Source: Alphaproteobacteria bacterium (lineage in GTDB: Bacteria; Pseudomonadota; Alphaproteobacteria; CAAHEQ01; UBA3637). From it: a stretch of DNA of 64,000 bases. Positions 1 to 64,000 of the stretch are shown here, piece by piece. The notes under the pieces are model-generated. The model did no database searches and was not told the DNA's origin. It was given only the letters and a program-made list of their open reading frames with translations. Position numbers and translations under genes: made by a program. The stretch's first letter is position 1. The number at the start of each line of letters is the position of its first letter. The stretch is from positions 6,101 to 70,100 of the forward strand of contig JAZUQR010000026.1 of the NCBI GenBank assembly GCA_045605805.1. The letters run 5' to 3'.

Positions 1-1
1 T

Positions 2-1705
2 GCGGTCACATTGGCCACAGCCGTTTTCTTTTCGTCTATCAATGCTTTAACACTCAGTCCCGCCTTGTGCGCTATTTTTTTGAAAGAAAATAAAACCTCC
101 AATCAAACATGGACAAAAGTCTTTAATCAAGCCTTAGATAAAGGGGAAAACATATACACCAAAAGCGTTGGATATTTGTGCCGGCATATGAAAATATGTC
201 TGATAACAAGTGCCTGTGTTTTGTGCGTTGTAGGATGGTTGTTTATGCGCATTCCTCAAAACTTTATTCCCCAAGAAGATCAAGGGATGATATTGGCCAG
301 TGTTCAATTGCCATCTACTGCCTCAATCAATCAAACGCAAGAATTGCTGTATCAGATGTCTGCCAAAATACGACAAATGAAAGGGATAGAGTCTTTCATC
401 GGCATTTCTGGAAACAGTATGTTATCGGCAAGTGGGGAAAATATCGGTATGGCGGCCATCGTACTGCGCCCTTGGGAGGAACGGGATAAACAAAAATTAT
501 CAATGGACAAAATCTTGAATAACTTGAATAAGCTGTATGCCAAAAACCCTCAGGCACAAATCAATTTTTTTGCTATGCCATCCATCCCAGGGGTCGGCAA
601 CGCAGATGGCTTGACTTTTCAATTAAATGCAGTAGATGAAAAAATCACGCCATCCGAATTGGAAGCAAGTTTGCAAAAGGTGTTGCAGTTTATCAACAAC
701 AGTCCGCTGTTCAGTGTGGGATTTTCGCCTTTTACAGCCAACACCCCACATATTTATCTGGATATTGACAGAACAAAGTTGTCGGCCTATCAAGTGCCGC
801 TTGCTAATTTGTTGCAGGTTTTACAAAATAATCTTGGATCACGATATGTGAATAATTTTGTGCTAGACGGTCAAATCAATAAAGTGATTGTGCAAGCGGA
901 TTTTGATGCGCGTCAAAGTACAGAGCAGGTTGAAAAACTCTATGTGCCAAACACAAATGGGCAATTGATTCAAATCCAAAACTTTATGACAAAAAAAATT
1001 GTGTTTATGCCACAAATTATCTATCGTTTCAATCAATATCTCAGCGCAGGCATCAATGCCCAAACAGCCCCACGAATAAGCACAGGAGAGGGGATATCGG
1101 CCCTTGAAAACTTTAACCTTGACAAACAATTTAATTTGGCGTGGACAGGTCTGACTTTTCAAGAAGTGGAAACATCTGGCTTGGCCTTGATTTTAATCAG
1201 CTTGGCGGTTTTGTTTTCTTATCTGTTTTTGGTGGCCTTGTATGAAAGTTGGTGGATTGCTATGGCTGTTATTTTAACCAATGTCTTTGGCGTTTTGGGG
1301 GCCTTGTTGGGCTTAAAAATATCTGGACTTTCTTTAACAATTTATGCCCAGTTGGGGATTGTCATGTTGATTGGATTGGCAAGTAAGAACGCCATCTTGA
1401 TTGTTCAGTTTATTTTGGATAATCAACACGCAGGGATGGACAGAATCTCGGCCTCGTTAAAAGGTTCAGGCGAAAGATTTCGGGCTGTGGTGATGACCGC
1501 ATTGACCTTCATCTTGGGAACTTTCCCCATGGTTGTGGCCACAGGGGCAGGGGCAGCCAGCCAGCGTTCCATCGGGACAGTCGTATTCTGGGGAATGATT
1601 GTGGCAACCTGTGTGGGTATTGTGTTTGTGCCGGCCTATTTTGTGTTGTTTGATATCATTGCACAACAGTTCAGCAAAAAGAAAAAACAAATCATATCGG
1701 GGATA
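2..1705 (+). CDS. RND (AcrB/HAE1-type) efflux permease, C-terminal ~565 aa; 5' end outside window; no in-frame stop before the downstream OMF gene
   Basis: Multi-TM C-terminal half typical of RND pumps. Reading frame continues into next gene. Confidence 0.75.
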
Positions 1706-3100
1706 ATGTTTCTGATTACAGGAGCAGGGTTGTGTGCTTGTTCTGTGGGGCCGGATTATCAACAACCCACTTTCTTTTCGGACGAACAATTGCAACAGGC
1801 CTTGAACACAGTGCCAAGCAAATCATCGGATAAAATAAATGAAAAATTATTTGACAATACATTAAAAACATTGTGGAAAAAAGCCCAAGAAAATAACCCT
1901 ACATTAAAAAGTGCCTTGTGGCGTTTGCATCAATCTCGGGCCAGTGTGAAAATTGCCAAAGCCGGTTTGTTGCCACAATTAGATGCTGCCGCCCAATATC
2001 AAGCCGTCACAGACAGCAAAAATATGGGGCTGATAATGGAAGACAGTTATTATATGATAGGGTTGGATGCGGCGTGGGAGTTAGATTTGTTCGGAGGCAA
2101 AAGACGCCGCATAGAAGCCGAAAAAGCCAATTTGAAACAAGCCTTATATGCAGTTCAAAATACCTTTTTGTCGTTGAATGCAGAAGTGGCAAGATTATAC
2201 ATTCAAGCCCGTACCACAGATGAATTGTTGCGTCAAACAAAAGAAAATATCCGCTTACAAACTGAAATGACAAAGTTGGTGGCCGATAAAAAAGAAACAG
2301 GGCTGGCAAGCCAATTGTCGTTGGAGCAGGCTCTGTATCTGTTAAAAAATACAACAGCCCAGTTAGCCCAACTAGTTTATCAAAAAGAAGAAGCTGAAAA
2401 TGCCTTATCATTAGTGTTGGGGGAATTGCCGGGCAGTGTAAAAGAATTGTTGGCCCAAGAAAAAGAAACACTTCTCAGTCGTCCCTTTGATTTTGATTTG
2501 AACGAAATCACGGCTGTGTCCGCCTCGGTTTTACGCCACCGTCCAGATGTAAAGTCGGCCGAAGAAGCCCTGATCGCCCAAAATGCCATGATAGGTGTGG
2601 CAGTTTCTCAAATGTTCCCACAAATTAAACTCTCCGCCTTGTTTGGTTTGGAAGCATTGGATTGGAATGATGTTTGGAAAAATAACAGTTTTACAAAAAA
2701 TATCATACCGTCTGTCACCACGCCGATTTTTCATTTTGGGGCGTTAAAAGAAAATGTGAATATCCAAAAAGCCATCAAAGAGGAACGATTGGCTGATTAT
2801 GAACAGGCCTTATTGAATGCTGCCAACGAAGTGAAAAACGCTATCACCGCATTGTTTCAAGAACGCCTGCGTTATCAGGCTTTGCAAGAAACCTTTAATC
2901 ATGCGGATAAAGTGGCTCAATTGATGCAGAATAAATATAAAAATGGATTGATAGAATACACCCAAGTGCTTCAATCAGAACAAAACCGACTTCAAGCGCA
3001 AAGCGAAATGATACAATCAGCCGGCACATTATATGCCAATTTGATTCACTTTTATAAAGCAATCGGAAAAGATTTGAACTTTAAGGAAGGGCAAAACTAA
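1706..3100 (+). CDS. Outer-membrane efflux factor lipoprotein (NodT/OprM family)
   Basis: N-terminal 'LITGAGLCAC' lipoprotein-like signal, two coiled-coil/beta-barrel repeat halves typical of OMF; follows RND gene. Confidence 0.75.
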   Translation: MFLITGAGLCACSVGPDYQQPTFFSDEQLQQALNTVPSKSSDKINEKLFDNTLKTLWKKAQENNPTLKSALWRLHQSRASVKIAKAGLLPQLDAAAQYQAVTDSKNMGLIMEDSYYMIGLDAAWELDLFGGKRRRIEAEKANLKQALYAVQNTFLSLNAEVARLYIQARTTDELLRQTKENIRLQTEMTKLVADKKETGLASQLSLEQALYLLKNTTAQLAQLVYQKEEAENALSLVLGELPGSVKELLAQEKETLLSRPFDFDLNEITAVSASVLRHRPDVKSAEEALIAQNAMIGVAVSQMFPQIKLSALFGLEALDWNDVWKNNSFTKNIIPSVTTPIFHFGALKENVNIQKAIKEERLADYEQALLNAANEVKNAITALFQERLRYQALQETFNHADKVAQLMQNKYKNGLIEYTQVLQSEQNRLQAQSEMIQSAGTLYANLIHFYKAIGKDLNFKEGQN

Positions 3101-3321
3101 TCGGCTTTTTTAACAAATAAATTGCAATGACAATGTCCCATTTCGGCCACTTCCTGTGCATGTTCGGCACAAGGACAAAGTCCCCGAGATTGATCACATG
3201 GGCAATTTCCGTTGCAGGCTGTTAAACAGCGTTTCAAAATCTTGTCCGCAAAAGGCGATAATTCCCACCCCTTCGCTTCGGCATATAAAGCCACAGCATG
3301 CTTAAAATGTTCAATTTCCAT
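3097..3321 (-). CDS. Small Cys-rich protein with CPC...CPC...CHC motifs (ferredoxin-thioredoxin-reductase catalytic-subunit-like)
   Basis: 'NGNCPCDQSRGLCPCAEH...GHCHC' spacing matches FTR catalytic chain motif. Confidence 0.45.
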   Translation of the reverse strand: MEIEHFKHAVALYAEAKGWELSPFADKILKRCLTACNGNCPCDQSRGLCPCAEHAQEVAEMGHCHCNLFVKKAD

Positions 3322-3341
3322 AAATTATTCTCCTTTGTTGA

Positions 3342-3959
3342 TTACATCTGGAAGTATTCTACCATAAGAACCTGAGCCATAGCAAGGATAAAAGCGGAAA
3401 AAATACCGGCAGTCACATCATCCATCATCACGCCCACAGGGTTTTTGCGTCTGTCCCAAAAGGCCACAGCACCCCATTTGAAAATATCAAAAAAGCGGAA
3501 TAAAACAAAGCCGGCAATCAACATCGGCCAATGCATAAAGTCGGAAATAACAATTGAAAAAGTAATCAGTTGTCCCACCACTTCGTCAATAATCACTTCT
3601 GATGGGTCTTTTTCTTTTTTATCGGCCGTATATTGTTGAATAGCTTTGATGCCAACAATAGCCAAAACAAAAGTCAAAATCCACAACATAGTAATACTGT
3701 ATCTGTTTAAGATATAAGCAATCGGTAAGGCTACCAAAGAACCAATTGTCCCAGCACCCTTTGGGAATAAACCGATTTTCCACAAAGTAGCTAATGGTGC
3801 CAAAGAAAAGCCCTTAGGGGCTGTTTGAAGTTGAGGTGTGGCACTCTTGTGGGATACAGAGCCACTTTTCACCCCAGTTGTTGCGGTTGCCTTTGCGGCC
3901 ACAGATTTTTTAGTCATAGGTTGTTTTTTTTGATTTTTTTTCTTTGAAACGGCCATCAT
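3342..3959 (-). CDS. pgpA: Phosphatidylglycerophosphatase A with Lys-rich N-terminal extension
   Basis: PgpA-family membrane core 'FWDRRKNPVGVMMDDVTAG'. Confidence 0.7.
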   Translation of the reverse strand: MMAVSKKKNQKKQPMTKKSVAAKATATTGVKSGSVSHKSATPQLQTAPKGFSLAPLATLWKIGLFPKGAGTIGSLVALPIAYILNRYSITMLWILTFVLAIVGIKAIQQYTADKKEKDPSEVIIDEVVGQLITFSIVISDFMHWPMLIAGFVLFRFFDIFKWGAVAFWDRRKNPVGVMMDDVTAGIFSAFILAMAQVLMVEYFQM

Positions 3960-3969
3960 ATCCTCCTTC

Positions 3970-5202
3970 TTATTGTTCGTCTAAGCTATCTGGTTTATCT
4001 GTATTATGTTCTTCTTCCTCTGCTTCTTCATCTTCATCTTCATCAAATGGAACATCGGGGAAGATAGAAAAATGTTTTTTCAGCAGTTGATGAAAGGTTG
4101 TCACATGCTCACCTTCATCTGCTTGATATTTTACCAAATAAATATGATTTTGCAACAAATAATTCACAACAGAGTCATAATTTTGAATAGACCCACGCAT
4201 CAGCAAAATTGTTGGAATAATAGAGGCATCAGGTTCAAGTTTTTCCAACAAAGCAGCTTGCTTCAAAACGGTGGCACCAATCGTTAAAGTTTCACCAATT
4301 TCATTGCGCCAAACCGAGTTTTCAATCGGGCTTGAAATATCCACCACCCAATTATGAGCTTCGCTTAAAAGTTTGCAAATCACAGCATCATTGTCTGAGG
4401 AATAAACCAAGTCAATAATTTGCCCTTCCAAAGCCACTTTCTTAAACACCGCCATATCCAGTGTGTCATCAATGTGCATCAGGCTTTCAATGTCTTGTGC
4501 TTTTTGTGAGACCGAGCTTGTACCAACAGAGGCTGTGGATACTCCAGCCACAGGACTTGCGGATACAGGCGAAACAGGGGGCAATCCCCCCCCTAAGGCA
4601 GCACCCGCTTGTATTGGGGGAGAGGAGCTGGGGGAAGCAACCGCTGGGTGCATAGGTGAAGTTTGAACACTCATGGGCTTTGGCGGTGTCAAAGTTGTTT
4701 TCGGATGTACACTGGGTACGGCAGGGGCAACAGGAGCTTGCGATGGCGAAGGAACGGTCACAGCTTCAACAGGTTTAGAAACAGAAGGAGATTGAAAAGA
4801 CTCAGAAGTCCCTGATTCAATTGGTCCCTGTTGGGATGGTTGTATCACAGAGTCAACTTGTCCCTGTACAGCCAAAGCCGGTTGCGCAACAGGTTCTGCA
4901 TGGGATTGGGGTGGTACAGCAGTTGCAGGGGTACTTACCCCCTCCATGTGTTTTGTGGTGACTTGTGAAACAACAGGTGTGGCCTGTGTGGGGGAATGGA
5001 AAAAGTGATGGCATAATTTAATCCAATAAAAAAGCCAACAGGCCGATAAAAATCCACCAAAGAAAAAGCCAAGAACATATTTGGATGTCCAGTTAATCTT
5101 CTGTAAAAAGGTTAAACCAAAAGCCGAACTTAAAAAATAGGCAGCAAAAATCTCTATCCCAATCCCTAATGCACCGGCGAAAAGACTAAACTTCCAAGAC
5201 AT
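3970..5202 (-). CDS. Hypothetical membrane protein: N-terminal TM helices, long Pro/Ser/Ala/Val-rich linker, C-terminal globular domain with acidic tail
   Basis: Long ORF. Compositional domain structure visible in translation. Confidence 0.5.
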   Translation of the reverse strand: MSWKFSLFAGALGIGIEIFAAYFLSSAFGLTFLQKINWTSKYVLGFFFGGFLSACWLFYWIKLCHHFFHSPTQATPVVSQVTTKHMEGVSTPATAVPPQSHAEPVAQPALAVQGQVDSVIQPSQQGPIESGTSESFQSPSVSKPVEAVTVPSPSQAPVAPAVPSVHPKTTLTPPKPMSVQTSPMHPAVASPSSSPPIQAGAALGGGLPPVSPVSASPVAGVSTASVGTSSVSQKAQDIESLMHIDDTLDMAVFKKVALEGQIIDLVYSSDNDAVICKLLSEAHNWVVDISSPIENSVWRNEIGETLTIGATVLKQAALLEKLEPDASIIPTILLMRGSIQNYDSVVNYLLQNHIYLVKYQADEGEHVTTFHQLLKKHFSIFPDVPFDEDEDEEAEEEEHNTDKPDSLDEQ

Positions 5203-5232
5203 CCTTTTATCCCCCCTTATTGCTCGGCTGTT

Positions 5233-7596
5233 TTAGCGTTGGCGCCCCTTAAATGTGAGAAGAAGATGCTCGGTCTCTTGCAGCTCAGTCAATTGGTCCT
5301 GAAGCGTTATCGGGCCTCCATTTTTAAGTTGCTCAAACTTCTTAGAAGCTTTTTCAAAACGGTCATTCAATAATTGCTGTTCAGGGATCAGTACACCTTT
5401 TTTAGCAGAATACCATTTGCCATCCTTTTGGGTAAAAGTTCTTATGTTTCCGCTGTTTAGTTGCATTGTAATTGACTTATTCTTAAGATCATAGGAACAA
5501 AACCCTTCACTCTTATTTTCTTTGCTGTCATAGCTAAAAGTAATGGTTTTGCTTTTCAAATCCACCTCAGTAGTAAAGGTTGTCTGCTCCCTCTCTTTCT
5601 GCATTGTGATAAGATTTTCTGCCTCGTTCTCCGTTTCATCGGCAATACCTTTACCGGATTTCCGTTCTGCTCCCAAAAGAGTCAAAGCCTGTAAAGCCTC
5701 GGCCGGCATAATTTTTGTTTCGGACAAAAGCTTAAACATATCTGCATTTTTGGCGTCAGCCAACATATCCGCCAAATAGTCATTCATTTGCTTGCCAAGA
5801 TCAGGATATTGCGCCTGTAAATCCGCCAATTTATCCATCCCTTTGAAATTGGGGTCGTTCCAAATGGCTTCCAATTTTTCGGCAAAATCCCTCATTTCAG
5901 GATGTTGTTTGGAATCTCGGTACAGACTCTTCAAATACATCTGTTGAAATTGCAATATAGCAGCGGCCGAATTCATCAACCCCAATACATGGGCATCTTG
6001 TGGGGCAAGTTGCGCATTGCCCTTCATCAAGGCTTCCAAACTGACACCGGCGTTTAATGCCTGTTGCAGGTCATAACCACCAATCATAATGTTTGCACCG
6101 TTTTGGTTGCCAAAGTTAAGATTGCTGCCAATCACAGGGCCATAGATATTGATAACAGTGCCGTTTCCGCCATTACCGCCATTTCCACCATTTCCACCAT
6201 TACCGCCATTGGGATTATTCTCATCTGATGGGTTATTACCAGCGTTATTATGAAACGGCTCTTTTGAATCCCACTTACCCCATTTATCTTCACTCAAACG
6301 CAGGTTGCGATTTTTAACCCATTCATCAAAGTTTGCCATCATAGTGGCCAGATTTTGCAAAGGCATCAACAAAAGGCCTTCACAAAAAGTAGCACCCATA
6401 TCCAATGGATCTGCCTTGGATAAAACATTCTTTTGATAAGAATCCCAAGTTTTTTCCCAACTTTTGGCAACAACATCGTTCAAGAAAGAATCCAACCCCA
6501 CATAATTGGAAGAAGATTTGGCAGGGGAAGCATTTTTTGTTAAAGCGTTTTTCAACGCATCAGAATGTTCGGGTTTAAGTTTTAAGCCAACAATTGTATC
6601 ACCATCTTTGTCAACAATATTGTCAGCAGTCACACCGCCACCAATGGTACCAACGATGTCTTTGACGATTTTGTCTTTCAAGCTATCAGGGAGGTCTTTC
6701 AAACTAAACTTTGTTTCGCCAGAATCCCAACCTTTATAATTATTTTTGTCTTTGTGTTTGTTGTATAAAGGAACAGCCCCCTCCAACCCCTTTTCCGCCA
6801 AGTCGTTGACAATAGGTTGCAGTTGTGTTTTCAACGCTTTAGGCGCTTCGGCAAGATTGTTGGTTCTTCTTTTAATGGCAGACAGTGCCTCATTCAAAGC
6901 GTCTTTTGCAGTCGTATCGCCATCTTGAAAAGCCTGAATACGGTTTGTATCGGTCAATATCTCCATCATCTTTTTCAGATCAATATCTTTATCGGACGTT
7001 TCAGGAGAATCGGATTCACGGTCATTAGAAGGTTCAGACTCGGCGGCCTCGTTATAAGCGGTTTGTAATTTCTTAAAGGCCTCCGACATCAAGCTCAAAT
7101 CTGTATTGCCTTCGTTTTTATACTCCTCCAAAGTTTTAGTTTCCCCAATACTTTTCATAATATCGTCCCAAACCTTTTGCACTAAAAGTGGGGGCAGATT
7201 GTCTATATTATCAAACCCTTCCAAAAGGTAATAGTCGTCAGGGTCTCCTGGTATTTGTTTAAATTTGCTCAAATCTTTATGTTTTGTGTAATGTTTAAGA
7301 GCCTCAGGAAAACGTTCGCCAAAATCTTGTTCGGCAATTTTATGAATTATTTCTAAGGCCTGATCCTTTTCGTCCGAGGGCTCTGCGTCGTTAACTTTTT
7401 GTGCCAAAAGTTTAATAGCTGTGTTATAAGAAGTTTTTAGAGCATCATCATCAGAGTTTAGTGCATCGACAGAGTTATCTCTAAGATAATCTGTCAAGTC
7501 ATCATCAGAGTTTAGCACATTGTTAAAGTTATCATTAAGATAATCTGTCAATTCTGCAATGCTGTCTTCCTCTAATTTGTTTGGACCAAGAGTCAT
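5233..7596 (-). CDS. Large hypothetical protein (787 aa) with N-terminal 'LTDYL.DN' duplications and a (GGN)n repeat; no signal peptide
   Basis: Long ORF with a strong consensus promoter upstream. Confidence 0.55.
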   Translation of the reverse strand: MTLGPNKLEEDSIAELTDYLNDNFNNVLNSDDDLTDYLRDNSVDALNSDDDALKTSYNTAIKLLAQKVNDAEPSDEKDQALEIIHKIAEQDFGERFPEALKHYTKHKDLSKFKQIPGDPDDYYLLEGFDNIDNLPPLLVQKVWDDIMKSIGETKTLEEYKNEGNTDLSLMSEAFKKLQTAYNEAAESEPSNDRESDSPETSDKDIDLKKMMEILTDTNRIQAFQDGDTTAKDALNEALSAIKRRTNNLAEAPKALKTQLQPIVNDLAEKGLEGAVPLYNKHKDKNNYKGWDSGETKFSLKDLPDSLKDKIVKDIVGTIGGGVTADNIVDKDGDTIVGLKLKPEHSDALKNALTKNASPAKSSSNYVGLDSFLNDVVAKSWEKTWDSYQKNVLSKADPLDMGATFCEGLLLMPLQNLATMMANFDEWVKNRNLRLSEDKWGKWDSKEPFHNNAGNNPSDENNPNGGNGGNGGNGGNGGNGTVINIYGPVIGSNLNFGNQNGANIMIGGYDLQQALNAGVSLEALMKGNAQLAPQDAHVLGLMNSAAAILQFQQMYLKSLYRDSKQHPEMRDFAEKLEAIWNDPNFKGMDKLADLQAQYPDLGKQMNDYLADMLADAKNADMFKLLSETKIMPAEALQALTLLGAERKSGKGIADETENEAENLITMQKEREQTTFTTEVDLKSKTITFSYDSKENKSEGFCSYDLKNKSITMQLNSGNIRTFTQKDGKWYSAKKGVLIPEQQLLNDRFEKASKKFEQLKNGGPITLQDQLTELQETEHLLLTFKGRQR

Positions 7597-7632
7597 AGGT
7601 TTCCTCCTTAAAAACAGTTATTTCTACTAACA

Positions 7633-7670
7633 ATTATACCATGCTTTAAGGTGATGTCAACAAAATAATG
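7633..7670 (-). promoter_or_regulatory. Sigma70-like promoter for the 787-aa gene (TTGACA-16-TATAAT on minus strand)
   Basis: Reverse complement reads ttgacatcaccttaaagcatggtataat ~40 nt upstream of RBS aaggagg. Confidence 0.5.
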
Positions 7671-7690
7671 CATAAAAAAATAAAAAATGT

Positions 7691-7719
7691 TGATTTTTGA
7701 AAAAAAGATTGGTAAGCTG
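7691..7719 (+). promoter_or_regulatory. Putative divergent promoter (TTGATT-17-TAAGCT) for the plus-strand membrane-protein operon
   Basis: -35/-10-like hexamers with 17-nt spacer upstream of RBS aagggggt and ATG at 7748. Confidence 0.35.
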
Positions 7720-7747
7720 AAAAAAAGTTGTAAAACAAGGGGGTTTT

Positions 7748-9553
7748 ATGAAGAAAAAACAATGGATGCTTCTTTGCTTTTTGGGAATCTTATTTTTTGC
7801 AAAAACGGCCTGTGCGGCAATTGTATATAAAGCAACATTGGCTGCCTATAATGCCATAGATAACGGCTGTTGGTTTTGTGGTGTTTTTGGAACCCTGTTT
7901 GATGTTATGAATGATATCACAACCAATATGTGTGAAGATATGCAAGGCACATTTTTGATGTTACTTGGTTTGTTTATGTTGTTTTGGTTGGCGATGCGGG
8001 TGGGTAAAGTCGTGTTGGATATTTCTCCCAATCCAGACACTTCTTTTGTGCCGGATTTGCTCAAACAAATACTGAAAGTCACAGCGGCTTCCTTGTTGAT
8101 TTCTGGATATATTTATGTGTTTCATAATGTCATAGGTCCTGCTTTGGAATTGAGTATTGGTGTTGGGAATCGGATAATGATGATGCAAGACCCTGGAACA
8201 ATTGTTGAGGCCAGTCGGACAAGTGCCCAAGGGACTGTAGCAAGCACAGAAAAGAGTATCTGTCAGGAGTTACATGATGCAATGGAAGAGGCAAAAAGTC
8301 AAAACGACACCGAAGGAGACAAGGCCTTTTCAAAGGTGACCAAAGAGGCCTTCTTGTGCTATATCAGAACGGCCAGTGCCGCTATGATAAACGGCATGGC
8401 GTTGGGCATAACGGCAGCACTGTCGTGGTATGAGATGAATTTTTGGAATAAATTTACTCATTTTGACATAATACTTGTGGGTACAACCCTATATTGGTGT
8501 TTCTTTATGCTCTTTGTTTACTTTCCAGTGCAGTTGTTTGACCCATTATTAAACCTTGTTTTTGTGTCAGCTATGTACCCATTGTGGATGGTTTTGGCTG
8601 TTTTTAATTCGACAAAAGGCTATGCAAATAAAGCCAAAGATCTGTTTTTAAGCGTGTTGGTTCATTTGATTGTTATTTCTATTATAGGGATGTTGGCTAT
8701 TCAAGTAATGGGTTTTGCCTTGGGAACAGCTGCTGAACGTCATCAGATAGAGCAAGCATTGCTAAATGGTGCTTCTGCTGGCACAGTGTTTTCCAATATG
8801 GTAAATCAAAGAATATGGGTCGTGTTGGCTTTGGGAATTATGGCGTTCAACTTGATGAAACAAGCTCCCAAAATTGCCTCTAACTTCCAAGCAGGTGTCA
8901 GTATGGGTGGAAATGACGCCATGGGTCGTATAACAGGCAGTGCTTTGAAGCTAAGCACAAATGCGGCGGCAAGTGGGATATCTGCCGGTGCGCATGCGGT
9001 GCAAGGTGGTGTGTCAAGAATGGCTCAACGAAACGATGGGTTGGGACGAGTGGGGCGCAATCTGCAACGGGCAGGCGATGCAGCAACGGCCGCTGTCTCC
9101 ACAGGCTTAGCTATAAGTACATTCGGTATGCTTGGCACTTCCAGTGCAGCCACCTCTATAAGAAGATTGGCCAAAGGGCGATCACCTTTTTTGGATGGTA
9201 AAGAGATGAAGAATAGTAAAGGTGAGACCTACACATTTAACAGCAAAAAGAATATCATGGGCAAAAAGGATGCCCAGGGGAATGCGTATAAAATTGATAA
9301 TAATACCGGGGTATATGAATCACAGGATAAATACGGTAAAACGCTTGGAAAATATGATTCAAAACATCAAGAGGTCTCTTTGGATGGAAGGAATTATAAA
9401 ATTGTCGGGGGCACAGTGAAGACAATGGATGATAAAGCTGTGGGTAGCAGTATTGCTAACCGTGTGTTGCAATTCCAAAAAGAAGCTGAGGCTAACATAA
9501 ATCATGTGAATAGAGTATACGGTGCGCTGAAAAAAAAGGGAAAAATTAAATGA
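7748..9553 (+). CDS. Polytopic membrane protein with signal peptide and N-terminal CWFC motif (paralog 1 of 3)
   Basis: Signal peptide 'MKKKQWMLLCFLGILFFAKTACA', 'NGCWFCGVFGTLF' motif, many TM helices. Stop overlaps next start. Confidence 0.6.
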   Translation: MKKKQWMLLCFLGILFFAKTACAAIVYKATLAAYNAIDNGCWFCGVFGTLFDVMNDITTNMCEDMQGTFLMLLGLFMLFWLAMRVGKVVLDISPNPDTSFVPDLLKQILKVTAASLLISGYIYVFHNVIGPALELSIGVGNRIMMMQDPGTIVEASRTSAQGTVASTEKSICQELHDAMEEAKSQNDTEGDKAFSKVTKEAFLCYIRTASAAMINGMALGITAALSWYEMNFWNKFTHFDIILVGTTLYWCFFMLFVYFPVQLFDPLLNLVFVSAMYPLWMVLAVFNSTKGYANKAKDLFLSVLVHLIVISIIGMLAIQVMGFALGTAAERHQIEQALLNGASAGTVFSNMVNQRIWVVLALGIMAFNLMKQAPKIASNFQAGVSMGGNDAMGRITGSALKLSTNAAASGISAGAHAVQGGVSRMAQRNDGLGRVGRNLQRAGDAATAAVSTGLAISTFGMLGTSSAATSIRRLAKGRSPFLDGKEMKNSKGETYTFNSKKNIMGKKDAQGNAYKIDNNTGVYESQDKYGKTLGKYDSKHQEVSLDGRNYKIVGGTVKTMDDKAVGSSIANRVLQFQKEAEANINHVNRVYGALKKKGKIK

Positions 9554-10893
9554 AACAAATAACAAAAAACATTTTAACAATTGTTTTTTTGATACTTGTT
9601 TGTGTGGCACTTTCAGCATGTGAAGCACCCAAGTTTGACCCAAACGATGGAAGTGCTACAATTAAAAATTGCTGGACCTGTGCGATTTATGGCTCTGTTT
9701 TTAATTTTATCAATTCAGTTGTGAAGGACTCTGTTTCAACTTCACTGTCTGTTGCTCAATTCTTGTTGGGTGCAGGGTTGTTGTTGTTTTTGCTGAAACA
9801 AGTGGGGTCAATCATGATTTTTGCAAGTGAAGCAGACATGCAAAAAACCATGAAAGAAACGGGTTATACGATTTTGAAAGCCATGATAATCTCATTCATC
9901 ATTTACCGACAAGATTGGTTTATGCAAACAATCAAGGATGTGCTGATTTATCCAATTGGCAGTTTTATAATGATGATGGGCAATGCTGTTTTAGACAGTA
10001 TTCCAGAGAGCAGTTCCTATTTTAGCGGGGTTCAAGGCTTGTCAAAAGACGGTACAAGTTTGATAGAAATAGGGGGAAAATTAGTCCCATTTGATGAAAC
10101 AGCAAGCCTTTTTGGTGATATTGGGATTCAGGTTCAATATATAGTAGCTCGGCTTTTTGCTTCGTTCAAAGGTGGCTTTGATTTGGGAAAACGGATCATT
10201 CAAGAAGGGGATATATATGCTTGGGCAGTTGGCTTGTTCTTTATGTGGGAAGTGGCCGATATAATGTTTATTTTTCCATTTGCTTTTGTGGACGCATTCC
10301 TCATCTTGGTTCTTTATGTGACGCTGTTTCCCATTGCGTTGGCACTGTGGGTGTTTCCACAAACAAAGAAATATTTTTCAAAAGTTTTTCCCGCCCCGTT
10401 TATAAGCCCCTTTTTGGATATATTGTTTGGCATAATTATTGTGACGCTGATGATGAGCATGGCTCAAATCTATGGTGATGTGGGCTTAGGGAATCTGATG
10501 AGTGGAGAAGCACAAGTAAATCGTTCGGATATTGCAGAAGGGGCTGCCAATGGTAAGCCGAATGTAATTATCATGCTTTTGTTAATTATGTGTGTCAAAA
10601 AAATGGCATTGAATATTTCGGATTTCAGTGCTCAATTCGGGGGTGAAGCTGCCCCTGCTGGTCTGTTTGCAACATTAAAGAAAGTACAAGATACAGTGAA
10701 AAAAATCGTGGCCCAAGTTGCCTTGGCATTTGCTACCGGTGGTGGCAGTTTGGCCGCAACTGTGGCAAAAGAAGCCTCTAAAGAAGCAGCAAAACAAGCA
10801 ATGGCCGCCGCCGCTGAATCCATGAGTAAAGCGGCCCCCAAAAAGGAATTGAAAGATGAAGAGGCCGAAAAACCAAAACCGGAGGGCGCATGA
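9550..10893 (+). CDS. Polytopic membrane protein with CWTC motif (paralog 2 of 3)
   Basis: ATGA overlap with upstream gene. 'KNCWTCAIYGSVF' motif. Ala/Lys-rich C-terminal tail. Confidence 0.6.
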   Translation: MKQITKNILTIVFLILVCVALSACEAPKFDPNDGSATIKNCWTCAIYGSVFNFINSVVKDSVSTSLSVAQFLLGAGLLLFLLKQVGSIMIFASEADMQKTMKETGYTILKAMIISFIIYRQDWFMQTIKDVLIYPIGSFIMMMGNAVLDSIPESSSYFSGVQGLSKDGTSLIEIGGKLVPFDETASLFGDIGIQVQYIVARLFASFKGGFDLGKRIIQEGDIYAWAVGLFFMWEVADIMFIFPFAFVDAFLILVLYVTLFPIALALWVFPQTKKYFSKVFPAPFISPFLDILFGIIIVTLMMSMAQIYGDVGLGNLMSGEAQVNRSDIAEGAANGKPNVIIMLLLIMCVKKMALNISDFSAQFGGEAAPAGLFATLKKVQDTVKKIVAQVALAFATGGGSLAATVAKEASKEAAKQAMAAAAESMSKAAPKKELKDEEAEKPKPEGA

Positions 10894-13256
10894 AGAAAAT
10901 AAAATATCTATTGAATCGCCTGTGTTTTGTTGGAGCTGCATTGTTTGGAATATGGGGGTGTTCTTTTCTGCCAACAACATTGTTGTCAGAAATGGGAAAA
11001 GTGTTTTGGGTACTCTCTGGTTTTGTGTTGGCCGTCTTTTGTGTGCTATGCCTAAAACGATATAAGAAAACAGCCATGACGCTTGTGGTGTGTTTTTTAT
11101 GTGGGTCGGCCCAAGCCCAATTTGAAGATAGGTGTGCGGTTGTAATGCAATCTTCGGTGGAAGAGGGAAATTGGTGTCTGTATGAAGGAATGATACAAAA
11201 GTTTGGCAGTCAGACTTGTTCGTTTATGAAGAGTTTTAATCCGACTAAAGTCAGGAAACGCCAAAGAGACAGAGAAGAAATGATGGAGCGGATTGCCAAT
11301 GCCGATGGGATTTTGGATGCCTATAATGCATTAGATGAAGGAAGAAAAAACGCACTGGCCTTAAATTGTCAAAGATTGACCCCAGAAGAAACAGAGTTAC
11401 CTGTTCAAAAAAAAGTCGATAAGTTAAAAAATGCAACGCATCCTGTTTGTTGTGCCGAAAATCTTCAATCATTGTACCAGATATATAACAGCCAATTTTC
11501 CAGCCGAGATATTGAAACTTTGCCAACGATGTTGATGGATGAAAAAAATCAATGCTGGGTGTGTGATGTGGTGTATATTTTAATCAATCTGGCCAATACA
11601 ATGGCATACCGAGCCGCCCCGCAAATGGCCGTTGTGGGTTTGTTCTTTTTGAAGTGGGCCTTTGTGTTTTGGTTGGTGTTAAAAATCGGCATGTTGTTTA
11701 TGAATAGAAACATCAATGGAAAACCATACAGCGGAGGTACTTTTTTCCAAGAATTACTCATCCGCTTGCTGTGTGTAGGCTTGGCAGCCATTGTGATTAC
11801 GGATACAGCCCAAAAAGTAAATGATTCACCAACCAGTGCTGTGACTGATGTTGAAAAAGGAACCATGTTGGATGAAGCATATAGCAAGTTGTTGAATCCG
11901 CCGTTGGAGTTGATTGCCGAAGTTGGTATCAACATTTCCGATAACCTACGCAAGGGCGAAGGCACATTTTTTGGTATGGTTGCAGAAAGGGTTAAACAAT
12001 CACCGAATTACGGTTTTGACTTAAATACAAGTGATTATTGTAAAACCAGTTTTGATATAAAACGTTCCTCTTTGCAACAGAAATTGACAAGTCCAACCAG
12101 CAAAGCAAAAGAGGTGATGGATGGGATCTATACAGGGCGTGTCATAGGCGAAGATTTAACAAAAAAAATGTTATGTTTAACACAACAGGCGTTTCGTGGG
12201 GTGTCACCTCTTGCCACACTGGGATCGTTGTTTTTGACGGATGGCATCAAAAATGGTGAATCGTTGCCACTTGGGATGGGAAGACTGCCAAAGTTAGCCC
12301 AATGTATTTATGGTTTAGTAATGATGCTTTGTTGTTGGTCGCTGGGAATATCTGTGGCCTTCCGATTGATAGATATCACCATACGCCTGTCAATTTTTAT
12401 TTTGTTGGCACCAATTTTAATCGCTTTGGCGGTGTTTCCAATTACCCGTGATAAAGCAAAAGCTGGCGTAAGATTTATGGTAAGTGCAATCATGGGCTTC
12501 ATAGAAATTTCCATAGGTGTCGCCCTTGTCATTCCATTCTTCATGGGTGCCATAGCACGCACTGAGGCACAAAAAGAGGCCTTGCTTGATGCGATGGTGG
12601 CACCGTCCAGTTCCAAATATGTATCCAATTTGTATGATATTTTTTCAAGTGGCGGGTTTATCACATTTGTGTTGGTCAGTTCTATCTGTTGGATGGGTAA
12701 GTTTTTGTTAGATGCCTCACAAAAGTTCTTTAATCATATTTTTGGCACACAAAATGTGGGACAAATGGGTGGTGCCTCAATGGCAGGGGTTGCTGCGGAT
12801 ATGCGTGGTGCAATTGGGGGTGTGGCTGATTGGACAAAAACCGACCGTGCCAAAATGATTGGGGCGGCCGCCAAAAATACCAAAGTAGGACGTGGTATGA
12901 CCAAAATGCAACAGGGGATTAAAAACTCGGCTGCCGGAGCAAAAAGATATGTGCAAGGTAAGGCTTCGCAAGCCTCAAATTATGTAAAGAACAGCAAGGT
13001 TGGTCGAGCCGCTTCGGCCGCAAAAAATGGCGTAAAAAATGTGGGACAAAAGGTGGCCAATTCAAAGGTTGGACAAGCCGCAAAAACCCTTGCCAATTCA
13101 AAGGTTGGACGTTTTGCAAAGGGCACAGGCAAAGTGGCAGGAGGTGTCTTAAAAGGGGTTGGCTCTATGGGTAAAGAAATGTTGCAACGAAGTGGAAAAT
13201 TTGTTAAAGATCAAGCCAAAAAAGGCGTACATGACTTCTTCCATCCCAAAGAATAA
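10890..13256 (+). CDS. Polytopic membrane protein with CWVC motif and C-terminal KNSKVG tandem repeats (paralog 3 of 3)
   Basis: ATGA overlap. 'NQCWVCDVVYIL' motif. Repetitive Lys/Gly-rich C-terminus. Confidence 0.6.
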   Translation: MKKIKYLLNRLCFVGAALFGIWGCSFLPTTLLSEMGKVFWVLSGFVLAVFCVLCLKRYKKTAMTLVVCFLCGSAQAQFEDRCAVVMQSSVEEGNWCLYEGMIQKFGSQTCSFMKSFNPTKVRKRQRDREEMMERIANADGILDAYNALDEGRKNALALNCQRLTPEETELPVQKKVDKLKNATHPVCCAENLQSLYQIYNSQFSSRDIETLPTMLMDEKNQCWVCDVVYILINLANTMAYRAAPQMAVVGLFFLKWAFVFWLVLKIGMLFMNRNINGKPYSGGTFFQELLIRLLCVGLAAIVITDTAQKVNDSPTSAVTDVEKGTMLDEAYSKLLNPPLELIAEVGINISDNLRKGEGTFFGMVAERVKQSPNYGFDLNTSDYCKTSFDIKRSSLQQKLTSPTSKAKEVMDGIYTGRVIGEDLTKKMLCLTQQAFRGVSPLATLGSLFLTDGIKNGESLPLGMGRLPKLAQCIYGLVMMLCCWSLGISVAFRLIDITIRLSIFILLAPILIALAVFPITRDKAKAGVRFMVSAIMGFIEISIGVALVIPFFMGAIARTEAQKEALLDAMVAPSSSKYVSNLYDIFSSGGFITFVLVSSICWMGKFLLDASQKFFNHIFGTQNVGQMGGASMAGVAADMRGAIGGVADWTKTDRAKMIGAAAKNTKVGRGMTKMQQGIKNSAAGAKRYVQGKASQASNYVKNSKVGRAASAAKNGVKNVGQKVANSKVGQAAKTLANSKVGRFAKGTGKVAGGVLKGVGSMGKEMLQRSGKFVKDQAKKGVHDFFHPKE
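12985..13115 (+). repeat. Degenerate ~39-bp tandem coding repeat (KNSKVG peptide repeats)
   Basis: 'gccaattcaaaggttggac' occurs twice 39 bp apart, with further degenerate copies upstream. Confidence 0.5.
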
Positions 13257-13346
13257 GATTTTTGTCTAAAAAAAACATTTTTTTTCATTTTGTCTATTTT
13301 CATATTTGTTTTTTTGGTGTATAGTATCCCAAAAAGGAGAGGAACG

Positions 13347-14333
13347 ATGGAAGAAATTGTGTTTCCCAATCAAATCAGAATGATGCGTCGTGTGTCTGGT
13401 AAATCTATGCAAGATGTGGCCGACTTGTTGAATTTAAGCATTTCTGCGGTCAGCAAAATTGAAAAAGGATACCGCCGCCTAAACGAAGCTCAGCTGAAAC
13501 AGATTGCGGCTTTTGTGGATTGCCCTGTTGGTTCATTGTTTGTGGCCGAAGGATCGGCGCAACCGGAAGTGATTCAAGCATGGAAAGAAGAACAAGGGCG
13601 TCGCCATAAAATGAACGAGGGGGGCGGCTTAAAAACTTTGGGGGCAGGTTTGCGTTATCTGCGTGGCCAAAGAAAAATCACATTGTCTGCGTTGGCCAAA
13701 GGGGCCAATATGACCTTGTCTGTCTATCACCGTATAGAAATGGGTCAACGGGAAGTGGATGAAGCTGCCTTTGAAGCAATTGCTCGTGCTTTGGGGATGA
13801 CAGCCTCAGATTTACAAAAGCGCATCTATGATTTGGATATGTCCGGAGCTTTGGAGGATTTGAAAAATAATGAATCACGCACAGGCATCAATCTGTTCAA
13901 GGGGGGATACAATGATTTGCCGATAAGTCGCTTGATGCTAAGGCGTGCTGAAGATCAAGAAGTGACAGTGCCGATTGAAGCATTTCCGGCGCAGGATGGA
14001 AAAATATATCGGGATAAAACACATTCTGTGGGGGCTGTGGTTTGTCCATCCACTTTGGCGAATGACCCAGGGCTGTATGCCATTCGTTTGGGGTCACGAG
14101 AATCGTTTGCAGGTGTGTTGCCGCCAAGTTCTGTGTTAGTTGTTTCACCAACAATGCCTCTGCGTGATAGTGATTTGGCAATTTTCTTGAAAGAGGAAAA
14201 TGAAATTGAAGTTGTGCGTGTGCATAAAACCGAAGGGCAAGAGGTGCAACTGTTCAGCTTTGCCACCGGACAAACATACACCGAAATAACTATGAAGAAC
14301 TTGCAAAAAGTTGTTTGGATTGCAATGTTGTAA
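13347..14333 (+). CDS. Dual-HTH XRE-family DNA-binding protein with C-terminal ~150-aa domain
   Basis: Two HTH_XRE-like segments ('MQDVADLLNLSISAVSKIEKG', 'LSALAKGANMTLSVYHRIEMG'). RBS aaaggagag before MEEIVF start. Confidence 0.65.
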   Translation: MEEIVFPNQIRMMRRVSGKSMQDVADLLNLSISAVSKIEKGYRRLNEAQLKQIAAFVDCPVGSLFVAEGSAQPEVIQAWKEEQGRRHKMNEGGGLKTLGAGLRYLRGQRKITLSALAKGANMTLSVYHRIEMGQREVDEAAFEAIARALGMTASDLQKRIYDLDMSGALEDLKNNESRTGINLFKGGYNDLPISRLMLRRAEDQEVTVPIEAFPAQDGKIYRDKTHSVGAVVCPSTLANDPGLYAIRLGSRESFAGVLPPSSVLVVSPTMPLRDSDLAIFLKEENEIEVVRVHKTEGQEVQLFSFATGQTYTEITMKNLQKVVWIAML

Positions 14334-14342
14334 AGGGGAAGC

Positions 14343-14927
14343 ATGATTGATAAACAAACAGAAGTCCAAAATCAATTTCATTCTTTTTTGAAACAAAAGA
14401 ACGCTAAAACAAATGTGGCTATGCAAGAAGCCCAAAGGCTTGTCAATTTATATCGTGTGTTGAATGAATTGGGCGGAGATTTTGTGGATACCTATAATAT
14501 AATGCTTCAAAATGCATCCAGTGAAGCCAAATCCTCTTTGAATGCATTAGTGGGCGGGCAGGAAGTGCGTCAGTACCTTGAGTTTTTGATGGAAAAAAAT
14601 CATATCAAGGAAGAACAAGAAGAAGGTACAGCAAAACAAGTGGGATGGTTGCCGTCCCCCGAACAAGAAAGAAATTCACCCCAAAACCAAAACGGATATG
14701 CTGTGTCGCCTGAACAATGGGAACAATTTGTGGCACAGCAAGAACAAAAGTGGGCGCAAATGGTGGCCGATTTGAAAGAAGAACATAAACAAGAATTAAA
14801 TCGTTTGATGAACCAATTTTCTGTGGCCTTGCAAACCAAACAAACGCCGGCACAAGCCTATACGCCTCCGCCACCGGCTGGGCAACAGCTAGAACCATCT
14901 TATTCCGAAATTATTGAAGAAAAATAA
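14343..14927 (+). CDS. Hypothetical Gln/Glu-rich coiled-coil protein
   Basis: ORF in operon context, 9 nt after previous stop. Confidence 0.45.
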   Translation: MIDKQTEVQNQFHSFLKQKNAKTNVAMQEAQRLVNLYRVLNELGGDFVDTYNIMLQNASSEAKSSLNALVGGQEVRQYLEFLMEKNHIKEEQEEGTAKQVGWLPSPEQERNSPQNQNGYAVSPEQWEQFVAQQEQKWAQMVADLKEEHKQELNRLMNQFSVALQTKQTPAQAYTPPPPAGQQLEPSYSEIIEEK

Positions 14928-14936
14928 GGAGACAAA

Positions 14937-16226
14937 ATGAATATAGAACGCATTTCTTCTGCTTTACAAACCTATAACGGGCAAGAAGATTCTATGCACG
15001 CCGTGGTGGATGTCCTTCAAGAAGAATTGGGTGAAAACTGGACAGATGTGGTTTTTGAACAGTTGCAACAATTATCCCCTGCCTTAAAGGATAATTTAAC
15101 CCATGCCTATAATTATTATGCCGCCACAATTGCGTGGAATGAAACGCAAAACTATTTGATGGATGAGACACTTCAAAAAACGCCCGATTTGGAAGAAAGA
15201 TTGCCGATTTTGAAACATTGGCTGGATTTTTTCGGTGCGCCAGGACAAAGTGCTTATCAGGAATTGGAAAATAAGCTGAATGCTTTGCCGACAGGGGATG
15301 AAGGAACGGATGATGAAGAAGTTCAAATGCCAGAAGCAGAGGTAATTCCTGAAGAAGAAATCGCCCTGCAAGAAAGTGGGGAAACGCAAACAGAAGAAGA
15401 AATAAACGAATCCTTTGAAGAAGAGGAAAACGAAGTTGATGAATGGATGAACTCTGATCAACCAACGGGGGATTCGGCTGAATCCGAAGAAGAGTTAGAA
15501 GATGTGGCAGATAAGCAAGAACAAGATGAATCGGAAGCAGACGAAACAGAGGAAGCGGATACGGAAGAAGAAAAGCTAGAAATAGAAGAGACCCCTGCCG
15601 TTTTTGAAATTAAAAAACTGCAAAAACAGTTGAATTTGCTAAACCAAAATCAAGCATGGCTTTCGGCCCGTTGTATCCAACTGAAAGGTATTGAAGTCTA
15701 TGCATATCCCTTCTATGGTTTTATTGTTGACCTGTTGCGTCAAACTTTGAAAAGTATGGAAAAAATTGAAAAAGATGAAGAAATGACTGCTTTGTTGCCG
15801 TCTGTGTTTGAAGGGGGAAAAGAAGCCTTTGACAATAAGAAGCAAGCCATTGAACATGATATTGAATTGGCCGAACAAAACTGTGAATCGGCTACCACCG
15901 CATTGATTTCTGATGAAACAGATATGGACGAGGTAAGGCGGACATTGGGGGCTATTGATACAAGTGATACAGTGGAATATGTTGGGCCTGCTCCTGATGG
16001 TTTTGAGTTATTAGATGATGAAGCCCCGCTGGACGAAAGTGTCATCAAACAGCAATATGAAAAATTGGAAAAGATAAATGCTTTAACAGGACAAACCGAT
16101 CAAAAAGCAAATGAAAATAAAATAATTCAAGAAAACACTTCACAAAATGAAGAAAAAGGTGTACAACAAAGAAAATTATCTTTTTCGTTGAAACGGACAA
16201 AACCAACTGAGGAAGGTAGTAATTAA
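14937..16226 (+). CDS. Hypothetical highly acidic protein (Glu/Asp-rich central region)
   Basis: ORF in operon. Low-complexity acidic stretch. Confidence 0.45.
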   Translation: MNIERISSALQTYNGQEDSMHAVVDVLQEELGENWTDVVFEQLQQLSPALKDNLTHAYNYYAATIAWNETQNYLMDETLQKTPDLEERLPILKHWLDFFGAPGQSAYQELENKLNALPTGDEGTDDEEVQMPEAEVIPEEEIALQESGETQTEEEINESFEEEENEVDEWMNSDQPTGDSAESEEELEDVADKQEQDESEADETEEADTEEEKLEIEETPAVFEIKKLQKQLNLLNQNQAWLSARCIQLKGIEVYAYPFYGFIVDLLRQTLKSMEKIEKDEEMTALLPSVFEGGKEAFDNKKQAIEHDIELAEQNCESATTALISDETDMDEVRRTLGAIDTSDTVEYVGPAPDGFELLDDEAPLDESVIKQQYEKLEKINALTGQTDQKANENKIIQENTSQNEEKGVQQRKLSFSLKRTKPTEEGSN

Positions 16227-16242
16227 ACAAAAGAGGGGACTT

Positions 16243-17388
16243 ATGAAAAAAAAAGGTGTTTGGTTTGGTTTGATAATGGCTTTTATGTGGGCAAGTGCCG
16301 TATTTGCAAATGCAGATATCCAAAAAGTTTCACCTGTGGCACTGGTTGATTTTGAAATGCCGTTTCGGTGTACAACCACACAATCTGATCAAGCCGTGTC
16401 GCAAACAATTGCTTTAACATTGGATGATTTTGCGTTCCAATCGCTTCAAGCAGGGAATGCTTTGCCACGGTTTGCTGTGAACGATTACACATTCAAAGAA
16501 CAACCCTTGGATAAAGTGTTGGCTAAGTTGGTTGAATCGGCAGGCATAAAGGTCATGGCTCCCAAAACAGAAATGATGTTGCTGACAGCAAAAAATGTCA
16601 ATGGCGATTTGGCCTCTGTGGTGCAACAATTGACGGATGCAGGAGAAATGTTTTATAACTATAAAGAGGCTTCCAAAACCTTAACCCTGTTGCGGCGTGC
16701 GGATTTTGCTTTGCAAGTACCAAAAAACAAAGCCATCTTGATGTCTGTTTTAGATGCGTTAAGAGGTCAAGAGATTCAAAATATATCGGTTGATTTTGAA
16801 AAATATAAAATTCGTATGAATGTAAGCCCCGAAGAATTGAAGCAGGCAAAAAAGGTTGTGCGCAAGATTTTAGACGATGCCTATTTGCTGGCCGCAGATA
16901 TAAAAATATATGAGCTTTTTTTGCCCTATGCGATAGAAGGTCAATGGAATACCATAATGCATAAAGCACTGCCAATGATTGCCACAACAAAAAATGCCTT
17001 AACAGGGCGGGCCATGATTTTGAAAAATCATAAAAATTCAGACGATATTGTCCAAATAGTCAAGCAGTTTTATCAAGTTCAGCCTCTGGTCAGCGGACAA
17101 TCTGTTGTGCCAAATGGATGGCAAATGCGGTTTAATATCAATGAATGTACAACAACGCCGTTGCCTTATGACAACATGAGCCTGTTGATGAAAACACGCA
17201 TTCATAACGAAATGGATGAGCGCACCCAAATCACTATCGCTTCTGGAAATGAAGTGTTAACAACCTTTGATATTACCAGCAATTTGAATCAAGAAGTTGT
17301 TTTGTTGGGAATGCGTCAGCCAAATAACAAAGAACTTTTAATTACAGTCAAGTTTAATTTAATACGCTTATCACAGAAAGGAGAATAA
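16243..17388 (+). CDS. Periplasmic protein with STN/secretin-N-like domains but no obvious C-terminal secretin beta-barrel
   Basis: Signal peptide. 'FKEQPLDKVLAKLVESAGIKVMA' resembles secretin/TonB N-terminal (STN) domain. 'ADIKIYELF' and 'EVVLLGMRQPNNKELLITVKFNLI' are secretin-like. Confidence 0.45.
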   Translation: MKKKGVWFGLIMAFMWASAVFANADIQKVSPVALVDFEMPFRCTTTQSDQAVSQTIALTLDDFAFQSLQAGNALPRFAVNDYTFKEQPLDKVLAKLVESAGIKVMAPKTEMMLLTAKNVNGDLASVVQQLTDAGEMFYNYKEASKTLTLLRRADFALQVPKNKAILMSVLDALRGQEIQNISVDFEKYKIRMNVSPEELKQAKKVVRKILDDAYLLAADIKIYELFLPYAIEGQWNTIMHKALPMIATTKNALTGRAMILKNHKNSDDIVQIVKQFYQVQPLVSGQSVVPNGWQMRFNINECTTTPLPYDNMSLLMKTRIHNEMDERTQITIASGNEVLTTFDITSNLNQEVVLLGMRQPNNKELLITVKFNLIRLSQKGE

Positions 17389-17389
17389 A

Positions 17390-17980
17390 ATGACGGATTT
17401 CAAAGCACCGCCACCACCACAAGGATTTGCACCGGAACCACAGGTGCGTCCAGAAGCCATCACACCAACACAGCCCACCCCTGTGGCTCAGGAACAGGTT
17501 CAGCCTGTGGCTGATACTAAAACGAATACAATGTCTTCGCAAGCAGGTTTGTCGTCACAGCAGATTCAAGGTAAAGTGGCCGACCTAAAAAATAAGTATG
17601 ATGCTTTGCCATCTCAGAAAAAAAACATTATTCTTTGCGTGGCAACCTTTGTGTTGGGCATTGTGATGGGCTGTGTGATGTTTGGTGGGGCAGAATCAGT
17701 CACACAAGCCCCAACAGGTCTGCAAGGAGTTATTGGCAATTCCGATATACGACCGGACCAAAAACTGAAAAGATGTGGTCAGTCAGAAGCCTCTTCGGCT
17801 TGCGTATTGTATGTGATGAATTATTATACATACGAAAAATCGGCAGCCGATTTCTTTGAATTGGCAGCTTCCTTAACGGGACGCAGTATAAGTTCAATCA
17901 GAACGGATAATGTACGATACGCTTCTATGAAAATCCCACCGGGGTATTTTGTGCAAATCAAAGTGCCACGCTATCAATAA
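17390..17980 (+). CDS. Hypothetical bitopic membrane protein with Pro-rich N-terminus
   Basis: Start overlaps previous stop (TAAAATG). Single TM 'IILCVATFVLGIVMGCVMFGG'. Confidence 0.5.
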   Translation: MTDFKAPPPPQGFAPEPQVRPEAITPTQPTPVAQEQVQPVADTKTNTMSSQAGLSSQQIQGKVADLKNKYDALPSQKKNIILCVATFVLGIVMGCVMFGGAESVTQAPTGLQGVIGNSDIRPDQKLKRCGQSEASSACVLYVMNYYTYEKSAADFFELAASLTGRSISSIRTDNVRYASMKIPPGYFVQIKVPRYQ

Positions 17981-17983
17981 AAA

Positions 17984-18009
17984 AATCCCCGATGTTAAAG
18001 TCGGGGATT
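17984..18009. terminator. Bidirectional rho-independent terminator between convergent genes
   Basis: Hairpin tccccga-N8-tcgggga flanked by A-run and T-run. Confidence 0.55.
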
Positions 18010-18426
18010 TGTCCATGTGAAACATAAAGCATCAAAACTGCCCCCTTTTTCGTGATAATAATTCGGCCGTACACCGGTTTGAATAAAACCATGCTTTTTG
18101 TATAATTGAATGGCTGGTTCGTTGGTGGCCCGTACTTCCAAAAAAATATGGTGTTTGGATTGGTCAAAGGCCATTTGTTGAAGCTGTTCTAAAAGACGGG
18201 AAGCCACCCCATTGCGGCGTCTGTTAGGATGCACGGCCAAAGTCAAAATCTCTAAATCCAGACCCAAATCGGCACAAAGCACAAAGCCAAACGCATCCCC
18301 AAAGCCAAAAGTGGTGGGTAAATCCAAAATCTTGCGAAAGTTATCCTCACTCCAAGGTTCGTCAAAACATAAAGCATGAAGTTTGGCAAGTGGCTCGGCA
18401 AAAAAAGATTCCTTAAAGTGTGACAT
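17995..18426 (-). CDS. rimI: Ribosomal-protein-alanine N-acetyltransferase (GNAT)
   Basis: GNAT motif 'RRNGVASRLLEQL'. Directly downstream of tsaB as in many bacteria. Confidence 0.65.
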   Translation of the reverse strand: MSHFKESFFAEPLAKLHALCFDEPWSEDNFRKILDLPTTFGFGDAFGFVLCADLGLDLEILTLAVHPNRRRNGVASRLLEQLQQMAFDQSKHHIFLEVRATNEPAIQLYKKHGFIQTGVRPNYYHEKGGSFDALCFTWTNPRL

Positions 18427-19060
18427 CGGCTTCCCGTAAATACAGCGGATGCGGTTCTTGAACTAAATCTGAATGCCATAAAGCAATATGGGCCACATTC
18501 AAAGCCAATGGAGCAACAGGCGATATCACCTCACAGCCAATTTCGTCGGCAAGTAAGGTGGCCCCACTACCCACAGCTGTAAACGGTAAAGATGATTTCA
18601 AAGCCAGCTCATCCAACAAAGCCGGTTCGTTCAAAGGAACACAAAAAGCATCAAAATCTTGAACAAAATAATCGGCCCGCTTGCTGTCTAACACAACCTT
18701 TACCGGTTGATGAAGGCCATAAGCGGTGGCCAAAAAATTATTCACACCATAAACAGGAATGTTAAGAGCCAAAGCTAAGCCTCGTGCAGTGGCAAGACCA
18801 ATGCGTACCCCCGTAAAAGAACCAGGACCCACGGCAACCGCAAGACAAGTCAAATCTTTTGAAGTGCAACCATATTCGTCAAACAAGTTTTGAATCAAGC
18901 CCATCAGGCATTCCCCTTGTCCACGGGAAAGAGTGGAGACCAAACTTGCTAAGCGCCCCTCGCTGTCCAATAAAGCAACAGAGGTGCAATCAGAAGTCGT
19001 ATCAATGGCTAAGCATAAAGTTTTTTTTGTCATAACCAAATTATACGCTGAATCCCCCAA
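18413..19060 (-). CDS. tsaB: tRNA threonylcarbamoyladenosine biosynthesis protein TsaB
   Basis: 'LAIDTTSDCTSVALL' ASKHA-fold N-terminus typical of TsaB/YeaZ. Confidence 0.8.
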   Translation of the reverse strand: MGDSAYNLVMTKKTLCLAIDTTSDCTSVALLDSEGRLASLVSTLSRGQGECLMGLIQNLFDEYGCTSKDLTCLAVAVGPGSFTGVRIGLATARGLALALNIPVYGVNNFLATAYGLHQPVKVVLDSKRADYFVQDFDAFCVPLNEPALLDELALKSSLPFTAVGSGATLLADEIGCEVISPVAPLALNVAHIALWHSDLVQEPHPLYLREADVTL

Positions 19061-19130
19061 AAAATCAAGCCAGAAAACACCTCACTTGATAAGAAAATAC
19101 GATTTTTTTGTGAAAAGATGAAAAAAAATG

Positions 19131-19159
19131 TTGCACTTTGTTTTTTTTTGTGCTAGTAT
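19131..19159 (+). promoter_or_regulatory. Promoter for tRNA-Thr (TTGCAC-17-TAGTAT)
   Basis: Hexamers with 17-nt spacer; -10 ends 9 nt before tRNA 5' end. Confidence 0.5.
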
Positions 19160-19168
19160 ATCTTCGTT

Positions 19169-19244
19169 GCCGATTTAGCTCAGCTGGTAGAGCAACTGAT
19201 TTGTAATCAGTAGGTCGTTAGTTCGAATCTGACAATCGGCACCA
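19169..19244 (+). tRNA. tRNA-Thr (anticodon UGU), CCA-encoded
   Basis: Cloverleaf folded by hand: acceptor GCCGATT/AATCGGC, anticodon loop TTTGTAA, T-loop TTCGAAT, 3' ACCA. Confidence 0.9.
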
Positions 19245-19347
19245 TCTTTTTTATAAGAATTGGGTCGTTTCTTTTGAAACGGCTTTTTTTGTTGCTTTTT
19301 GTGTTTTTTTCGGCTATCATAAAATGAATGATTTTAAGGAGTAAAAG

Positions 19348-20646
19348 ATGACAACGCAATTGATTAAACCCGCCTCAATCACAGGTTTTCCGGAATATCT
19401 GCCGGAAGAACGCATTTTAGAACAAAAAATGTTGGATGAAATCCGCAAGGTTTTTGAAAGCCATGGTTTCTGCTCTATTGAAACCCCAGTGGTGGAAAAG
19501 TTGGAAGTTTTGTTGTCCAAAAGTGCCGATACCAACAAAGAAATGTATGTGTTGGGTCGTTTGCAAGCCGAAGAAAAAGAAGAAGCCAAAATGGGTTTGC
19601 GCTATGATTTAACTGTTCCCTTTGCCCGCTATGTTGCCCAACACGAAAATGATTTGGTGTTTCCCTTCAAACGCTATCAAATTCAACCCTGTTGGCGTGG
19701 AGAAAGGCCAAAGTTGGGGCGCTATCGTCAATTCACACAATGTGATGTGGATGTGGTGGCTCGTGAAAAATTGGCCCTTGAATATGATGCCTTGATGCCG
19801 GCCATCGTGTGTGAGGCATGGCAAAAAATTGGCTTTGAAAATATCATCCTTCAAATTTCAAACCGTAAGATTTTGGCGGGTTTTGCCACAGGTTTGGGCA
19901 TTGAAAAGGTGGGCGAAACATTGCGTGTGCTGGATAAATTGAAAAAAATTGGTTCAGATGCGGTGCGTGAAATGTTGGGCGAACTGAATTTGTCTAACGA
20001 ACAAATTGAAGCCTGTTTGAAAATTGCCGAAATCAAAACAAATGATTTGTCCTTTGCTGATAAGGTGCGTGCCTTGGGCGTTGCCAACGAAACATTGGAA
20101 TTGGGCTTGAATGAATTGACACAATGCGTTGAATTATACAGTAAAATGTGTTCTGTGCCATATTGTGTGGATATGTCGCTTGTGCGTGGGTTTGATTATT
20201 ACACCGGCACAACTTATGAAGTTCAGCTGGTTGGCACCGATTTTGCTGATTCTATTGGCGGTGGCGGACGGTATGATAATCTGGCCTCTACAATGACCAA
20301 AAGTCGCTTGCCAGGGGTTGGCATTTCCATGGGGATTTCTCGGGCCTTGGGCGTTGCCTTAAAATTGGGTTTGATGCAAACAGGGGCTAAATCTCCCACC
20401 CAAGTGTTGGTTGTCAATGTGGAAAGCCAAGACAAAACAAAAATGTTGGCTGTGGCTGAAAAGTTGCGAGCCAGAGGCATTCAAACAGAGGTTTATTTGG
20501 AAGGTGGAAAATTGGCAAAACAATTAAAATATGCCAATGATAAAAAAATCCCTTATGTTTGGTTTGATATTGATAACGCTGTAAAAAATATGGAAACAGG
20601 GAATCAGGAAATCGGCAATCCGGACGAATGGCTGCCAACAAAATAA
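19348..20646 (+). CDS. hisS: Histidine--tRNA ligase
   Basis: Class II motif 2 'RYDLTVPFARY' and HisRS architecture, 432 aa. Confidence 0.8.
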   Translation: MTTQLIKPASITGFPEYLPEERILEQKMLDEIRKVFESHGFCSIETPVVEKLEVLLSKSADTNKEMYVLGRLQAEEKEEAKMGLRYDLTVPFARYVAQHENDLVFPFKRYQIQPCWRGERPKLGRYRQFTQCDVDVVAREKLALEYDALMPAIVCEAWQKIGFENIILQISNRKILAGFATGLGIEKVGETLRVLDKLKKIGSDAVREMLGELNLSNEQIEACLKIAEIKTNDLSFADKVRALGVANETLELGLNELTQCVELYSKMCSVPYCVDMSLVRGFDYYTGTTYEVQLVGTDFADSIGGGGRYDNLASTMTKSRLPGVGISMGISRALGVALKLGLMQTGAKSPTQVLVVNVESQDKTKMLAVAEKLRARGIQTEVYLEGGKLAKQLKYANDKKIPYVWFDIDNAVKNMETGNQEIGNPDEWLPTK

Positions 20647-20659
20647 AAAAGGAGATAAA

Positions 20660-21196
20660 ATGAAAAACATAATACTTGCACTGGTGTCATTATTTGCTTC
20701 TGTTAAAACATTTGCAAATCCGGCATGTACAACATTGTGTCCTTTAATTGTGGGGGCATCTTTAACAATTGCCCAAAAAATGGGAGTAAAAGATGAAGTG
20801 GTGGGCGTGCTGTCTGGTGCTTTGTTGGCCATCGTGGGCTATTGGATGATTCGTTTTTGTGAAAAAAGAAATTGGAACTTTCCGGCCAGAAACATTGTTT
20901 TAATGGCGGTATCCATTGCCTCCATCGGTTTTGTTTATGGGGGAACACTTACCTATAACCCCAGATTGCATTGGCATTTATTGTATATTGATTCCTTCTT
21001 GTTGGCGGCCTTATGTGGTGCTGCGGCTCATATTATTGGGGTCAATTTATATGGCTGGATGAAAGAAAAAAATGGGGGGCATGCGCATTTCCCATTTGAA
21101 AAAGTGGTTGTCCCTGTTCTTTTAGACGCACTTGTCTGTTGGATTTTTTGGCAAACAAACTTGTGCGAATGTCACGAAGTTATTATCTTAAAATAA
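20660..21196 (+). CDS. Hypothetical membrane protein with signal peptide
   Basis: RBS aaggag. Hydrophobic helices. Confidence 0.45.
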   Translation: MKNIILALVSLFASVKTFANPACTTLCPLIVGASLTIAQKMGVKDEVVGVLSGALLAIVGYWMIRFCEKRNWNFPARNIVLMAVSIASIGFVYGGTLTYNPRLHWHLLYIDSFLLAALCGAAAHIIGVNLYGWMKEKNGGHAHFPFEKVVVPVLLDALVCWIFWQTNLCECHEVIILK

Positions 21197-21220
21197 AATC
21201 AAAATAAACAAGGGGGAAAA

Positions 21221-22180
21221 ATGGGAACAACAATAGATTTTTGCTATTTGTTGAATAAAAAAGGATATGCCAAAGCAATCAGTAAAAACAAAATCCAACA
21301 AAGGAAAGCGCCTATATGGGTGCATATTGATTATCAAAAAAAACAAAATCAAAAATGGTTGTCCGAACAAAATCTTTCGCCATCTGTGTTGGAAAATCTG
21401 TTGGATGCAGATACGACACCCCGGTATTTTAAGGATGAAAAAGGAGTGTTGGCAGTGATGCGTGGCATCAATGCAAAAACTGAGTCAGAAGACGATATGA
21501 TAGCCGTTCATATATGGATGAGCAAAAACCTTTTGATGACTTTGTCGCACAGAGAATGTCCGAGTATACAGCAGGTGGTGGATAGATTCATCACAGGCTC
21601 TGGGCCGACTTCCATTCAAGAATGTTTTGTGGCATTGGCCCGCCAAATGAATAGCCAAATTGAAAAAACTTTGGTTGAAATACATGAAGAAGGAGATAGT
21701 TTGGAAGATGCCGTTATCTCAGAAACAACCTTCAAACAAGATTCTATTTTGCGCCACCGTTTAAGTCGTCTGCGCCATAAAATTGTTGGCTTGCGTCGCT
21801 ATTTAATACCCCAGCGTGAGATGATGAATAAATTGGTTCAAGACAGTGTTTTTGAAGAACAAAATAAACTGAATATGCAAGAAATTGCCCGAGATTTGAC
21901 AACTGTTGTATCCGAATTAGATTATGCAAAAGATCGCTCTTCTGTTATTCAAGAGGAATTAGATGCACAAACAAATATAGATATCAGCCGAACCATGTAT
22001 CTGATGAGTTTGATTATGGTAATTTTTACCCCGCTCAGCTTTTTAACCGGCTTGCTGGGGGCAAATGTCAAAGGCATTCCCTTTGGCGAACACGAAAACG
22101 GATTTTTAATTTTAAGTGTGGTTCTTGTGCTGTTTGCATGTGTTCAAGTGGCAATTATCAAAAAAGCAAAATGGTTCTAA
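21221..22180 (+). CDS. CorA/ZntB-family divalent cation transporter
   Basis: Soluble N-domain plus two C-terminal TM helices with 'LLGANVKG' GxN-type motif. Confidence 0.7.
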   Translation: MGTTIDFCYLLNKKGYAKAISKNKIQQRKAPIWVHIDYQKKQNQKWLSEQNLSPSVLENLLDADTTPRYFKDEKGVLAVMRGINAKTESEDDMIAVHIWMSKNLLMTLSHRECPSIQQVVDRFITGSGPTSIQECFVALARQMNSQIEKTLVEIHEEGDSLEDAVISETTFKQDSILRHRLSRLRHKIVGLRRYLIPQREMMNKLVQDSVFEEQNKLNMQEIARDLTTVVSELDYAKDRSSVIQEELDAQTNIDISRTMYLMSLIMVIFTPLSFLTGLLGANVKGIPFGEHENGFLILSVVLVLFACVQVAIIKKAKWF

Positions 22181-22183
22181 ACC

Positions 22184-22834
22184 TTACCAATTTTGACAAA
22201 GAGCAGTGGTTTTTTGATAGGATTCCTTTGTGTCAATAGCAGCATTTTTCTTTGCCATGGTATTGTTGATGTGTTGAATAACAGGTTGTAAATTATCAAG
22301 GACAGTCTGTGTCATTTTATTAGTAGCCGATTTAATGTCATTCTTATTATGTACAACCCTTGGTCGTAAAGAGGCAAGAGTTTTGGATAAAACCTTTTCA
22401 ACATCTGGCTTAAAGAAAGTCAATGCATGTTGCGACACAGATACATGATAATCTTCATGTTCTTTAATCACTTTGTATTCACAACTGTTGGCGGGATATT
22501 TTTTATCTATATAAACGGTTAAATTGGGATAGGATAAAGTCACTTCAACATCTTTTAATGAAACACAAAATTGTCCGGCATATTGTTCAATCTGTGGGGT
22601 AATAAGTGTGTTGAGGTCAAATTCTGCCACCGTAAGCCCTAAAGTGTGGGGCGAATAAGGTACCTTTGCTTTCCTAAGAAAATCCTTACGGGAATACGAT
22701 GTAATATATTTTGGGTTGCCTGTTTTTATTTTAACCAGCACTCGGGTACTCATTTGTGTACAAAAAGGCATTGCATTTTGGGCCAAAACAGGCGATACTA
22801 TAAATAAAGATAAAAATAAAAATAATTTTTTCAT
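22184..22834 (-). CDS. Secreted HExxH-motif protein (DUF922-like predicted metallopeptidase)
   Basis: Signal peptide 'MKKLFLFLSLFIVSPVLA'. 'KEHEDYHVSV' HExxH. Confidence 0.45.
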   Translation of the reverse strand: MKKLFLFLSLFIVSPVLAQNAMPFCTQMSTRVLVKIKTGNPKYITSYSRKDFLRKAKVPYSPHTLGLTVAEFDLNTLITPQIEQYAGQFCVSLKDVEVTLSYPNLTVYIDKKYPANSCEYKVIKEHEDYHVSVSQHALTFFKPDVEKVLSKTLASLRPRVVHNKNDIKSATNKMTQTVLDNLQPVIQHINNTMAKKNAAIDTKESYQKTTALCQNW

Positions 22835-22863
22835 AAAAACACTATATCATAGGAAAAAATAAA

Positions 22864-23658
22864 ATGCAAAAAATAATTTCATGGAATGTAGCCTCGGTTC
22901 GGGCAAGAATGCCTGCCTTAGAAAAATTGTTAAAACAAGAACAACCAGATATCGTTTTATTGCAGGAAATAAAGGCCGAACAAGATACTTTCCCTTTTTT
23001 GGAACTGCAAGGGTTGGGCTATCATTGTGCAATAAGCGGACAAAAATCTTATAACGGAGTAGCCATTTTATCCAAAGAGCCATTGACTGCGGTTCAAACA
23101 GCCCTGCCGGATTTCCAAGATACAGAACAACCACAAGCCCGCTTTGTGCAAGCAACATTGTCCTCAGGACAAAAGGTTATTTCTGTCTATGTGCCAAATG
23201 GCAATCCCCCCGAAAAAGACCCAGAAAATAAGGAAAAATTGGCGTATAAATTAAAGTGGATGGCTGCGCTAAATAAGTATGTAAATCAGCTGTTGTTAAG
23301 CGGAGAAAAAATCATTTTGGGCGGTGATTTCAATGTGATTGAAAAAGATACAGATGTGTATAATCCACAGGCGTATCGGACAAACGCTTTGATGGTAGAC
23401 AGTGTTCGGGAAAAATATGCCGAATTAAATGCGTTGCCGCTTATAAATGCAATCCGTTTGATGAATCCAGAACCCCATACCTATTCGTTTTGGGATTTTC
23501 AAATGCGGGCGTGGCCACTCAATCGGGGAATGTTGTTGGATGCGTTGTTTGTGAACAGCTCTATGAAACAGCAAGTATCCAGTGCCGGCATCTTGAAACA
23601 AGTGCGAGGATGGGAAAAAACATCGGATCATGCCCCCGTTTTTTTAATTTTGGATTAA
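22864..23658 (+). CDS. xthA: Exodeoxyribonuclease III
   Basis: 'MQKIISWNVASVRAR...DIVLLQEIK' EEP-family N-terminus. C-terminal 'SDHAPV'. Confidence 0.85.
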   Translation: MQKIISWNVASVRARMPALEKLLKQEQPDIVLLQEIKAEQDTFPFLELQGLGYHCAISGQKSYNGVAILSKEPLTAVQTALPDFQDTEQPQARFVQATLSSGQKVISVYVPNGNPPEKDPENKEKLAYKLKWMAALNKYVNQLLLSGEKIILGGDFNVIEKDTDVYNPQAYRTNALMVDSVREKYAELNALPLINAIRLMNPEPHTYSFWDFQMRAWPLNRGMLLDALFVNSSMKQQVSSAGILKQVRGWEKTSDHAPVFLILD

Positions 23659-23921
23659 AAATTGGGTAAGGGTAAATCTTCTTTGGAAACGCCCTCCACT
23701 TGAACCACTTTAAGGCGATTCGTTTGTCCTAATACAATGGAAAAAGCCCGTTTGGGTAAATGTAAGGAATCTGATAAAAATGCAATCAGAGCTTCGTTCG
23801 CCTTGCCATCCACAGCCGGAGCTTGAAGGGCAATTTTATAATGTGTGCCATTCCATATACCTGCCCAACCGGAACGCTTGGCATTAGGTAAAACACGAAT
23901 CTGTAAGCGACAATCAACCAT
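23655..23921 (-). CDS. DUF167 (YggU-like) protein
   Basis: 'LQIRVLPNAKRSGWAG...DGKANEALIAFLS' matches YggU family. Confidence 0.7.
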   Translation of the reverse strand: MVDCRLQIRVLPNAKRSGWAGIWNGTHYKIALQAPAVDGKANEALIAFLSDSLHLPKRAFSIVLGQTNRLKVVQVEGVSKEDLPLPNF

Positions 23922-24492
23922 GCGTCAGTTTAATTTTTTCGGTTTTGTTGTTCAAAGAGGGCAGGCAGGCGTGTTCCTTCATTTTTTGCAATTCATCTTG
24001 TAAAGCCAAAATCTCTTGATGCAAAGCCTGCAATTGGGGTTGTAAAGAAGTCACCACAGCAATTGCCGTATCAAAGGTTTCTGTTTTGCTGCGATACAGG
24101 CGAAAAGTGCGAATAACAGCATAAAGTACGGCAATAATAGCCACCAGATTTAAGCCAAATACACACAAACTTTGTAAAATATCACTGGTCATTTCCAATG
24201 TGTTCAACTTGGCCGAAACAGAAAACTTTGAAACCAAAGCGGTGATATATTGAAACACCGCCGAAGGATTGGTCAAAGACGAATTATTTTTCATTACTTC
24301 GGCAAACTTGTCCAAAGAAACAAGTTGGTCTTGCAGCTGATCAACGGAAAAGTGTTTGCGAATAAGAGTTGGAAGAATGCTTTTGCCATACAAATAAGCA
24401 ATAGCAACGGGCAATAACCAAACCAGTTGCCACGAAAAACACACAATCAAACGACAAACGGGGCGGACAATGGTCAAAAAAAGTTTTTTCAT
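23914..24492 (-). CDS. Hypothetical membrane protein
   Basis: ORF with TM helices. Start taken at MKKLFLTIV. Confidence 0.4.
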   Translation of the reverse strand: MKKLFLTIVRPVCRLIVCFSWQLVWLLPVAIAYLYGKSILPTLIRKHFSVDQLQDQLVSLDKFAEVMKNNSSLTNPSAVFQYITALVSKFSVSAKLNTLEMTSDILQSLCVFGLNLVAIIAVLYAVIRTFRLYRSKTETFDTAIAVVTSLQPQLQALHQEILALQDELQKMKEHACLPSLNNKTEKIKLTHG

Positions 24493-24505
24493 AACGCAAT
24501 CCTTC

Positions 24506-26458
24506 TTAAAAGAAACTGTATGGATCAATGTCAATGCGCACATCAACAGACGGATGTATTTTAACCTGTTTTAACCATTTTTGCAACAGATTTTGAATTT
24601 TAATTTGTTTATCGGCTTTAATCAAAATGCGATAGCGGTGTTTGTCCCGCAATTTTGCAATGGGAGCAACCACCGGCCCCAACACATCTAATCCTTCCAT
24701 AAAAGGTGCTTTTTGTGTAATCGTTTTGGCGGTTTGATATGTTTTTGCATTGTCCTTACCACTGATAATCAAACCCACCAATTTGCCATAGGGTGGCATT
24801 TTCAACAACTGTCTGGATATCATTTCTTCTTGTAAAAAAGTGTTGCGGTTGTTTTCCTGTAAAGCCTTCAAAATAAGGTTGTCAGGGGAATAAGTTTGTA
24901 AAAGAGCTAGGCCTTGTTTGGCTTCACGACCAGCCCGTCCCATCACTTGGTTCAGTAATTGGAAGGTACGTTCACCGGCCCTTAAATCGCCACCCGATAA
25001 ACTCATATCGGCATCCACAACCCCCACCAAAGTCAGGTTGGGAAAGTGATGTCCTTTGGCCAACATCTGTGTCCCAATTAAAATATCAATCATACCATTG
25101 TGGATTTTTTCCAACAAAGCCTCAAACTCGTTCAAAGAAGATAAAGTATCCGAAGTAATTTGGGCTATCCGAGCGTTGGGAAACAGGGTCAAAACTTCTT
25201 CGGCCAACCTTTCCACACCAGGGCCACACGCCACAAGTGTATCCTTTTCATGACAGCAAGGACATTCCGATGGTGTTTTTTTTGAATAGCCACAGTGATG
25301 ACATTGAACAAGGCCGGCTTTTCTGTGTTCAGTCAGCCACGCACTGCAATGCGGACATTGAAGTCTGGCCCCGCACGCCCGACACAACACAAGGGGCGCA
25401 TAGCCACGCCTGTTGATAAATAATAACGATTGCTCGCCCAAAGCCATCTTTTCGGCCAAAGCCTCTTGCAAGCGTTTGGAAATAAACTTCACAGGGCCTT
25501 TTTCCTTGTGGCGCATATCAACCAAATCAATTTGTGGTAAGCTGGCACCCGCAAAGCGTTCCGGTAAATGAATGTGCTTATAACGCCCATCAACAGCATT
25601 GCAATAAGTCTCCAAACTGGGGGTCGCACTGGCCAATATCACAGGACAGGGCGTTTGACTTGCCCGAACAATCGCCATATCTCGGGCATTATATAACACA
25701 CCATCTTCTTGTTTGAACGAGGCATCATGTTCTTCGTCCACAACAATCAAGCCTAAATCCTTAAACGGCAGGAATAAAGCCGATCTTGCCCCCACAACAA
25801 CCTGAGCCGTTCCTGCACGCACAGCCTCCCAAGTATCACGCCTTGTTTTTGGGGTAATGGATGAATGCCATAAAGCAGGTTGAACACCAAAGCGTTTTTC
25901 AAAACGATTCAACCATGCTGTCGTTAAAATAATTTCGGGTAAAAGAACCAAAACCTGCTTGCCTTGTTCAAAGGCTTGTGACAGAGCTTCAAAATACACT
26001 TCTGTTTTACCGGAGCCGGTCACACCATCCAGCAAAGCCACTTGAAATCCTTTCAATGAGAGCAGTTGCCGTATGGCTTTTTCTTGTGCCAGAGAAAAAG
26101 AAAGAGTTGAAAATTGTGGGTTGGGCGGTAAAAAAACAGTGGGCTTTTTGCTTGTTTTTTCAATTTCGGGATGTAATGCCATCTTCAAAACAGCCCCCGC
26201 CACACTCATGGTATAACCGGCCACCCAATTGATAAATTGAATGGTTTTAGGCGGTAAAGGTGGCAAAGGTAAAACCTCCAAAATCGGTTTTAATTTGTCC
26301 TGTGGAAAGTCTAAATCAGGCTTTTTGTCCCACACAATGCCCATCAACTTTTTTTTGCCCAAAGTCGCCCGCACAAAAGTGCCAACAGGCAAATCACAAT
26401 CATGCCTGTATTCATAACACCCCAAAGCCACAGGGAACAAAACCGAAAGTCGTTGCAT
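24506..26458 (-). CDS. priA: Primosomal protein N' (replication restart helicase PriA)
   Basis: Walker A 'GVTGSGKTEVY', 'DEEHD', Cys4 zinc-binding region 'CRACGARLQCPHCSAW'. Confidence 0.85.
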   Translation of the reverse strand: MQRLSVLFPVALGCYEYRHDCDLPVGTFVRATLGKKKLMGIVWDKKPDLDFPQDKLKPILEVLPLPPLPPKTIQFINWVAGYTMSVAGAVLKMALHPEIEKTSKKPTVFLPPNPQFSTLSFSLAQEKAIRQLLSLKGFQVALLDGVTGSGKTEVYFEALSQAFEQGKQVLVLLPEIILTTAWLNRFEKRFGVQPALWHSSITPKTRRDTWEAVRAGTAQVVVGARSALFLPFKDLGLIVVDEEHDASFKQEDGVLYNARDMAIVRASQTPCPVILASATPSLETYCNAVDGRYKHIHLPERFAGASLPQIDLVDMRHKEKGPVKFISKRLQEALAEKMALGEQSLLFINRRGYAPLVLCRACGARLQCPHCSAWLTEHRKAGLVQCHHCGYSKKTPSECPCCHEKDTLVACGPGVERLAEEVLTLFPNARIAQITSDTLSSLNEFEALLEKIHNGMIDILIGTQMLAKGHHFPNLTLVGVVDADMSLSGGDLRAGERTFQLLNQVMGRAGREAKQGLALLQTYSPDNLILKALQENNRNTFLQEEMISRQLLKMPPYGKLVGLIISGKDNAKTYQTAKTITQKAPFMEGLDVLGPVVAPIAKLRDKHRYRILIKADKQIKIQNLLQKWLKQVKIHPSVDVRIDIDPYSFF

Positions 26459-26502
26459 TTTGTTTTATTTTCCTTTACGATATAATAATAAGGATACACA
26501 AA

Positions 26503-27462
26503 ATGACACAAGAATTCAAGTCTTTCTCAATAACCACAGATAAAAAGTTGCAAGCCAAAATCAATGATTGGCAAAAATACCTGTTGTCCGAAAGGCGCTT
26601 GTCCGAAGCAACAGGAAGTTCATATTTGTTTGATTTGAAAAAGTTTTTTTCTTTTTTGTATGAACATTTTTCCCAACAAATTACCCTAAAAGAGTTGCAA
26701 GAATTAACGCTGGTTGATTTTCGCTCATTTTTGGTGTGGCGATCGGCACAAAAAATATCCCGCACCAGCATGGCCCGAGGCGTGTCCTCGCTTAAAAACT
26801 TTTTTCGTTTTTTGATGCAAGAAGGCAGTGTCCAAAATAAAGAAATTATGGCCTTAAAGTCGGCCAAAGTGCCACACAGTTTGCCCCATCCGCTTTCGGC
26901 AGAAAAGGCAAAGCAATTTTTGGCATTGGCCAAAGAAATGGCCAACGAACCATGGGAAGGCTATCGTGACAAAGCCCTTTATACTTTGTTGTATGGGGCA
27001 GGTTTAAGAATTGCCGAAGCCCTGTCCTTGAATGTAAAAGATGTCACCCAGAATACAGATGCTTTAAGAATTATCGGTAAAGGAAAAAAAGAAAGGCTTG
27101 TCCCCTTGTTGCCCCCAGTGTTGCATGAATTAAAAATCTATTTGAATCATCATCCGCACCCTATGCCAAATGAACCGTTGTTTGTGGGAACAAGGGGCGA
27201 CAGAATCAACCCTGGTGTTGTGCAACGCAATGTGCGTAAAATAAGGCATGCAATGGGATTGCCAAGCACCGTTACACCGCATGCTTTTCGTCACAGTTTT
27301 GCCACGCATCTTTTGCAAGGGGGGGGTGATTTAAGAAGTGTTCAGGAATTGTTGGGGCACAGCTCACTGTCGGCTACCCAACGCTATACCGAAATCACAA
27401 CAGAACACCTTGAAAAAGTTTATGCCAAAGCGCATCCCCGAGCCAATATCAAAGAAGATTAG
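26503..27462 (+). CDS. Tyrosine site-specific recombinase XerC/XerD family
   Basis: 'LRIIGKGKKERLVPL', 'HAFRHSFATHLL', 'LGHSSLSATQRYT' catalytic motifs. Start at MTQEFK with upstream AT-rich region. Confidence 0.8.
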   Translation: MTQEFKSFSITTDKKLQAKINDWQKYLLSERRLSEATGSSYLFDLKKFFSFLYEHFSQQITLKELQELTLVDFRSFLVWRSAQKISRTSMARGVSSLKNFFRFLMQEGSVQNKEIMALKSAKVPHSLPHPLSAEKAKQFLALAKEMANEPWEGYRDKALYTLLYGAGLRIAEALSLNVKDVTQNTDALRIIGKGKKERLVPLLPPVLHELKIYLNHHPHPMPNEPLFVGTRGDRINPGVVQRNVRKIRHAMGLPSTVTPHAFRHSFATHLLQGGGDLRSVQELLGHSSLSATQRYTEITTEHLEKVYAKAHPRANIKED

Positions 27463-27800
27463 TCTAAATAAAACTCTTTTTCCGTTGCTTCCACAGGACA
27501 TCTGTTGCCACGAAATTGCCAATCAATCACAATGCCTTCGTCTGTATAAACAACAAAATCGCAATAATAAACATAATTGTTCACACCCTTGCGTAAAAAA
27601 CTTTGCTGTTCATAATGATATTCACGAATACCCCAATTATCCACAAATTGTTTGGTTGGCACACCAAAATTGTCATACAAAGACGCCACCGTTTGCCCAT
27701 GATAAATCGTTGCTCGTTCAACATCAATGGGAAGGGATTCGCTGACACGACAGGCAGATAATAAAGCCAACAAAGAAAAAATAAATGTCTTCCTTATCAT
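27459..27800 (-). CDS. Small lipoprotein-like hypothetical protein
   Basis: 'MIRKTFIFSLLALLSAC' lipobox. Shorter start preferred over the 271-aa ORF call. Confidence 0.4.
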   Translation of the reverse strand: MIRKTFIFSLLALLSACRVSESLPIDVERATIYHGQTVASLYDNFGVPTKQFVDNWGIREYHYEQQSFLRKGVNNYVYYCDFVVYTDEGIVIDWQFRGNRCPVEATEKEFYLD

Positions 27801-27888
27801 AAAGATATTGTAAGTATTTTTTTTGCCTTGTTCAAGAGTTTTTTTGTTTTTGCTTGAAAAAAATGAAAAATCAAGTATAATAACGGCC

Positions 27889-28920
27889 ATGAAAACACAA
27901 GTTTTTGATTTTGATTTGCCCCAAGAATTGATTGCCAATAAGCCATGCGAACCACGGGACGCAGCCAGATTGTTGCATATTGAGCAGGATAAATTGACAG
28001 ATGGCACAATGGCCAATTTGGTGGATTGGTTAAAGCCAACGGATGTATTGGTGTTTAATGATACCAAAGTCATTCCTGCCCGTTTATATGGAATGCGTGG
28101 CTCAGCGCAAATAGAAATGACGCTTTTCAAGCAAATAGACTTATCAACATGGGAAACACTGGTGAAAAATGCCCGTCGTCTGCGTGTGGGGGATGTTATC
28201 CGCTTTTCCGATGCGTTTGAAGCAACAGTGATACAAAAAACAGAAAAAGGCTCGGTCCTTGTTTGCTTTAACAAAAGGGGTGTGGATTTGTTTGCCGAAT
28301 TGCATAAAGTTGGGACAATGCCCTTGCCACCCTATATCAAACGCTTGCGGGGCGGTTTAGATTCGGACAAGGCCGACTATCAAACAATGTATGCGTGTCA
28401 TGAAGGGGCGGTGGCAGCCCCAACGGCAGGCCTTCATTTTACCCAGCGGTTATTTGACGCCTTGGAACAAAAAGGCATTCAAAAAGAGTTTGTCACCCTT
28501 CATGTGGGGGGAGGCACTTTTTTACCGGTAAAGGTGGAAGATACAGACCATCACCAAATGCATGCGGAATATGGTATTATCACACAAGAGGTGGCCGAAA
28601 GATTGAATGAAGCACATGCGCATGGCGCAAGAATCATTCCTGTTGGTACAACTTCATTGCGCTTGTTGGAATCGGCTGCCGATGAAAACGGAATGATTCA
28701 TCCATTTGCCCAAGAAACATCTATTTTTATCACCCCAGGCTATCGTTTTAAGGCCATAGATGCACTGTTCACCAACTTTCATACACCCAAATCAACACTG
28801 TTTATGTTGGTCAGTGCGCTGGCAGGGTTGGACACAATGCAAAACGCATATAAACACGCCATAGAAGAAAGATATCGTTTTTTCTCCTATGGCGATGCGT
28901 GTTTAATTGAAAAACAATAA
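27889..28920 (+). CDS. queA: S-adenosylmethionine:tRNA ribosyltransferase-isomerase
   Basis: 'FDFDLPQELIANKPCEPRDAARLL' QueA N-terminus, ~343 aa. Confidence 0.85.
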   Translation: MKTQVFDFDLPQELIANKPCEPRDAARLLHIEQDKLTDGTMANLVDWLKPTDVLVFNDTKVIPARLYGMRGSAQIEMTLFKQIDLSTWETLVKNARRLRVGDVIRFSDAFEATVIQKTEKGSVLVCFNKRGVDLFAELHKVGTMPLPPYIKRLRGGLDSDKADYQTMYACHEGAVAAPTAGLHFTQRLFDALEQKGIQKEFVTLHVGGGTFLPVKVEDTDHHQMHAEYGIITQEVAERLNEAHAHGARIIPVGTTSLRLLESAADENGMIHPFAQETSIFITPGYRFKAIDALFTNFHTPKSTLFMLVSALAGLDTMQNAYKHAIEERYRFFSYGDACLIEKQ

Positions 28921-28921
28921 A

Positions 28922-29614
28922 TTATTTTTGCAATTTTGACAAAATGACAACATTGGTTGCAATTAAAAGCATCACAGTAAACCATGGGTTAAGCATTACA
29001 TTTGCTGTGAAGATTGAAACAAAATACAGCGCAACCAAAGGAATGACAAAGGTCAATGAGGTCACACGCCATGCCTTGTGATTGCCCAAGTCCAACGCAA
29101 GCAGTTTGGCAAACAACATGGTGAACAACAGCGTAATAAAATAAAACGCAACGGCAAAAACAACCCAAAGGATAAGGGTAATAGCAAAAACACCCCATAA
29201 ACCATAGCGGATGGCTTGACGAATTGTATCAGGTGAAACAATCATGTCCTCAGTTAAAGGTGTTTTGTCTAAACGAGTGCCATTTTCGGAAACCATAAAC
29301 AAAGCATTTTTGGTAAGATACAGCCCATTTGGAATGCCAGCCGGCAATGTTTCCACACTGGAATCAATAACAAACGGTACTTGTGGGGCAATCATCGTAG
29401 CAAAACGAATGTTTGGTTCTTGAATAGCCCCATCTTTAATGGAAAAAGTTGGCACTGAATCAATCAATTTTGTAATGGCAGCAGAATGAAAAAATTGATT
29501 CCCCATTTGGCGGGTAACAGTGGCAACCAAAAGCCCAGAAACAAAAATTAAAATAAAAATAAAAAGAAAACCACGGTTTTTGGCGTTTTGCAAATAATTG
29601 ACAAGTTTGTTCAT
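28922..29614 (-). CDS. Hypothetical membrane protein (DUF1189-like)
   Basis: N-terminal TM, periplasmic domain, C-terminal TM bundle. Confidence 0.45.
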   Translation of the reverse strand: MNKLVNYLQNAKNRGFLFIFILIFVSGLLVATVTRQMGNQFFHSAAITKLIDSVPTFSIKDGAIQEPNIRFATMIAPQVPFVIDSSVETLPAGIPNGLYLTKNALFMVSENGTRLDKTPLTEDMIVSPDTIRQAIRYGLWGVFAITLILWVVFAVAFYFITLLFTMLFAKLLALDLGNHKAWRVTSLTFVIPLVALYFVSIFTANVMLNPWFTVMLLIATNVVILSKLQK

Positions 29615-29748
29615 ATAAAACCTCCTGAAAAAAATATGTATACATCATTATAAGCAAAAAAAGAGGATATAAGTCAAGAGATTTTGTAAAAAAAAATTGT
29701 ATGCTTCATTTTTTAATGATAAAATAGTTTATATCAAAGGAGTCAAAC

Positions 29749-30153
29749 ATGGATAAAAAACGGATAACTGTCACCGCTGGAATCATTGAATATGAAAACA
29801 AGATTTTAATTGCCGAACGACGCAAAGATAAATCTTTGGGTGGTTTGTGGGAGTTTCCTGGTGGTAAAATTGAACAGGGCGAAACTTGCCCCGAAACGCT
29901 GAAACGGGAAATTAAAGAAGAGTTTGATATTGAAATTGAAGTGGGTGAGTATGTGATGGAACACATCTTTGAATATCCCACCTTCTTCTTGAAAATGTAT
30001 GTTTATAAAGCCACATGGAACGGCCAAGGCACAATTCGGATTTGTGACCACGAACAATATCGCTTTGTCACATTGGATGAAATGGCCAATTTTGAATTTG
30101 CCGGTGCTGATGTGCCAGTCATTGAGTTTTTGAAAAACAATCAAAAATCTTGA
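29749..30153 (+). CDS. Nudix hydrolase, MutT-like (8-oxo-dGTP diphosphatase type)
   Basis: Nudix box 'GGKIEQGETCPETLKREIKEEFDI'. Confidence 0.75.
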   Translation: MDKKRITVTAGIIEYENKILIAERRKDKSLGGLWEFPGGKIEQGETCPETLKREIKEEFDIEIEVGEYVMEHIFEYPTFFLKMYVYKATWNGQGTIRICDHEQYRFVTLDEMANFEFAGADVPVIEFLKNNQKS

Positions 30154-30169
30154 ACAAAAAAAGGGGGGA

Positions 30170-31112
30170 TTGATGAGATTAGGATTATTCAAATTGCGCA
30201 ACCGCTTCATTAAAGCCTATGATGAAGGGTGGTTGCCCCCATGCGATGGACATGAAATACATTATTATCAGGTGGGTAATCCATCAGGTGAAGTGGTCAT
30301 TCATTTTCATGGTGGGCCAGGGGGTAGTGCAAAGCCAAGCAGAGCCAGCACCTATAATTTGAAAAAACAAAGAATTATTATGTTTGACCAACGAGCCTGT
30401 GGCCAATCAAGATATCAAGAGGCGTTTTATAAAAACACCCCACAGGATACAGTCAAAGACTGCCAATCGTCTGTTAAAGGCTTTGAAGATAAAGGGGAAA
30501 GTGGTGTCGGCCGGTGCGTCTTTTGGGGCAACATTGGCGGTGTTGTTTGCCCAAACATATCCCCAAAAAATCAAGCGGTTATGTGTGAATAGTGTCTTTT
30601 TGGGCCGACAAAAGGATGTGGAAAATATGACGCCTGTGTCAGATTTATTCTATCCGGATGCGGTGGCACAAGTGAAAAAACAAGTAAAAGGAAAAAACTT
30701 AAATAAAAGCTATGCCCAATTGGTTTTTAGTAAAAAGCAATCAGATAATGAAAAAGCATTGCGTTATTTTGCTCACTTGGAACGCATGGCAGGCGGTGGA
30801 GCATTAAAGGTTGATTTTCCAAAAACATCCTTTACGGAAAAAGATGTTCATCGCTTTCGGGTTTATATGCATTATGTCAAGAATAATATGTTCTTAAAGC
30901 CCAATCAATTGATAAAAGAGGCCACAAAAATAAAACATATTCCGGCTGAGATTTTTCAAAATCGCCTGGATTTTTGCTGTCCGCCCTATCAAGCATGGGA
31001 ATTACATCAAGCATTGCCAAAATCAAAATTGACCCTTGTGGCTGATAAAGGACATGGAAGCACTTTAATGGGGTATCTGATGTATCTGGGTAATAAAGCA
31101 AGAAAGTATTAA
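30170..31112 (+). pseudogene. Proline iminopeptidase-type alpha/beta hydrolase, disrupted by +1 frameshift near 30450
   Basis: N-terminal 'HFHGGPGGS...IIMFDQRACGQS' in one frame, continuation 'ANRLLKALKIKGKVVSAGASFGATLAVLFAQTYP' in another. Junction consistent with a single extra T in 'gactgcc'. Confidence 0.55.
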
Positions 31113-31183
31113 GGTTATTTCTCTGTGCGATTTGCTTGACTTTTTCCCATAAAAAGAATATCCTTGTGCAAAACGAGGGAAAA

Positions 31184-32569
31184 ATGAAAGATATCAATCA
31201 CAATCTGTTTGAAAAAGCGGGGGTTCAAAAGGCCTTTTGGACTTTGGTTTTGCCAACGATTATAAGCCAATTGATTGGTGTTGTGTATAATATGACCGAT
31301 TCTTTTTGGATTGGGCAAATGAATATACCGGCCCAAATTGCTGCCGCCACAATATGCGTGCCAACCTTTTTGTTTATATTGGGTATAGCCAACTTGTTCG
31401 GCATAGGTGGGGCCAGTCTGATTGCCCGCTGTTTGGGTAAAAAAGAATTGAATAAAGCCAAATCGGCCTGTGCGTTCAGCCTTTGGTCTGCCATTGGCAT
31501 CGCTGTGTTTTATGGCATTACTTTCGCTTTTTTTGAACAGCCAATTCTGTTTGCCATTGGGGCAACACCGGAGACATATATTTATTGCCAGCAATATGTT
31601 TTGTGGACGGTGATTATTGGTTCCATACCAGCCACATTAAGCACCGTTTTTGCCCATCTTGTGCGCTCGGAAGGATATGCCAAACAAGCCAGTATAGGGA
31701 TGATTTTTGGGCTTATTTTGAACATTATTTTGGATCCGATTTTCATCTTCTTCTTAAAAATGGAAATAACAGGGGCAGCCTTGGCCACTTTCTTGTCAAT
31801 GTCTGCCGGATGTGGGTATTTTTTGTGGTTTATGTCCCATTTGCCCAAAGCAAGTGTTTTAACAATATCTCCACGCTATTATCGGGCAGGGGATAAAATA
31901 GCATCCGAAGTGTTGTTGGTGGGGTTTCCCAGTGCATTGATGAGTTGGATGGCAATGCTGTCCGGAGTTGTGTTAAATGTTTTAACGGCCAGTTATTCCA
32001 CCGTTGTGGTGGCTGGCATGGGCATCGCTAAACGCTTGGATATGGTCATTTTTGCCATTTCTAATGGAATAGGGCAAGGTGTTTTGCCATTGATTTCCTA
32101 TAATTATGCCGCCAAAAACTATGCACGCATGAAAGCGGCCATTAAAATAACATTGCTTTACAGTGTGTGCTTTGCTTTTTTAATTACGGGCTATTTGTTT
32201 TTCGGGGCCCATTGGACAACACAATTGTTTATTGAAGATGCCGAAACGGTGGCGTACGGCAAACAGTTTTTGCAAATCATTTGTTTAACTTGTCCGTGTG
32301 TCGCCATTACATTGGTGATGATGACAATCTTCCAAGCCGTTGGTAAAAAAGCACAACCCACCCTGTTGTCGCTGGTGCGCAAAGGGGGGTTGGATATCCC
32401 ATTGATGTACGGCCTGAATGCGGTGATGGGTGTGACAGGTATTGCATGGGCTATTCCTGTGGAAGATGTGTTGGCTATGTTGATTGCGATCGGCTTGTTT
32501 ATTCCATTTTGGCACTCTATTCAAAAAGAAGAATGTCTTGAAACAAAAAAAGAACAACAGAAAGGATAA
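31184..32569 (+). CDS. MATE-family multidrug efflux transporter
   Basis: 12-TM MATE architecture. Start at MKDINHN after RBS gaggga. Confidence 0.75.
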   Translation: MKDINHNLFEKAGVQKAFWTLVLPTIISQLIGVVYNMTDSFWIGQMNIPAQIAAATICVPTFLFILGIANLFGIGGASLIARCLGKKELNKAKSACAFSLWSAIGIAVFYGITFAFFEQPILFAIGATPETYIYCQQYVLWTVIIGSIPATLSTVFAHLVRSEGYAKQASIGMIFGLILNIILDPIFIFFLKMEITGAALATFLSMSAGCGYFLWFMSHLPKASVLTISPRYYRAGDKIASEVLLVGFPSALMSWMAMLSGVVLNVLTASYSTVVVAGMGIAKRLDMVIFAISNGIGQGVLPLISYNYAAKNYARMKAAIKITLLYSVCFAFLITGYLFFGAHWTTQLFIEDAETVAYGKQFLQIICLTCPCVAITLVMMTIFQAVGKKAQPTLLSLVRKGGLDIPLMYGLNAVMGVTGIAWAIPVEDVLAMLIAIGLFIPFWHSIQKEECLETKKEQQKG

Positions 32570-32571
32570 CA

Positions 32572-33315
32572 ATGAATACAAAAGCCCAACAGCTAAGCCA
32601 AGAAATAGAAGTACGTTATTCGGATATGGATTTGGATAAGAACTTGAAAATGACTTCTGTTTTAAGTTTTTTTCAAGATATTGCAACCGCAAGTGCCGAA
32701 AAACTTGGTTTTGGTCATAGCTATACCTTTCCCAAAAAGATGATGTGGGTCCTGTTGAAATATCGCATAGAAATCAAAGAGTACCCAACCGAACGGGCAA
32801 AGTTGACTCTGATAACCGAACCAAGAGGATGTAATAAGTTTTTTGCTTTTCGTAATTTTCAATTATTTGAACAGAATCGCTTGATTGCGCAAGCCTCGTC
32901 AACTTGGGCGTTGGTCAATTTTGAAACAATGGAGATTATAGGTGTGGAAAACGCCTGTGCCGAAGTGCCAACAATGCAAAAGTTTGTGCCAAACGAAACA
33001 GATTTGAAATATGATAAAATCCCCCCTTTAACACAAACAGATTATGAAGAAACATTTACCGTACGCTATGCCGATTTGGATATCAACCATCACGCCAATA
33101 ATACCCGCTATATTGAATGGGCGTTGGAACCGCTGCCATATGAATATAAAAGACAACATAAATTAAAAAATGTGGATATCGTTTATAAAAAAGAAATTAA
33201 ATATGGGGAAAAATTGGTGTCCAAAGTTCAAATGGTGGATGAAAAAACTACAGTGCATGTGGTGCAAAATGCCGAAAATGGCCAAGATTTGTGCTATCTG
33301 AAATGCGAATGGTAA
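32572..33315 (+). CDS. Acyl-ACP thioesterase (FatA/B-like hotdog pair)
   Basis: ~247 aa with two hotdog halves. 'YSDMDLDKNLKMTS' and 'RYADLDINHHANN' halves. Confidence 0.7.
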   Translation: MNTKAQQLSQEIEVRYSDMDLDKNLKMTSVLSFFQDIATASAEKLGFGHSYTFPKKMMWVLLKYRIEIKEYPTERAKLTLITEPRGCNKFFAFRNFQLFEQNRLIAQASSTWALVNFETMEIIGVENACAEVPTMQKFVPNETDLKYDKIPPLTQTDYEETFTVRYADLDINHHANNTRYIEWALEPLPYEYKRQHKLKNVDIVYKKEIKYGEKLVSKVQMVDEKTTVHVVQNAENGQDLCYLKCEW

Positions 33316-33398
33316 AAGTGTGACATCAAGGAAAAGGTAAAAATAGGAAAATAATCCTTTGCTTTTTCTTCAAAATGTGCTATACTTCGTTTCGGTTA

Positions 33399-33570
33399 GG
33401 GTGACCAGTCAGATTTCAAAAGTGACCAGCCCCCGATTTTTGAAAATAGTATAAGTATTTGATATTACTGTATTTTTATGCGGCCAGTGACGAGACCGAT
33501 TTTTTCTGTTTCGCTAAAAAAATGGCGCGGCTTGTGTCCCCGAATATGAATTATCACCAGGAAGGATCCG
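33399..33570. repeat. Conserved ~170-bp non-coding element, copy A (GTGACCAG iterons plus conserved core 'ttcgcta.aaa.atggcgcggcttg.gtccccg.atatgaa...ccaggaagga')
   Basis: Aligns at ~75% identity with 51152-51318, same orientation. Confidence 0.6.
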
Positions 33571-33633
33571 GTGGCATATTTCCCCCCTAAAAAGGATTGG
33601 CTCTCTATACCCAAACGGCAGTTATGGCCATGT

Positions 33634-33966
33634 TCATATCTGTTGGATTTCAATCCCCAGCACGCCATATTTTTGTTGAGAATCAGGTGTATAAAATTCT
33701 TGTAAAACCGTAATCAATTCTTCTTTGGATGTAAAACCTGCCTGTTCCGGTGTGATAATTTGGCATAGTTTATCAAAACTTTCGGCCCTGTGCAGGTTTA
33801 TGACCCGAGCAACAAAGGAATCATTTGTATCAGATAAATTAGAAAACACAATCTTATCCCCTATTTTTATTTGTTGCCTTTTTTCGTCAAACAACCTAAG
33901 CTCAACAACTTTTTTACCTGATTTTAACAGATTGTAATACTTTGTTTGGACTTTCATATGATGCAT
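33634..33966 (-). CDS. ASCH-domain protein (YqfB-like)
   Basis: 'LKSGKKVVELRL...IKIGDKIVF' and C-terminal 'YGVLGIEIQ' parallel E. coli YqfB architecture. Confidence 0.55.
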   Translation of the reverse strand: MHHMKVQTKYYNLLKSGKKVVELRLFDEKRQQIKIGDKIVFSNLSDTNDSFVARVINLHRAESFDKLCQIITPEQAGFTSKEELITVLQEFYTPDSQQKYGVLGIEIQQI

Positions 33967-34038
33967 AATTTTTCTCCTTGAAAAGACTTATATTTTAAGA
34001 TATACTATAAAAAACAGTATGCATTAAAGGATACAAAT

Positions 34039-34563
34039 ATGCAAATAAAAACTTTTCATTCTTTTCACAAAGAGCATAAAAAGTTATACGAAGATATTTT
34101 AAGTTTAACTTATTCTGTCAATGATACTTACCCACAATATTCAACTTGGTTTAAAGAAAAGTTTTTACCAGACCTTAAAAATAAAAAAAGGATGTATATC
34201 GTTGCACAGGATGAAAGCGGAAAATTAGTTGGTTGTGTTTTGATTAAAAACACCGAAGAAGAAAAGAAAATTTGTACATTATTGGTTCATCCGGATTATC
34301 GCAAACAAGGTGTTGGTGAAAAACTGATGGAACAAACTTTATCAGAATTAGGTGAGCACCCTTTGATAACCGTTTCTGATAGAAATATAGCACAACTAAC
34401 TCCTCTTTTAAGAAAAAAAGGTTTTCATTTATCGGCAGTTAAAAAAGGGGCTTATCGTCCAGAAGACACAGAGTATTATTTTAACGATAAAAAAGCAGAT
34501 GCTATAAAAAACGGTCTTATTCCCGTTTTAATCAAAAGAATGAATAAATTACGTCAAAAATAA
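34039..34563 (+). CDS. GNAT-family N-acetyltransferase
   Basis: Motif A 'LLVHPDYRKQGVGEKLMEQ'. Confidence 0.7.
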   Translation: MQIKTFHSFHKEHKKLYEDILSLTYSVNDTYPQYSTWFKEKFLPDLKNKKRMYIVAQDESGKLVGCVLIKNTEEEKKICTLLVHPDYRKQGVGEKLMEQTLSELGEHPLITVSDRNIAQLTPLLRKKGFHLSAVKKGAYRPEDTEYYFNDKKADAIKNGLIPVLIKRMNKLRQK

Positions 34564-34591
34564 ATATTTTTCATCGCCTCATTTCAGGCAC

Positions 34592-34633
34592 GAAAAAAGC
34601 CCGTTTCAAACGGGCTGAATCTTAAATTGGTGG
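34592..34633. repeat. 42-bp direct repeat identical to 53901-53942 (tRNA-Ala 3' end plus terminator hairpin); putative att site, left island boundary
   Basis: Exact 42/42 match. Sequences diverge immediately outside. Confidence 0.7.
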
Positions 34634-34813
34634 TGTTACTTGATTTTTGAACGAAAAGGATGCATTTGTCCTTTGCTTTTGGGGCATTTTGCAAATGACT
34701 TGTATGCAAAAATAGTGTTGCTTATCGTCAAAAATGCACCTTTTCAAAATATAAGTTGATAAATCTGTAAATAAGAGCATGTATGGTGATCTCCTCAATT
34801 GAAAGGAGAATAC

Positions 34814-34909
34814 ATGGAAAAACAACTTAAACTCTTGGCTCAAATCATCCTGCCAACGCTCTTAACCGTATTGAAAGATAATAAAAAAAATAAAAAACAC
34901 CGATCTTAA
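34814..34909 (+). CDS. Possible 31-aa hydrophobic/Lys-tailed small peptide
   Basis: Strong RBS gaaaggagaatacATG. 'MEKQLKLLAQIILPTLLTVLKDNKKNKKHRS'. Confidence 0.2.
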   Translation: MEKQLKLLAQIILPTLLTVLKDNKKNKKHRS

Positions 34910-34926
34910 GCCAAAAAAGGATACCT

Positions 34927-35397
34927 CTACTTTTCGGTTTTTTTATAGAGAATAAAGTGAGGTAATTTATCCATATCTATATAATTAAACATTTTATAAT
35001 TAGCTCGTCTGGCTTCAGGAGATAAGGTGTACTTTCTTAAATGATCCTTAGGGACGAAAGGATAGAACCAAATCTCATGATGTGAAACACCTTTTTCTTT
35101 CCATTTAAAATTGAGAATTAACAACGGAGGTAAAATCCCAGCTTTCAAAACTTTTTCCATAATGTCCCAACCGGCTCCACGAACAACGGATGAAGGTTTA
35201 TGGTTAGCACTTTTAATTTGGGCGCGAAAATTACAGCCAGTACATTGAATATCACACAGCGGATAATTGTTTGGTAAAAGCATTAACTTTTTACCGCCAT
35301 TAGGACAACAGACCAAATCTACAACTTCTTGTTCCCCAAGCTTTCCATTTTCCTGGTTAATTGACATTTCTACCTCCATATCTGTTGTTATATACAT
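34927..35397 (-). CDS. Hypothetical protein with Cys-cluster (CC-x11-C-x3-C-x2-C, zinc-ribbon-like)
   Basis: ORF with 'CCPNGGKKLMLLPNNYPLCDIQCTGC'. Confidence 0.4.
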   Translation of the reverse strand: MYITTDMEVEMSINQENGKLGEQEVVDLVCCPNGGKKLMLLPNNYPLCDIQCTGCNFRAQIKSANHKPSSVVRGAGWDIMEKVLKAGILPPLLILNFKWKEKGVSHHEIWFYPFVPKDHLRKYTLSPEARRANYKMFNYIDMDKLPHFILYKKTEK

Positions 35398-35508
35398 AAT
35401 AACAGCTGAAAGTTTTAGAATTTACAATATTATTCAAAAATTTTTCTATTTCACTGGACTTCTTCGTTTTTCCAAGCATTCATTGTAATGTAACGAAAGG
35501 AGTTTATT

Positions 35509-35763
35509 ATGAATACAGTTAAAGTTTATTTGGTGCGAAAACCTTTGGATTTTGAAGAAGTAAAAAACTTATGCAAAAAGTATGCGCATAAGGCCGAAGA
35601 GATCTTAATTGAAGAAACTGTCAACCTACCACCAACTTGGTATGAGGAGTTTTGCCAACGCCCATTGGATAACTACATTTTCTTATCCGGTAAAGGCGGT
35701 TATGATGATTTAGGCCACCGCAAAGTAGTTGCTATAAAATGCCTAGGCAAGCCAACGCTCTAG
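35509..35763 (+). CDS. Small protein family A (paralog of 50738-51046); ends at an in-frame TAG
   Basis: RBS aaaggag. 'YIFLSGKGGY' shared with paralog. Confidence 0.55.
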   Translation: MNTVKVYLVRKPLDFEEVKNLCKKYAHKAEEILIEETVNLPPTWYEEFCQRPLDNYIFLSGKGGYDDLGHRKVVAIKCLGKPTL

Positions 35764-35809
35764 GTTGATCCTTCCGGCTCAAGCTATTGCCGATATATGG
35801 GAGTAGAAA

Positions 35810-36046
35810 ATGAAAAATTATAATGACATTCCTCCAAATTACAAAATCAGCATGCCGATGGTTTATAACCACGCAATTAGAGTACTTGATAGGCTGGATA
35901 GACGACTGAGCAGACTTAACACCCCAGCGCTACCGATTAAATACAAATACGAAATCAATCGTCTAGAACATAAACTGGAACAAATGGTCGCTAAATACAA
36001 AGCCATTGAAAAGGAGTTGGAATATGTCCGAACCAAAATATCCTGA
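35810..36046 (+). CDS. Hypothetical small coiled-coil protein
   Basis: RBS gggagtag. Absent from the paralogous cassette. Confidence 0.3.
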   Translation: MKNYNDIPPNYKISMPMVYNHAIRVLDRLDRRLSRLNTPALPIKYKYEINRLEHKLEQMVAKYKAIEKELEYVRTKIS

Positions 36047-36227
36047 GATAACTGTGCACCTGGCAGGTGAAAATGGGAATGCTTTTTATATTTTAGGCAA
36101 ATGTCGTTCGGCGATGAGGCGTGCTAACATCTCCAAAGAAGAACAAGATGAATTTTACCGCCAAGCCACCGCCAGCGACTATAATCACTTATTCATCACC
36201 TGTATGGAATGGTTTAATGTAGAATAG
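36024..36227 (+). CDS. Small protein family B (paralog of 50530-50727)
   Basis: RBS aaggag. 'KYPEITVHLAGENGNAFYILG' conserved with paralog 'KYPDIIVQLTGKDGNAFNILG'. Confidence 0.55.
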   Translation: MSEPKYPEITVHLAGENGNAFYILGKCRSAMRRANISKEEQDEFYRQATASDYNHLFITCMEWFNVE

Positions 36228-36292
36228 GTCTATTTTTCTTGATTTTTTATGAATTAAAGGATATGCTGATTAAAAATCAGGAGGAAATAGCT

Positions 36293-37216
36293 ATGCAACC
36301 CAAATTTTTACATTCTTTTGTGACGCGTTCTCATAAAGGCGTTTATGGCATTATTCGGAAAAATAATCAGATTTTACTCATCCGTAAAGCACGTGGTCCC
36401 TATACAGGGCTTTATGATTTGCCCGGTGGAAGTCCGGAAGCTGATGAAACACCTGAACAAACAGTGGCTCGTGAAATCAAAGAAGAAACAAATTGTGATT
36501 TAATTTCTTGCACCAACCAACGTGAAAAAACAATTTTCTTTTCCAAATTTACCAAAGAAAGTGGAGAAGAAGGCTGTATGCAACACACGGGGATTTTGTT
36601 TGATGTTAAGGTGGCGGGTGAACCCACAACCCAAGGGGATGGATTAGATTCCAATGGAGCTGTTTGGGTAGATATCAATACTTTATCCAGTCAAAATGCA
36701 ACACCTTTTGTTTTAATGGGCTGTGGTAAGGAAGTTATCAATTTAGCCAATGAAGAGGATTACCCTGTGGATGTCGCTGTGCGTGGGGAACCTATCCCCG
36801 AAGGAAGGTGTCCCATGATTGCAGGTCTCTTTTTGTTCAACTCTAAAGGCAATATTATTTTGCAGAAAGTGGCTTTATCAAAGAAAACAGATCCGGGGAA
36901 ATGGAGTTATTCTGCTGCTGGGCATGTGGATGCTGGTGAAACTTATGAACAGGCTGCCTTACGTGAATTAAGCGAAGAAATGGGAATTAAGGCCTCCGGC
37001 ATAACCTTTGTTGGAAAAGGCCATATATTAAAGAACGGCAATCCTCGTGCTTTTCATCATGTATTCAAGGTGATTTCTGATGATAAGATTACTTTTGAAC
37101 CGACCGAGGTAGCCGAAGTTAAAGAATGGACTATTCCGGAATTAAAAGAGCAAATAGGGACTCACCCCGAACAATTCAAAGATATTTTTGCCCAAATTTT
37201 TATGGAGGTCTTTTAA
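36293..37216 (+). CDS. Tandem (double) Nudix hydrolase
   Basis: Two Nudix boxes: 'GGSPEADETPEQTVAREIKEETNCD' and 'GHVDAGETYEQAALRELSEEMGI'. Confidence 0.75.
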   Translation: MQPKFLHSFVTRSHKGVYGIIRKNNQILLIRKARGPYTGLYDLPGGSPEADETPEQTVAREIKEETNCDLISCTNQREKTIFFSKFTKESGEEGCMQHTGILFDVKVAGEPTTQGDGLDSNGAVWVDINTLSSQNATPFVLMGCGKEVINLANEEDYPVDVAVRGEPIPEGRCPMIAGLFLFNSKGNIILQKVALSKKTDPGKWSYSAAGHVDAGETYEQAALRELSEEMGIKASGITFVGKGHILKNGNPRAFHHVFKVISDDKITFEPTEVAEVKEWTIPELKEQIGTHPEQFKDIFAQIFMEVF

Positions 37217-37229
37217 TCAAGGAGGAAAC

Positions 37230-37664
37230 ATGTCAGGACCAGAAAGATTTAAAGTACCCGTTGGGATTTTTATAATGCTACGTCAAGACGATAAAGTTTT
37301 GTTGCAGCTGAGGCAAAATTGCTCGTTCAGTGGATATTGGGGATTCGTTGGTGGCCATTTGGATGGAAATGAACAGATCATCTCTGCCGCTATTCGTGAA
37401 GCAAAAGAGGAAGTCGGGGTGGATATTTTACCGGACGATTTGACCTTAAAGACCATTTGCCACAGTAATAAAGGCGAAGAGTACCTGCAATTTTATTTTG
37501 AATGTCGCAAGTGGTTAGGTGAAATTGAAAATAAGGAGCCCCACAAATGCGAACGCTTGGAATGGCATGAATGGAATAAGCTCCCTGAGCATACTTGTCC
37601 CTATTTGAAGGAAGCAGTAAGCAAAATCAATTCAGGAATTTCTTTTTACGAGGATACTTTTTAA
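37230..37664 (+). CDS. Nudix hydrolase
   Basis: 'GGHLDGNEQIISAAIREAKEEVGVD'. RBS aaggagg. Confidence 0.75.
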   Translation: MSGPERFKVPVGIFIMLRQDDKVLLQLRQNCSFSGYWGFVGGHLDGNEQIISAAIREAKEEVGVDILPDDLTLKTICHSNKGEEYLQFYFECRKWLGEIENKEPHKCERLEWHEWNKLPEHTCPYLKEAVSKINSGISFYEDTF

Positions 37665-38254
37665 TGCTGAATAAACTTATTTACTTAACGACAAATCCTC
37701 ATAAAGTTCAAGAAGCCAATGAATTTCTTATTAAGAAATATGGGTTTAATTTGGAAATCATGAAACCTTCTTTTGAAGTGCTGGAGATTCAAGCAAAAAC
37801 TTGTGGCGAGGTTGCGAAATTTAGCGCTAAGTATGGGGCTGAAAAACTGGGAGTTCCGGTTTTGAAATCCGATTCAGGACTTTATATCGAAGCATTGGGC
37901 GGTTTGCCAGGACCTTATAATGCCTATTTTGACAAGCAAATAGGAACAGAAAAGTTTTTGGATATGATGAAAGATATCCCAAATAGGCATGCTAAATTGG
38001 AACATTGTTTTGCTTATTGTGAGCCAGGACAAGAACCCATCTTGTTTACAGGGGGAAGTACGGGGCGTATTTCTTATGAAGCCAAAGGAGAGAAAGGGCG
38101 TTGGCATGACAAGTTTTATATCCCTGATGGGGAAGAAAAAACACTCAGCGAATTACGCGCCATCAACCATGAATATGAGGCACAATTTTGGGGACATGCC
38201 TTGGATGACTTTGCAAAATGGTACAAAGAAAAATTAGAAAAGGATAAAATTTAG
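37664..38254 (+). CDS. Ham1/Maf-superfamily non-canonical purine NTP pyrophosphatase (ITPase-like)
   Basis: 'LTTNPHKVQEAN' and 'SDSGLYIEALGGLPGPYNAYF' motifs. TAATG overlap with upstream gene. Confidence 0.7.
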   Translation: MLNKLIYLTTNPHKVQEANEFLIKKYGFNLEIMKPSFEVLEIQAKTCGEVAKFSAKYGAEKLGVPVLKSDSGLYIEALGGLPGPYNAYFDKQIGTEKFLDMMKDIPNRHAKLEHCFAYCEPGQEPILFTGGSTGRISYEAKGEKGRWHDKFYIPDGEEKTLSELRAINHEYEAQFWGHALDDFAKWYKEKLEKDKI

Positions 38255-38268
38255 TGAAAGGATAACAA

Positions 38269-38850
38269 ATGCAATTACCAGAACAAATTGAATCAGAACG
38301 GATTATTTTAAAGCACCCTATGAAACCGACCTTTAAATTGGCTGAGGAGCTTTACGCGATTGTGGATAAATCCAGAAATACTTTAAGCGAATGGCTCCCT
38401 TGGGTGGATAAAACGAACTCTGTAGAGGATGAATTTACTGGATATCTGGTGAGTCTGAATCAAAAACATTGGGATGAAGGAAATGGTTTCGGTTATCTTA
38501 TTTATCAAAAGGAAACAAATCAGATTTTAGGCGTTGTGGATTTATGCCATGTTGAGGAAAAACATCAATCCGCCGAAATCGGGTATTGGCTCTCTGATGA
38601 CGCAACAGGTCATGGGTATATGCAAGAGGCTGTGCGTGCGTTGGAAAGCGAGGCCTTTCAAAATGGACTTAACCGGATTATCATCAGAAATGATACTTTG
38701 AATATACGCTCTGCCCATGTGGCTGAACGCTGTGGTTATATTTTGGAAGGTGTCATGCGTCAAGATTGTTGGGATGATTATCATCAGCATTTACGTAATA
38801 CCAATATCTGGAGCAAACTCAAATCCGAATGGGAGAAAGAACAAAAATGA
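38269..38850 (+). CDS. GNAT acetyltransferase (RimJ/RimL-like)
   Basis: 'IGYWLSDDATGHGYMQEAVRAL' motif. Confidence 0.7.
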   Translation: MQLPEQIESERIILKHPMKPTFKLAEELYAIVDKSRNTLSEWLPWVDKTNSVEDEFTGYLVSLNQKHWDEGNGFGYLIYQKETNQILGVVDLCHVEEKHQSAEIGYWLSDDATGHGYMQEAVRALESEAFQNGLNRIIIRNDTLNIRSAHVAERCGYILEGVMRQDCWDDYHQHLRNTNIWSKLKSEWEKEQK

Positions 38851-40058
38851 TTTCACTCAAATCAGCCCCTAGATGGTTATCTATTGCTTATGCCTTAACA
38901 TCGGCATTGTTTTGCCTGCCGACATTAATGCTTTTTTATGGGTTTAAAGGTGTTGGTATGGGGGATTTTTTCTTGATTCAAGGGATATCAAATCTCACTG
39001 TATTTTTTATGGAAGTTCCAACCGGCTATATCGGTGATTTGTTTTCCAGAAAACACACTTTAATTATCGGGGTATTGTTTTGGATCTTGGGGCATGTTAT
39101 TTGGATTTTGGGTTCAGGATTTTTCATTATTTTACTGGGGGAATTGTTATTTGCATTAGCGATTGCTTTCATTTCCGGCACGGCGGAAGCATATTTATAC
39201 GATTTATTGAAAAAACGACATAAAGAAAGTTTATTCCATAAAAAATATGCTAAAATGAAAATGTTGGATGGAATTGCTTTGATGGTGGCTACGCTGACCG
39301 GTGCTTTTATCTATCAATTTTTGGGGCCAACCATTCCGTTATACTTAACAATTTTCTGTTTAATGTTAAGTGTTGTTATTTTATGGCAATTACCGGATGT
39401 TCCCGAATCCAGACGTATTGTTGACAAAGATAAAAGCAAATGGCAGGATATTTTGGATATTTCCAAATATGCCGTTAAACATCCTGAAATAAAATGGCTG
39501 ATGCTTTTACCGGCGGTGTATGGGACATTAACGCTTATTTTGATGTGGGGATTACAATCCGTTATGGTATTTCATCAATTACCTGTATTTGTTTTCAGTT
39601 TGATTTTAGGGATAAACGCATTGATGAGAACTTTTTGGTCGGGCGTTTCCGGTCGGATATTGGAAAAAATAAACCTTTCCGGAACCATAAAATTGCAAAG
39701 TTTAATTATTATCATTGCCTCTTTGGGGGCATGTATATCGGCCTATGTTCCGTTATGGGGTGTTTATATATGTTTGGGCTTGATGATTATCGGATCAGCC
39801 TCCAGTTCTTTATCCAGTATCACAACATCTGTTTTGGTCAATCATAGGATTCAATCCAATGAACGGGCGACAATTTTATCGGTTAAATCAATGCTGGCAA
39901 AGGCTTTTCATGGGGTGGGACTTATCTGCTTGAAACCCTTGTTTGACGGAATAGGTGTCGGACCAACTTTTATGGTATCTGCCCTGCTTTTAATCCCTAT
40001 TCTGATTTGTGCAAGACACCTGTATAAGATGAAGTTAAGGATAATGAAAGGGGACTGA
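38847..40058 (+). CDS. MFS transporter
   Basis: 12 TM helices. ATGA overlap with upstream stop. Confidence 0.7.
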   Translation: MISLKSAPRWLSIAYALTSALFCLPTLMLFYGFKGVGMGDFFLIQGISNLTVFFMEVPTGYIGDLFSRKHTLIIGVLFWILGHVIWILGSGFFIILLGELLFALAIAFISGTAEAYLYDLLKKRHKESLFHKKYAKMKMLDGIALMVATLTGAFIYQFLGPTIPLYLTIFCLMLSVVILWQLPDVPESRRIVDKDKSKWQDILDISKYAVKHPEIKWLMLLPAVYGTLTLILMWGLQSVMVFHQLPVFVFSLILGINALMRTFWSGVSGRILEKINLSGTIKLQSLIIIIASLGACISAYVPLWGVYICLGLMIIGSASSSLSSITTSVLVNHRIQSNERATILSVKSMLAKAFHGVGLICLKPLFDGIGVGPTFMVSALLLIPILICARHLYKMKLRIMKGD

Positions 40059-40059
40059 T

Positions 40060-40953
40060 ATGCTGATACTGAACATCAATGGGCCAATGAATTCTGGGAA
40101 ATCTACGGTTTCTAAGATTTTGGTGAATATGCTCCCTAACGCCACTTTTATTGAAGTGGATGAATTAATGAGTGATGAGGAACAAGAAAAACTGGGGCTA
40201 TCCCTGCAACAAGGGTGGCGGGAACGTCATAAACGATTAAATCAGAAATTAAGGGCTCTTAAAAAATCGCATGAGTATGAAACTGTGATTTTTGCTTATC
40301 CGATTGCTGACAATACTTATCAGGATTGGAAAATGCTGGAGGATAACCACACAAAGTTTTTGAACATTACCCTTGCGCCCAGTTTGGAAGAATGTTTGAA
40401 AAATCGTGGCACACGAGAACTCACCGATTGGGAAAGAAATCGCATTCGTGAAATGTATGAAGAGGGATATCAAAACCGCCCATACGCCGACTTTATCATC
40501 AATAATGACCATCAAACACCCAAAGAAACTGCTGAGATTATTAAAGGATTTATTGAACATGCTCTCTCCCCAAAACAACAATGGTTACATTTGGTGGAAA
40601 AACGTTGGCCCGCCCTTTTGAACGGAGAAAAAACTTCCACTTTCCGTTTCAATGAAGGTTTCATCCATAAGGGCTTCTTGGTTTATAAAGACTGCCCAAA
40701 CGAACAGTTGGCCGAGGTTGTTTATGTGACACATGTGTATTATGTGCCTTTGCGCCAAGCCAATGAAATAGACGGATATGATGAGCATACACCGGATATG
40801 GAAACAGCCTTAAAACAAATGCGTGTTCATTATCCAGATATTACTTTGGATACGCCCATTTTATTTGCTCAGCACTTAGGAGTTCCTGAAACCAAACAGA
40901 AATATCCAGAAGAAGTTAAAGAAATATTGGAGAAAATGAATGTCAAAAACTAA
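40060..40953 (+). CDS. P-loop small-molecule kinase (CPT/zeta/uridine-kinase-like) fused to a C-terminal ASCH-like domain
   Basis: Walker A 'INGPMNSGKSTV'. C-terminal 'LLNGEKTSTFRFNEGFIHKG' ASCH-like. Confidence 0.5.
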   Translation: MLILNINGPMNSGKSTVSKILVNMLPNATFIEVDELMSDEEQEKLGLSLQQGWRERHKRLNQKLRALKKSHEYETVIFAYPIADNTYQDWKMLEDNHTKFLNITLAPSLEECLKNRGTRELTDWERNRIREMYEEGYQNRPYADFIINNDHQTPKETAEIIKGFIEHALSPKQQWLHLVEKRWPALLNGEKTSTFRFNEGFIHKGFLVYKDCPNEQLAEVVYVTHVYYVPLRQANEIDGYDEHTPDMETALKQMRVHYPDITLDTPILFAQHLGVPETKQKYPEEVKEILEKMNVKN

Positions 40954-41347
40954 ATTATCAGTATGTGGTGTCATTGTACATCAGAGCAAATTTCTAATAG
41001 TCAAACGTTCTGAAACAGATGACTTTTTGCCAAATTGTTGGGAATTCCCTGGTGGTGGTGTAGAAGATGGTGAAACAATATCCGAAGCCTTGAAACGAGA
41101 AATAAAAGAAGAAATAGGTTGGGATATATCAAATGAATATCCAAAACTCATCGGTATTTCTGAAGAGTTTATGAATGAAGAAAAAACAGAAAGATATTTA
41201 CAATTAAATTATAAGATTGTTATGGACACAGAACCCAACATGACACTCAGTTCCGAACATGTCGCTTTTGATTGGGCGGACACGACCGATTCCAGATTGG
41301 ACGATTTTCTAAAAGAGATTATTAGGCAACTGAATACAACAATCTAA
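40940..41347 (+). CDS. Nudix hydrolase
   Basis: 'GGGVEDGETISEALKREIKEEIGWD'. Confidence 0.7.
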   Translation: MSKTKLSVCGVIVHQSKFLIVKRSETDDFLPNCWEFPGGGVEDGETISEALKREIKEEIGWDISNEYPKLIGISEEFMNEEKTERYLQLNYKIVMDTEPNMTLSSEHVAFDWADTTDSRLDDFLKEIIRQLNTTI

Positions 41348-41729
41348 ACTCTTCGCATTCTAACATTGTGTCAGGGGTAATGTCTTTCCAATATGCCTTG
41401 TGAATTTTGCGCCAAGTAGCAAGGGTTTTATCTCCTTCGCCTTCTTTACGAGCAAAATCGGCATCTACATTATTAAAAGGAACAACAGAGACTTTGGTAT
41501 CCTCAATAATTGCTTGAGCATTACCAGTAGAATCTAGGATAATACTGATATCTCCTGCTTGATTGGTATTGCCACCTCGATAAATGCAACTAGTGGCCGT
41601 TTTCTCGCCACTTATGACCAATTGCAACAACTCATCTGGTTTGTCGCCAAAAGTAAAGATGTCATAAGATTTGCCTTTATATGATGGGAACTTTTCAACA
41701 AACTCTTTCCATAATTGTTCGGGAGTCAT
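41322..41729 (-). CDS. ASCH-domain protein
   Basis: 'FTFGDKPDELLQLVISGEKTATS' canonical ASCH N-terminal motif. Confidence 0.65.
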   Translation of the reverse strand: MTPEQLWKEFVEKFPSYKGKSYDIFTFGDKPDELLQLVISGEKTATSCIYRGGNTNQAGDISIILDSTGNAQAIIEDTKVSVVPFNNVDADFARKEGEGDKTLATWRKIHKAYWKDITPDTMLECEEFRLLYSVA

Positions 41730-41983
41730 TTGTTTCGCGCTCCTTTTACCCCAAAGACAGCTTTGAAGTTATACCTGTTCTTGTGAATAAGTTCAACCCC
41801 ATGGGCTTTGGATATAACCAGAACATATTTGCCTATCCACAGACGAAAGTAATAACTTTTAATGGCTAATTTAATATTTTCTTTTGTGCGATATTCAGTA
41901 CCATCAGCCCGCTCCACTTCAACACTTCGGCCGAAGCCAAAGCGATTGTTATCCAAATCAAATCCGTATTCAATGTAAATCAT
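41726..41983 (-). CDS. Hypothetical small protein in RM operon
   Basis: ATGA-coupled to downstream ASCH gene and overlaps upstream phosphatase gene. Confidence 0.4.
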   Translation of the reverse strand: MIYIEYGFDLDNNRFGFGRSVEVERADGTEYRTKENIKLAIKSYYFRLWIGKYVLVISKAHGVELIHKNRYNFKAVFGVKGARNK

Positions 41984-42440
41984 TTTTCTCCAAATAATCT
42001 AAAAACGCTTGGCAACCTTCATAAATATCCCAATAGGTTTCATCAAAGTTGCCAGTGTACCAAGGGTCTTTAACTGGTCGAGGATTTTGGGTGAAGTCCA
42101 ACAGACGATGCACTTTATGGTCTTTATCCTCGCCAACGATATCCAAAATATCCCGCACATTGTTATCGTCCATCGCCAAAATATAGTCAAATTTATCATA
42201 GTCGGACTTGCGAATTTGACGCGAGTAGTGTTGGGTGAAAGGGACTTTCATCTGCCGAAGCATATCCGCCGCTCGGTAATCCAGCGCCTCATGCACCATT
42301 TCGTTATACCCCTCTGTCGCGGCAGAGACAATTTCAAACTTGTCCGCTACACCTTTCTCAGCGACCATTTGCTTCATCACAAATTCCGCCATTGGCGACC
42401 GACAAATATTTCCAAGACATACGAATAGAACTTTAATCAT
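41970..42440 (-). CDS. Low-molecular-weight protein-tyrosine phosphatase / ArsC-like
   Basis: 'VLFVCLGNICRSPMAE' CX5R P-loop and 'DPWY' motif. TAATG overlap with hsdR stop. Confidence 0.8.
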   Translation of the reverse strand: MIKVLFVCLGNICRSPMAEFVMKQMVAEKGVADKFEIVSAATEGYNEMVHEALDYRAADMLRQMKVPFTQHYSRQIRKSDYDKFDYILAMDDNNVRDILDIVGEDKDHKVHRLLDFTQNPRPVKDPWYTGNFDETYWDIYEGCQAFLDYLEKNDLH

Positions 42441-45400
42441 TAAGCAACCCTCACATTGTCTGTCCAAAGTTCACATTGAGTCATAACCGTTTCAACGGCA
42501 TCCTCTACACCTTCTGGGGGATACTTATGCTTTTTCAATAACTTTTTAATAAGCATACGCATCTTTGCACGAGCATTCTCACGCCTTTGCCAGTCAATTG
42601 TTTTATTTTTACGCAGTGTTTCTGTTAGTTCTTTTGTAATGGCAACTAATTCGTCATTTTCATAAAAATCCTTAACTGCTTGAGGCTTTGTTAATGCATC
42701 ATAAAAGGCAACTTCTTCTGGTGTTAATCCTAAATCTGCCCCTTCCTTTTGGGCCTCCGAAATTTGTTTTGCCAGGCTGAGTAACTCTTCTATTACCTGC
42801 TCGTTGGTAAGCATACCATTTAGGTAGCGGTTCATAATTGCCTGAATTATTTCACTAAACTTTTCAGAACGCACAACGTTTGTTTTACGGTAAATAGAAA
42901 TTTGTTCTGCAATTAATTTTTTCAAAAGTTCAAGGGCTAAATTCTTTTGTTTCATTTTTGAAATTTCTTCCAAAAACTTCGGATCAAACAAAGAAAATTC
43001 TTTCTTTACATCAGAAAATAAATTAATAACGCCATCGCTTTTTATACTTTGTTTCAGCAACTCATTAATACGTTCATTCATTTCCTTCAAAGAAATCTTT
43101 TTGCCTTCTCCTGCATTAGTTAAGCGTAAGGTCAAAACACGAACGGCTTCCATAAAAGCGGCTTCTATGCGTTTTTCTTCCTTAACAATAGAAGAACACA
43201 AAGATAAGGATTGATGTAGCATCAAGGCATGCTTCAGGAATTGTTCTTTTTTCTTATCTGTTCCAATAATAAAGTTTACTGCCCCACTAATAAGCTCAGC
43301 ACGCTTTAAATTACTACCCGTCATAAATTGTTGATAATCAAATCCATGCAATAAATCACGACAAACACTTAATTTTTCTTCAAATTCTTTAAGTGCTGTT
43401 TCAGCGATATTCATATTTCCATAGTTCTTTTTATCACGAACTGTGTAATCGTTCATCGCTTGTTTCAGCGCATTTGCAATTCCGACATAATCTACAACAA
43501 GTCCACCTTCTTTATCCTCAAATACACGATTAACGCGAGCTATTGCCTGCATTAAATTATGTCCCATCATTGGTTTATAAACATACATCGTTGCCAAAGA
43601 AGGTACATCAAATCCGGTCAACCACATATCCACCACAATGGCAATTTTTAGAGGATCTTTGTTATCCTTAAATTTACGGGCCAACGCTTCTTTATGAGAT
43701 TTATTTCCAATGATTTGACGCCAATCTTCTGGGTCATCATTACTAGAAGTCATCACAACCCCCACTTTTTCTTTCCAATTGGGACGTAATTTTAAGATTT
43801 CTTCATAAATTTTCAAAGCAATAGGACGTGAATAAGCAACAATCATCGCCTTTCCAGTAAGCAAGTTTTCCCGATAATTTTCATAGTGGTCTATAATATC
43901 GTTTACCAAGGAATGAATAGTGTTATCATTCCCCAGAATTGCTTCCATTTGCCCAAGTTTCTTTTTACTTGCTTCAATGACTTCAGGATCTGCATTTTGG
44001 GCCATTAAATCATATTCATCATCAATTTTCTTGAGTGTTTCTTTATCCAGATTCAACTTAACCACTCGACTTTCATAGTAAACGGGGCGAGTTGCTCCAT
44101 CTTCCACAGCCTGTGTCATATCATAGATATCAATATAATTTCCAAACACTTCTTGCGTATTTCTGTCTTTTTTGGAAATAGGTGTCCCCGTAAACCCGAT
44201 AAATGTTGCATTTGGAAGACTATTGCGGATAACACGAGCAGTCCCTGTTTTAATTTTCCCGTCTTTGGTTATTTTTTCCGCCAAACCATATTGCCCCCGA
44301 TGAGCTTCATCTGCCATCACAATAATATTCCGGCGAGTGGACAATGGCTCTTCGGATTCTTCAAACTTCTGCATCGTTGTAAAGAAAATCCCATTGGCCT
44401 TGATACCATTTAATAACTTTTTCAAATGTTCCCGACTAGTTGCTTGAACGGGTTCTTGTCTTAAAAAGTCTTTACATTTGGCAAATTGTCCATAGAGTTG
44501 ATCGTCCAAATCATTGCGGTCTGTTAGTACCACAATTGTCGGACTGTTTAAAGCACTTTGTAGCAGGTGGGCATAAAACACCATAGATAAAGATTTACCA
44601 GAACCTTGTGTATGCCAAAACACACCACCTTTACCATCTGTTTCTGTTGCTTTTTGAGTTGAAGTAATGGCTTTTTTCACCGCGAAGTATTGGTGATATC
44701 CGGCCAAGATCTTTTTGCTTCCTTTATTTTCATTGGAAAAGCAAATAAAGTTCTTCAAAATATCCAAGAGTCTCTCTTTTGGAAAGATGCCTTTAAAAAA
44801 AGTATCAAACTGTGCGTGTTGGGTATTTTCATATTTTCCATCCACAGTTTTCCATTCCATAAAGCGTGTTTCATCAGAAGTAATCGTTCCCGCCTTGGAT
44901 GTCAATAAATCGCTTGTGACGCAAATAGCGTTATAGATAAACATAGAGGGGATTTCATGTTTATAGTTTTGGATTTGGCGATATGCCTCGGAGGCATCTG
45001 TTTCTTCACGGGAAGGAGATTTCAACTCCATCAAAACCAAAGGCAATCCGTTCACAAATAACAAAATATCCGGACGTTTTTCGCTGTTTTCAATAAAGGT
45101 CCATTGGTTAGCTACAATAAAAGAGTTTTTATCAGGTCTATTATAATCAATCAAATAAACAATGGTATCTTTGGGTTCTCCCTTTTCTGTATAGCGAACC
45201 GTAATACCACTTTGCAAATACTCCATAAACACAGCATTCTTTTGTGTTAGTTCTGCGTTCTCAAAGTTCTTTAATTTTGTTAAGGCCTCTTTAATCGCCA
45301 CTTCGGGAAGTTTAGGATTCAAGCGGCACAAAGCATCAATCAACTCATCTTCGTATAAGGGAGAATGAAAATCCCGACTTTCTAAATCAGGCCCATAGAC

Positions 45401-45487
45401 ATACCGATACCCCATCCCCTCAAACAACTCTATTACAGAGTTTTCATAAGCTTCTTCATTTACAGGATTGATAAAAGTATCGGTCAT
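42440..45487 (-). CDS. hsdR: Type I restriction enzyme R subunit
   Basis: 'TQGSGKSLSM' motif I, 'MADEAHRGQ' DEAH box, 1015 aa, HsdR N-terminal nuclease region. Confidence 0.9.
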   Translation of the reverse strand: MTDTFINPVNEEAYENSVIELFEGMGYRYVYGPDLESRDFHSPLYEDELIDALCRLNPKLPEVAIKEALTKLKNFENAELTQKNAVFMEYLQSGITVRYTEKGEPKDTIVYLIDYNRPDKNSFIVANQWTFIENSEKRPDILLFVNGLPLVLMELKSPSREETDASEAYRQIQNYKHEIPSMFIYNAICVTSDLLTSKAGTITSDETRFMEWKTVDGKYENTQHAQFDTFFKGIFPKERLLDILKNFICFSNENKGSKKILAGYHQYFAVKKAITSTQKATETDGKGGVFWHTQGSGKSLSMVFYAHLLQSALNSPTIVVLTDRNDLDDQLYGQFAKCKDFLRQEPVQATSREHLKKLLNGIKANGIFFTTMQKFEESEEPLSTRRNIIVMADEAHRGQYGLAEKITKDGKIKTGTARVIRNSLPNATFIGFTGTPISKKDRNTQEVFGNYIDIYDMTQAVEDGATRPVYYESRVVKLNLDKETLKKIDDEYDLMAQNADPEVIEASKKKLGQMEAILGNDNTIHSLVNDIIDHYENYRENLLTGKAMIVAYSRPIALKIYEEILKLRPNWKEKVGVVMTSSNDDPEDWRQIIGNKSHKEALARKFKDNKDPLKIAIVVDMWLTGFDVPSLATMYVYKPMMGHNLMQAIARVNRVFEDKEGGLVVDYVGIANALKQAMNDYTVRDKKNYGNMNIAETALKEFEEKLSVCRDLLHGFDYQQFMTGSNLKRAELISGAVNFIIGTDKKKEQFLKHALMLHQSLSLCSSIVKEEKRIEAAFMEAVRVLTLRLTNAGEGKKISLKEMNERINELLKQSIKSDGVINLFSDVKKEFSLFDPKFLEEISKMKQKNLALELLKKLIAEQISIYRKTNVVRSEKFSEIIQAIMNRYLNGMLTNEQVIEELLSLAKQISEAQKEGADLGLTPEEVAFYDALTKPQAVKDFYENDELVAITKELTETLRKNKTIDWQRRENARAKMRMLIKKLLKKHKYPPEGVEDAVETVMTQCELWTDNVRVA

Positions 45488-46338
45488 TTTTTCTCCTTTA
45501 ATCCTTTAAGAAATTCAGCCATTTTGTTTTTCCGTTCTTTATTATCTTTAGCCAAAACGCAGAATAAAAGCAATTGATAAATTTCATCATACCACTTTTC
45601 TAATTCTTCATTGGTCAGATTTGTTACTAGATTATTTTTCTTTTTACCTGCCTTGTTATTATGACGAATATCTAAATTATTAAGCATATTCTTTGCAGTT
45701 TTGAAATAATCAGTGAATCCGTCAATAGGATTATCTAAAATAGGTTCATATTCCTGAGCAATTCGACGTAAAATATCTTTTTTTTCTGCTAATTGTCCCT
45801 TTAATGATGCATGATGGTATTTTAAAATTGCCATTGCTGTATCTGTAGAGGAAATTTCTGCTACAGCTGTTGCAGCAGGATTTTTAGGAATTAAAATAAC
45901 TTTTTCTTCTTCAGTAAATATCTTCTTTTCATGGTGAATATGTTCTAAAAGCAAATCTATATTACTCAAAAGCATAGGATATTCATTATAATACTGAAAA
46001 TTAATATTTTGACGACCAACTCCTCGCTTCTGTATCAATAAATTTATAAGATTAAGATAATACTCTAAAATTGTTACCATTTCATCAGTGGTATCCACAT
46101 GTTCTGAAATGAATATTTTGTGTCTCATTTCATCACAGTTTAAGCAACTTCCTCTTTGCTTCCAATTTACAAAAGCATAACTATCTACCATTTGTTCAAT
46201 AGTTCCCTGTGTTTGTTGAAAATTTAAAGGATTTGTATACACCAACATTGCGGTATTAAATAATTTAACAATTTTTCGAAATTCTTTTTGAAAATCATAC
46301 TTGCTTGCTAAAATTTCAAAGATATTTTTACGAGTCAT
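45484..46338 (-). CDS. Uncharacterised protein embedded between hsdS and hsdR (284 aa)
   Basis: ATGA overlaps on both sides. No motif I can assign. Confidence 0.55.
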   Translation of the reverse strand: MTRKNIFEILASKYDFQKEFRKIVKLFNTAMLVYTNPLNFQQTQGTIEQMVDSYAFVNWKQRGSCLNCDEMRHKIFISEHVDTTDEMVTILEYYLNLINLLIQKRGVGRQNINFQYYNEYPMLLSNIDLLLEHIHHEKKIFTEEEKVILIPKNPAATAVAEISSTDTAMAILKYHHASLKGQLAEKKDILRRIAQEYEPILDNPIDGFTDYFKTAKNMLNNLDIRHNNKAGKKKNNLVTNLTNEELEKWYDEIYQLLLFCVLAKDNKERKNKMAEFLKGLKEKK

Positions 46339-46808
46339 GGGGCATCCTTTTTATTTTCCAGTGGCTTATTAAAACAATCGATATTCTTTTTTAGTTCTAC
46401 TGTTAAATCGTTGGTTACAGCATATATTTTATAATCTTTTATATTGGCAATATCTTTATTAGTATTATCATCTATTTTGGGAATAAAAACAGTATTATAG
46501 GGAGATATCACAAGGGGACTCCCTAACGCGGTCCAAAAACCACTTTGCGTATTATTATCTTCTACATATATACGGTAAATAACTTCCGTTTTATTTTTAT
46601 GATTAACAATGCAAAAGTTTGTTATATTTGCCTTTTGAGTCTTGTGATCATACATTGCTGTCGGCAAAACAATAGATAAATCGTGCCCCGTTCTTTCTTG
46701 TTTATCATCTTTTGCTATCTTTGCCATGGTCTTGGTAAGGAAAAATATGGCAATTGTCAAAATTAACATTGATGTTGATAAAACTATGTTCCAATCTATA
46801 TAAACCAT
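46335..46808 (-). CDS. Uncharacterised membrane-anchored protein embedded in RM operon (~157 aa)
   Basis: N-terminal TM 'VLSTSMLILTIAIFFL'. ATG at 46808 preferred over TTG at 46814. Confidence 0.5.
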   Translation of the reverse strand: MVYIDWNIVLSTSMLILTIAIFFLTKTMAKIAKDDKQERTGHDLSIVLPTAMYDHKTQKANITNFCIVNHKNKTEVIYRIYVEDNNTQSGFWTALGSPLVISPYNTVFIPKIDDNTNKDIANIKDYKIYAVTNDLTVELKKNIDCFNKPLENKKDAP

Positions 46809-46810
46809 AT

Positions 46811-48022
46811 TCAAACCTCCACATTATCGACATTGATTTTGCCGGACATGAGTTTGGGTAATAAAGTGTCTCGAAGTGCAGACAACTGGATATTTTCTCT
46901 TTGGTTTGCTTTAATTTGTGCAAACATTGGAGAAATCACAGAATGGAAATCTTTCAATTCAGATTCTTCTGGCATAACAAAAGGCATTGATTTAATAATT
47001 TTTGAATTAACGGCAGTTGCAATGGATGACGTGCTCCCCATTGTTTGAAAATTAAAGTTTTTCAAATAATAATACAAATATTCGTTTATTTCTTTTTTAT
47101 CTGTTCCAAAATGAGCAATGGCTTCGTTTGTTGCCATTTCTCCATCTGTAATTGCAATTCTTCCAACAGTCAGTTTAAAGCTCAATAGAACAGTATTATC
47201 TGGTACAATTTTAACATTAAATTTGGAAATTGACTCTGGAACTAAATATTCAGAACTATCAGAAATATACAGCCCACAATTTCCCATATCGGATATAGAT
47301 ATCCATTTAATATCATTAGTGTTTTTTGAAAACCATTCAGGCTCTTTTCGGGGAGGAGTTTTCCCGATTGTAATATTAAAAAATTCTTCAGCTTTTATCG
47401 TTTTTCTGTTTGGATTTATTTTATCTATGAACCAAGATTTAAAGAGGGCTTGGGCTTGGAGTTCGAGGTTTTGATTGATTTTGTTGTTCAGCTCTATCTT
47501 ATCATCCAGAGCCCCCAACACCCCCGCAATCTTCCTCTGCACCTCCACTGGCGGTATATTTACAGGGATGGAATACAAATGTCCAACCTTTATGCTAGGT
47601 TGTACAGAACTTATATTCAATGCTTGTATATAACTTTGTATATTGGGTTGAGATAAACAATAATACATGAATGTAGAGTCAATGTCCTCTTTATACTGCA
47701 TGGCAATGATGTTTTGCGCTATACACCCCTTATCTTGCGGCATTAAAGCAACTTTTCCAATGTTTCCAACAGTTGTTATTAAAACATCTTTTGGGTTGGG
47801 ATGTCCACTTCGAAACCAATTCTGATACGTTTCAATATTAACAAATTTTGATGCAGAAGCCAAATCTGGGTATCTATCTCCAGCTTTTAATAAGTTGCTT
47901 TCAAGTAGAGGAATGATACCTTCCGTATCCAAGGGTGCATTCTTTCCCCGGTTATCAATTGTATTTTTAACCAAATCCCCTAATTTAATCTCTCGCCAAC
48001 CTGACATTATATTATTTGCCAT
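46811..48022 (-). CDS. hsdS: Type I restriction-modification specificity subunit
   Basis: Two target-recognition-domain halves with conserved central/C-terminal helices. Start MANNIMSGW with RBS aggga. Confidence 0.8.
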   Translation of the reverse strand: MANNIMSGWREIKLGDLVKNTIDNRGKNAPLDTEGIIPLLESNLLKAGDRYPDLASASKFVNIETYQNWFRSGHPNPKDVLITTVGNIGKVALMPQDKGCIAQNIIAMQYKEDIDSTFMYYCLSQPNIQSYIQALNISSVQPSIKVGHLYSIPVNIPPVEVQRKIAGVLGALDDKIELNNKINQNLELQAQALFKSWFIDKINPNRKTIKAEEFFNITIGKTPPRKEPEWFSKNTNDIKWISISDMGNCGLYISDSSEYLVPESISKFNVKIVPDNTVLLSFKLTVGRIAITDGEMATNEAIAHFGTDKKEINEYLYYYLKNFNFQTMGSTSSIATAVNSKIIKSMPFVMPEESELKDFHSVISPMFAQIKANQRENIQLSALRDTLLPKLMSGKINVDNVEV

Positions 48023-48032
48023 CAAATATTCC

Positions 48033-48917
48033 CTATTTTTTAATAAGTTCATATAGCAAAGGAAAGTTACTTTTTTGGTAAGAATCCAAGTATTGGCTTG
48101 GAATGTCCTTTAATGTTTCATTATTAAATTCATAGATATCAACAATTTCCCTTGAAACAATTTTTTCTTCACCATTTTTCTGTAATTTATTATATCTTAC
48201 CAAGGCTAAAATAGTATCATTTTGATTGCTACGACGCAATGGATGCTTTCCTAATAAAAACTCCTCTCTAAACTTCTGGTCTTTTATTGATGCAATTAAT
48301 GTTGTATTATTTTCTAAATCTTTAAAATTCCAATTTCCCTCTGTTTCCGTATTAATTGGTTTGTATATAACTAGTTTCTGGATTTTATATACGGGATCTA
48401 AATTTCTTATGATATCCCCTTCCACATATTTGAGAAAATCTTTTCTTTTAATTGGAAAGGTATGTTCATTAGAAAAACCAACCCCATTAATATGGTTATT
48501 TAGCCAACACCTTTTATAAAAGTTTGATTTTGCATTAAGTGCAGCATCCAAATTTATCGATGCAGGAATTTCGATATGTTCTTGCAACATGAAGCCAGAA
48601 AACATTTCAGAAATATATTGTCCGGCGTTTTCCCCCAATTCATTTAGGCTCTTCCCTGTTAATCCTTTAATAAAACCAGGCACAAATTCATTAAACAAAA
48701 ATGATCCCAAAAACAAACAAATTGTAAATTTTCCTTTAAAAGAACCTTCTTCTGTTGCATTTAAATATATTTGATAATCCGTGTCCTTAAAACAGGTTTT
48801 TGTAATATTTTTATATATCAATTCAATTTGCTGTGATAAAAAAATAAAATCAGATAATTCCAACGCATGTGTTGGGGTATCTAAATGTAATATAAATTCA
48901 CTCTTTTGTTCAGTCAT
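48033..48917 (-). CDS. Uncharacterised protein embedded between hsdM and hsdS (294 aa)
   Basis: ATGA overlap with hsdM stop. No recognisable motif. Confidence 0.55.
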   Translation of the reverse strand: MTEQKSEFILHLDTPTHALELSDFIFLSQQIELIYKNITKTCFKDTDYQIYLNATEEGSFKGKFTICLFLGSFLFNEFVPGFIKGLTGKSLNELGENAGQYISEMFSGFMLQEHIEIPASINLDAALNAKSNFYKRCWLNNHINGVGFSNEHTFPIKRKDFLKYVEGDIIRNLDPVYKIQKLVIYKPINTETEGNWNFKDLENNTTLIASIKDQKFREEFLLGKHPLRRSNQNDTILALVRYNKLQKNGEEKIVSREIVDIYEFNNETLKDIPSQYLDSYQKSNFPLLYELIKK

Positions 48918-50425
48918 TCAACCTCCCATCCAATTTGTTTCAATTTTGTTTTGATTTCTTCTTGAAGTGTAGAGGATTGTTTGAACATCTCGGAAAGTTC
49001 AGCCGTCAAACGTTTCATTTTGTCTTCAAACGGTTCGCCATCATCGGCTTGTTCCTCTATCCCCACATAACGACCTGGCGTCAAGATGTAATCTTGCTTG
49101 GCAATATCCTCAGTTGTTGCAACAGCACAGAAACCTTTCACATTTTCCAATGTGCCATTTTGGAATGCGGTAAATGTATCGGCCAATTTCTTGATGTCTT
49201 TATCTGTGAAGTCACGGTGTTTTCTGTCCACCATATATCCCATCTTGCGTGCATCAATGAAAACTGTGCGGCCTTTTTGTTGCTTATTCTTGGTAATAAA
49301 CCACAATGTGACCGGAATTGTGACGCTATAGAACAATTGTGTTGGCAGAGCAATAATACCTTCCACTAAGTCAGCCTCAATAATCCGCCGGCGAATATCG
49401 CCTTCACCACTATTGGTAGAGGAAAGGGCTCCGTTCGCCAAGACTAAACCGATTTTACCCCCTGGTGCCAAATGATGTATCATATGCTGAATCCACGCAT
49501 AGTTAGCATTACCTGCCGGAGGTGTTCCAAATTCCCATCGAGGATCGTCTTTTAATTTGTCTTGTCCCCAGTTGGATAGGTTAAATGGAGGATTCGCCAT
49601 AATGAAGTCAAACTTTTCGTGTTGGTGCAGGTCGTTAAAGAATGTATCGGCCTGATACGGTCCCAAATTGGCATCTATCCCACGAATAGCCATATTCATT
49701 TTTGCCATTTTCCAAGTATCTGCGTTGGATTCTTGACCATATACAGAGATTCTGTCACGATTGCCACTGTGGGCTTGCAAGAACTTAACCGATTGCACAA
49801 ACATGCCACCCGAACCACAGCATGGGTCATAAACGCGGCAGTTGTCAAAGGGTTTCAAAACTTCTACAATTGTGCGGACAATGCTGGATGGAGTGTAAAA
49901 TTCACCGCCTTTTGTTCCTTCATACGCGGCAAACTGAGCAATGCAGTATTCATAAGTTCTGCCCAACAGGTCTTTGTCCTTATCCGTTTCGGACATATCT
50001 ATGTTGTTTGTAAACAAATCCACAACATTGCCCAAAACTCGTTTATCCAAATCTTGGTTAGCATAGTTCTTTGGAAGAACGTTTTTCAGGGATTTATTTT
50101 CAGCCTCAATAGCACGCATGGCTTCATCAATCACCATACCGATTTCGGGAGTATGGGCGGCTTCGGCTATTTTGCTCCAACGAGCTGCCTCAGGAACATA
50201 GAAAATGCCTTCCATTATATAAGCATCTTTATCGTTTTCAAAACCATCCCCTTCTGCGACCAATTGGTTATAACGCTTTTCAAATGCAAAAGAAATGTAG
50301 CGCAGGAAAATTAAACCCACAATGACTTTGCGGTAATCCGCCGCAGGAATATGTCCCCACAGTTCGCATGCGGCTTCCCAGATTTGCTTTTCAAAACCTA
50401 TATTTGCGTTGTTTTTCCCTGCCAT
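48914..50425 (-). CDS. hsdM: Type I restriction-modification N6-adenine DNA methyltransferase
   Basis: 'FIMANPPFNLSNW' motif IV, 'VYDPCCGSGGM' motif I, HsdM N-terminal domain. RBS aaagaggt. Confidence 0.9.
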   Translation of the reverse strand: MAGKNNANIGFEKQIWEAACELWGHIPAADYRKVIVGLIFLRYISFAFEKRYNQLVAEGDGFENDKDAYIMEGIFYVPEAARWSKIAEAAHTPEIGMVIDEAMRAIEAENKSLKNVLPKNYANQDLDKRVLGNVVDLFTNNIDMSETDKDKDLLGRTYEYCIAQFAAYEGTKGGEFYTPSSIVRTIVEVLKPFDNCRVYDPCCGSGGMFVQSVKFLQAHSGNRDRISVYGQESNADTWKMAKMNMAIRGIDANLGPYQADTFFNDLHQHEKFDFIMANPPFNLSNWGQDKLKDDPRWEFGTPPAGNANYAWIQHMIHHLAPGGKIGLVLANGALSSTNSGEGDIRRRIIEADLVEGIIALPTQLFYSVTIPVTLWFITKNKQQKGRTVFIDARKMGYMVDRKHRDFTDKDIKKLADTFTAFQNGTLENVKGFCAVATTEDIAKQDYILTPGRYVGIEEQADDGEPFEDKMKRLTAELSEMFKQSSTLQEEIKTKLKQIGWEVE

Positions 50426-50529
50426 TTTGGACCTCTTTTCGTTTAGAATCATAATATCGTAAATTCTAGCCGATTTTTTCTGAAAAGGCAATCAGAAATA
50501 TAAGGTCTGTTGTATTTAATTATGGTGCT

Positions 50530-50727
50530 TTACTCTACCTCAAACCATTTCATGCAGGTGGCAAGCAAGTGGTCGTAATTGCCGGAGGTGGCTTCTGCCT
50601 GAAAGGCATCTTGTTCTTTTTGATTCAAACCGGCTTGACGCATGGCTCTTAAACAGATACCTAGGATATTAAAGGCATTCCCGTCTTTACCGGTCAACTG
50701 GACAATAATATCAGGATATTTTGGCAT
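50530..50727 (-). CDS. Small protein family B' (paralog of 36024-36227)
   Basis: RBS aaggag. Conserved 'DHLLATCMKWFEVE' versus 'NHLFITCMEWFNVE'. Confidence 0.55.
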   Translation of the reverse strand: MPKYPDIIVQLTGKDGNAFNILGICLRAMRQAGLNQKEQDAFQAEATSGNYDHLLATCMKWFEVE

Positions 50728-50737
50728 GACGATCTCC

Positions 50738-51046
50738 TTATTTAACCTCAAGCCCCAAGTAGCGGCAGTAGCTTGATCCTGACGGGTCGGCGTAAAGTGT
50801 CGGCTGACCGTCACATTCCAGGGCGATAACCTGACGTTGGTTGTCGTCGTTATATCCGCCTTTGCCGGATAAAAAGATGTAGTTATCCAGAGGGCGTTGG
50901 CAGACAGCCTGATACCAAGCAGGCGATAAATGAACTGTTTCGGCTATCACCACTTCTTTGGCTTGGTGTGCATATTTTTGGGTTAAATCCCGAACTTCGG
51001 AAATATCGGAGGGCTTGCGGACCATGTAAGTTTTAACTGTTTTCAT
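50738..51046 (-). CDS. Small protein family A' (paralog of 35509-35763)
   Basis: RBS aaaggag. 'VCQRPLDNYIFLSGKGGYND'. Confidence 0.55.
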   Translation of the reverse strand: MKTVKTYMVRKPSDISEVRDLTQKYAHQAKEVVIAETVHLSPAWYQAVCQRPLDNYIFLSGKGGYNDDNQRQVIALECDGQPTLYADPSGSSYCRYLGLEVK

Positions 51047-51151
51047 GATAATCTCCTTTCGCATCACAATGAACGCTCTTTTTCGAAGAATTATCCAGTT
51101 ATTTCTGTACTAAATCGCAAGAAATATGCATTATTTTGAGGGGGTGACCAG

Positions 51152-51318
51152 CCAGAAGTGACCAGTGACCAGCCAGGAAAAATTGGGTCCCCTTATAACC
51201 CTTGTGTTTATTGGGGTTTGAGATATACCCGACCAGCCAGAATTTTTCGGTTTCGCTAGAAATATGGCGCGGCTTGCGTCCCCGCATATGAAATCTCGCC
51301 AGGAAGGACCTCTGGCCA
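51152..51318. repeat. Conserved ~170-bp non-coding element, copy B (three GTGACCAG iterons plus conserved core)
   Basis: Aligns with 33399-33570. Lies in the 5' leader of the RM operon and 3' of the nitroreductase gene. Confidence 0.6.
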
Positions 51319-51363
51319 GATACCTGATCACCCGAGTGGCTAGTAATCCAAGCAACCAAGAAA

Positions 51364-51879
51364 TTATAAAAATTGAACGGTATCGGACAAGGGCTTCTTG
51401 TTCGTATGCGTTGGCGCTGGTGCCGCCGAGGCTGTCGGATAACCGAACATCATGAGCAAAACGGGCACTTCGTTTTCGGGTAAATCAAAAGCCTTGCGCG
51501 TTTCATCCGGGTTAAACATATTCACCCAAGTGGAATGAACGCCCAAGTCTGCGGCCTGCAACATCATGTGTGTTGCCACAATGGATGCATCCTCAACGCC
51601 CGAAGTAATAGTCTCATCAGTTGGGTTGTGCCATTCTTGATTTTTATCATAGCAAATAATCATGGCAAGCGGGGCATTATAATGGCAGGGTGTCACAGCC
51701 CGCAACTTTTCCATGGCCGCCGGTGATTGAACAACATAAACCTTTTGCGGTTGGTTGTTTTTGGCGGTAGGGGCCACCCGTCCGGCTTGTAAAATCTTTT
51801 GGATTTTTTCATCTTCAACCGGTTTGTTGTCATAGCTTCTTTGCGTATAACGCACTGTACTCAGTTCTTCAAATGTCAT
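51364..51879 (-). CDS. Nitroreductase-family protein
   Basis: 'RRSYDNKPV...AGRVAPTAKNNQP' NfsB-like N-terminus, 171 aa. Confidence 0.7.
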   Translation of the reverse strand: MTFEELSTVRYTQRSYDNKPVEDEKIQKILQAGRVAPTAKNNQPQKVYVVQSPAAMEKLRAVTPCHYNAPLAMIICYDKNQEWHNPTDETITSGVEDASIVATHMMLQAADLGVHSTWVNMFNPDETRKAFDLPENEVPVLLMMFGYPTASAAPAPTHTNKKPLSDTVQFL

Positions 51880-51958
51880 TGTTTATCCTTTCTGTTTGTG
51901 ATTATTATATAGCACTGTTTTTTCAAAAAAAGAAAGTAAATTAGTAAGCTCAAAACTT

Positions 51959-52723
51959 TTAGCCTTCTTCATTGGTTTTGGCATATTCTTCCCCGTACAT
52001 TTCCCATTGGTCAACCGAACGCTTCCAATCTTTAATTGGGTTGCCATACTTATCACGCCACTTTTGGCGGGAATAATAAGCGTGGAATTGGTAAGGGTTG
52101 ATTCTATGATAGTTCATTGTTTGACAATACTCTTCCACTTGTTCTATGGACGGGCTGTTATCACTTGATCCCAACAGTTGTCCGATTGGAACCGGACCTT
52201 TAGAAATTGAGCCTTGCCTTGGCACACTCCAATTCATTGCCAAGCCTGAGGGAGTTTCTTTTTCATTATATACATTCTGGGCATTCTTTCCTTTCTTATT
52301 TATAGCCGCAGGTAGTTCGCCGGTCGTCCGCAGGTAGTTCGCGCCTGAGTCGCATTGGGACAATTCATCACCGCCTAACACATTGAAATCATTATATTTT
52401 AACATCTTTATAAGTAGTCCGTTTGCTAAGCGTTTTGTATCAACTTCCCCGGTTTTTTTGAGTTTTGCTATAACCCGCTTGATTTATTGCGGGGATTTTT
52501 TTAAGGCCTCTGAAATCACTGCATAACTGGTCAGCAATTCGCCTTTATGGATAACATATTCATAAAGTTCTTTATCTTGGAAATTTGCGCGCAGTAAGAG
52601 ATAAAGATATACTTGGCACACATTCTCATCCGGAAGCCAGCGCCAGTTTAAATAACGTCTGTCTAATTTGACAAAGCCAAGAGGAAAATGCGGATCATCC
52701 GTTTTTTGTTTGTTTTGAGACAT
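51959..52723 (-). pseudogene. Phage/ICE-type replisome-organiser (DnaD-like) gene split by frameshift in an A7 run (~52486)
   Basis: N-fragment 'FVKLDRRYLNWRWLPDENVCQVYLYLLLRAN', C-fragment '...KYGNPIKDWKRSVDQWEMY'. The alternative frame joins them. Confidence 0.5.
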
Positions 52724-52740
52724 CAGGTGTGTCCTTTCTA

Positions 52741-53714
52741 ATGAGAGGGAAAATGGTTAATCTTTGACGGGTGGAAAACCGAACAGTTTTCTTTGTTCGG
52801 GCCAACTGGCCGGGATAGAGGCCCTCAATAATTCTCGGGCGGTCATAGTTTTGGGTTGAGCTCCCCGTAAAATGGCATCAATAATATCCGGTGCCAAAAA
52901 GGTAAGCCGAATTTGCGCCCCGATATAGGCCGGATCCTGATGATATACTTCGGCCAGTTCATGCAGGTTTAAGTTCTTGGCTTCCTAGGTTTCACGATAA
53001 GTAAAACCGTTGGCCAAAATCTTAATGAGATAGCGGTCTTCTTTCTTGGATGGCTTTTCACCTGAGGTCAAATACAGCATATCCGACACCGTTTCGGGCA
53101 AATGAATCTCTTTGCTCCCACGATGTGTAATCAGGTTAAAGGGAACCGTTGATTCCATCAGTTCCGGTTTTAATTCATTGGGTTTCAAACTGGCTTTCAG
53201 GCGTTTGTCCATCAGGTGAAGGGCCAAAGGTTTCCAGACCACAATAATTTTATCGGCAAAAATCGTTACCCCGTGAACCAGCAGGCTGACTATTTTTTCC
53301 TTTTGCGTGCCGGTCAGTTGTTGAAAGACAGAGTCAGTTTCACGCATGGCATAAAAGACTTCGCTTTCTTTTAAGTCCGGTTGCACTTGGCAGGCTTCCT
53401 GAGCCAGCGCCTGTAAAACATACGGGGATTTAATCAGTGGATTGAGCAAGTCCATCACCAAATTATCCAACAAGTGCATGGGGATGGCATTCAGCCGACA
53501 TGAATGAGGTCCGTATTTTTTGTGTATTTGATTTGAATAGGTTTTGGGCGGATTCAAATGTTTCTTTATCAATAATCGCTTGATGTTGGCCCGGGAAAGA
53601 AGTCCCTTTATGCGTAATCTCACCGATATAAACACGATTATTAAGCATACTCCTTAAAAAGGTCCAGCCGGGAACTTTTCCCCGAAAAGTGCAATTTTCC
53701 CGTAAAAGGCGCAA
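52741..53714 (-). pseudogene. Large serine recombinase remnant (internal TAG, frameshift, catalytic N-domain missing)
   Basis: 'NNRVYIGEITHKGTSFPGQHQAIIDKETFESAQ' recombinase-domain motif. C-terminal 'LAPDIIDAILRGAQPKTMTARELL' after in-frame TAG. Confidence 0.55.
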
Positions 53715-53900
53715 AGTTATCGCTTTTTATGGATTACCTAGCAAAGAAAGTTTTGGTTGGTTCATCTGCTTAAATAGCACTTTTGCTTTCTTTTCCCAAA
53801 AAACACAGATGAATTGTGGTAAATGGGCATTTTCACATTGAGCCTAAAATGCATCACAAGAGCTTTTGTAACGGGCTTATCATTCCCCTGTTTCAAATAT

Positions 53901-53942
53901 GAAAAAAGCCCGTTTCAAACGGGCTGAATCTTAAATTGGTGG
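53901..53942. repeat. 42-bp direct repeat copy 2 (tRNA-Ala last 6 nt plus downstream terminator); right island boundary
   Basis: Identical to 34592-34633. Hairpin agcccgttt/aaacgggct followed by T-run on minus strand acts as tRNA-Ala terminator. Confidence 0.7.
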
Positions 53943-54012
53943 AGATAAGGGGAATCGAACCCCTGACCTACGCATTGCGAACGCGTCGCTCTACCAACTG
54001 AGCTATATCCCC
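53937..54012 (-). tRNA. tRNA-Ala (anticodon CGC) with G3:U70 identity pair, CCA-encoded
   Basis: Reverse complement folds into cloverleaf: acceptor GGGGATA/TATCTCC, anticodon loop TTCGCAA, T-loop TTCGATT. Confidence 0.9.
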
Positions 54013-54059
54013 AAGCGAATGCAAGCATTATAGCATTTTCAAAATCCGCTGTCAAGCGT

Positions 54060-55034
54060 TTATTTCACGGGAACCCAAACCGTGTCGGCAAGTTTGTCGG
54101 CATCAGCAATGAGCATAATCAAACGATCAACCCCCAAAGCATTGCCACTGGCTTCGGGCATGCCCAATTCTAAGGCAGACAAAAAGTCTTCATCCATCGG
54201 ATCTTCCCATCCGTACAGGCGTTTGCGTTCGGCATAATTGGCCACAAAACGTTCTCGTTGTTCAACAGGATCAGTCAGTTCAGAAAAAGCGTTGCACAGT
54301 TCGACACCGCACACATAAGCCTCAAACCGTTCACACACTTTGGGATTGTCTGGCTTTTTGCGTGCCAAAGCCCCAAGCTGGGTGGGATATTCGCATAACA
54401 GAGTGGGGCGTTCGTCCCCCAAATGATCTTCCACTTTATTCAACATAATCCGAAAAAACACATCTTCCCATGTGTCATTTTCACCACAAAAAATGCCTTG
54501 TGCTTCGGCCTCTTTTTTCAAATCATCAGCCCATAAATTGACATTGGCATAACGCTGAAAAGCCTCCTCAACGGTTAAAACTTCCCATTCTAAAAAGGGA
54601 TTGGCACTGCGCCCATTATGCTTTAATTCTGTCACCCCGCAGGCAGTACAGCACGCCCGCACCAACGAAATGGTGTCGGCCATCATGGCATGATAATCGG
54701 TGTCGGTGCGATACCATTCCAACATCAAAAACTCGGGGGCGTGCGTGTCGGAAACAGGCTCGTCACGATAGGCGTGACATAAAGTATAAATAGCCTTTTC
54801 ACCAGCGACTAACAATTTTTTCATGGCCAGTTCGGGGCTTGTGTGCAGATACATATCGCCTGTTTGAAAACATTTCAAGTGTACCTCATCACTTGGGGCA
54901 GGTTGCAGGGCAGGGACATCTACTTCATTTAATCCCACCGAATCAAAGTGTGCACGAATTGTTTTAATCACTTGTCGGCGTATGTTCCGATAAGTTGTGT
55001 TTTTTAAGTATAAATCAGGTTTCCACCATTTCAT
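54060..55034 (-). CDS. epmA: Elongation factor P--(R)-beta-lysine ligase (truncated LysRS paralog)
   Basis: Class II aaRS catalytic core ('EFLMLEWY', 'GNALGVDRLIML') without anticodon-binding domain. Divergent from efp. Confidence 0.8.
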   Translation of the reverse strand: MKWWKPDLYLKNTTYRNIRRQVIKTIRAHFDSVGLNEVDVPALQPAPSDEVHLKCFQTGDMYLHTSPELAMKKLLVAGEKAIYTLCHAYRDEPVSDTHAPEFLMLEWYRTDTDYHAMMADTISLVRACCTACGVTELKHNGRSANPFLEWEVLTVEEAFQRYANVNLWADDLKKEAEAQGIFCGENDTWEDVFFRIMLNKVEDHLGDERPTLLCEYPTQLGALARKKPDNPKVCERFEAYVCGVELCNAFSELTDPVEQRERFVANYAERKRLYGWEDPMDEDFLSALELGMPEASGNALGVDRLIMLIADADKLADTVWVPVK

Positions 55035-55101
55035 CTTGACTTTCCTTTCTGATTTTAGTATACTACATTTATTCAATTTTTTCAAGGAAAGGATTTAAAA
55101 T

Positions 55102-55668
55102 ATGAAACAACAAGCAAACCAAATGCGCCCAGGGTGGGTCATTGACTTTAATGGCAAACAATATCTGGTCACAAAAATCAATATCATCACACCGGGAAAA
55201 GGCGGTGCTTTTATCCAAGTTGAAATGCGTGATGTGAAAACCGGTTTGAAAACCGAACAGCGTTGGCGCACAGCGGATACTGTTGAAAAATTGATGAGTG
55301 AAGAGTTTGATTGCACATATCTGTATCGTGAGGGCGATAATTTGTGTTTTATGAATGCTGAAAACTATGAACAATTTGAAATTCCTGCCGAAATGTTGGG
55401 TGAAAAAGCCTTGTTCTTGCAAGATAATATGGCTGTCACAGTGAACTTTATTGAAGGCAAACCTGTGTCTGTGAATTTGCCAATGCATGTGACATTGACA
55501 ATTGTTGAAACAGAACCCTGTATCAAAGGGGCAACGGTGACAACCTCTTTCAAATCGGCTGTGTTGGAAAACGGTATTCGGACAACAGTGCCACCCTTTA
55601 TTGCACAAGGTGAAAGAATTGTGGTGTCCACAGAAGATAATTCTTATGTAGAACGGGCCAAAAACTAG
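55102..55668 (+). CDS. efp: Elongation factor P
   Basis: 188 aa with 'PGKGGAF' loop containing the modified Lys, three OB/KOW-like domains. Confidence 0.9.
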   Translation: MKQQANQMRPGWVIDFNGKQYLVTKINIITPGKGGAFIQVEMRDVKTGLKTEQRWRTADTVEKLMSEEFDCTYLYREGDNLCFMNAENYEQFEIPAEMLGEKALFLQDNMAVTVNFIEGKPVSVNLPMHVTLTIVETEPCIKGATVTTSFKSAVLENGIRTTVPPFIAQGERIVVSTEDNSYVERAKN

Positions 55669-56270
55669 GCTTTGCCGGCCTCGCTGATAAGCAGGTTCGC
55701 ATCAATTCCCAAAGTGGCAAGGGCTTCTTGCCACTTTTTGTTATCGGGAGTGTGAAAAATTAAATCCAAATGAAGCGGGGCTAAAATCCACATATTACCC
55801 ATCAATTCTTCCTCCAATTGGCCTCGTTCCCAAACAGACTTGCCCACAAACACGATAAAGTCTTTTGGGCCGGTCCCCTCTGAAATGTCATCTAAAACCT
55901 GTTGTGTTTCGGTCAATAATAAATGATGGCACAGGTCTTGCGAATCCAAAGCATGATAATCATCCGTATGTAAAACAGCACCATGTCCCAAATCAACAGG
56001 GCCACCCTGATAAATGTGAAAATCATCCCCCAAATAAGCAATATCCCTGTTCTTAAACACTTCTTTTGGCGTTAAATGCGTTAAAGGGTGATTCAAAACA
56101 AAACCTGTGGCGCCATCTTGTTCGGTGTGTTTTGTGATTAAAATAACGGATTTGTTAAAAAACTGTCCTGCCTCGTTTTGGGCAGAAATAATCAATTGAC
56201 CTTGTAAAGATTGAAAAGGGGGGAGAGTCCTAACCATTTCCTTCGTCTTCAAAGTTTTCCATAATATCAT
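55665..56270 (-). CDS. YqgE/AlgH-family protein (UPF0301)
   Basis: 'GATGFVLNHPL' core motif. Confidence 0.65.
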   Translation of the reverse strand: MILWKTLKTKEMVRTLPPFQSLQGQLIISAQNEAGQFFNKSVILITKHTEQDGATGFVLNHPLTHLTPKEVFKNRDIAYLGDDFHIYQGGPVDLGHGAVLHTDDYHALDSQDLCHHLLLTETQQVLDDISEGTGPKDFIVFVGKSVWERGQLEEELMGNMWILAPLHLDLIFHTPDNKKWQEALATLGIDANLLISEAGKA

Positions 56271-56583
56271 TCAAGTCTGGATCATTTGGATTCAAATCGC
56301 CATCTTCTTCCAAAATATCCAATTCTTGTGGTTCATCATCTTCATCTGTCAATTGTAAGGAAGTCATATTCAATAAGGCTTCATCATTCAAATCTTCGTC
56401 ATCCAGTTTTGGGGCAGCTTTTCTTGCCATCTTAGCCAAATGTTTTGCCCGAGCCTGTTCATATGTTTCCAAAGTATATTCAACGCCACATTTTGGGCAA
56501 ACAAACTCAGGTTTACCCATATCATAGAAAAAAGCCCCACATTTATGACATTGTCTTTTTAATCCCCACTTTGATTTATCCAT
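56230..56583 (-). CDS. Zinc-ribbon protein (FYDxxGK-type, TIGR02300-like) with acidic C-terminus
   Basis: 'CHKCGAFFYDMGK...VCPKCG'. RBS aaggag. Confidence 0.5.
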   Translation of the reverse strand: MDKSKWGLKRQCHKCGAFFYDMGKPEFVCPKCGVEYTLETYEQARAKHLAKMARKAAPKLDDEDLNDEALLNMTSLQLTDEDDEPQELDILEEDGDLNPNDPDLNDIMENFEDEGNG

Positions 56584-56728
56584 ATTCTTCTCCTTTTTTT
56601 CTAAGTGTTTTTCAGACTGTTTTATTGATTTTTTCAAGATTGTCAAGAAAAAAATGTATAAAAGCACTTGTATTGTTAAAAATTATCAGATATCATTGCT
56701 TCCAGCAGAAAAAATACAGGAGATTCTT

Positions 56729-57736
56729 ATGAAAGAAAAAGGAACAATTTATGTTGTCATGCCGGCCTATAATGTGGAACGCTTTTTGGCCACTGCGTTT
56801 GATTCCTTGCTGGCTCAAACATATACAGATTGGGTTTGTTTGTGTATGAATGATGGGTCAAGTGATAAAACATACGAAGTGATGCAAAAATATGCCGCCC
56901 TTGACACAAGAATCAAGATTTACTCGCAAGAAAATCAAGGGCTCACAAAAACAATGAATACATTGCTCAATATGGTAAAAGGGCCATATTTATCTTTTTT
57001 GGATGCAGATGATGCATATCACCCCCAAATGCTGGAAGTGCTGATGAATACGATGGTTTGGGCAAATGCGGATGTTGTTGAATGTGGCGTACGGCGTTTC
57101 GTGGATACAGTTCCCGGCGAATTTTTACAACCGATAGAATCCAGTCAAAATGAAATACAGGTATTGGAAAATATGAATATCTTTTTGACGCATAAAACAT
57201 CGGTTGGAGCATGGATTCCAAAATGGAATAAATTATATGACTTTGATAAAGTAAAAACCATCAGGTTTAGTGAGCAATTATGCCATGAAGACGATTACTT
57301 CTATAATTCATTGGTGCATACGGTTATCAAGAAAAAAGTGCTTGTTCCATATCCGTTTTATTTTTACAGACATAACAGTTCCAGCCTGTGCGGGAATGTC
57401 AATTGGAAACGCTATCAAACTTCCGGTATCAACAGAATCAAATTGAGTTATGATTATTTTATTGCGGGCGGTAAATGTGGTGAAATATATCAAAAGGCCT
57501 TTTTGAATGATTTGTCACAAGATGCGTACAGAATGATTGTCAGAAAGCCCATCAAATGCGAAAAGAACAAAGACACAAGACGACAAATCTATAACAATGC
57601 CAAGACCGCTATGCAAGACTATCTCTCACACGGAATTGTGCAAACACAGTTTCTTAAACCGATGGCTCGTTTTCATATATGGTTGCTGGTTCATAATTGG
57701 TATTATTTAACACTTTTAATGGCTAAATTGAGTTAA
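56729..57736 (+). CDS. Family-2 glycosyltransferase
   Basis: 'IYVVMPAYNVERFL...SFLDADD' GT-A fold motifs. Confidence 0.7.
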   Translation: MKEKGTIYVVMPAYNVERFLATAFDSLLAQTYTDWVCLCMNDGSSDKTYEVMQKYAALDTRIKIYSQENQGLTKTMNTLLNMVKGPYLSFLDADDAYHPQMLEVLMNTMVWANADVVECGVRRFVDTVPGEFLQPIESSQNEIQVLENMNIFLTHKTSVGAWIPKWNKLYDFDKVKTIRFSEQLCHEDDYFYNSLVHTVIKKKVLVPYPFYFYRHNSSSLCGNVNWKRYQTSGINRIKLSYDYFIAGGKCGEIYQKAFLNDLSQDAYRMIVRKPIKCEKNKDTRRQIYNNAKTAMQDYLSHGIVQTQFLKPMARFHIWLLVHNWYYLTLLMAKLS

Positions 57737-58128
57737 CGGCTCAACCATTGTTGTAAAATCACCCGAGCGCTTTCGGCATCCAACACCGCCTTGCGTTTGT
57801 CGGGTCGCATAAAAAGAGCCTCTTTCAAAAACGATTCGGCCCGCAAGGAAGTTTTGGTTTCATCTTGCCAATAAATCGGCAAATGATATTTTTCTTCCAA
57901 TCGGTTGGCAAATAAACGAGCGTTTCGGGCAGTTTCCCCTTCCGTTCCATCAGGTTGTAAGGGCAGTCCAATCACAAAAGCCATCACGCCTTTTGCCGGT
58001 ACAATATCGTCCAGCTCGGTGATTTTGTGGATAATTTTGAAAGCCTTTGCAATGCGTTCCTTTTCGCCCGCCAAAGCCAATCCAATGCGTTTTGCACCAT
58101 AGTCAATGCCTAAAAAATTTTTTTCCAT
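57733..58128 (-). CDS. ruvX: Holliday-junction-resolvase-like YqgF/RuvX
   Basis: 'LGIDYGAKRIGLALA' RNase H-like N-terminus, 'VIGLPL'. Confidence 0.8.
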   Translation of the reverse strand: MEKNFLGIDYGAKRIGLALAGEKERIAKAFKIIHKITELDDIVPAKGVMAFVIGLPLQPDGTEGETARNARLFANRLEEKYHLPIYWQDETKTSLRAESFLKEALFMRPDKRKAVLDAESARVILQQWLSR

Positions 58129-58196
58129 AAAAAGTCCTTGCACTCTTGAACGAATTTCGGTAAAATCTTGATAAAATAAATTGTACCAATGAAGGA

Positions 58197-58652
58197 GTGG
58201 AAATGCAAGAAAAAAAGATATTGATTGCCTCGGACCACGGTGGCTTTACCTTAAAACAATCTCTGAAAAGCTATTTATTGGAAAAAGGATATGAAGTTTT
58301 GGATTGTGGCACGCATTCTGCCGATTCGGTCAATTATCCGGATTATGCGGCTGCTTTGGCAAAAGGCATGAAAGAAGGTAAAGCCAATAAGGGAATCTTG
58401 ATTTGTACCTCTGGCATTGGGATGAGTATTGCCGCCAACCGCTATCCGTTCATTCGGGCAGCATTGGTTGCTAATCGGGAGCTGGCTGAACTTGCCCGCT
58501 TGCATAACGATGCCAATGTGTTAGTATTCGGGGCCAAGTTTATCTCTGAGGAAGTGGCCAAAGAATGTGTGGATGTATTTTTAACAACAGAGTTTTCCGG
58601 TGGACGTCACTGTTGCCGAGTGGAAGCTCTTGAAAGGATGACAAATGAATAA
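58197..58652 (+). CDS. rpiB: Ribose-5-phosphate isomerase B
   Basis: '[13 protein letters not shown]...[16 protein letters not shown]' RpiB/LacAB motifs. Confidence 0.8.
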
Positions 58653-59913
58653 TTTTTTTGATGCCTCATTAAAACAATCAGACAGCGCTGTGGCTGATAT
58701 TCTTCAAAAAGAATTGGCACGCCAGCAAGACCATATTGAATTGATTGCGTCTGAAAATATCGTCTCTCGTGCCGTTATTGAAACGATGGGTTCTGTCTTA
58801 ACAAACAAATATGCCGAAGGCTATCCCGCCAAAAGATATTATCATGGCTGTGAATGTGTGGATGAAGCCGAAGTGTTGGCGCAAGAACGGTTGAAAAAGA
58901 TATTTAATGCCGCCTTTGCGAATGTCCAACCACACTCTGGCTCACAGGCAAATGCCGCTGTGTATATGGCTTTATTGCAACCTCAGGATACACTGATGGG
59001 ACTCAGTCTGGATGCGGGCGGTCACCTCACGCATGGGGCAAGCGTGTCATCATCTGGCAAATACTATCATGCGGTGCAATATGGGGTCAATGAAAACGGT
59101 TTAATTGATTATGATGCGGTGGAAGCGTTGGCAAAAGAACATCGCCCAAAATTGATTGTGACAGGCGGTTCGGCCTATCCTCGGTTGATTGATTTTAAGC
59201 GTTTTCGTGAAATTGCCGATTCTGTGGGGGCTTATCTGATGGTGGATATGGCGCACTTTGCTGGCTTGGTGGCTGGTAAGCAAATCCCAAATCCGTTGGA
59301 CTATGCTGATGTGGTGACTTCTACAACACATAAAACATTACGGGGTCCTCGTGGCGGTGTGATTTTAACCAACAAAGAAGAATTGTATAAAAAATTGAAC
59401 TCGGCCATCTTCCCCGGCTTGCAAGGTGGCCCTTTGATGCATGTGATTGCCGCCAAAGCGGTGGCCTTTGGGGAAGCCTTAAAACCCGAATTTGAAGCCT
59501 ATGCGAAACAGGTGATTCAAAACGCAAAAGTGATGGAAAAAGTATTCACGCAACGGAACATTGATATGGTTTCGGGGGGAACGGATACACATTTGTTGTT
59601 GATTGATTTAAGAAATCGTTCTTTGAAGGGGAACGAAGTGTGTGACGCATTGGCTTCGGCCCATATTATCTGTAATAAAAATGCCGTGCCGAATGATCCG
59701 CAAAAACCAAGTGTGACTTCTGGCTTGCGAGTGGGAACACCGGCTGGCACAACACGAGGCTTTGGGGAACAAGAGTTTGCCCAAATTGCCAATTGGATTG
59801 CTGATATTGTGGATGCTGTACCAACGGATAAATTACCTTCTGTGATTGAGGAGGTGAAAGCCAAAGTGTCTCATCTGTGTCAATCTTTCCCGATTTATGA
59901 AAGGGGTTTTTAA
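58645..59913 (+). CDS. glyA: Serine hydroxymethyltransferase
   Basis: '[10 protein letters not shown]', PLP-Lys region '[15 protein letters not shown]'. Confidence 0.9.
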
Positions 59914-60380
59914 TGCGTTGTCCGTTTTGCGGTTATGCCGATACACAGGTGAAAGATTCCAGACCCAGTGACGATGGTACAAGCATTCGCAGAAGACGAG
60001 GCTGTCCCAAATGTCATGCCCGCTTTTCAACGGTGGAACATGTCCAACTGCGTGACTTGACGGTGGTAAAAAAAGATGGAACAAAAGTGCCGTTTGATCG
60101 GGATAAATTGGAATACTCACTGGCTTTGGCCACACGCAAACGCAACATTGAACAAAGCAAAGTGTCGGTGCTTGTCAATCAAATTGTGCGTCGGTTGGAA
60201 GAACTGGGTGAAACGGAAATCCATTCCAACGAAATTGGCTCATTTGTGATGGAAGCACTATTAAAACTTGACAAAGTTGCATATATACGCTATGCTTCTG
60301 TATATAAAAACTTCACTTCCACGGAAGACTTTGAAGATTTTGTGGCACATTTAACAGAAAAGAAAGACAATGGAAAATAG
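59913..60380 (+). CDS. nrdR: Transcriptional repressor NrdR
   Basis: '[17 protein letters not shown]' zinc ribbon plus ATP-cone. Confidence 0.85.
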   Translation: MRCPFCGYADTQVKDSRPSDDGTSIRRRRGCPKCHARFSTVEHVQLRDLTVVKKDGTKVPFDRDKLEYSLALATRKRNIEQSKVSVLVNQIVRRLEELGETEIHSNEIGSFVMEALLKLDKVAYIRYASVYKNFTSTEDFEDFVAHLTEKKDNGK

Positions 60381-60840
60381 AACATTAAAATACACAAATG
60401 CCCGTTTAATGGCGGTTCAAGCCGTCTATGCCCAAGCACAATCCAATGAAGATTGGAATAAACTGATAAGCCGTTTTTTGTTGGAAGAAGTGGGTGGAAC
60501 GGTGATTGAAGGAAAAGGAAAAGAACAAAAATATATTGATTTGGAACCGGCCGATAAAGAATTGTTTGCATCACTGGTTCAATATGTGCGGGATAACCAA
60601 GAAAATCTGGCCGAAACGGTAAAAGCCTCGCTGTCCGAACACTTGAAAAAGGCCGAATTGGATGCAGTTTTGACAGCTTTGTTAAAAGTCGGTGTGGCCG
60701 AATTTTTTGTCAATCCAAACTTGGATGCCCCGATTATCATCAACGAATATGTGGATTTGGCTCGTTCTTTTTATGAGGGGGCAGAAGTTAAAATCACAAA
60801 TGCTGTGATGGATAAAGTGGCAAAGGTTTTGCGCACATAG
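60370..60840 (+). CDS. nusB: Transcription antitermination factor NusB
   Basis: 'ARLMAVQAVYAQAQS' NusB N-terminal helix, ~156 aa. Confidence 0.65.
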   Translation: MENRTLKYTNARLMAVQAVYAQAQSNEDWNKLISRFLLEEVGGTVIEGKGKEQKYIDLEPADKELFASLVQYVRDNQENLAETVKASLSEHLKKAELDAVLTALLKVGVAEFFVNPNLDAPIIINEYVDLARSFYEGAEVKITNAVMDKVAKVLRT

Positions 60841-60888
60841 CAAACATTATTGCGTGACAAAGCACAAAAAGTGTGCTAAAATAAAAAT

Positions 60889-62004
60889 ATGTTAAAATAT
60901 AAAGTTTTGAAAAAAGAAGGCAAAGCTCGTCGTGGCGTTCTGGAAACGGCCCATGGTGTGGTGAATACACCGGCCTTTATGCCTGTTGGTACAGTGGGTA
61001 CGGTGAAAGCGATGACACCCGAAGCAGTGGCCGATACGGGTGCGGAAATCCTTTTGGGAAATACCTATCACCTGATGTTGCGCCCAACGGCCGAAAGGGT
61101 AGCCTCTTTCGGTGGATTGCATAAGTTTATGAATTGGCCAAAGCCGATTTTAACCGACAGTGGTGGTTTTCAAGTAATGAGTCTGTCTGGTTTAAGAAAA
61201 ATTACCGAAGAGGGGGTCACTTTCCAATCACACCTGTCCGGAGAAAAGATTTTTTTATCACCTGAACGATCAATGGAAATCCAATATCTGTTAGATTCCA
61301 ATATCACAATGGCGTTTGATGAGTGTATTAAATATCCTTCGCCTCGCAAAGATGTGGAGGAATCTATGCGTCGTTCTATGCGTTGGGCAAAACGATCAAA
61401 AAAAGCATTTAAGGACCGAGAAGGCTATGGTCTGTTTGGTATTGTGCAAGGTGGAATGTTTGAAGATTTGCGTCAAGAATCTATCCGAGCCCTCACCGAA
61501 ATCGGATTTGATGGGTACGCTATTGGCGGTTTGGCGGTGGGCGAAGGTCAAGAAACAATGTTTGAAGTTTTGGACTATACAGCTTGTGCCTTGCCTGAAG
61601 AAAAACCACGTTATCTGATGGGCGTTGGCCGACCAAGCGATATTGTGGGGGCGGTGGCCCGTGGGGTGGATATGTTTGATTGTGTGATGCCGTCCCGTTC
61701 TGGCAGAACAGGCCAAGCCTTTACAAGCCATGGTGTGTTGAATATGCGCAATGCGTGCCATACAGACAGTCACAGCCCATTGGATGCACAATGCGCCTGT
61801 CCGGCTTGTCAAAATTATACCCGAGGCTATATCCATCACCTGTTTATGGCGGGCGAGATTTTGGGGCCTATGCTGTTGACCCAACATAACATCACCTTCT
61901 ATGAAACACTGATGCAGCAAATTCGCCAAGCGATTGAAGAAAATCGTTTTGATGCCTTTTATCAATCTTTTTTGGAAAGATATAAGGATGAAAGAAAGTT
62001 TTAA
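60889..62004 (+). CDS. tgt: Queuine tRNA-ribosyltransferase
   Basis: '[10 protein letters not shown]', 'LTDSGGFQ', zinc site '[16 protein letters not shown]'. Confidence 0.9.
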
Positions 62005-62500
62005 GACAGAACCCCGATCCCGCCAATATGAAGGACTTGCTCCTTTAACAAAAGATGCAAACACTTTGACAAAAAACATCTTTGGCGACAGGGGTTTCGT
62101 CGGGGTGGATCTTATCACGAATTGGGCAGAAATTGTGGGCAAAGATTTGGCACAAGGCGTTCTGCCGGTGCGTTTAACCTTCCCACAAAATCAACGCAGT
62201 AATGGTGTGCTTCATGTGCGCACAGCAGGTGGGGCTTTTGCCTTGTTGTTTGAACACCAAAAAACACGGGTTATAGAACGAGTCAATACCTATTTTGGTT
62301 ATCCAGCCATAGCCCAAATTCGCCTTGTTCAAGGGGCGGTCAAATTGCCCAAACCCGAACCACACGAAGTAGAATGGCCTTTGGAAGACGAGGAAGTGCA
62401 AGCCTTGCTGAAAAAAGTGGATGCCATTGAAGATAATGATTTGCGTTCCCGTGTTTTTGAATTGGGTGTGGCTATGATTCAAAAAAGGAAGAAAGCATGA
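61988..62500 (+). CDS. DUF721-family protein (DciA-like)
   Basis: '[20 protein letters not shown]...[16 protein letters not shown]' DUF721 pattern. Start uncertain (61934 or 61988). Confidence 0.5.
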
Positions 62501-63396
62501 AAAAACTTTTGGTGTTGGTACTGATTTTTATGGGTGGATATTGGGCCTATAAAGCATCAGAGCAACATACAAAAAGATGTTTGTTTGTGCGGGATGGTCA
62601 ATGTTTTCAATGTCACCAACAAGAAACAGTTCCTGTGGCTTACAAAGAAAATTGCACACTGTGTCCTAACCGAAGGGCAGTGTATATTCAAGAAGGTTTA
62701 ATGCCCGCATGGCAGTGCGCTGTAAAAGAGAAAGTCGCCGAAACAGCACAGGTTGAAAGAAGTAAAGCAAACTGTCCCTTTAACGCTCCGTTAAAGGATT
62801 GGTTGGGTAATTGTTTTTCTTGTGAAGCGGAAAATCCTGTGCGAGTAGGCGGAAAAAAATCCAAAGAGGTATGTGATAAAAAACGCTATCATTTGCCTGA
62901 TGGCGTGGCCGAAAAATCATTAAAATGCCCTCCGATAGAACAAATAACCGATCCGGAACTCTGTTGGCAGTGCGGGGGTTCTTTGAACCAAAAAGGCTGT
63001 GCGTCCAAAGGAAAAAATCGTTTTTGTGAAACAAATGAAATGTGTCAAGCAAATGAATGGTGCTATCCGTTCAAAATGCCAACCAAAAACAAAAAAGGGG
63101 TGTGTGTAAGGCAAACAGAAGAAGATTGGATTTTCACCCAAACAGATGGGTATGATTTAGCATCTGTCACTGAGTTTTGTTCTCGTCAAGGAATGCGTTT
63201 GCCCATCTTGGAAGAAATAGAGCAGGCCAAACAAAAACTTTTGGCGCAAGCCCCAAAAACAGATGTGTGGATTTTCTTTAATCCAAACGGTGTTGTGTGG
63301 TTAAAATCGTTGGAGGACGAGTTTATTTTCACCCGAGAAGGTGAATCCGAAAAATTGGGAGGTCATCAATTTTATGGTTTGTGCCATAAAAATTGA
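62497..63396 (+). CDS. Secreted Cys-rich hypothetical protein
   Basis: Signal peptide plus >20 Cys. ATGA overlap with upstream gene. Confidence 0.4.
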   Translation: MKKLLVLVLIFMGGYWAYKASEQHTKRCLFVRDGQCFQCHQQETVPVAYKENCTLCPNRRAVYIQEGLMPAWQCAVKEKVAETAQVERSKANCPFNAPLKDWLGNCFSCEAENPVRVGGKKSKEVCDKKRYHLPDGVAEKSLKCPPIEQITDPELCWQCGGSLNQKGCASKGKNRFCETNEMCQANEWCYPFKMPTKNKKGVCVRQTEEDWIFTQTDGYDLASVTEFCSRQGMRLPILEEIEQAKQKLLAQAPKTDVWIFFNPNGVVWLKSLEDEFIFTREGESEKLGGHQFYGLCHKN

Positions 63397-64000
63397 AGTT
63401 TGCAAGCCACCTCATCCACCGAAATATCTTCAATTTTTTCACCCACTAAATTGGTAATATGTGATCCTTTTTGAGCCGAACACGCAGTGATTTTGGCAAA
63501 CAAAGTAATGGCAGGAACGCCCGATAATTCGGCCATATGCTGGGGGCCGGTATCATTTCCAACCAGCGCCAAAGCGCCCTCGGCAATTTGTGGAATATCC
63601 AAAAGGGCAGACTTGTTGCAAAAGTTCACAGCCAACGGATTGTCGGCACAAATAGCTTCAATTTCTTTTTTTTCATCATTAGTCCCCAGCACAACAATCG
63701 GAATGTGATGAGATGCCAAAATCTTGCCCAATGTCTGATAAGATTCGGCCGGCCATCTTTTGTATGGATGGGCTGGTGAACACCCTGGCACAAATAAAAC
63801 ATAGCGTTGCGGGAGTTGTTTTAACACATCCGGATTCGCTTTGCAAAAAGAAAGCGATGGTTTGTTGCCCGAAAAAGGAATATCAAACGCAACACTTTTG
63901 CCCCACATAAAAGGCAATTTTTGGTTTGTTTGTTTCACACAAAGTGACTTTGCTTTGGGTTCTGCCCAACAAAAAGGCTTGCGTGAAAGAAGGCGCCCCA
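63372..64000 (-). CDS. ADP-heptose:LPS heptosyltransferase (GT9) C-terminal part; N-terminus beyond window
   Basis: 'LVGNDTGPQHMAELSGVPAITLF' GT9 motif. Confidence 0.7.
   Translation of the reverse strand, partial: GRLLSRKPFCWAEPKAKSLCVKQTNQKLPFMWGKSVAFDIPFSGNKPSLSFCKANPDVLKQLPQRYVLFVPGCSPAHPYKRWPAESYQTLGKILASHHIPIVVLGTNDEKKEIEAICADNPLAVNFCNKSALLDIPQIAEGALALVGNDTGPQHMAELSGVPAITLFAKITACSAQKGSHITNLVGEKIEDISVDEVACKLQFLWHKP

Follow-up and report, generated by a model that had tools for sequence, protein, structure and literature searches.

Genes embedded in Type I restriction-modification (R-M) loci have been described before. The anticodon nuclease PrrC is located in the Type Ic locus EcoprrI (prrA-B-C-D), where the R-M enzyme keeps this effector latent (PMC3874165, section 19). 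DarTG2 lies between hsdS and hsdR in a Type I locus with the order small first ORF, hsdM, hsdS, embedded defence cargo, hsdR, and its site has been called a potential recombination hotspot (PMC12255303). Guilt-by-embedding has also been described, and the candidate family PDC-S42 is embedded in R-M loci (Payne et al., bioRxiv 10.1101/2024.01.29.577857). The DNA analysed here (the window, 64,000 nucleotides of an alphaproteobacterial contig) holds a Type I operon with the same order as the DarTG2 locus; however, its cargo is unrelated, and the small first proteins, A' and B', had no similarity to RptR or any other solved structure in a PDB sequence search. We consider it probable that this is an intact Type I operon on a tRNA-Ala island whose hsdM-hsdS (M-S) and hsdS-hsdR (S-R) slots hold three independent defence cargos.

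Operon layout and the tRNA-Ala island

The operon consists of the following genes.

50738..51046, minus strand: A', small protein, 102 aa from its ATG (ORF; weak phrog_21303 match only)
50530..50727, minus strand: B', small protein, 65 aa from its ATG, PHROG family 1933 (phrog_1933 1.2e-25)
48914..50425, minus strand: hsdM, Type I methyltransferase, 503 aa from MAGKNN (N6_Mtase 1.5e-109, HsdM_N 1.4e-23, PADLOC MTase_I 7e-192)
48033..48917, minus strand: orf294, cargo in the M-S slot, distant relative of PADLOC candidate PDC-S42 and NCBIfam LAPAL_fam
46811..48052, minus strand: hsdS, specificity subunit with two target-recognition domains, TRDs (Methylase_S 2.1e-30 over two stretches; PADLOC Specificity_I 1.5e-85)
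46335..46808, minus strand: orf157, rare-family cargo in the S-R slot, one predicted N-terminal transmembrane helix and a conserved soluble domain of ~120 aa (hydropathy and homologue alignment)
45484..46338, minus strand: orf284, cargo in the S-R slot at the prrC position, two-part protein of 284 aa
42440..45487, minus strand: hsdR, Type I restriction/translocase subunit, full length, 1015 aa (TIGR00348 3.4e-187)
41970..42440, minus strand: LMW-PTP, low-molecular-weight protein-tyrosine phosphatase, 156 aa (LMWPc 3.3e-37; CLGNICRS P-loop, DPWY motif)
41726..41983, minus strand: DUF3977 protein (orf85), 85 aa (DUF3977 3.4e-9)
41322..41729, minus strand: ASCH-domain protein, 135 aa (ASCH 2.3e-21)

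The preliminary description had read 41322-51046 as a tightly packed minus-strand Type I operon with accessory genes between the hsd genes. All eleven ORFs were present in the ORF listing at those coordinates, and profile matches established that hsdM, hsdS, and hsdR are complete; the R-M operon (hsdM-hsdS-hsdR) is intact. Taking the most plausible start codons, A' (ATG 51046) and B' (ATG 50727) are separated by 10 nt. The sole real gap, of 104 nt, lies between B' and hsdM (ATG 50425) and contains a promoter-like site (9/12) at 50491-50463. Packing is otherwise by ATGA or TAATG junctions and close spacing: hsdM/orf294, orf157/orf284, orf284/hsdR, and DUF3977/ASCH share ATGA overlaps, hsdR/LMW-PTP is a TAATG, and LMW-PTP/DUF3977 overlap by 14 nt. 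The longest hsdS ORF overlaps orf294 by 20 nt; were the 11th codon (ATG 48022) the true hsdS start, the two genes would stand 10 nt apart. The orf157 ATG is 2 nt past the hsdS stop, with its ribosome-binding site (GGAGG) within the hsdS 3' end. The embedded genes are translationally coupled to and co-oriented with the hsd genes, and the spacing alone suggests that they are expressed and co-transcribed with them. Their GC content is 28-31%, compared to 43% for hsdM and 37% for hsdR.

The whole operon region is on a 19.3-kb island at tRNA-Ala, with these features at its edges.

34592..34633, no strand: 42-nt perfect direct repeat, left copy (repeat search, family D2; alignment)
53901..53942, no strand: 42-nt perfect direct repeat, right copy (repeat search, family D2; alignment)
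52985..53714, minus strand: apparent fragmented remains of a large serine recombinase (ORF fragments 53463-53714 and 52985-53635)

A tRNA-Ala(CGC) gene lies on the minus strand at 53937-54012; its final 6 nt and its terminator hairpin are overlapped by the right repeat copy. Read by eye, the two ORF fragments look to us like serine recombinase remains; a Pfam scan of 52985-53635 returned no family. In a related locus, L004, the same position upstream of A' is occupied by an intact 568-aa Resolvase/Recombinase/Zn_ribbon_recom gene. A' itself is 90% identical upstream of hsdM in L004 and is downstream and inverted in L016; it moves with the element rather than with the hsd operon proper. B' is divergent from hsdM in L012 and L026 and is therefore not an obligate operon member.

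Cargo in the M-S and S-R slots

In about 100 related loci, over 100 alternative cargo families occupy the M-S and S-R slots. Among 65 hsd loci selected by HsdR similarity alone, the S-R slot was empty in 16, and the others together hold more than 100 cargo clusters. Sister-locus cargo included Fic (four times), RhuM (three times), AAA_21/AAA_15, SLFN AlbA_2 (Schlafen), CAP12/Pycsar TIR, PIN_12, GIY-YIG, PDC-S05, and PDC-S23. Loci L004, L005, and L047 have HsdM and HsdR 98-99% identical to those of the window (hsdR 95-99% at the nucleotide level), yet their M-S and S-R contents are wholly different, and nucleotide similarity ends at the slot borders. Within hsdS, the TRD1 region (47423-48022) is 98% nucleotide identical to L005 and the remainder does not align. 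Mosaic breakpoints lie between all operon parts. As generic hot spots for cargo, the slots are of a kind already on record (PrrC, DarTG2, guilt-by-embedding). The layout is ordinary for defence loci; what is new is the members of the embedded R-M cargo, the orf284 family being unnamed.

None of orf294, orf157, and orf284 had a significant match of its own in Pfam, NCBIfam, PHROG, or PADLOC, and PrrC, RloC, Abi_2, and DUF4145 were likewise unmatched, in line with the view that they differ from known hsd accessory proteins. None matched the Specificity_I, REase, or MTase models, and therefore they are not fragments of a second hsdS or hsdR. Comparative genomics found them again within R-M loci elsewhere, as intact diverged copies with dN/dS of 0.06 for orf294, 0.09-0.14 for the orf284 C-half, and 0.38 for orf157. 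These are real genes, kept by purifying selection. Searches of IMG/VR, plasmid collections, and a phage collection (the last for orf294 only) found no copies. Distribution and history are separate for each gene, and the recombination histories do not fit the composite defence system with an embedded module that had been proposed. They are three unrelated, uncharacterised single-gene cargos, independently inherited, and not one module.

The orf294 protein is hydrophobic in a central stretch (65-83), and its C-terminal domain is rich in beta structure. Twenty-seven of 41 family members matched the PDC-S42 HMMs (best 2.6e-16), although the window protein itself reached just 18 bits (E 3.3e-4), and NCBIfam LAPAL_fam, a 'putative phage structural protein', is another relative of the family. 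The suggestion that the embedded genes were novel thus does not extend to orf294, whose relative PDC-S42 had been catalogued as a candidate family before. In all five contexts examined, the gene immediately before orf294 encodes an R-M methyltransferase (Type I in three, Type III in two). In L004 a 4-gene PIN_12 module stands in place of orf294, and L005 and L047 have other genes there.

The membrane anchor proposed for orf157 agrees with a Kyte-Doolittle maximum of 2.08 at residues 7-25, which predicts a single helix, and eight homologues were aligned. One homologue lies between RVT_1 (reverse transcriptase) and DUF2513 genes (L042); others are followed by an unrelated 318-aa gene and adjoin a Type II MTase (L043/L044). 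The L004 copy is 88% identical, whereas the adjacent orf284 there is just 53% identical. This difference and the other contexts mark orf157 as independent of its neighbours.

The orf284 family is large (438 clusters) and had no match in Pfam or PADLOC. Its N-half (31-135) is variable, with 37% mean pairwise identity, and its C-half (136-284) is conserved at 68%, with invariant motifs PKNPAATAVAEIS, KYHHASLKG, LNNxxIRHNN, and YQLLLFCVL. Recombination breakpoints fall inside the gene. The N-half is swappable and the C-half strongly conserved. No known fold was found; resemblance to HEPN-domain RNases (RnlA/LsoA, Csx1, HepT toxins) was weak and the canonical Rx4-6H motif is absent. Like PrrC in EcoprrI, orf284 lies between hsdS and hsdR, co-oriented and coupled, and a guarded latent effector is the natural analogy. 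In contrast to PrrC, it has no ABC-type NTPase domain, Walker A motif, or detectable sequence similarity, is far smaller, and also occurs without hsd genes.

The hsdS-orf284-hsdR arrangement was found in 31 of 37 species genomes, from Alphaproteobacteria, Elusimicrobia, and Melainabacteria, with HsdR identities of 33 to 99%. The gene starts 6-57 nt behind hsdS and mostly stands directly before hsdR, often with an ATGA overlap, and nucleotide alignments show its conserved C-half running on into the conserved hsdR flank without a break. This positional preference, which other cargo does not show, could mean that orf284 is functionally linked to the R-M enzyme instead of autonomous, and it would suit an accessory or regulatory Type I subunit that controls HsdR loading or activity or alleviates restriction. 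We regard such a subunit as unlikely: orf284 is missing from 63 of the 65 hsd loci (HsdR 73-93% identical), which therefore work without it; it accompanies HsdR families just 33-40% identical to each other; and 4-5 of the 37 genomes carry it with no hsd genes nearby.

The embedded ORFs could also be selfish or addiction passengers of no anti-phage benefit, such as toxin-antitoxin toxins or homing-type genes targeting hsd junctions. Low GC, patchy distribution, positions between conserved recombination arms, and the constant orf284 insertion point across very different hsd families are what such passengers would leave; however, profile searches detected no nuclease, recombinase, or antitoxin partner, purifying selection is strong across long divergence, and what fills the same slots elsewhere is mostly recognised domains of defence type. 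We give this reading little credence.

We favor three independent defence cargos instead. The hsd lineage is one common in uncultured gut bacteria, with the M-S and S-R gaps probably acting as recombination hot spots, so that hsdS and accessory cargo may be exchanged between conserved hsdM and hsdR homology arms; here orf294 sits in M-S, and orf157 and orf284 in S-R. Like the Fic, RhuM, TIR, PIN, AAA_21, and Schlafen genes in these slots of sister loci, all three may work on their own as a second line against phages or in abortive infection, and be expressed together with the R-M system. The orf284 product is most likely a two-part immune protein in which a fast-swapping N-terminal sensing domain would control a C-terminal helical effector, possibly a nuclease with invariant H176/S178, R225/H226, and D/E residues; the R-M complex may keep the protein latent, in the way of PrrC. 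The orf157 product may act at the membrane.

The phosphatase, DUF3977, and ASCH genes

A coupling of the phosphatase and ASCH genes to hsdR had been noted as unusual, and it stands in part. The LMW-PTP shares the full LMWPc domain, CX5R(S) P-loop, and DPWY acid-loop of the Wzb/YfkJ type, whose known members work with BY-kinases or take part in stress responses; here, the gene overlaps hsdR. Its ATG overlaps the hsdR stop in L004, L016, L047, and L048 as well, making five loci with the window, in which the phosphatases are 66-91% identical and the downstream genes differ. Nucleotide identity falls from 0.95-0.99 to 0.6-0.79 exactly at 42439, so hsdR and LMW-PTP have separate histories. LMW-PTP is the only recurrent hsdR neighbour in the tail, probably a long-standing co-transcribed one, with its own recombination history.

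The phosphatase could be functionally tied to HsdR, for example by removing a phosphorylation that inactivates the restriction subunit. The conserved overlap is compatible with this, EcoKI HsdR is reported to be phosphorylated (Cajthamlova 2007, as cited in reference 122 of PMC3874165), and a phage kinase able to disarm defences is known (PMC13645617). However, identity collapses at the junction, and L005 (hsdR 96% nucleotide identical) and most sister loci have no phosphatase. Moreover, stop/start overlaps can arise between functionally unrelated genes, and the EcoKI modification is reportedly on threonine, as opposed to the tyrosine-phosphatase signature here. Neither a PTP-hsdR link nor a description of the conserved overlap was found in the literature searched. 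Such a tie seems improbable to us.

That the embedded ORFs, phosphatase, DUF3977, ASCH, and R-M enzyme form one integrated composite system is very improbable and largely refuted by the comparative data: all the genes are on one strand and their junctions overlap or are close to zero, L004 also has the orf157-orf284 pair, and four more loci repeat the hsdR-LMWPc junction, but component distributions differ (orf294 replaced in L004, L005, and L047; orf284 in 2 of 65 sister loci; orf157 in 2 of the roughly 32 loci with orf284 and also in contexts other than R-M; no ASCH homologue adjoining about 115 related hsd loci; DUF3977 in L005 only) and mosaic breakpoints split all parts. The L005 copy of DUF3977 (84% amino acid identity) is upstream of hsdM and inverted; DUF3977 is a local neighbour and no conserved partner of hsdR. 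ASCH is also a local neighbour, part of the island's adjacent small-hydrolase cluster, to which DUF3977 probably belongs as well; next to ASCH are plus-strand NUDIX (40940-41347) and P-loop kinase-ASCH fusion (40060-40953) genes.

The operon and its island

Eleven ORFs were found on the minus strand from 51046 down to 41322, as first described, in the order A' and B' (small proteins upstream of hsdM), hsdM, orf294, hsdS, orf157, orf284, hsdR, a low-molecular-weight protein-tyrosine phosphatase (LMW-PTP) gene, a DUF3977 gene and an ASCH gene. When the most plausible start codons were taken, neighboring genes almost always overlapped or lay only a few bases apart: ATGA overlaps at hsdM/orf294, orf157/orf284, orf284/hsdR and DUF3977/ASCH, a TAATG overlap at hsdR/LMW-PTP, and a ribosome binding site within the 3' end of hsdS, ahead of orf157. 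The single real gap was the 104 nt from B' to the likely hsdM start at 50425. The tightly packed operon of the preliminary description was therefore borne out. Scans for promoters and terminators gave counts no better than those in shuffled sequence. In the domain scan, hsdM matched N6_Mtase (1.5e-109) and HsdM_N, hsdS matched Methylase_S over two stretches, and hsdR matched TIGR00348 (3.4e-187); hsdM, hsdS and hsdR are separate, complete genes at one locus, as in a Type I R-M system. The GC content was 28-31% for orf294, orf157 and orf284, 43% for hsdM and 37% for hsdR.

The whole hsd operon with its tail, a hydrolase cluster and the putative remains of a serine recombinase are held on an island of GC 0.382, with flanks of 0.41-0.43. 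The following features mark it.

34592-34633 and 53901-53942: perfect 42-nt direct repeat, overlapping the tRNA-Ala(CGC) 3' end and its terminator hairpin and bracketing 19.3 kb
53937-54012, minus strand: tRNA-Ala(CGC), 3' end overlapped by the right repeat copy
52985-53714, minus strand: putative large serine recombinase remains, at least two out-of-frame pieces, seen by eye

The repeats, the tRNA overlap and the putative recombinase remains identify a tRNA-integrated island. Scanning 52985-53635 against Pfam gave no family match. In the sister locus L004, where HsdM and HsdR are near-identical to those of the window, an intact 568-aa recombinase gene is kept along with DUF2924 and HTH_17 genes; the recombinase assignment for the island rests on this intact gene, because the window copy is decayed and was recognized by eye only. 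The island is probably immobilized.

Several other elements were observed in and around the island. One is a further direct repeat, 78 nt long at 85% identity. Its left copy falls immediately beyond the left border of the island, and its right copy occupies non-coding DNA upstream of A'; the repeat could have been left by an insertion that is nested or older, or could be a regulatory element or small RNA. Another is a dense run of small "house-cleaning"-type genes at 36239-41347.

33489-33566 and 51231-51308: copies of the 78-nt repeat
34927-35397, minus strand: Cys-rich protein of ~150 aa (…LCDIQCTGC.FRA…), left end of the island
36239-37216 and 37188-37664, plus strand: NUDIX-box ORFs, seen by eye
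within 36239-41347, plus strand: acetyltransferase-like gene with a close L004 homologue, and MFS-like transporter
40060-40953, plus strand: P-loop kinase-ASCH fusion (Pfam)
40940-41347, plus strand: NUDIX gene (Pfam)

A clear homologue of the Cys-rich protein (locus L031, 2763-3212) lies two genes from a stand-alone orf284, with a NUDIX gene between them.

Two cargo slots and the genes orf294 and orf157

Every ORF was scanned against Pfam, NCBIfam, PHROGs and PADLOC, and nothing significant was returned for orf294, orf157 or orf284, in agreement with the earlier failure to recognize them. Profile searches of the PDB with the three families and with B' gave only noise. The ORFs are not pieces of another hsdS or hsdR, as none matched Specificity_I, REase_I or MTase_I in PADLOC or Pfam. 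The three embedded ORFs are real genes; dN/dS was 0.06 for orf294, 0.09-0.14 for the C-terminal half of orf284 and 0.38 for orf157.

An unbiased sample of 65 metagenomic loci was chosen solely by an HsdR 73-93% identical to that of the window. The gap between hsdS and hsdR (the S-R slot) was empty in 16 of the 65, and the rest held more than 100 different protein clusters, represented by Fic/DOC, RhuM, AAA_21/AAA_15 with DUF4435, Schlafen AlbA_2, PIN_12, GIY-YIG, a CAP12/Pycsar TIR domain, DUF4917, DUF3644, PDC-S05, PDC-S23 and tyrosine recombinases, the last of which may act in hsdS inversion. When the window was compared at the nucleotide level with the sister loci L004, L005 and L047, A', B', hsdM and hsdR were 90-99% identical; the cargo between hsdM and hsdS (the M-S slot), most of hsdS and the N-terminal half of orf284 did not align, and the breakpoints fell at the slot borders and within orf284. 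Both the M-S slot and the S-R slot are generic sites for cargo, and the comparison illustrates cleanly, in nature, the use of hsdM and hsdR as homology arms while hsdS is exchanged together with defense cargo. The hsdS-hsdR site has been described as a potential recombination hot spot for defense genes, such as DarTG2 in EPEC (PMC12255303).

Two side observations concern hsdS. Its first target-recognition domain (TRD; 5' part of the gene, 47423-48022) was 98% identical in nucleotides to L005 6727-7326, and the remainder was unaligned, a clear case of TRD shuffling between loci. Tyrosine recombinase genes (Phage_integrase; L075 6017-7012 and 27 similar ORFs in L047-L126) were the commonest M-S and S-R occupants in sister loci, which suggests phase-variable hsdS shufflons; none was present in the window.

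The hsd genes, embedded ORFs and tail had been proposed to form a single composite system. The comparative data argue against this, and orf284 as an integral part of the hsd lineage was rejected, since it occurred in just 2 of the 65 HsdR-chosen loci. The data support instead a normal Type I R-M operon with three independent, uncharacterized genes in its two known cargo slots, and these genes are probably defense-related. The suggestion that the embedded ORFs might recur within R-M loci elsewhere was confirmed by comparing loci.

As a profile, orf294 and four close relatives retrieved 405 cluster representatives in a search of 1.84 billion proteins. The window protein matched the HMM of the PADLOC phage-defense candidate family PDC-S42 with 18.2 bits (E 3.3e-4), and 27 of 41 family members matched it (best 2.6e-16); the link between orf294 and PDC-S42 thus appears transitive only, through these relatives. 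NCBIfam LAPAL_fam was matched, below cut-off, by 32 of the 41. PDCs are candidates proposed from their embedding in Type I R-M, BREX or DISARM loci (10.1101/2024.01.29.577857), and orf294 is embedded in this way in the Type I slots of the window, L002 and L045. It directly followed the R-M methyltransferase gene in all five readable contexts, namely the hsdM-hsdS slot in those three Type I loci and the mod-res slot in L003 and L046, which are Type III loci, one of them adjoining an AbiTii gene. PDC-S42 was not named in the supplements of that preprint, the literature on PDC-S42 or LAPAL yielded nothing specific, and tblastn of orf294 in plasmid and phage collections found nothing. A Type III R-M locus in L046 (651-6700; N6_N4_Mtase ... 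ResIII) was observed to carry two embedded genes, AbiTii and the orf294 homologue, so the orf294 cargo family also uses the Type III mod-res slot.

The product of orf157 (159 aa by longest ORF) begins with a transmembrane helix, and a conserved domain of ~120 aa comes after it. The family is rare, with 8 relatives and none found in IMG/VR. Its contexts were the window; the sister locus L004; L042, where a reverse transcriptase and a DUF2513 gene flank it; and L043/L044, where it lies ahead of a 318-aa protein beside a Type II methylase. In L004, orf157 was 88% identical but the adjoining orf284 only 53%; the two are therefore not a co-inherited pair. A conserved two-gene module was also rejected because orf284 and the 318-aa partner in L043 are unrelated (hhalign probability 0.9%) and orf157 is missing from ~30 orf284 loci. 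A different two-TM protein of ~160 aa was noted in the hsdS-orf284 gap of two other loci (L034 7484-7975 and L039 7515-7988), which orf157 occupies in the window. No consistent pattern linked orf284 to small membrane proteins, and these were rejected as its regular partners.

The tail downstream of hsdR

By Pfam, the tail genes encode a bona fide LMW-PTP together with proteins of the DUF3977 and ASCH families. The LMW-PTP (LMWPc, 3.3e-37) has a CLGNICRS P-loop at residues 8-15 and a DPWY acid loop in its translation, matching the C-X5-R-S/T P-loop and DP-aromatic-Y of the family. The overlap of the hsdR stop with the LMW-PTP start was kept in L004, L016, L047 and L048, with downstream genes that all differed. 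Identity fell from 0.95-0.99 to 0.6-0.79 exactly at the hsdR/LMW-PTP junction; the window LMW-PTP was 66-69% identical to the other four, which were 84-91% identical to each other. L005, with hsdR 96% identical in nucleotides, had no phosphatase. No ASCH homologue was found near related hsd loci, and DUF3977 recurred solely in L005, inverted and upstream of hsdM. The ASCH gene abuts the convergent NUDIX gene and the kinase-ASCH fusion. We read the LMW-PTP as an old co-transcribed neighbor of hsdR and DUF3977/ASCH as part of the small-hydrolase cluster of the island.

Literature on PTPs with hsdR yielded nothing specific. The conserved hsdR/LMW-PTP junction could bear on phospho-regulation of restriction and is a minor unexplained observation. 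More distant LMW-PTPs (43-44% identity) were seen ~0.7-1.3 kb downstream of hsdR in three further loci (L062 4475-4924, L096 13312-13761 and L097 12806-13255), which hints at a looser, wider association of this phosphatase type with the hsd lineage. The NUDIX (plus strand) and ASCH (minus strand) genes converge, and they share 26 nt at their 3' ends (41322-41347).

orf284 as the principal lead

The most worthwhile of the three leads is orf284, which belongs to a large family unrecognized by Pfam, NCBIfam, PHROGs and PADLOC. We retrieved 438 homologous clusters of equal length and 52-99% identity, none with a Pfam domain. The AF2 model (pLDDT 83) has an alpha/beta N-terminal half and a helical C-terminal half, with mean pairwise identities of 37% (residues 31-135) and 68%, respectively. 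The motifs PKNPAATAVAEIS, KYHHASLKG, LNNxxIRHNN and YQLLLFCVL were invariant. No clear structural relative was found, and the C-terminal half resembled the HEPN four-helix up-down bundle only weakly. Relatives were also lacking in IMG/VR, and tblastn in the plasmid collection found nothing. Weak matches to NucC (4.5e-4) and Translin (8.5e-3) were discounted, as they occurred in only 4 of 32 members and were not family-wide.

Position was surveyed with one genome per species, giving 37 loci from gut Alphaproteobacteria, Elusimicrobia and Melainabacteria. The order hsdS-orf284-hsdR was seen in 31 of the 37; one locus was truncated next to hsdR, and 4-5 had no hsd genes. In the window and those 31 species genomes, orf284 thus shares with PrrC/RloC a location between hsdS and hsdR, and prrC of the EcoprrI locus sits at this same position (PMC3874165). 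PrrC and RloC are anticodon nucleases, which cut tRNA in the anticodon loop and are kept latent by the R-M enzyme. They have an N-terminal ABC-ATPase-like NTPase domain with a Walker A motif, whereas orf284 matched no ATPase family in Pfam, NCBIfam or PADLOC, and its invariant columns included no P-loop. The HEPN Rx4-6H motif was also not found, as the C-terminal half has no R-x(4-6)-H pair; the invariant Arg residues are R3, R62, R225 and R269 and the invariant His residues H176 and H226, with R225 and H226 adjacent in a loop.

The most likely mechanism for orf284 would be a swappable sensor joined to a conserved effector, perhaps kept in a latent state by the R-M enzyme in the manner of PrrC. 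A broader reading, which we consider improbable, is that orf284 founds a new, widespread R-M-resident guard-effector family. The cassette-swappable N-terminal domain would then sense phage anti-restriction or other phage proteins, and the near-invariant C-terminal domain, with its unrecognized fold and its H-x-S and NN...RHNN motifs, would run abortive infection; in function, orf284 would be another PrrC-like answer, one that dispenses with the ATPase. On this reading, the hsdR-coupled LMW-PTP would also shield the restriction subunit from phosphorylation-based inactivation.

New anti-phage systems have repeatedly come from R-M-embedded genes, and the window adds three candidates from gut lineages. 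These lineages (uncultured Alphaproteobacteria, Elusimicrobia and Melainabacteria) are presumably poorly covered by the RefSeq genomes behind PADLOC. Among the candidates, orf284 is the most useful lead. Its family is tightly conserved and very strongly prefers the prrC position, and its pattern of domain swapping is typical of immune sensors; it is also small and easily tested.

A soluble family of ~110 aa (MELKDFIEQSVSDI...FDIAVTTSE) with no Pfam match was observed directly after orf284 in 8 loci and was not present in the window.

L005 8861-9211: ~110-aa family
L012 8871-9185: ~110-aa family
L016 8837-9163: ~110-aa family
L019 8868-9188: ~110-aa family
L026 6519-6854: ~110-aa family
L037 8867-9217: ~110-aa family
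L040 315-647: ~110-aa family
L041 8840-9202: ~110-aa family

This family could partner orf284 or provide immunity to it.
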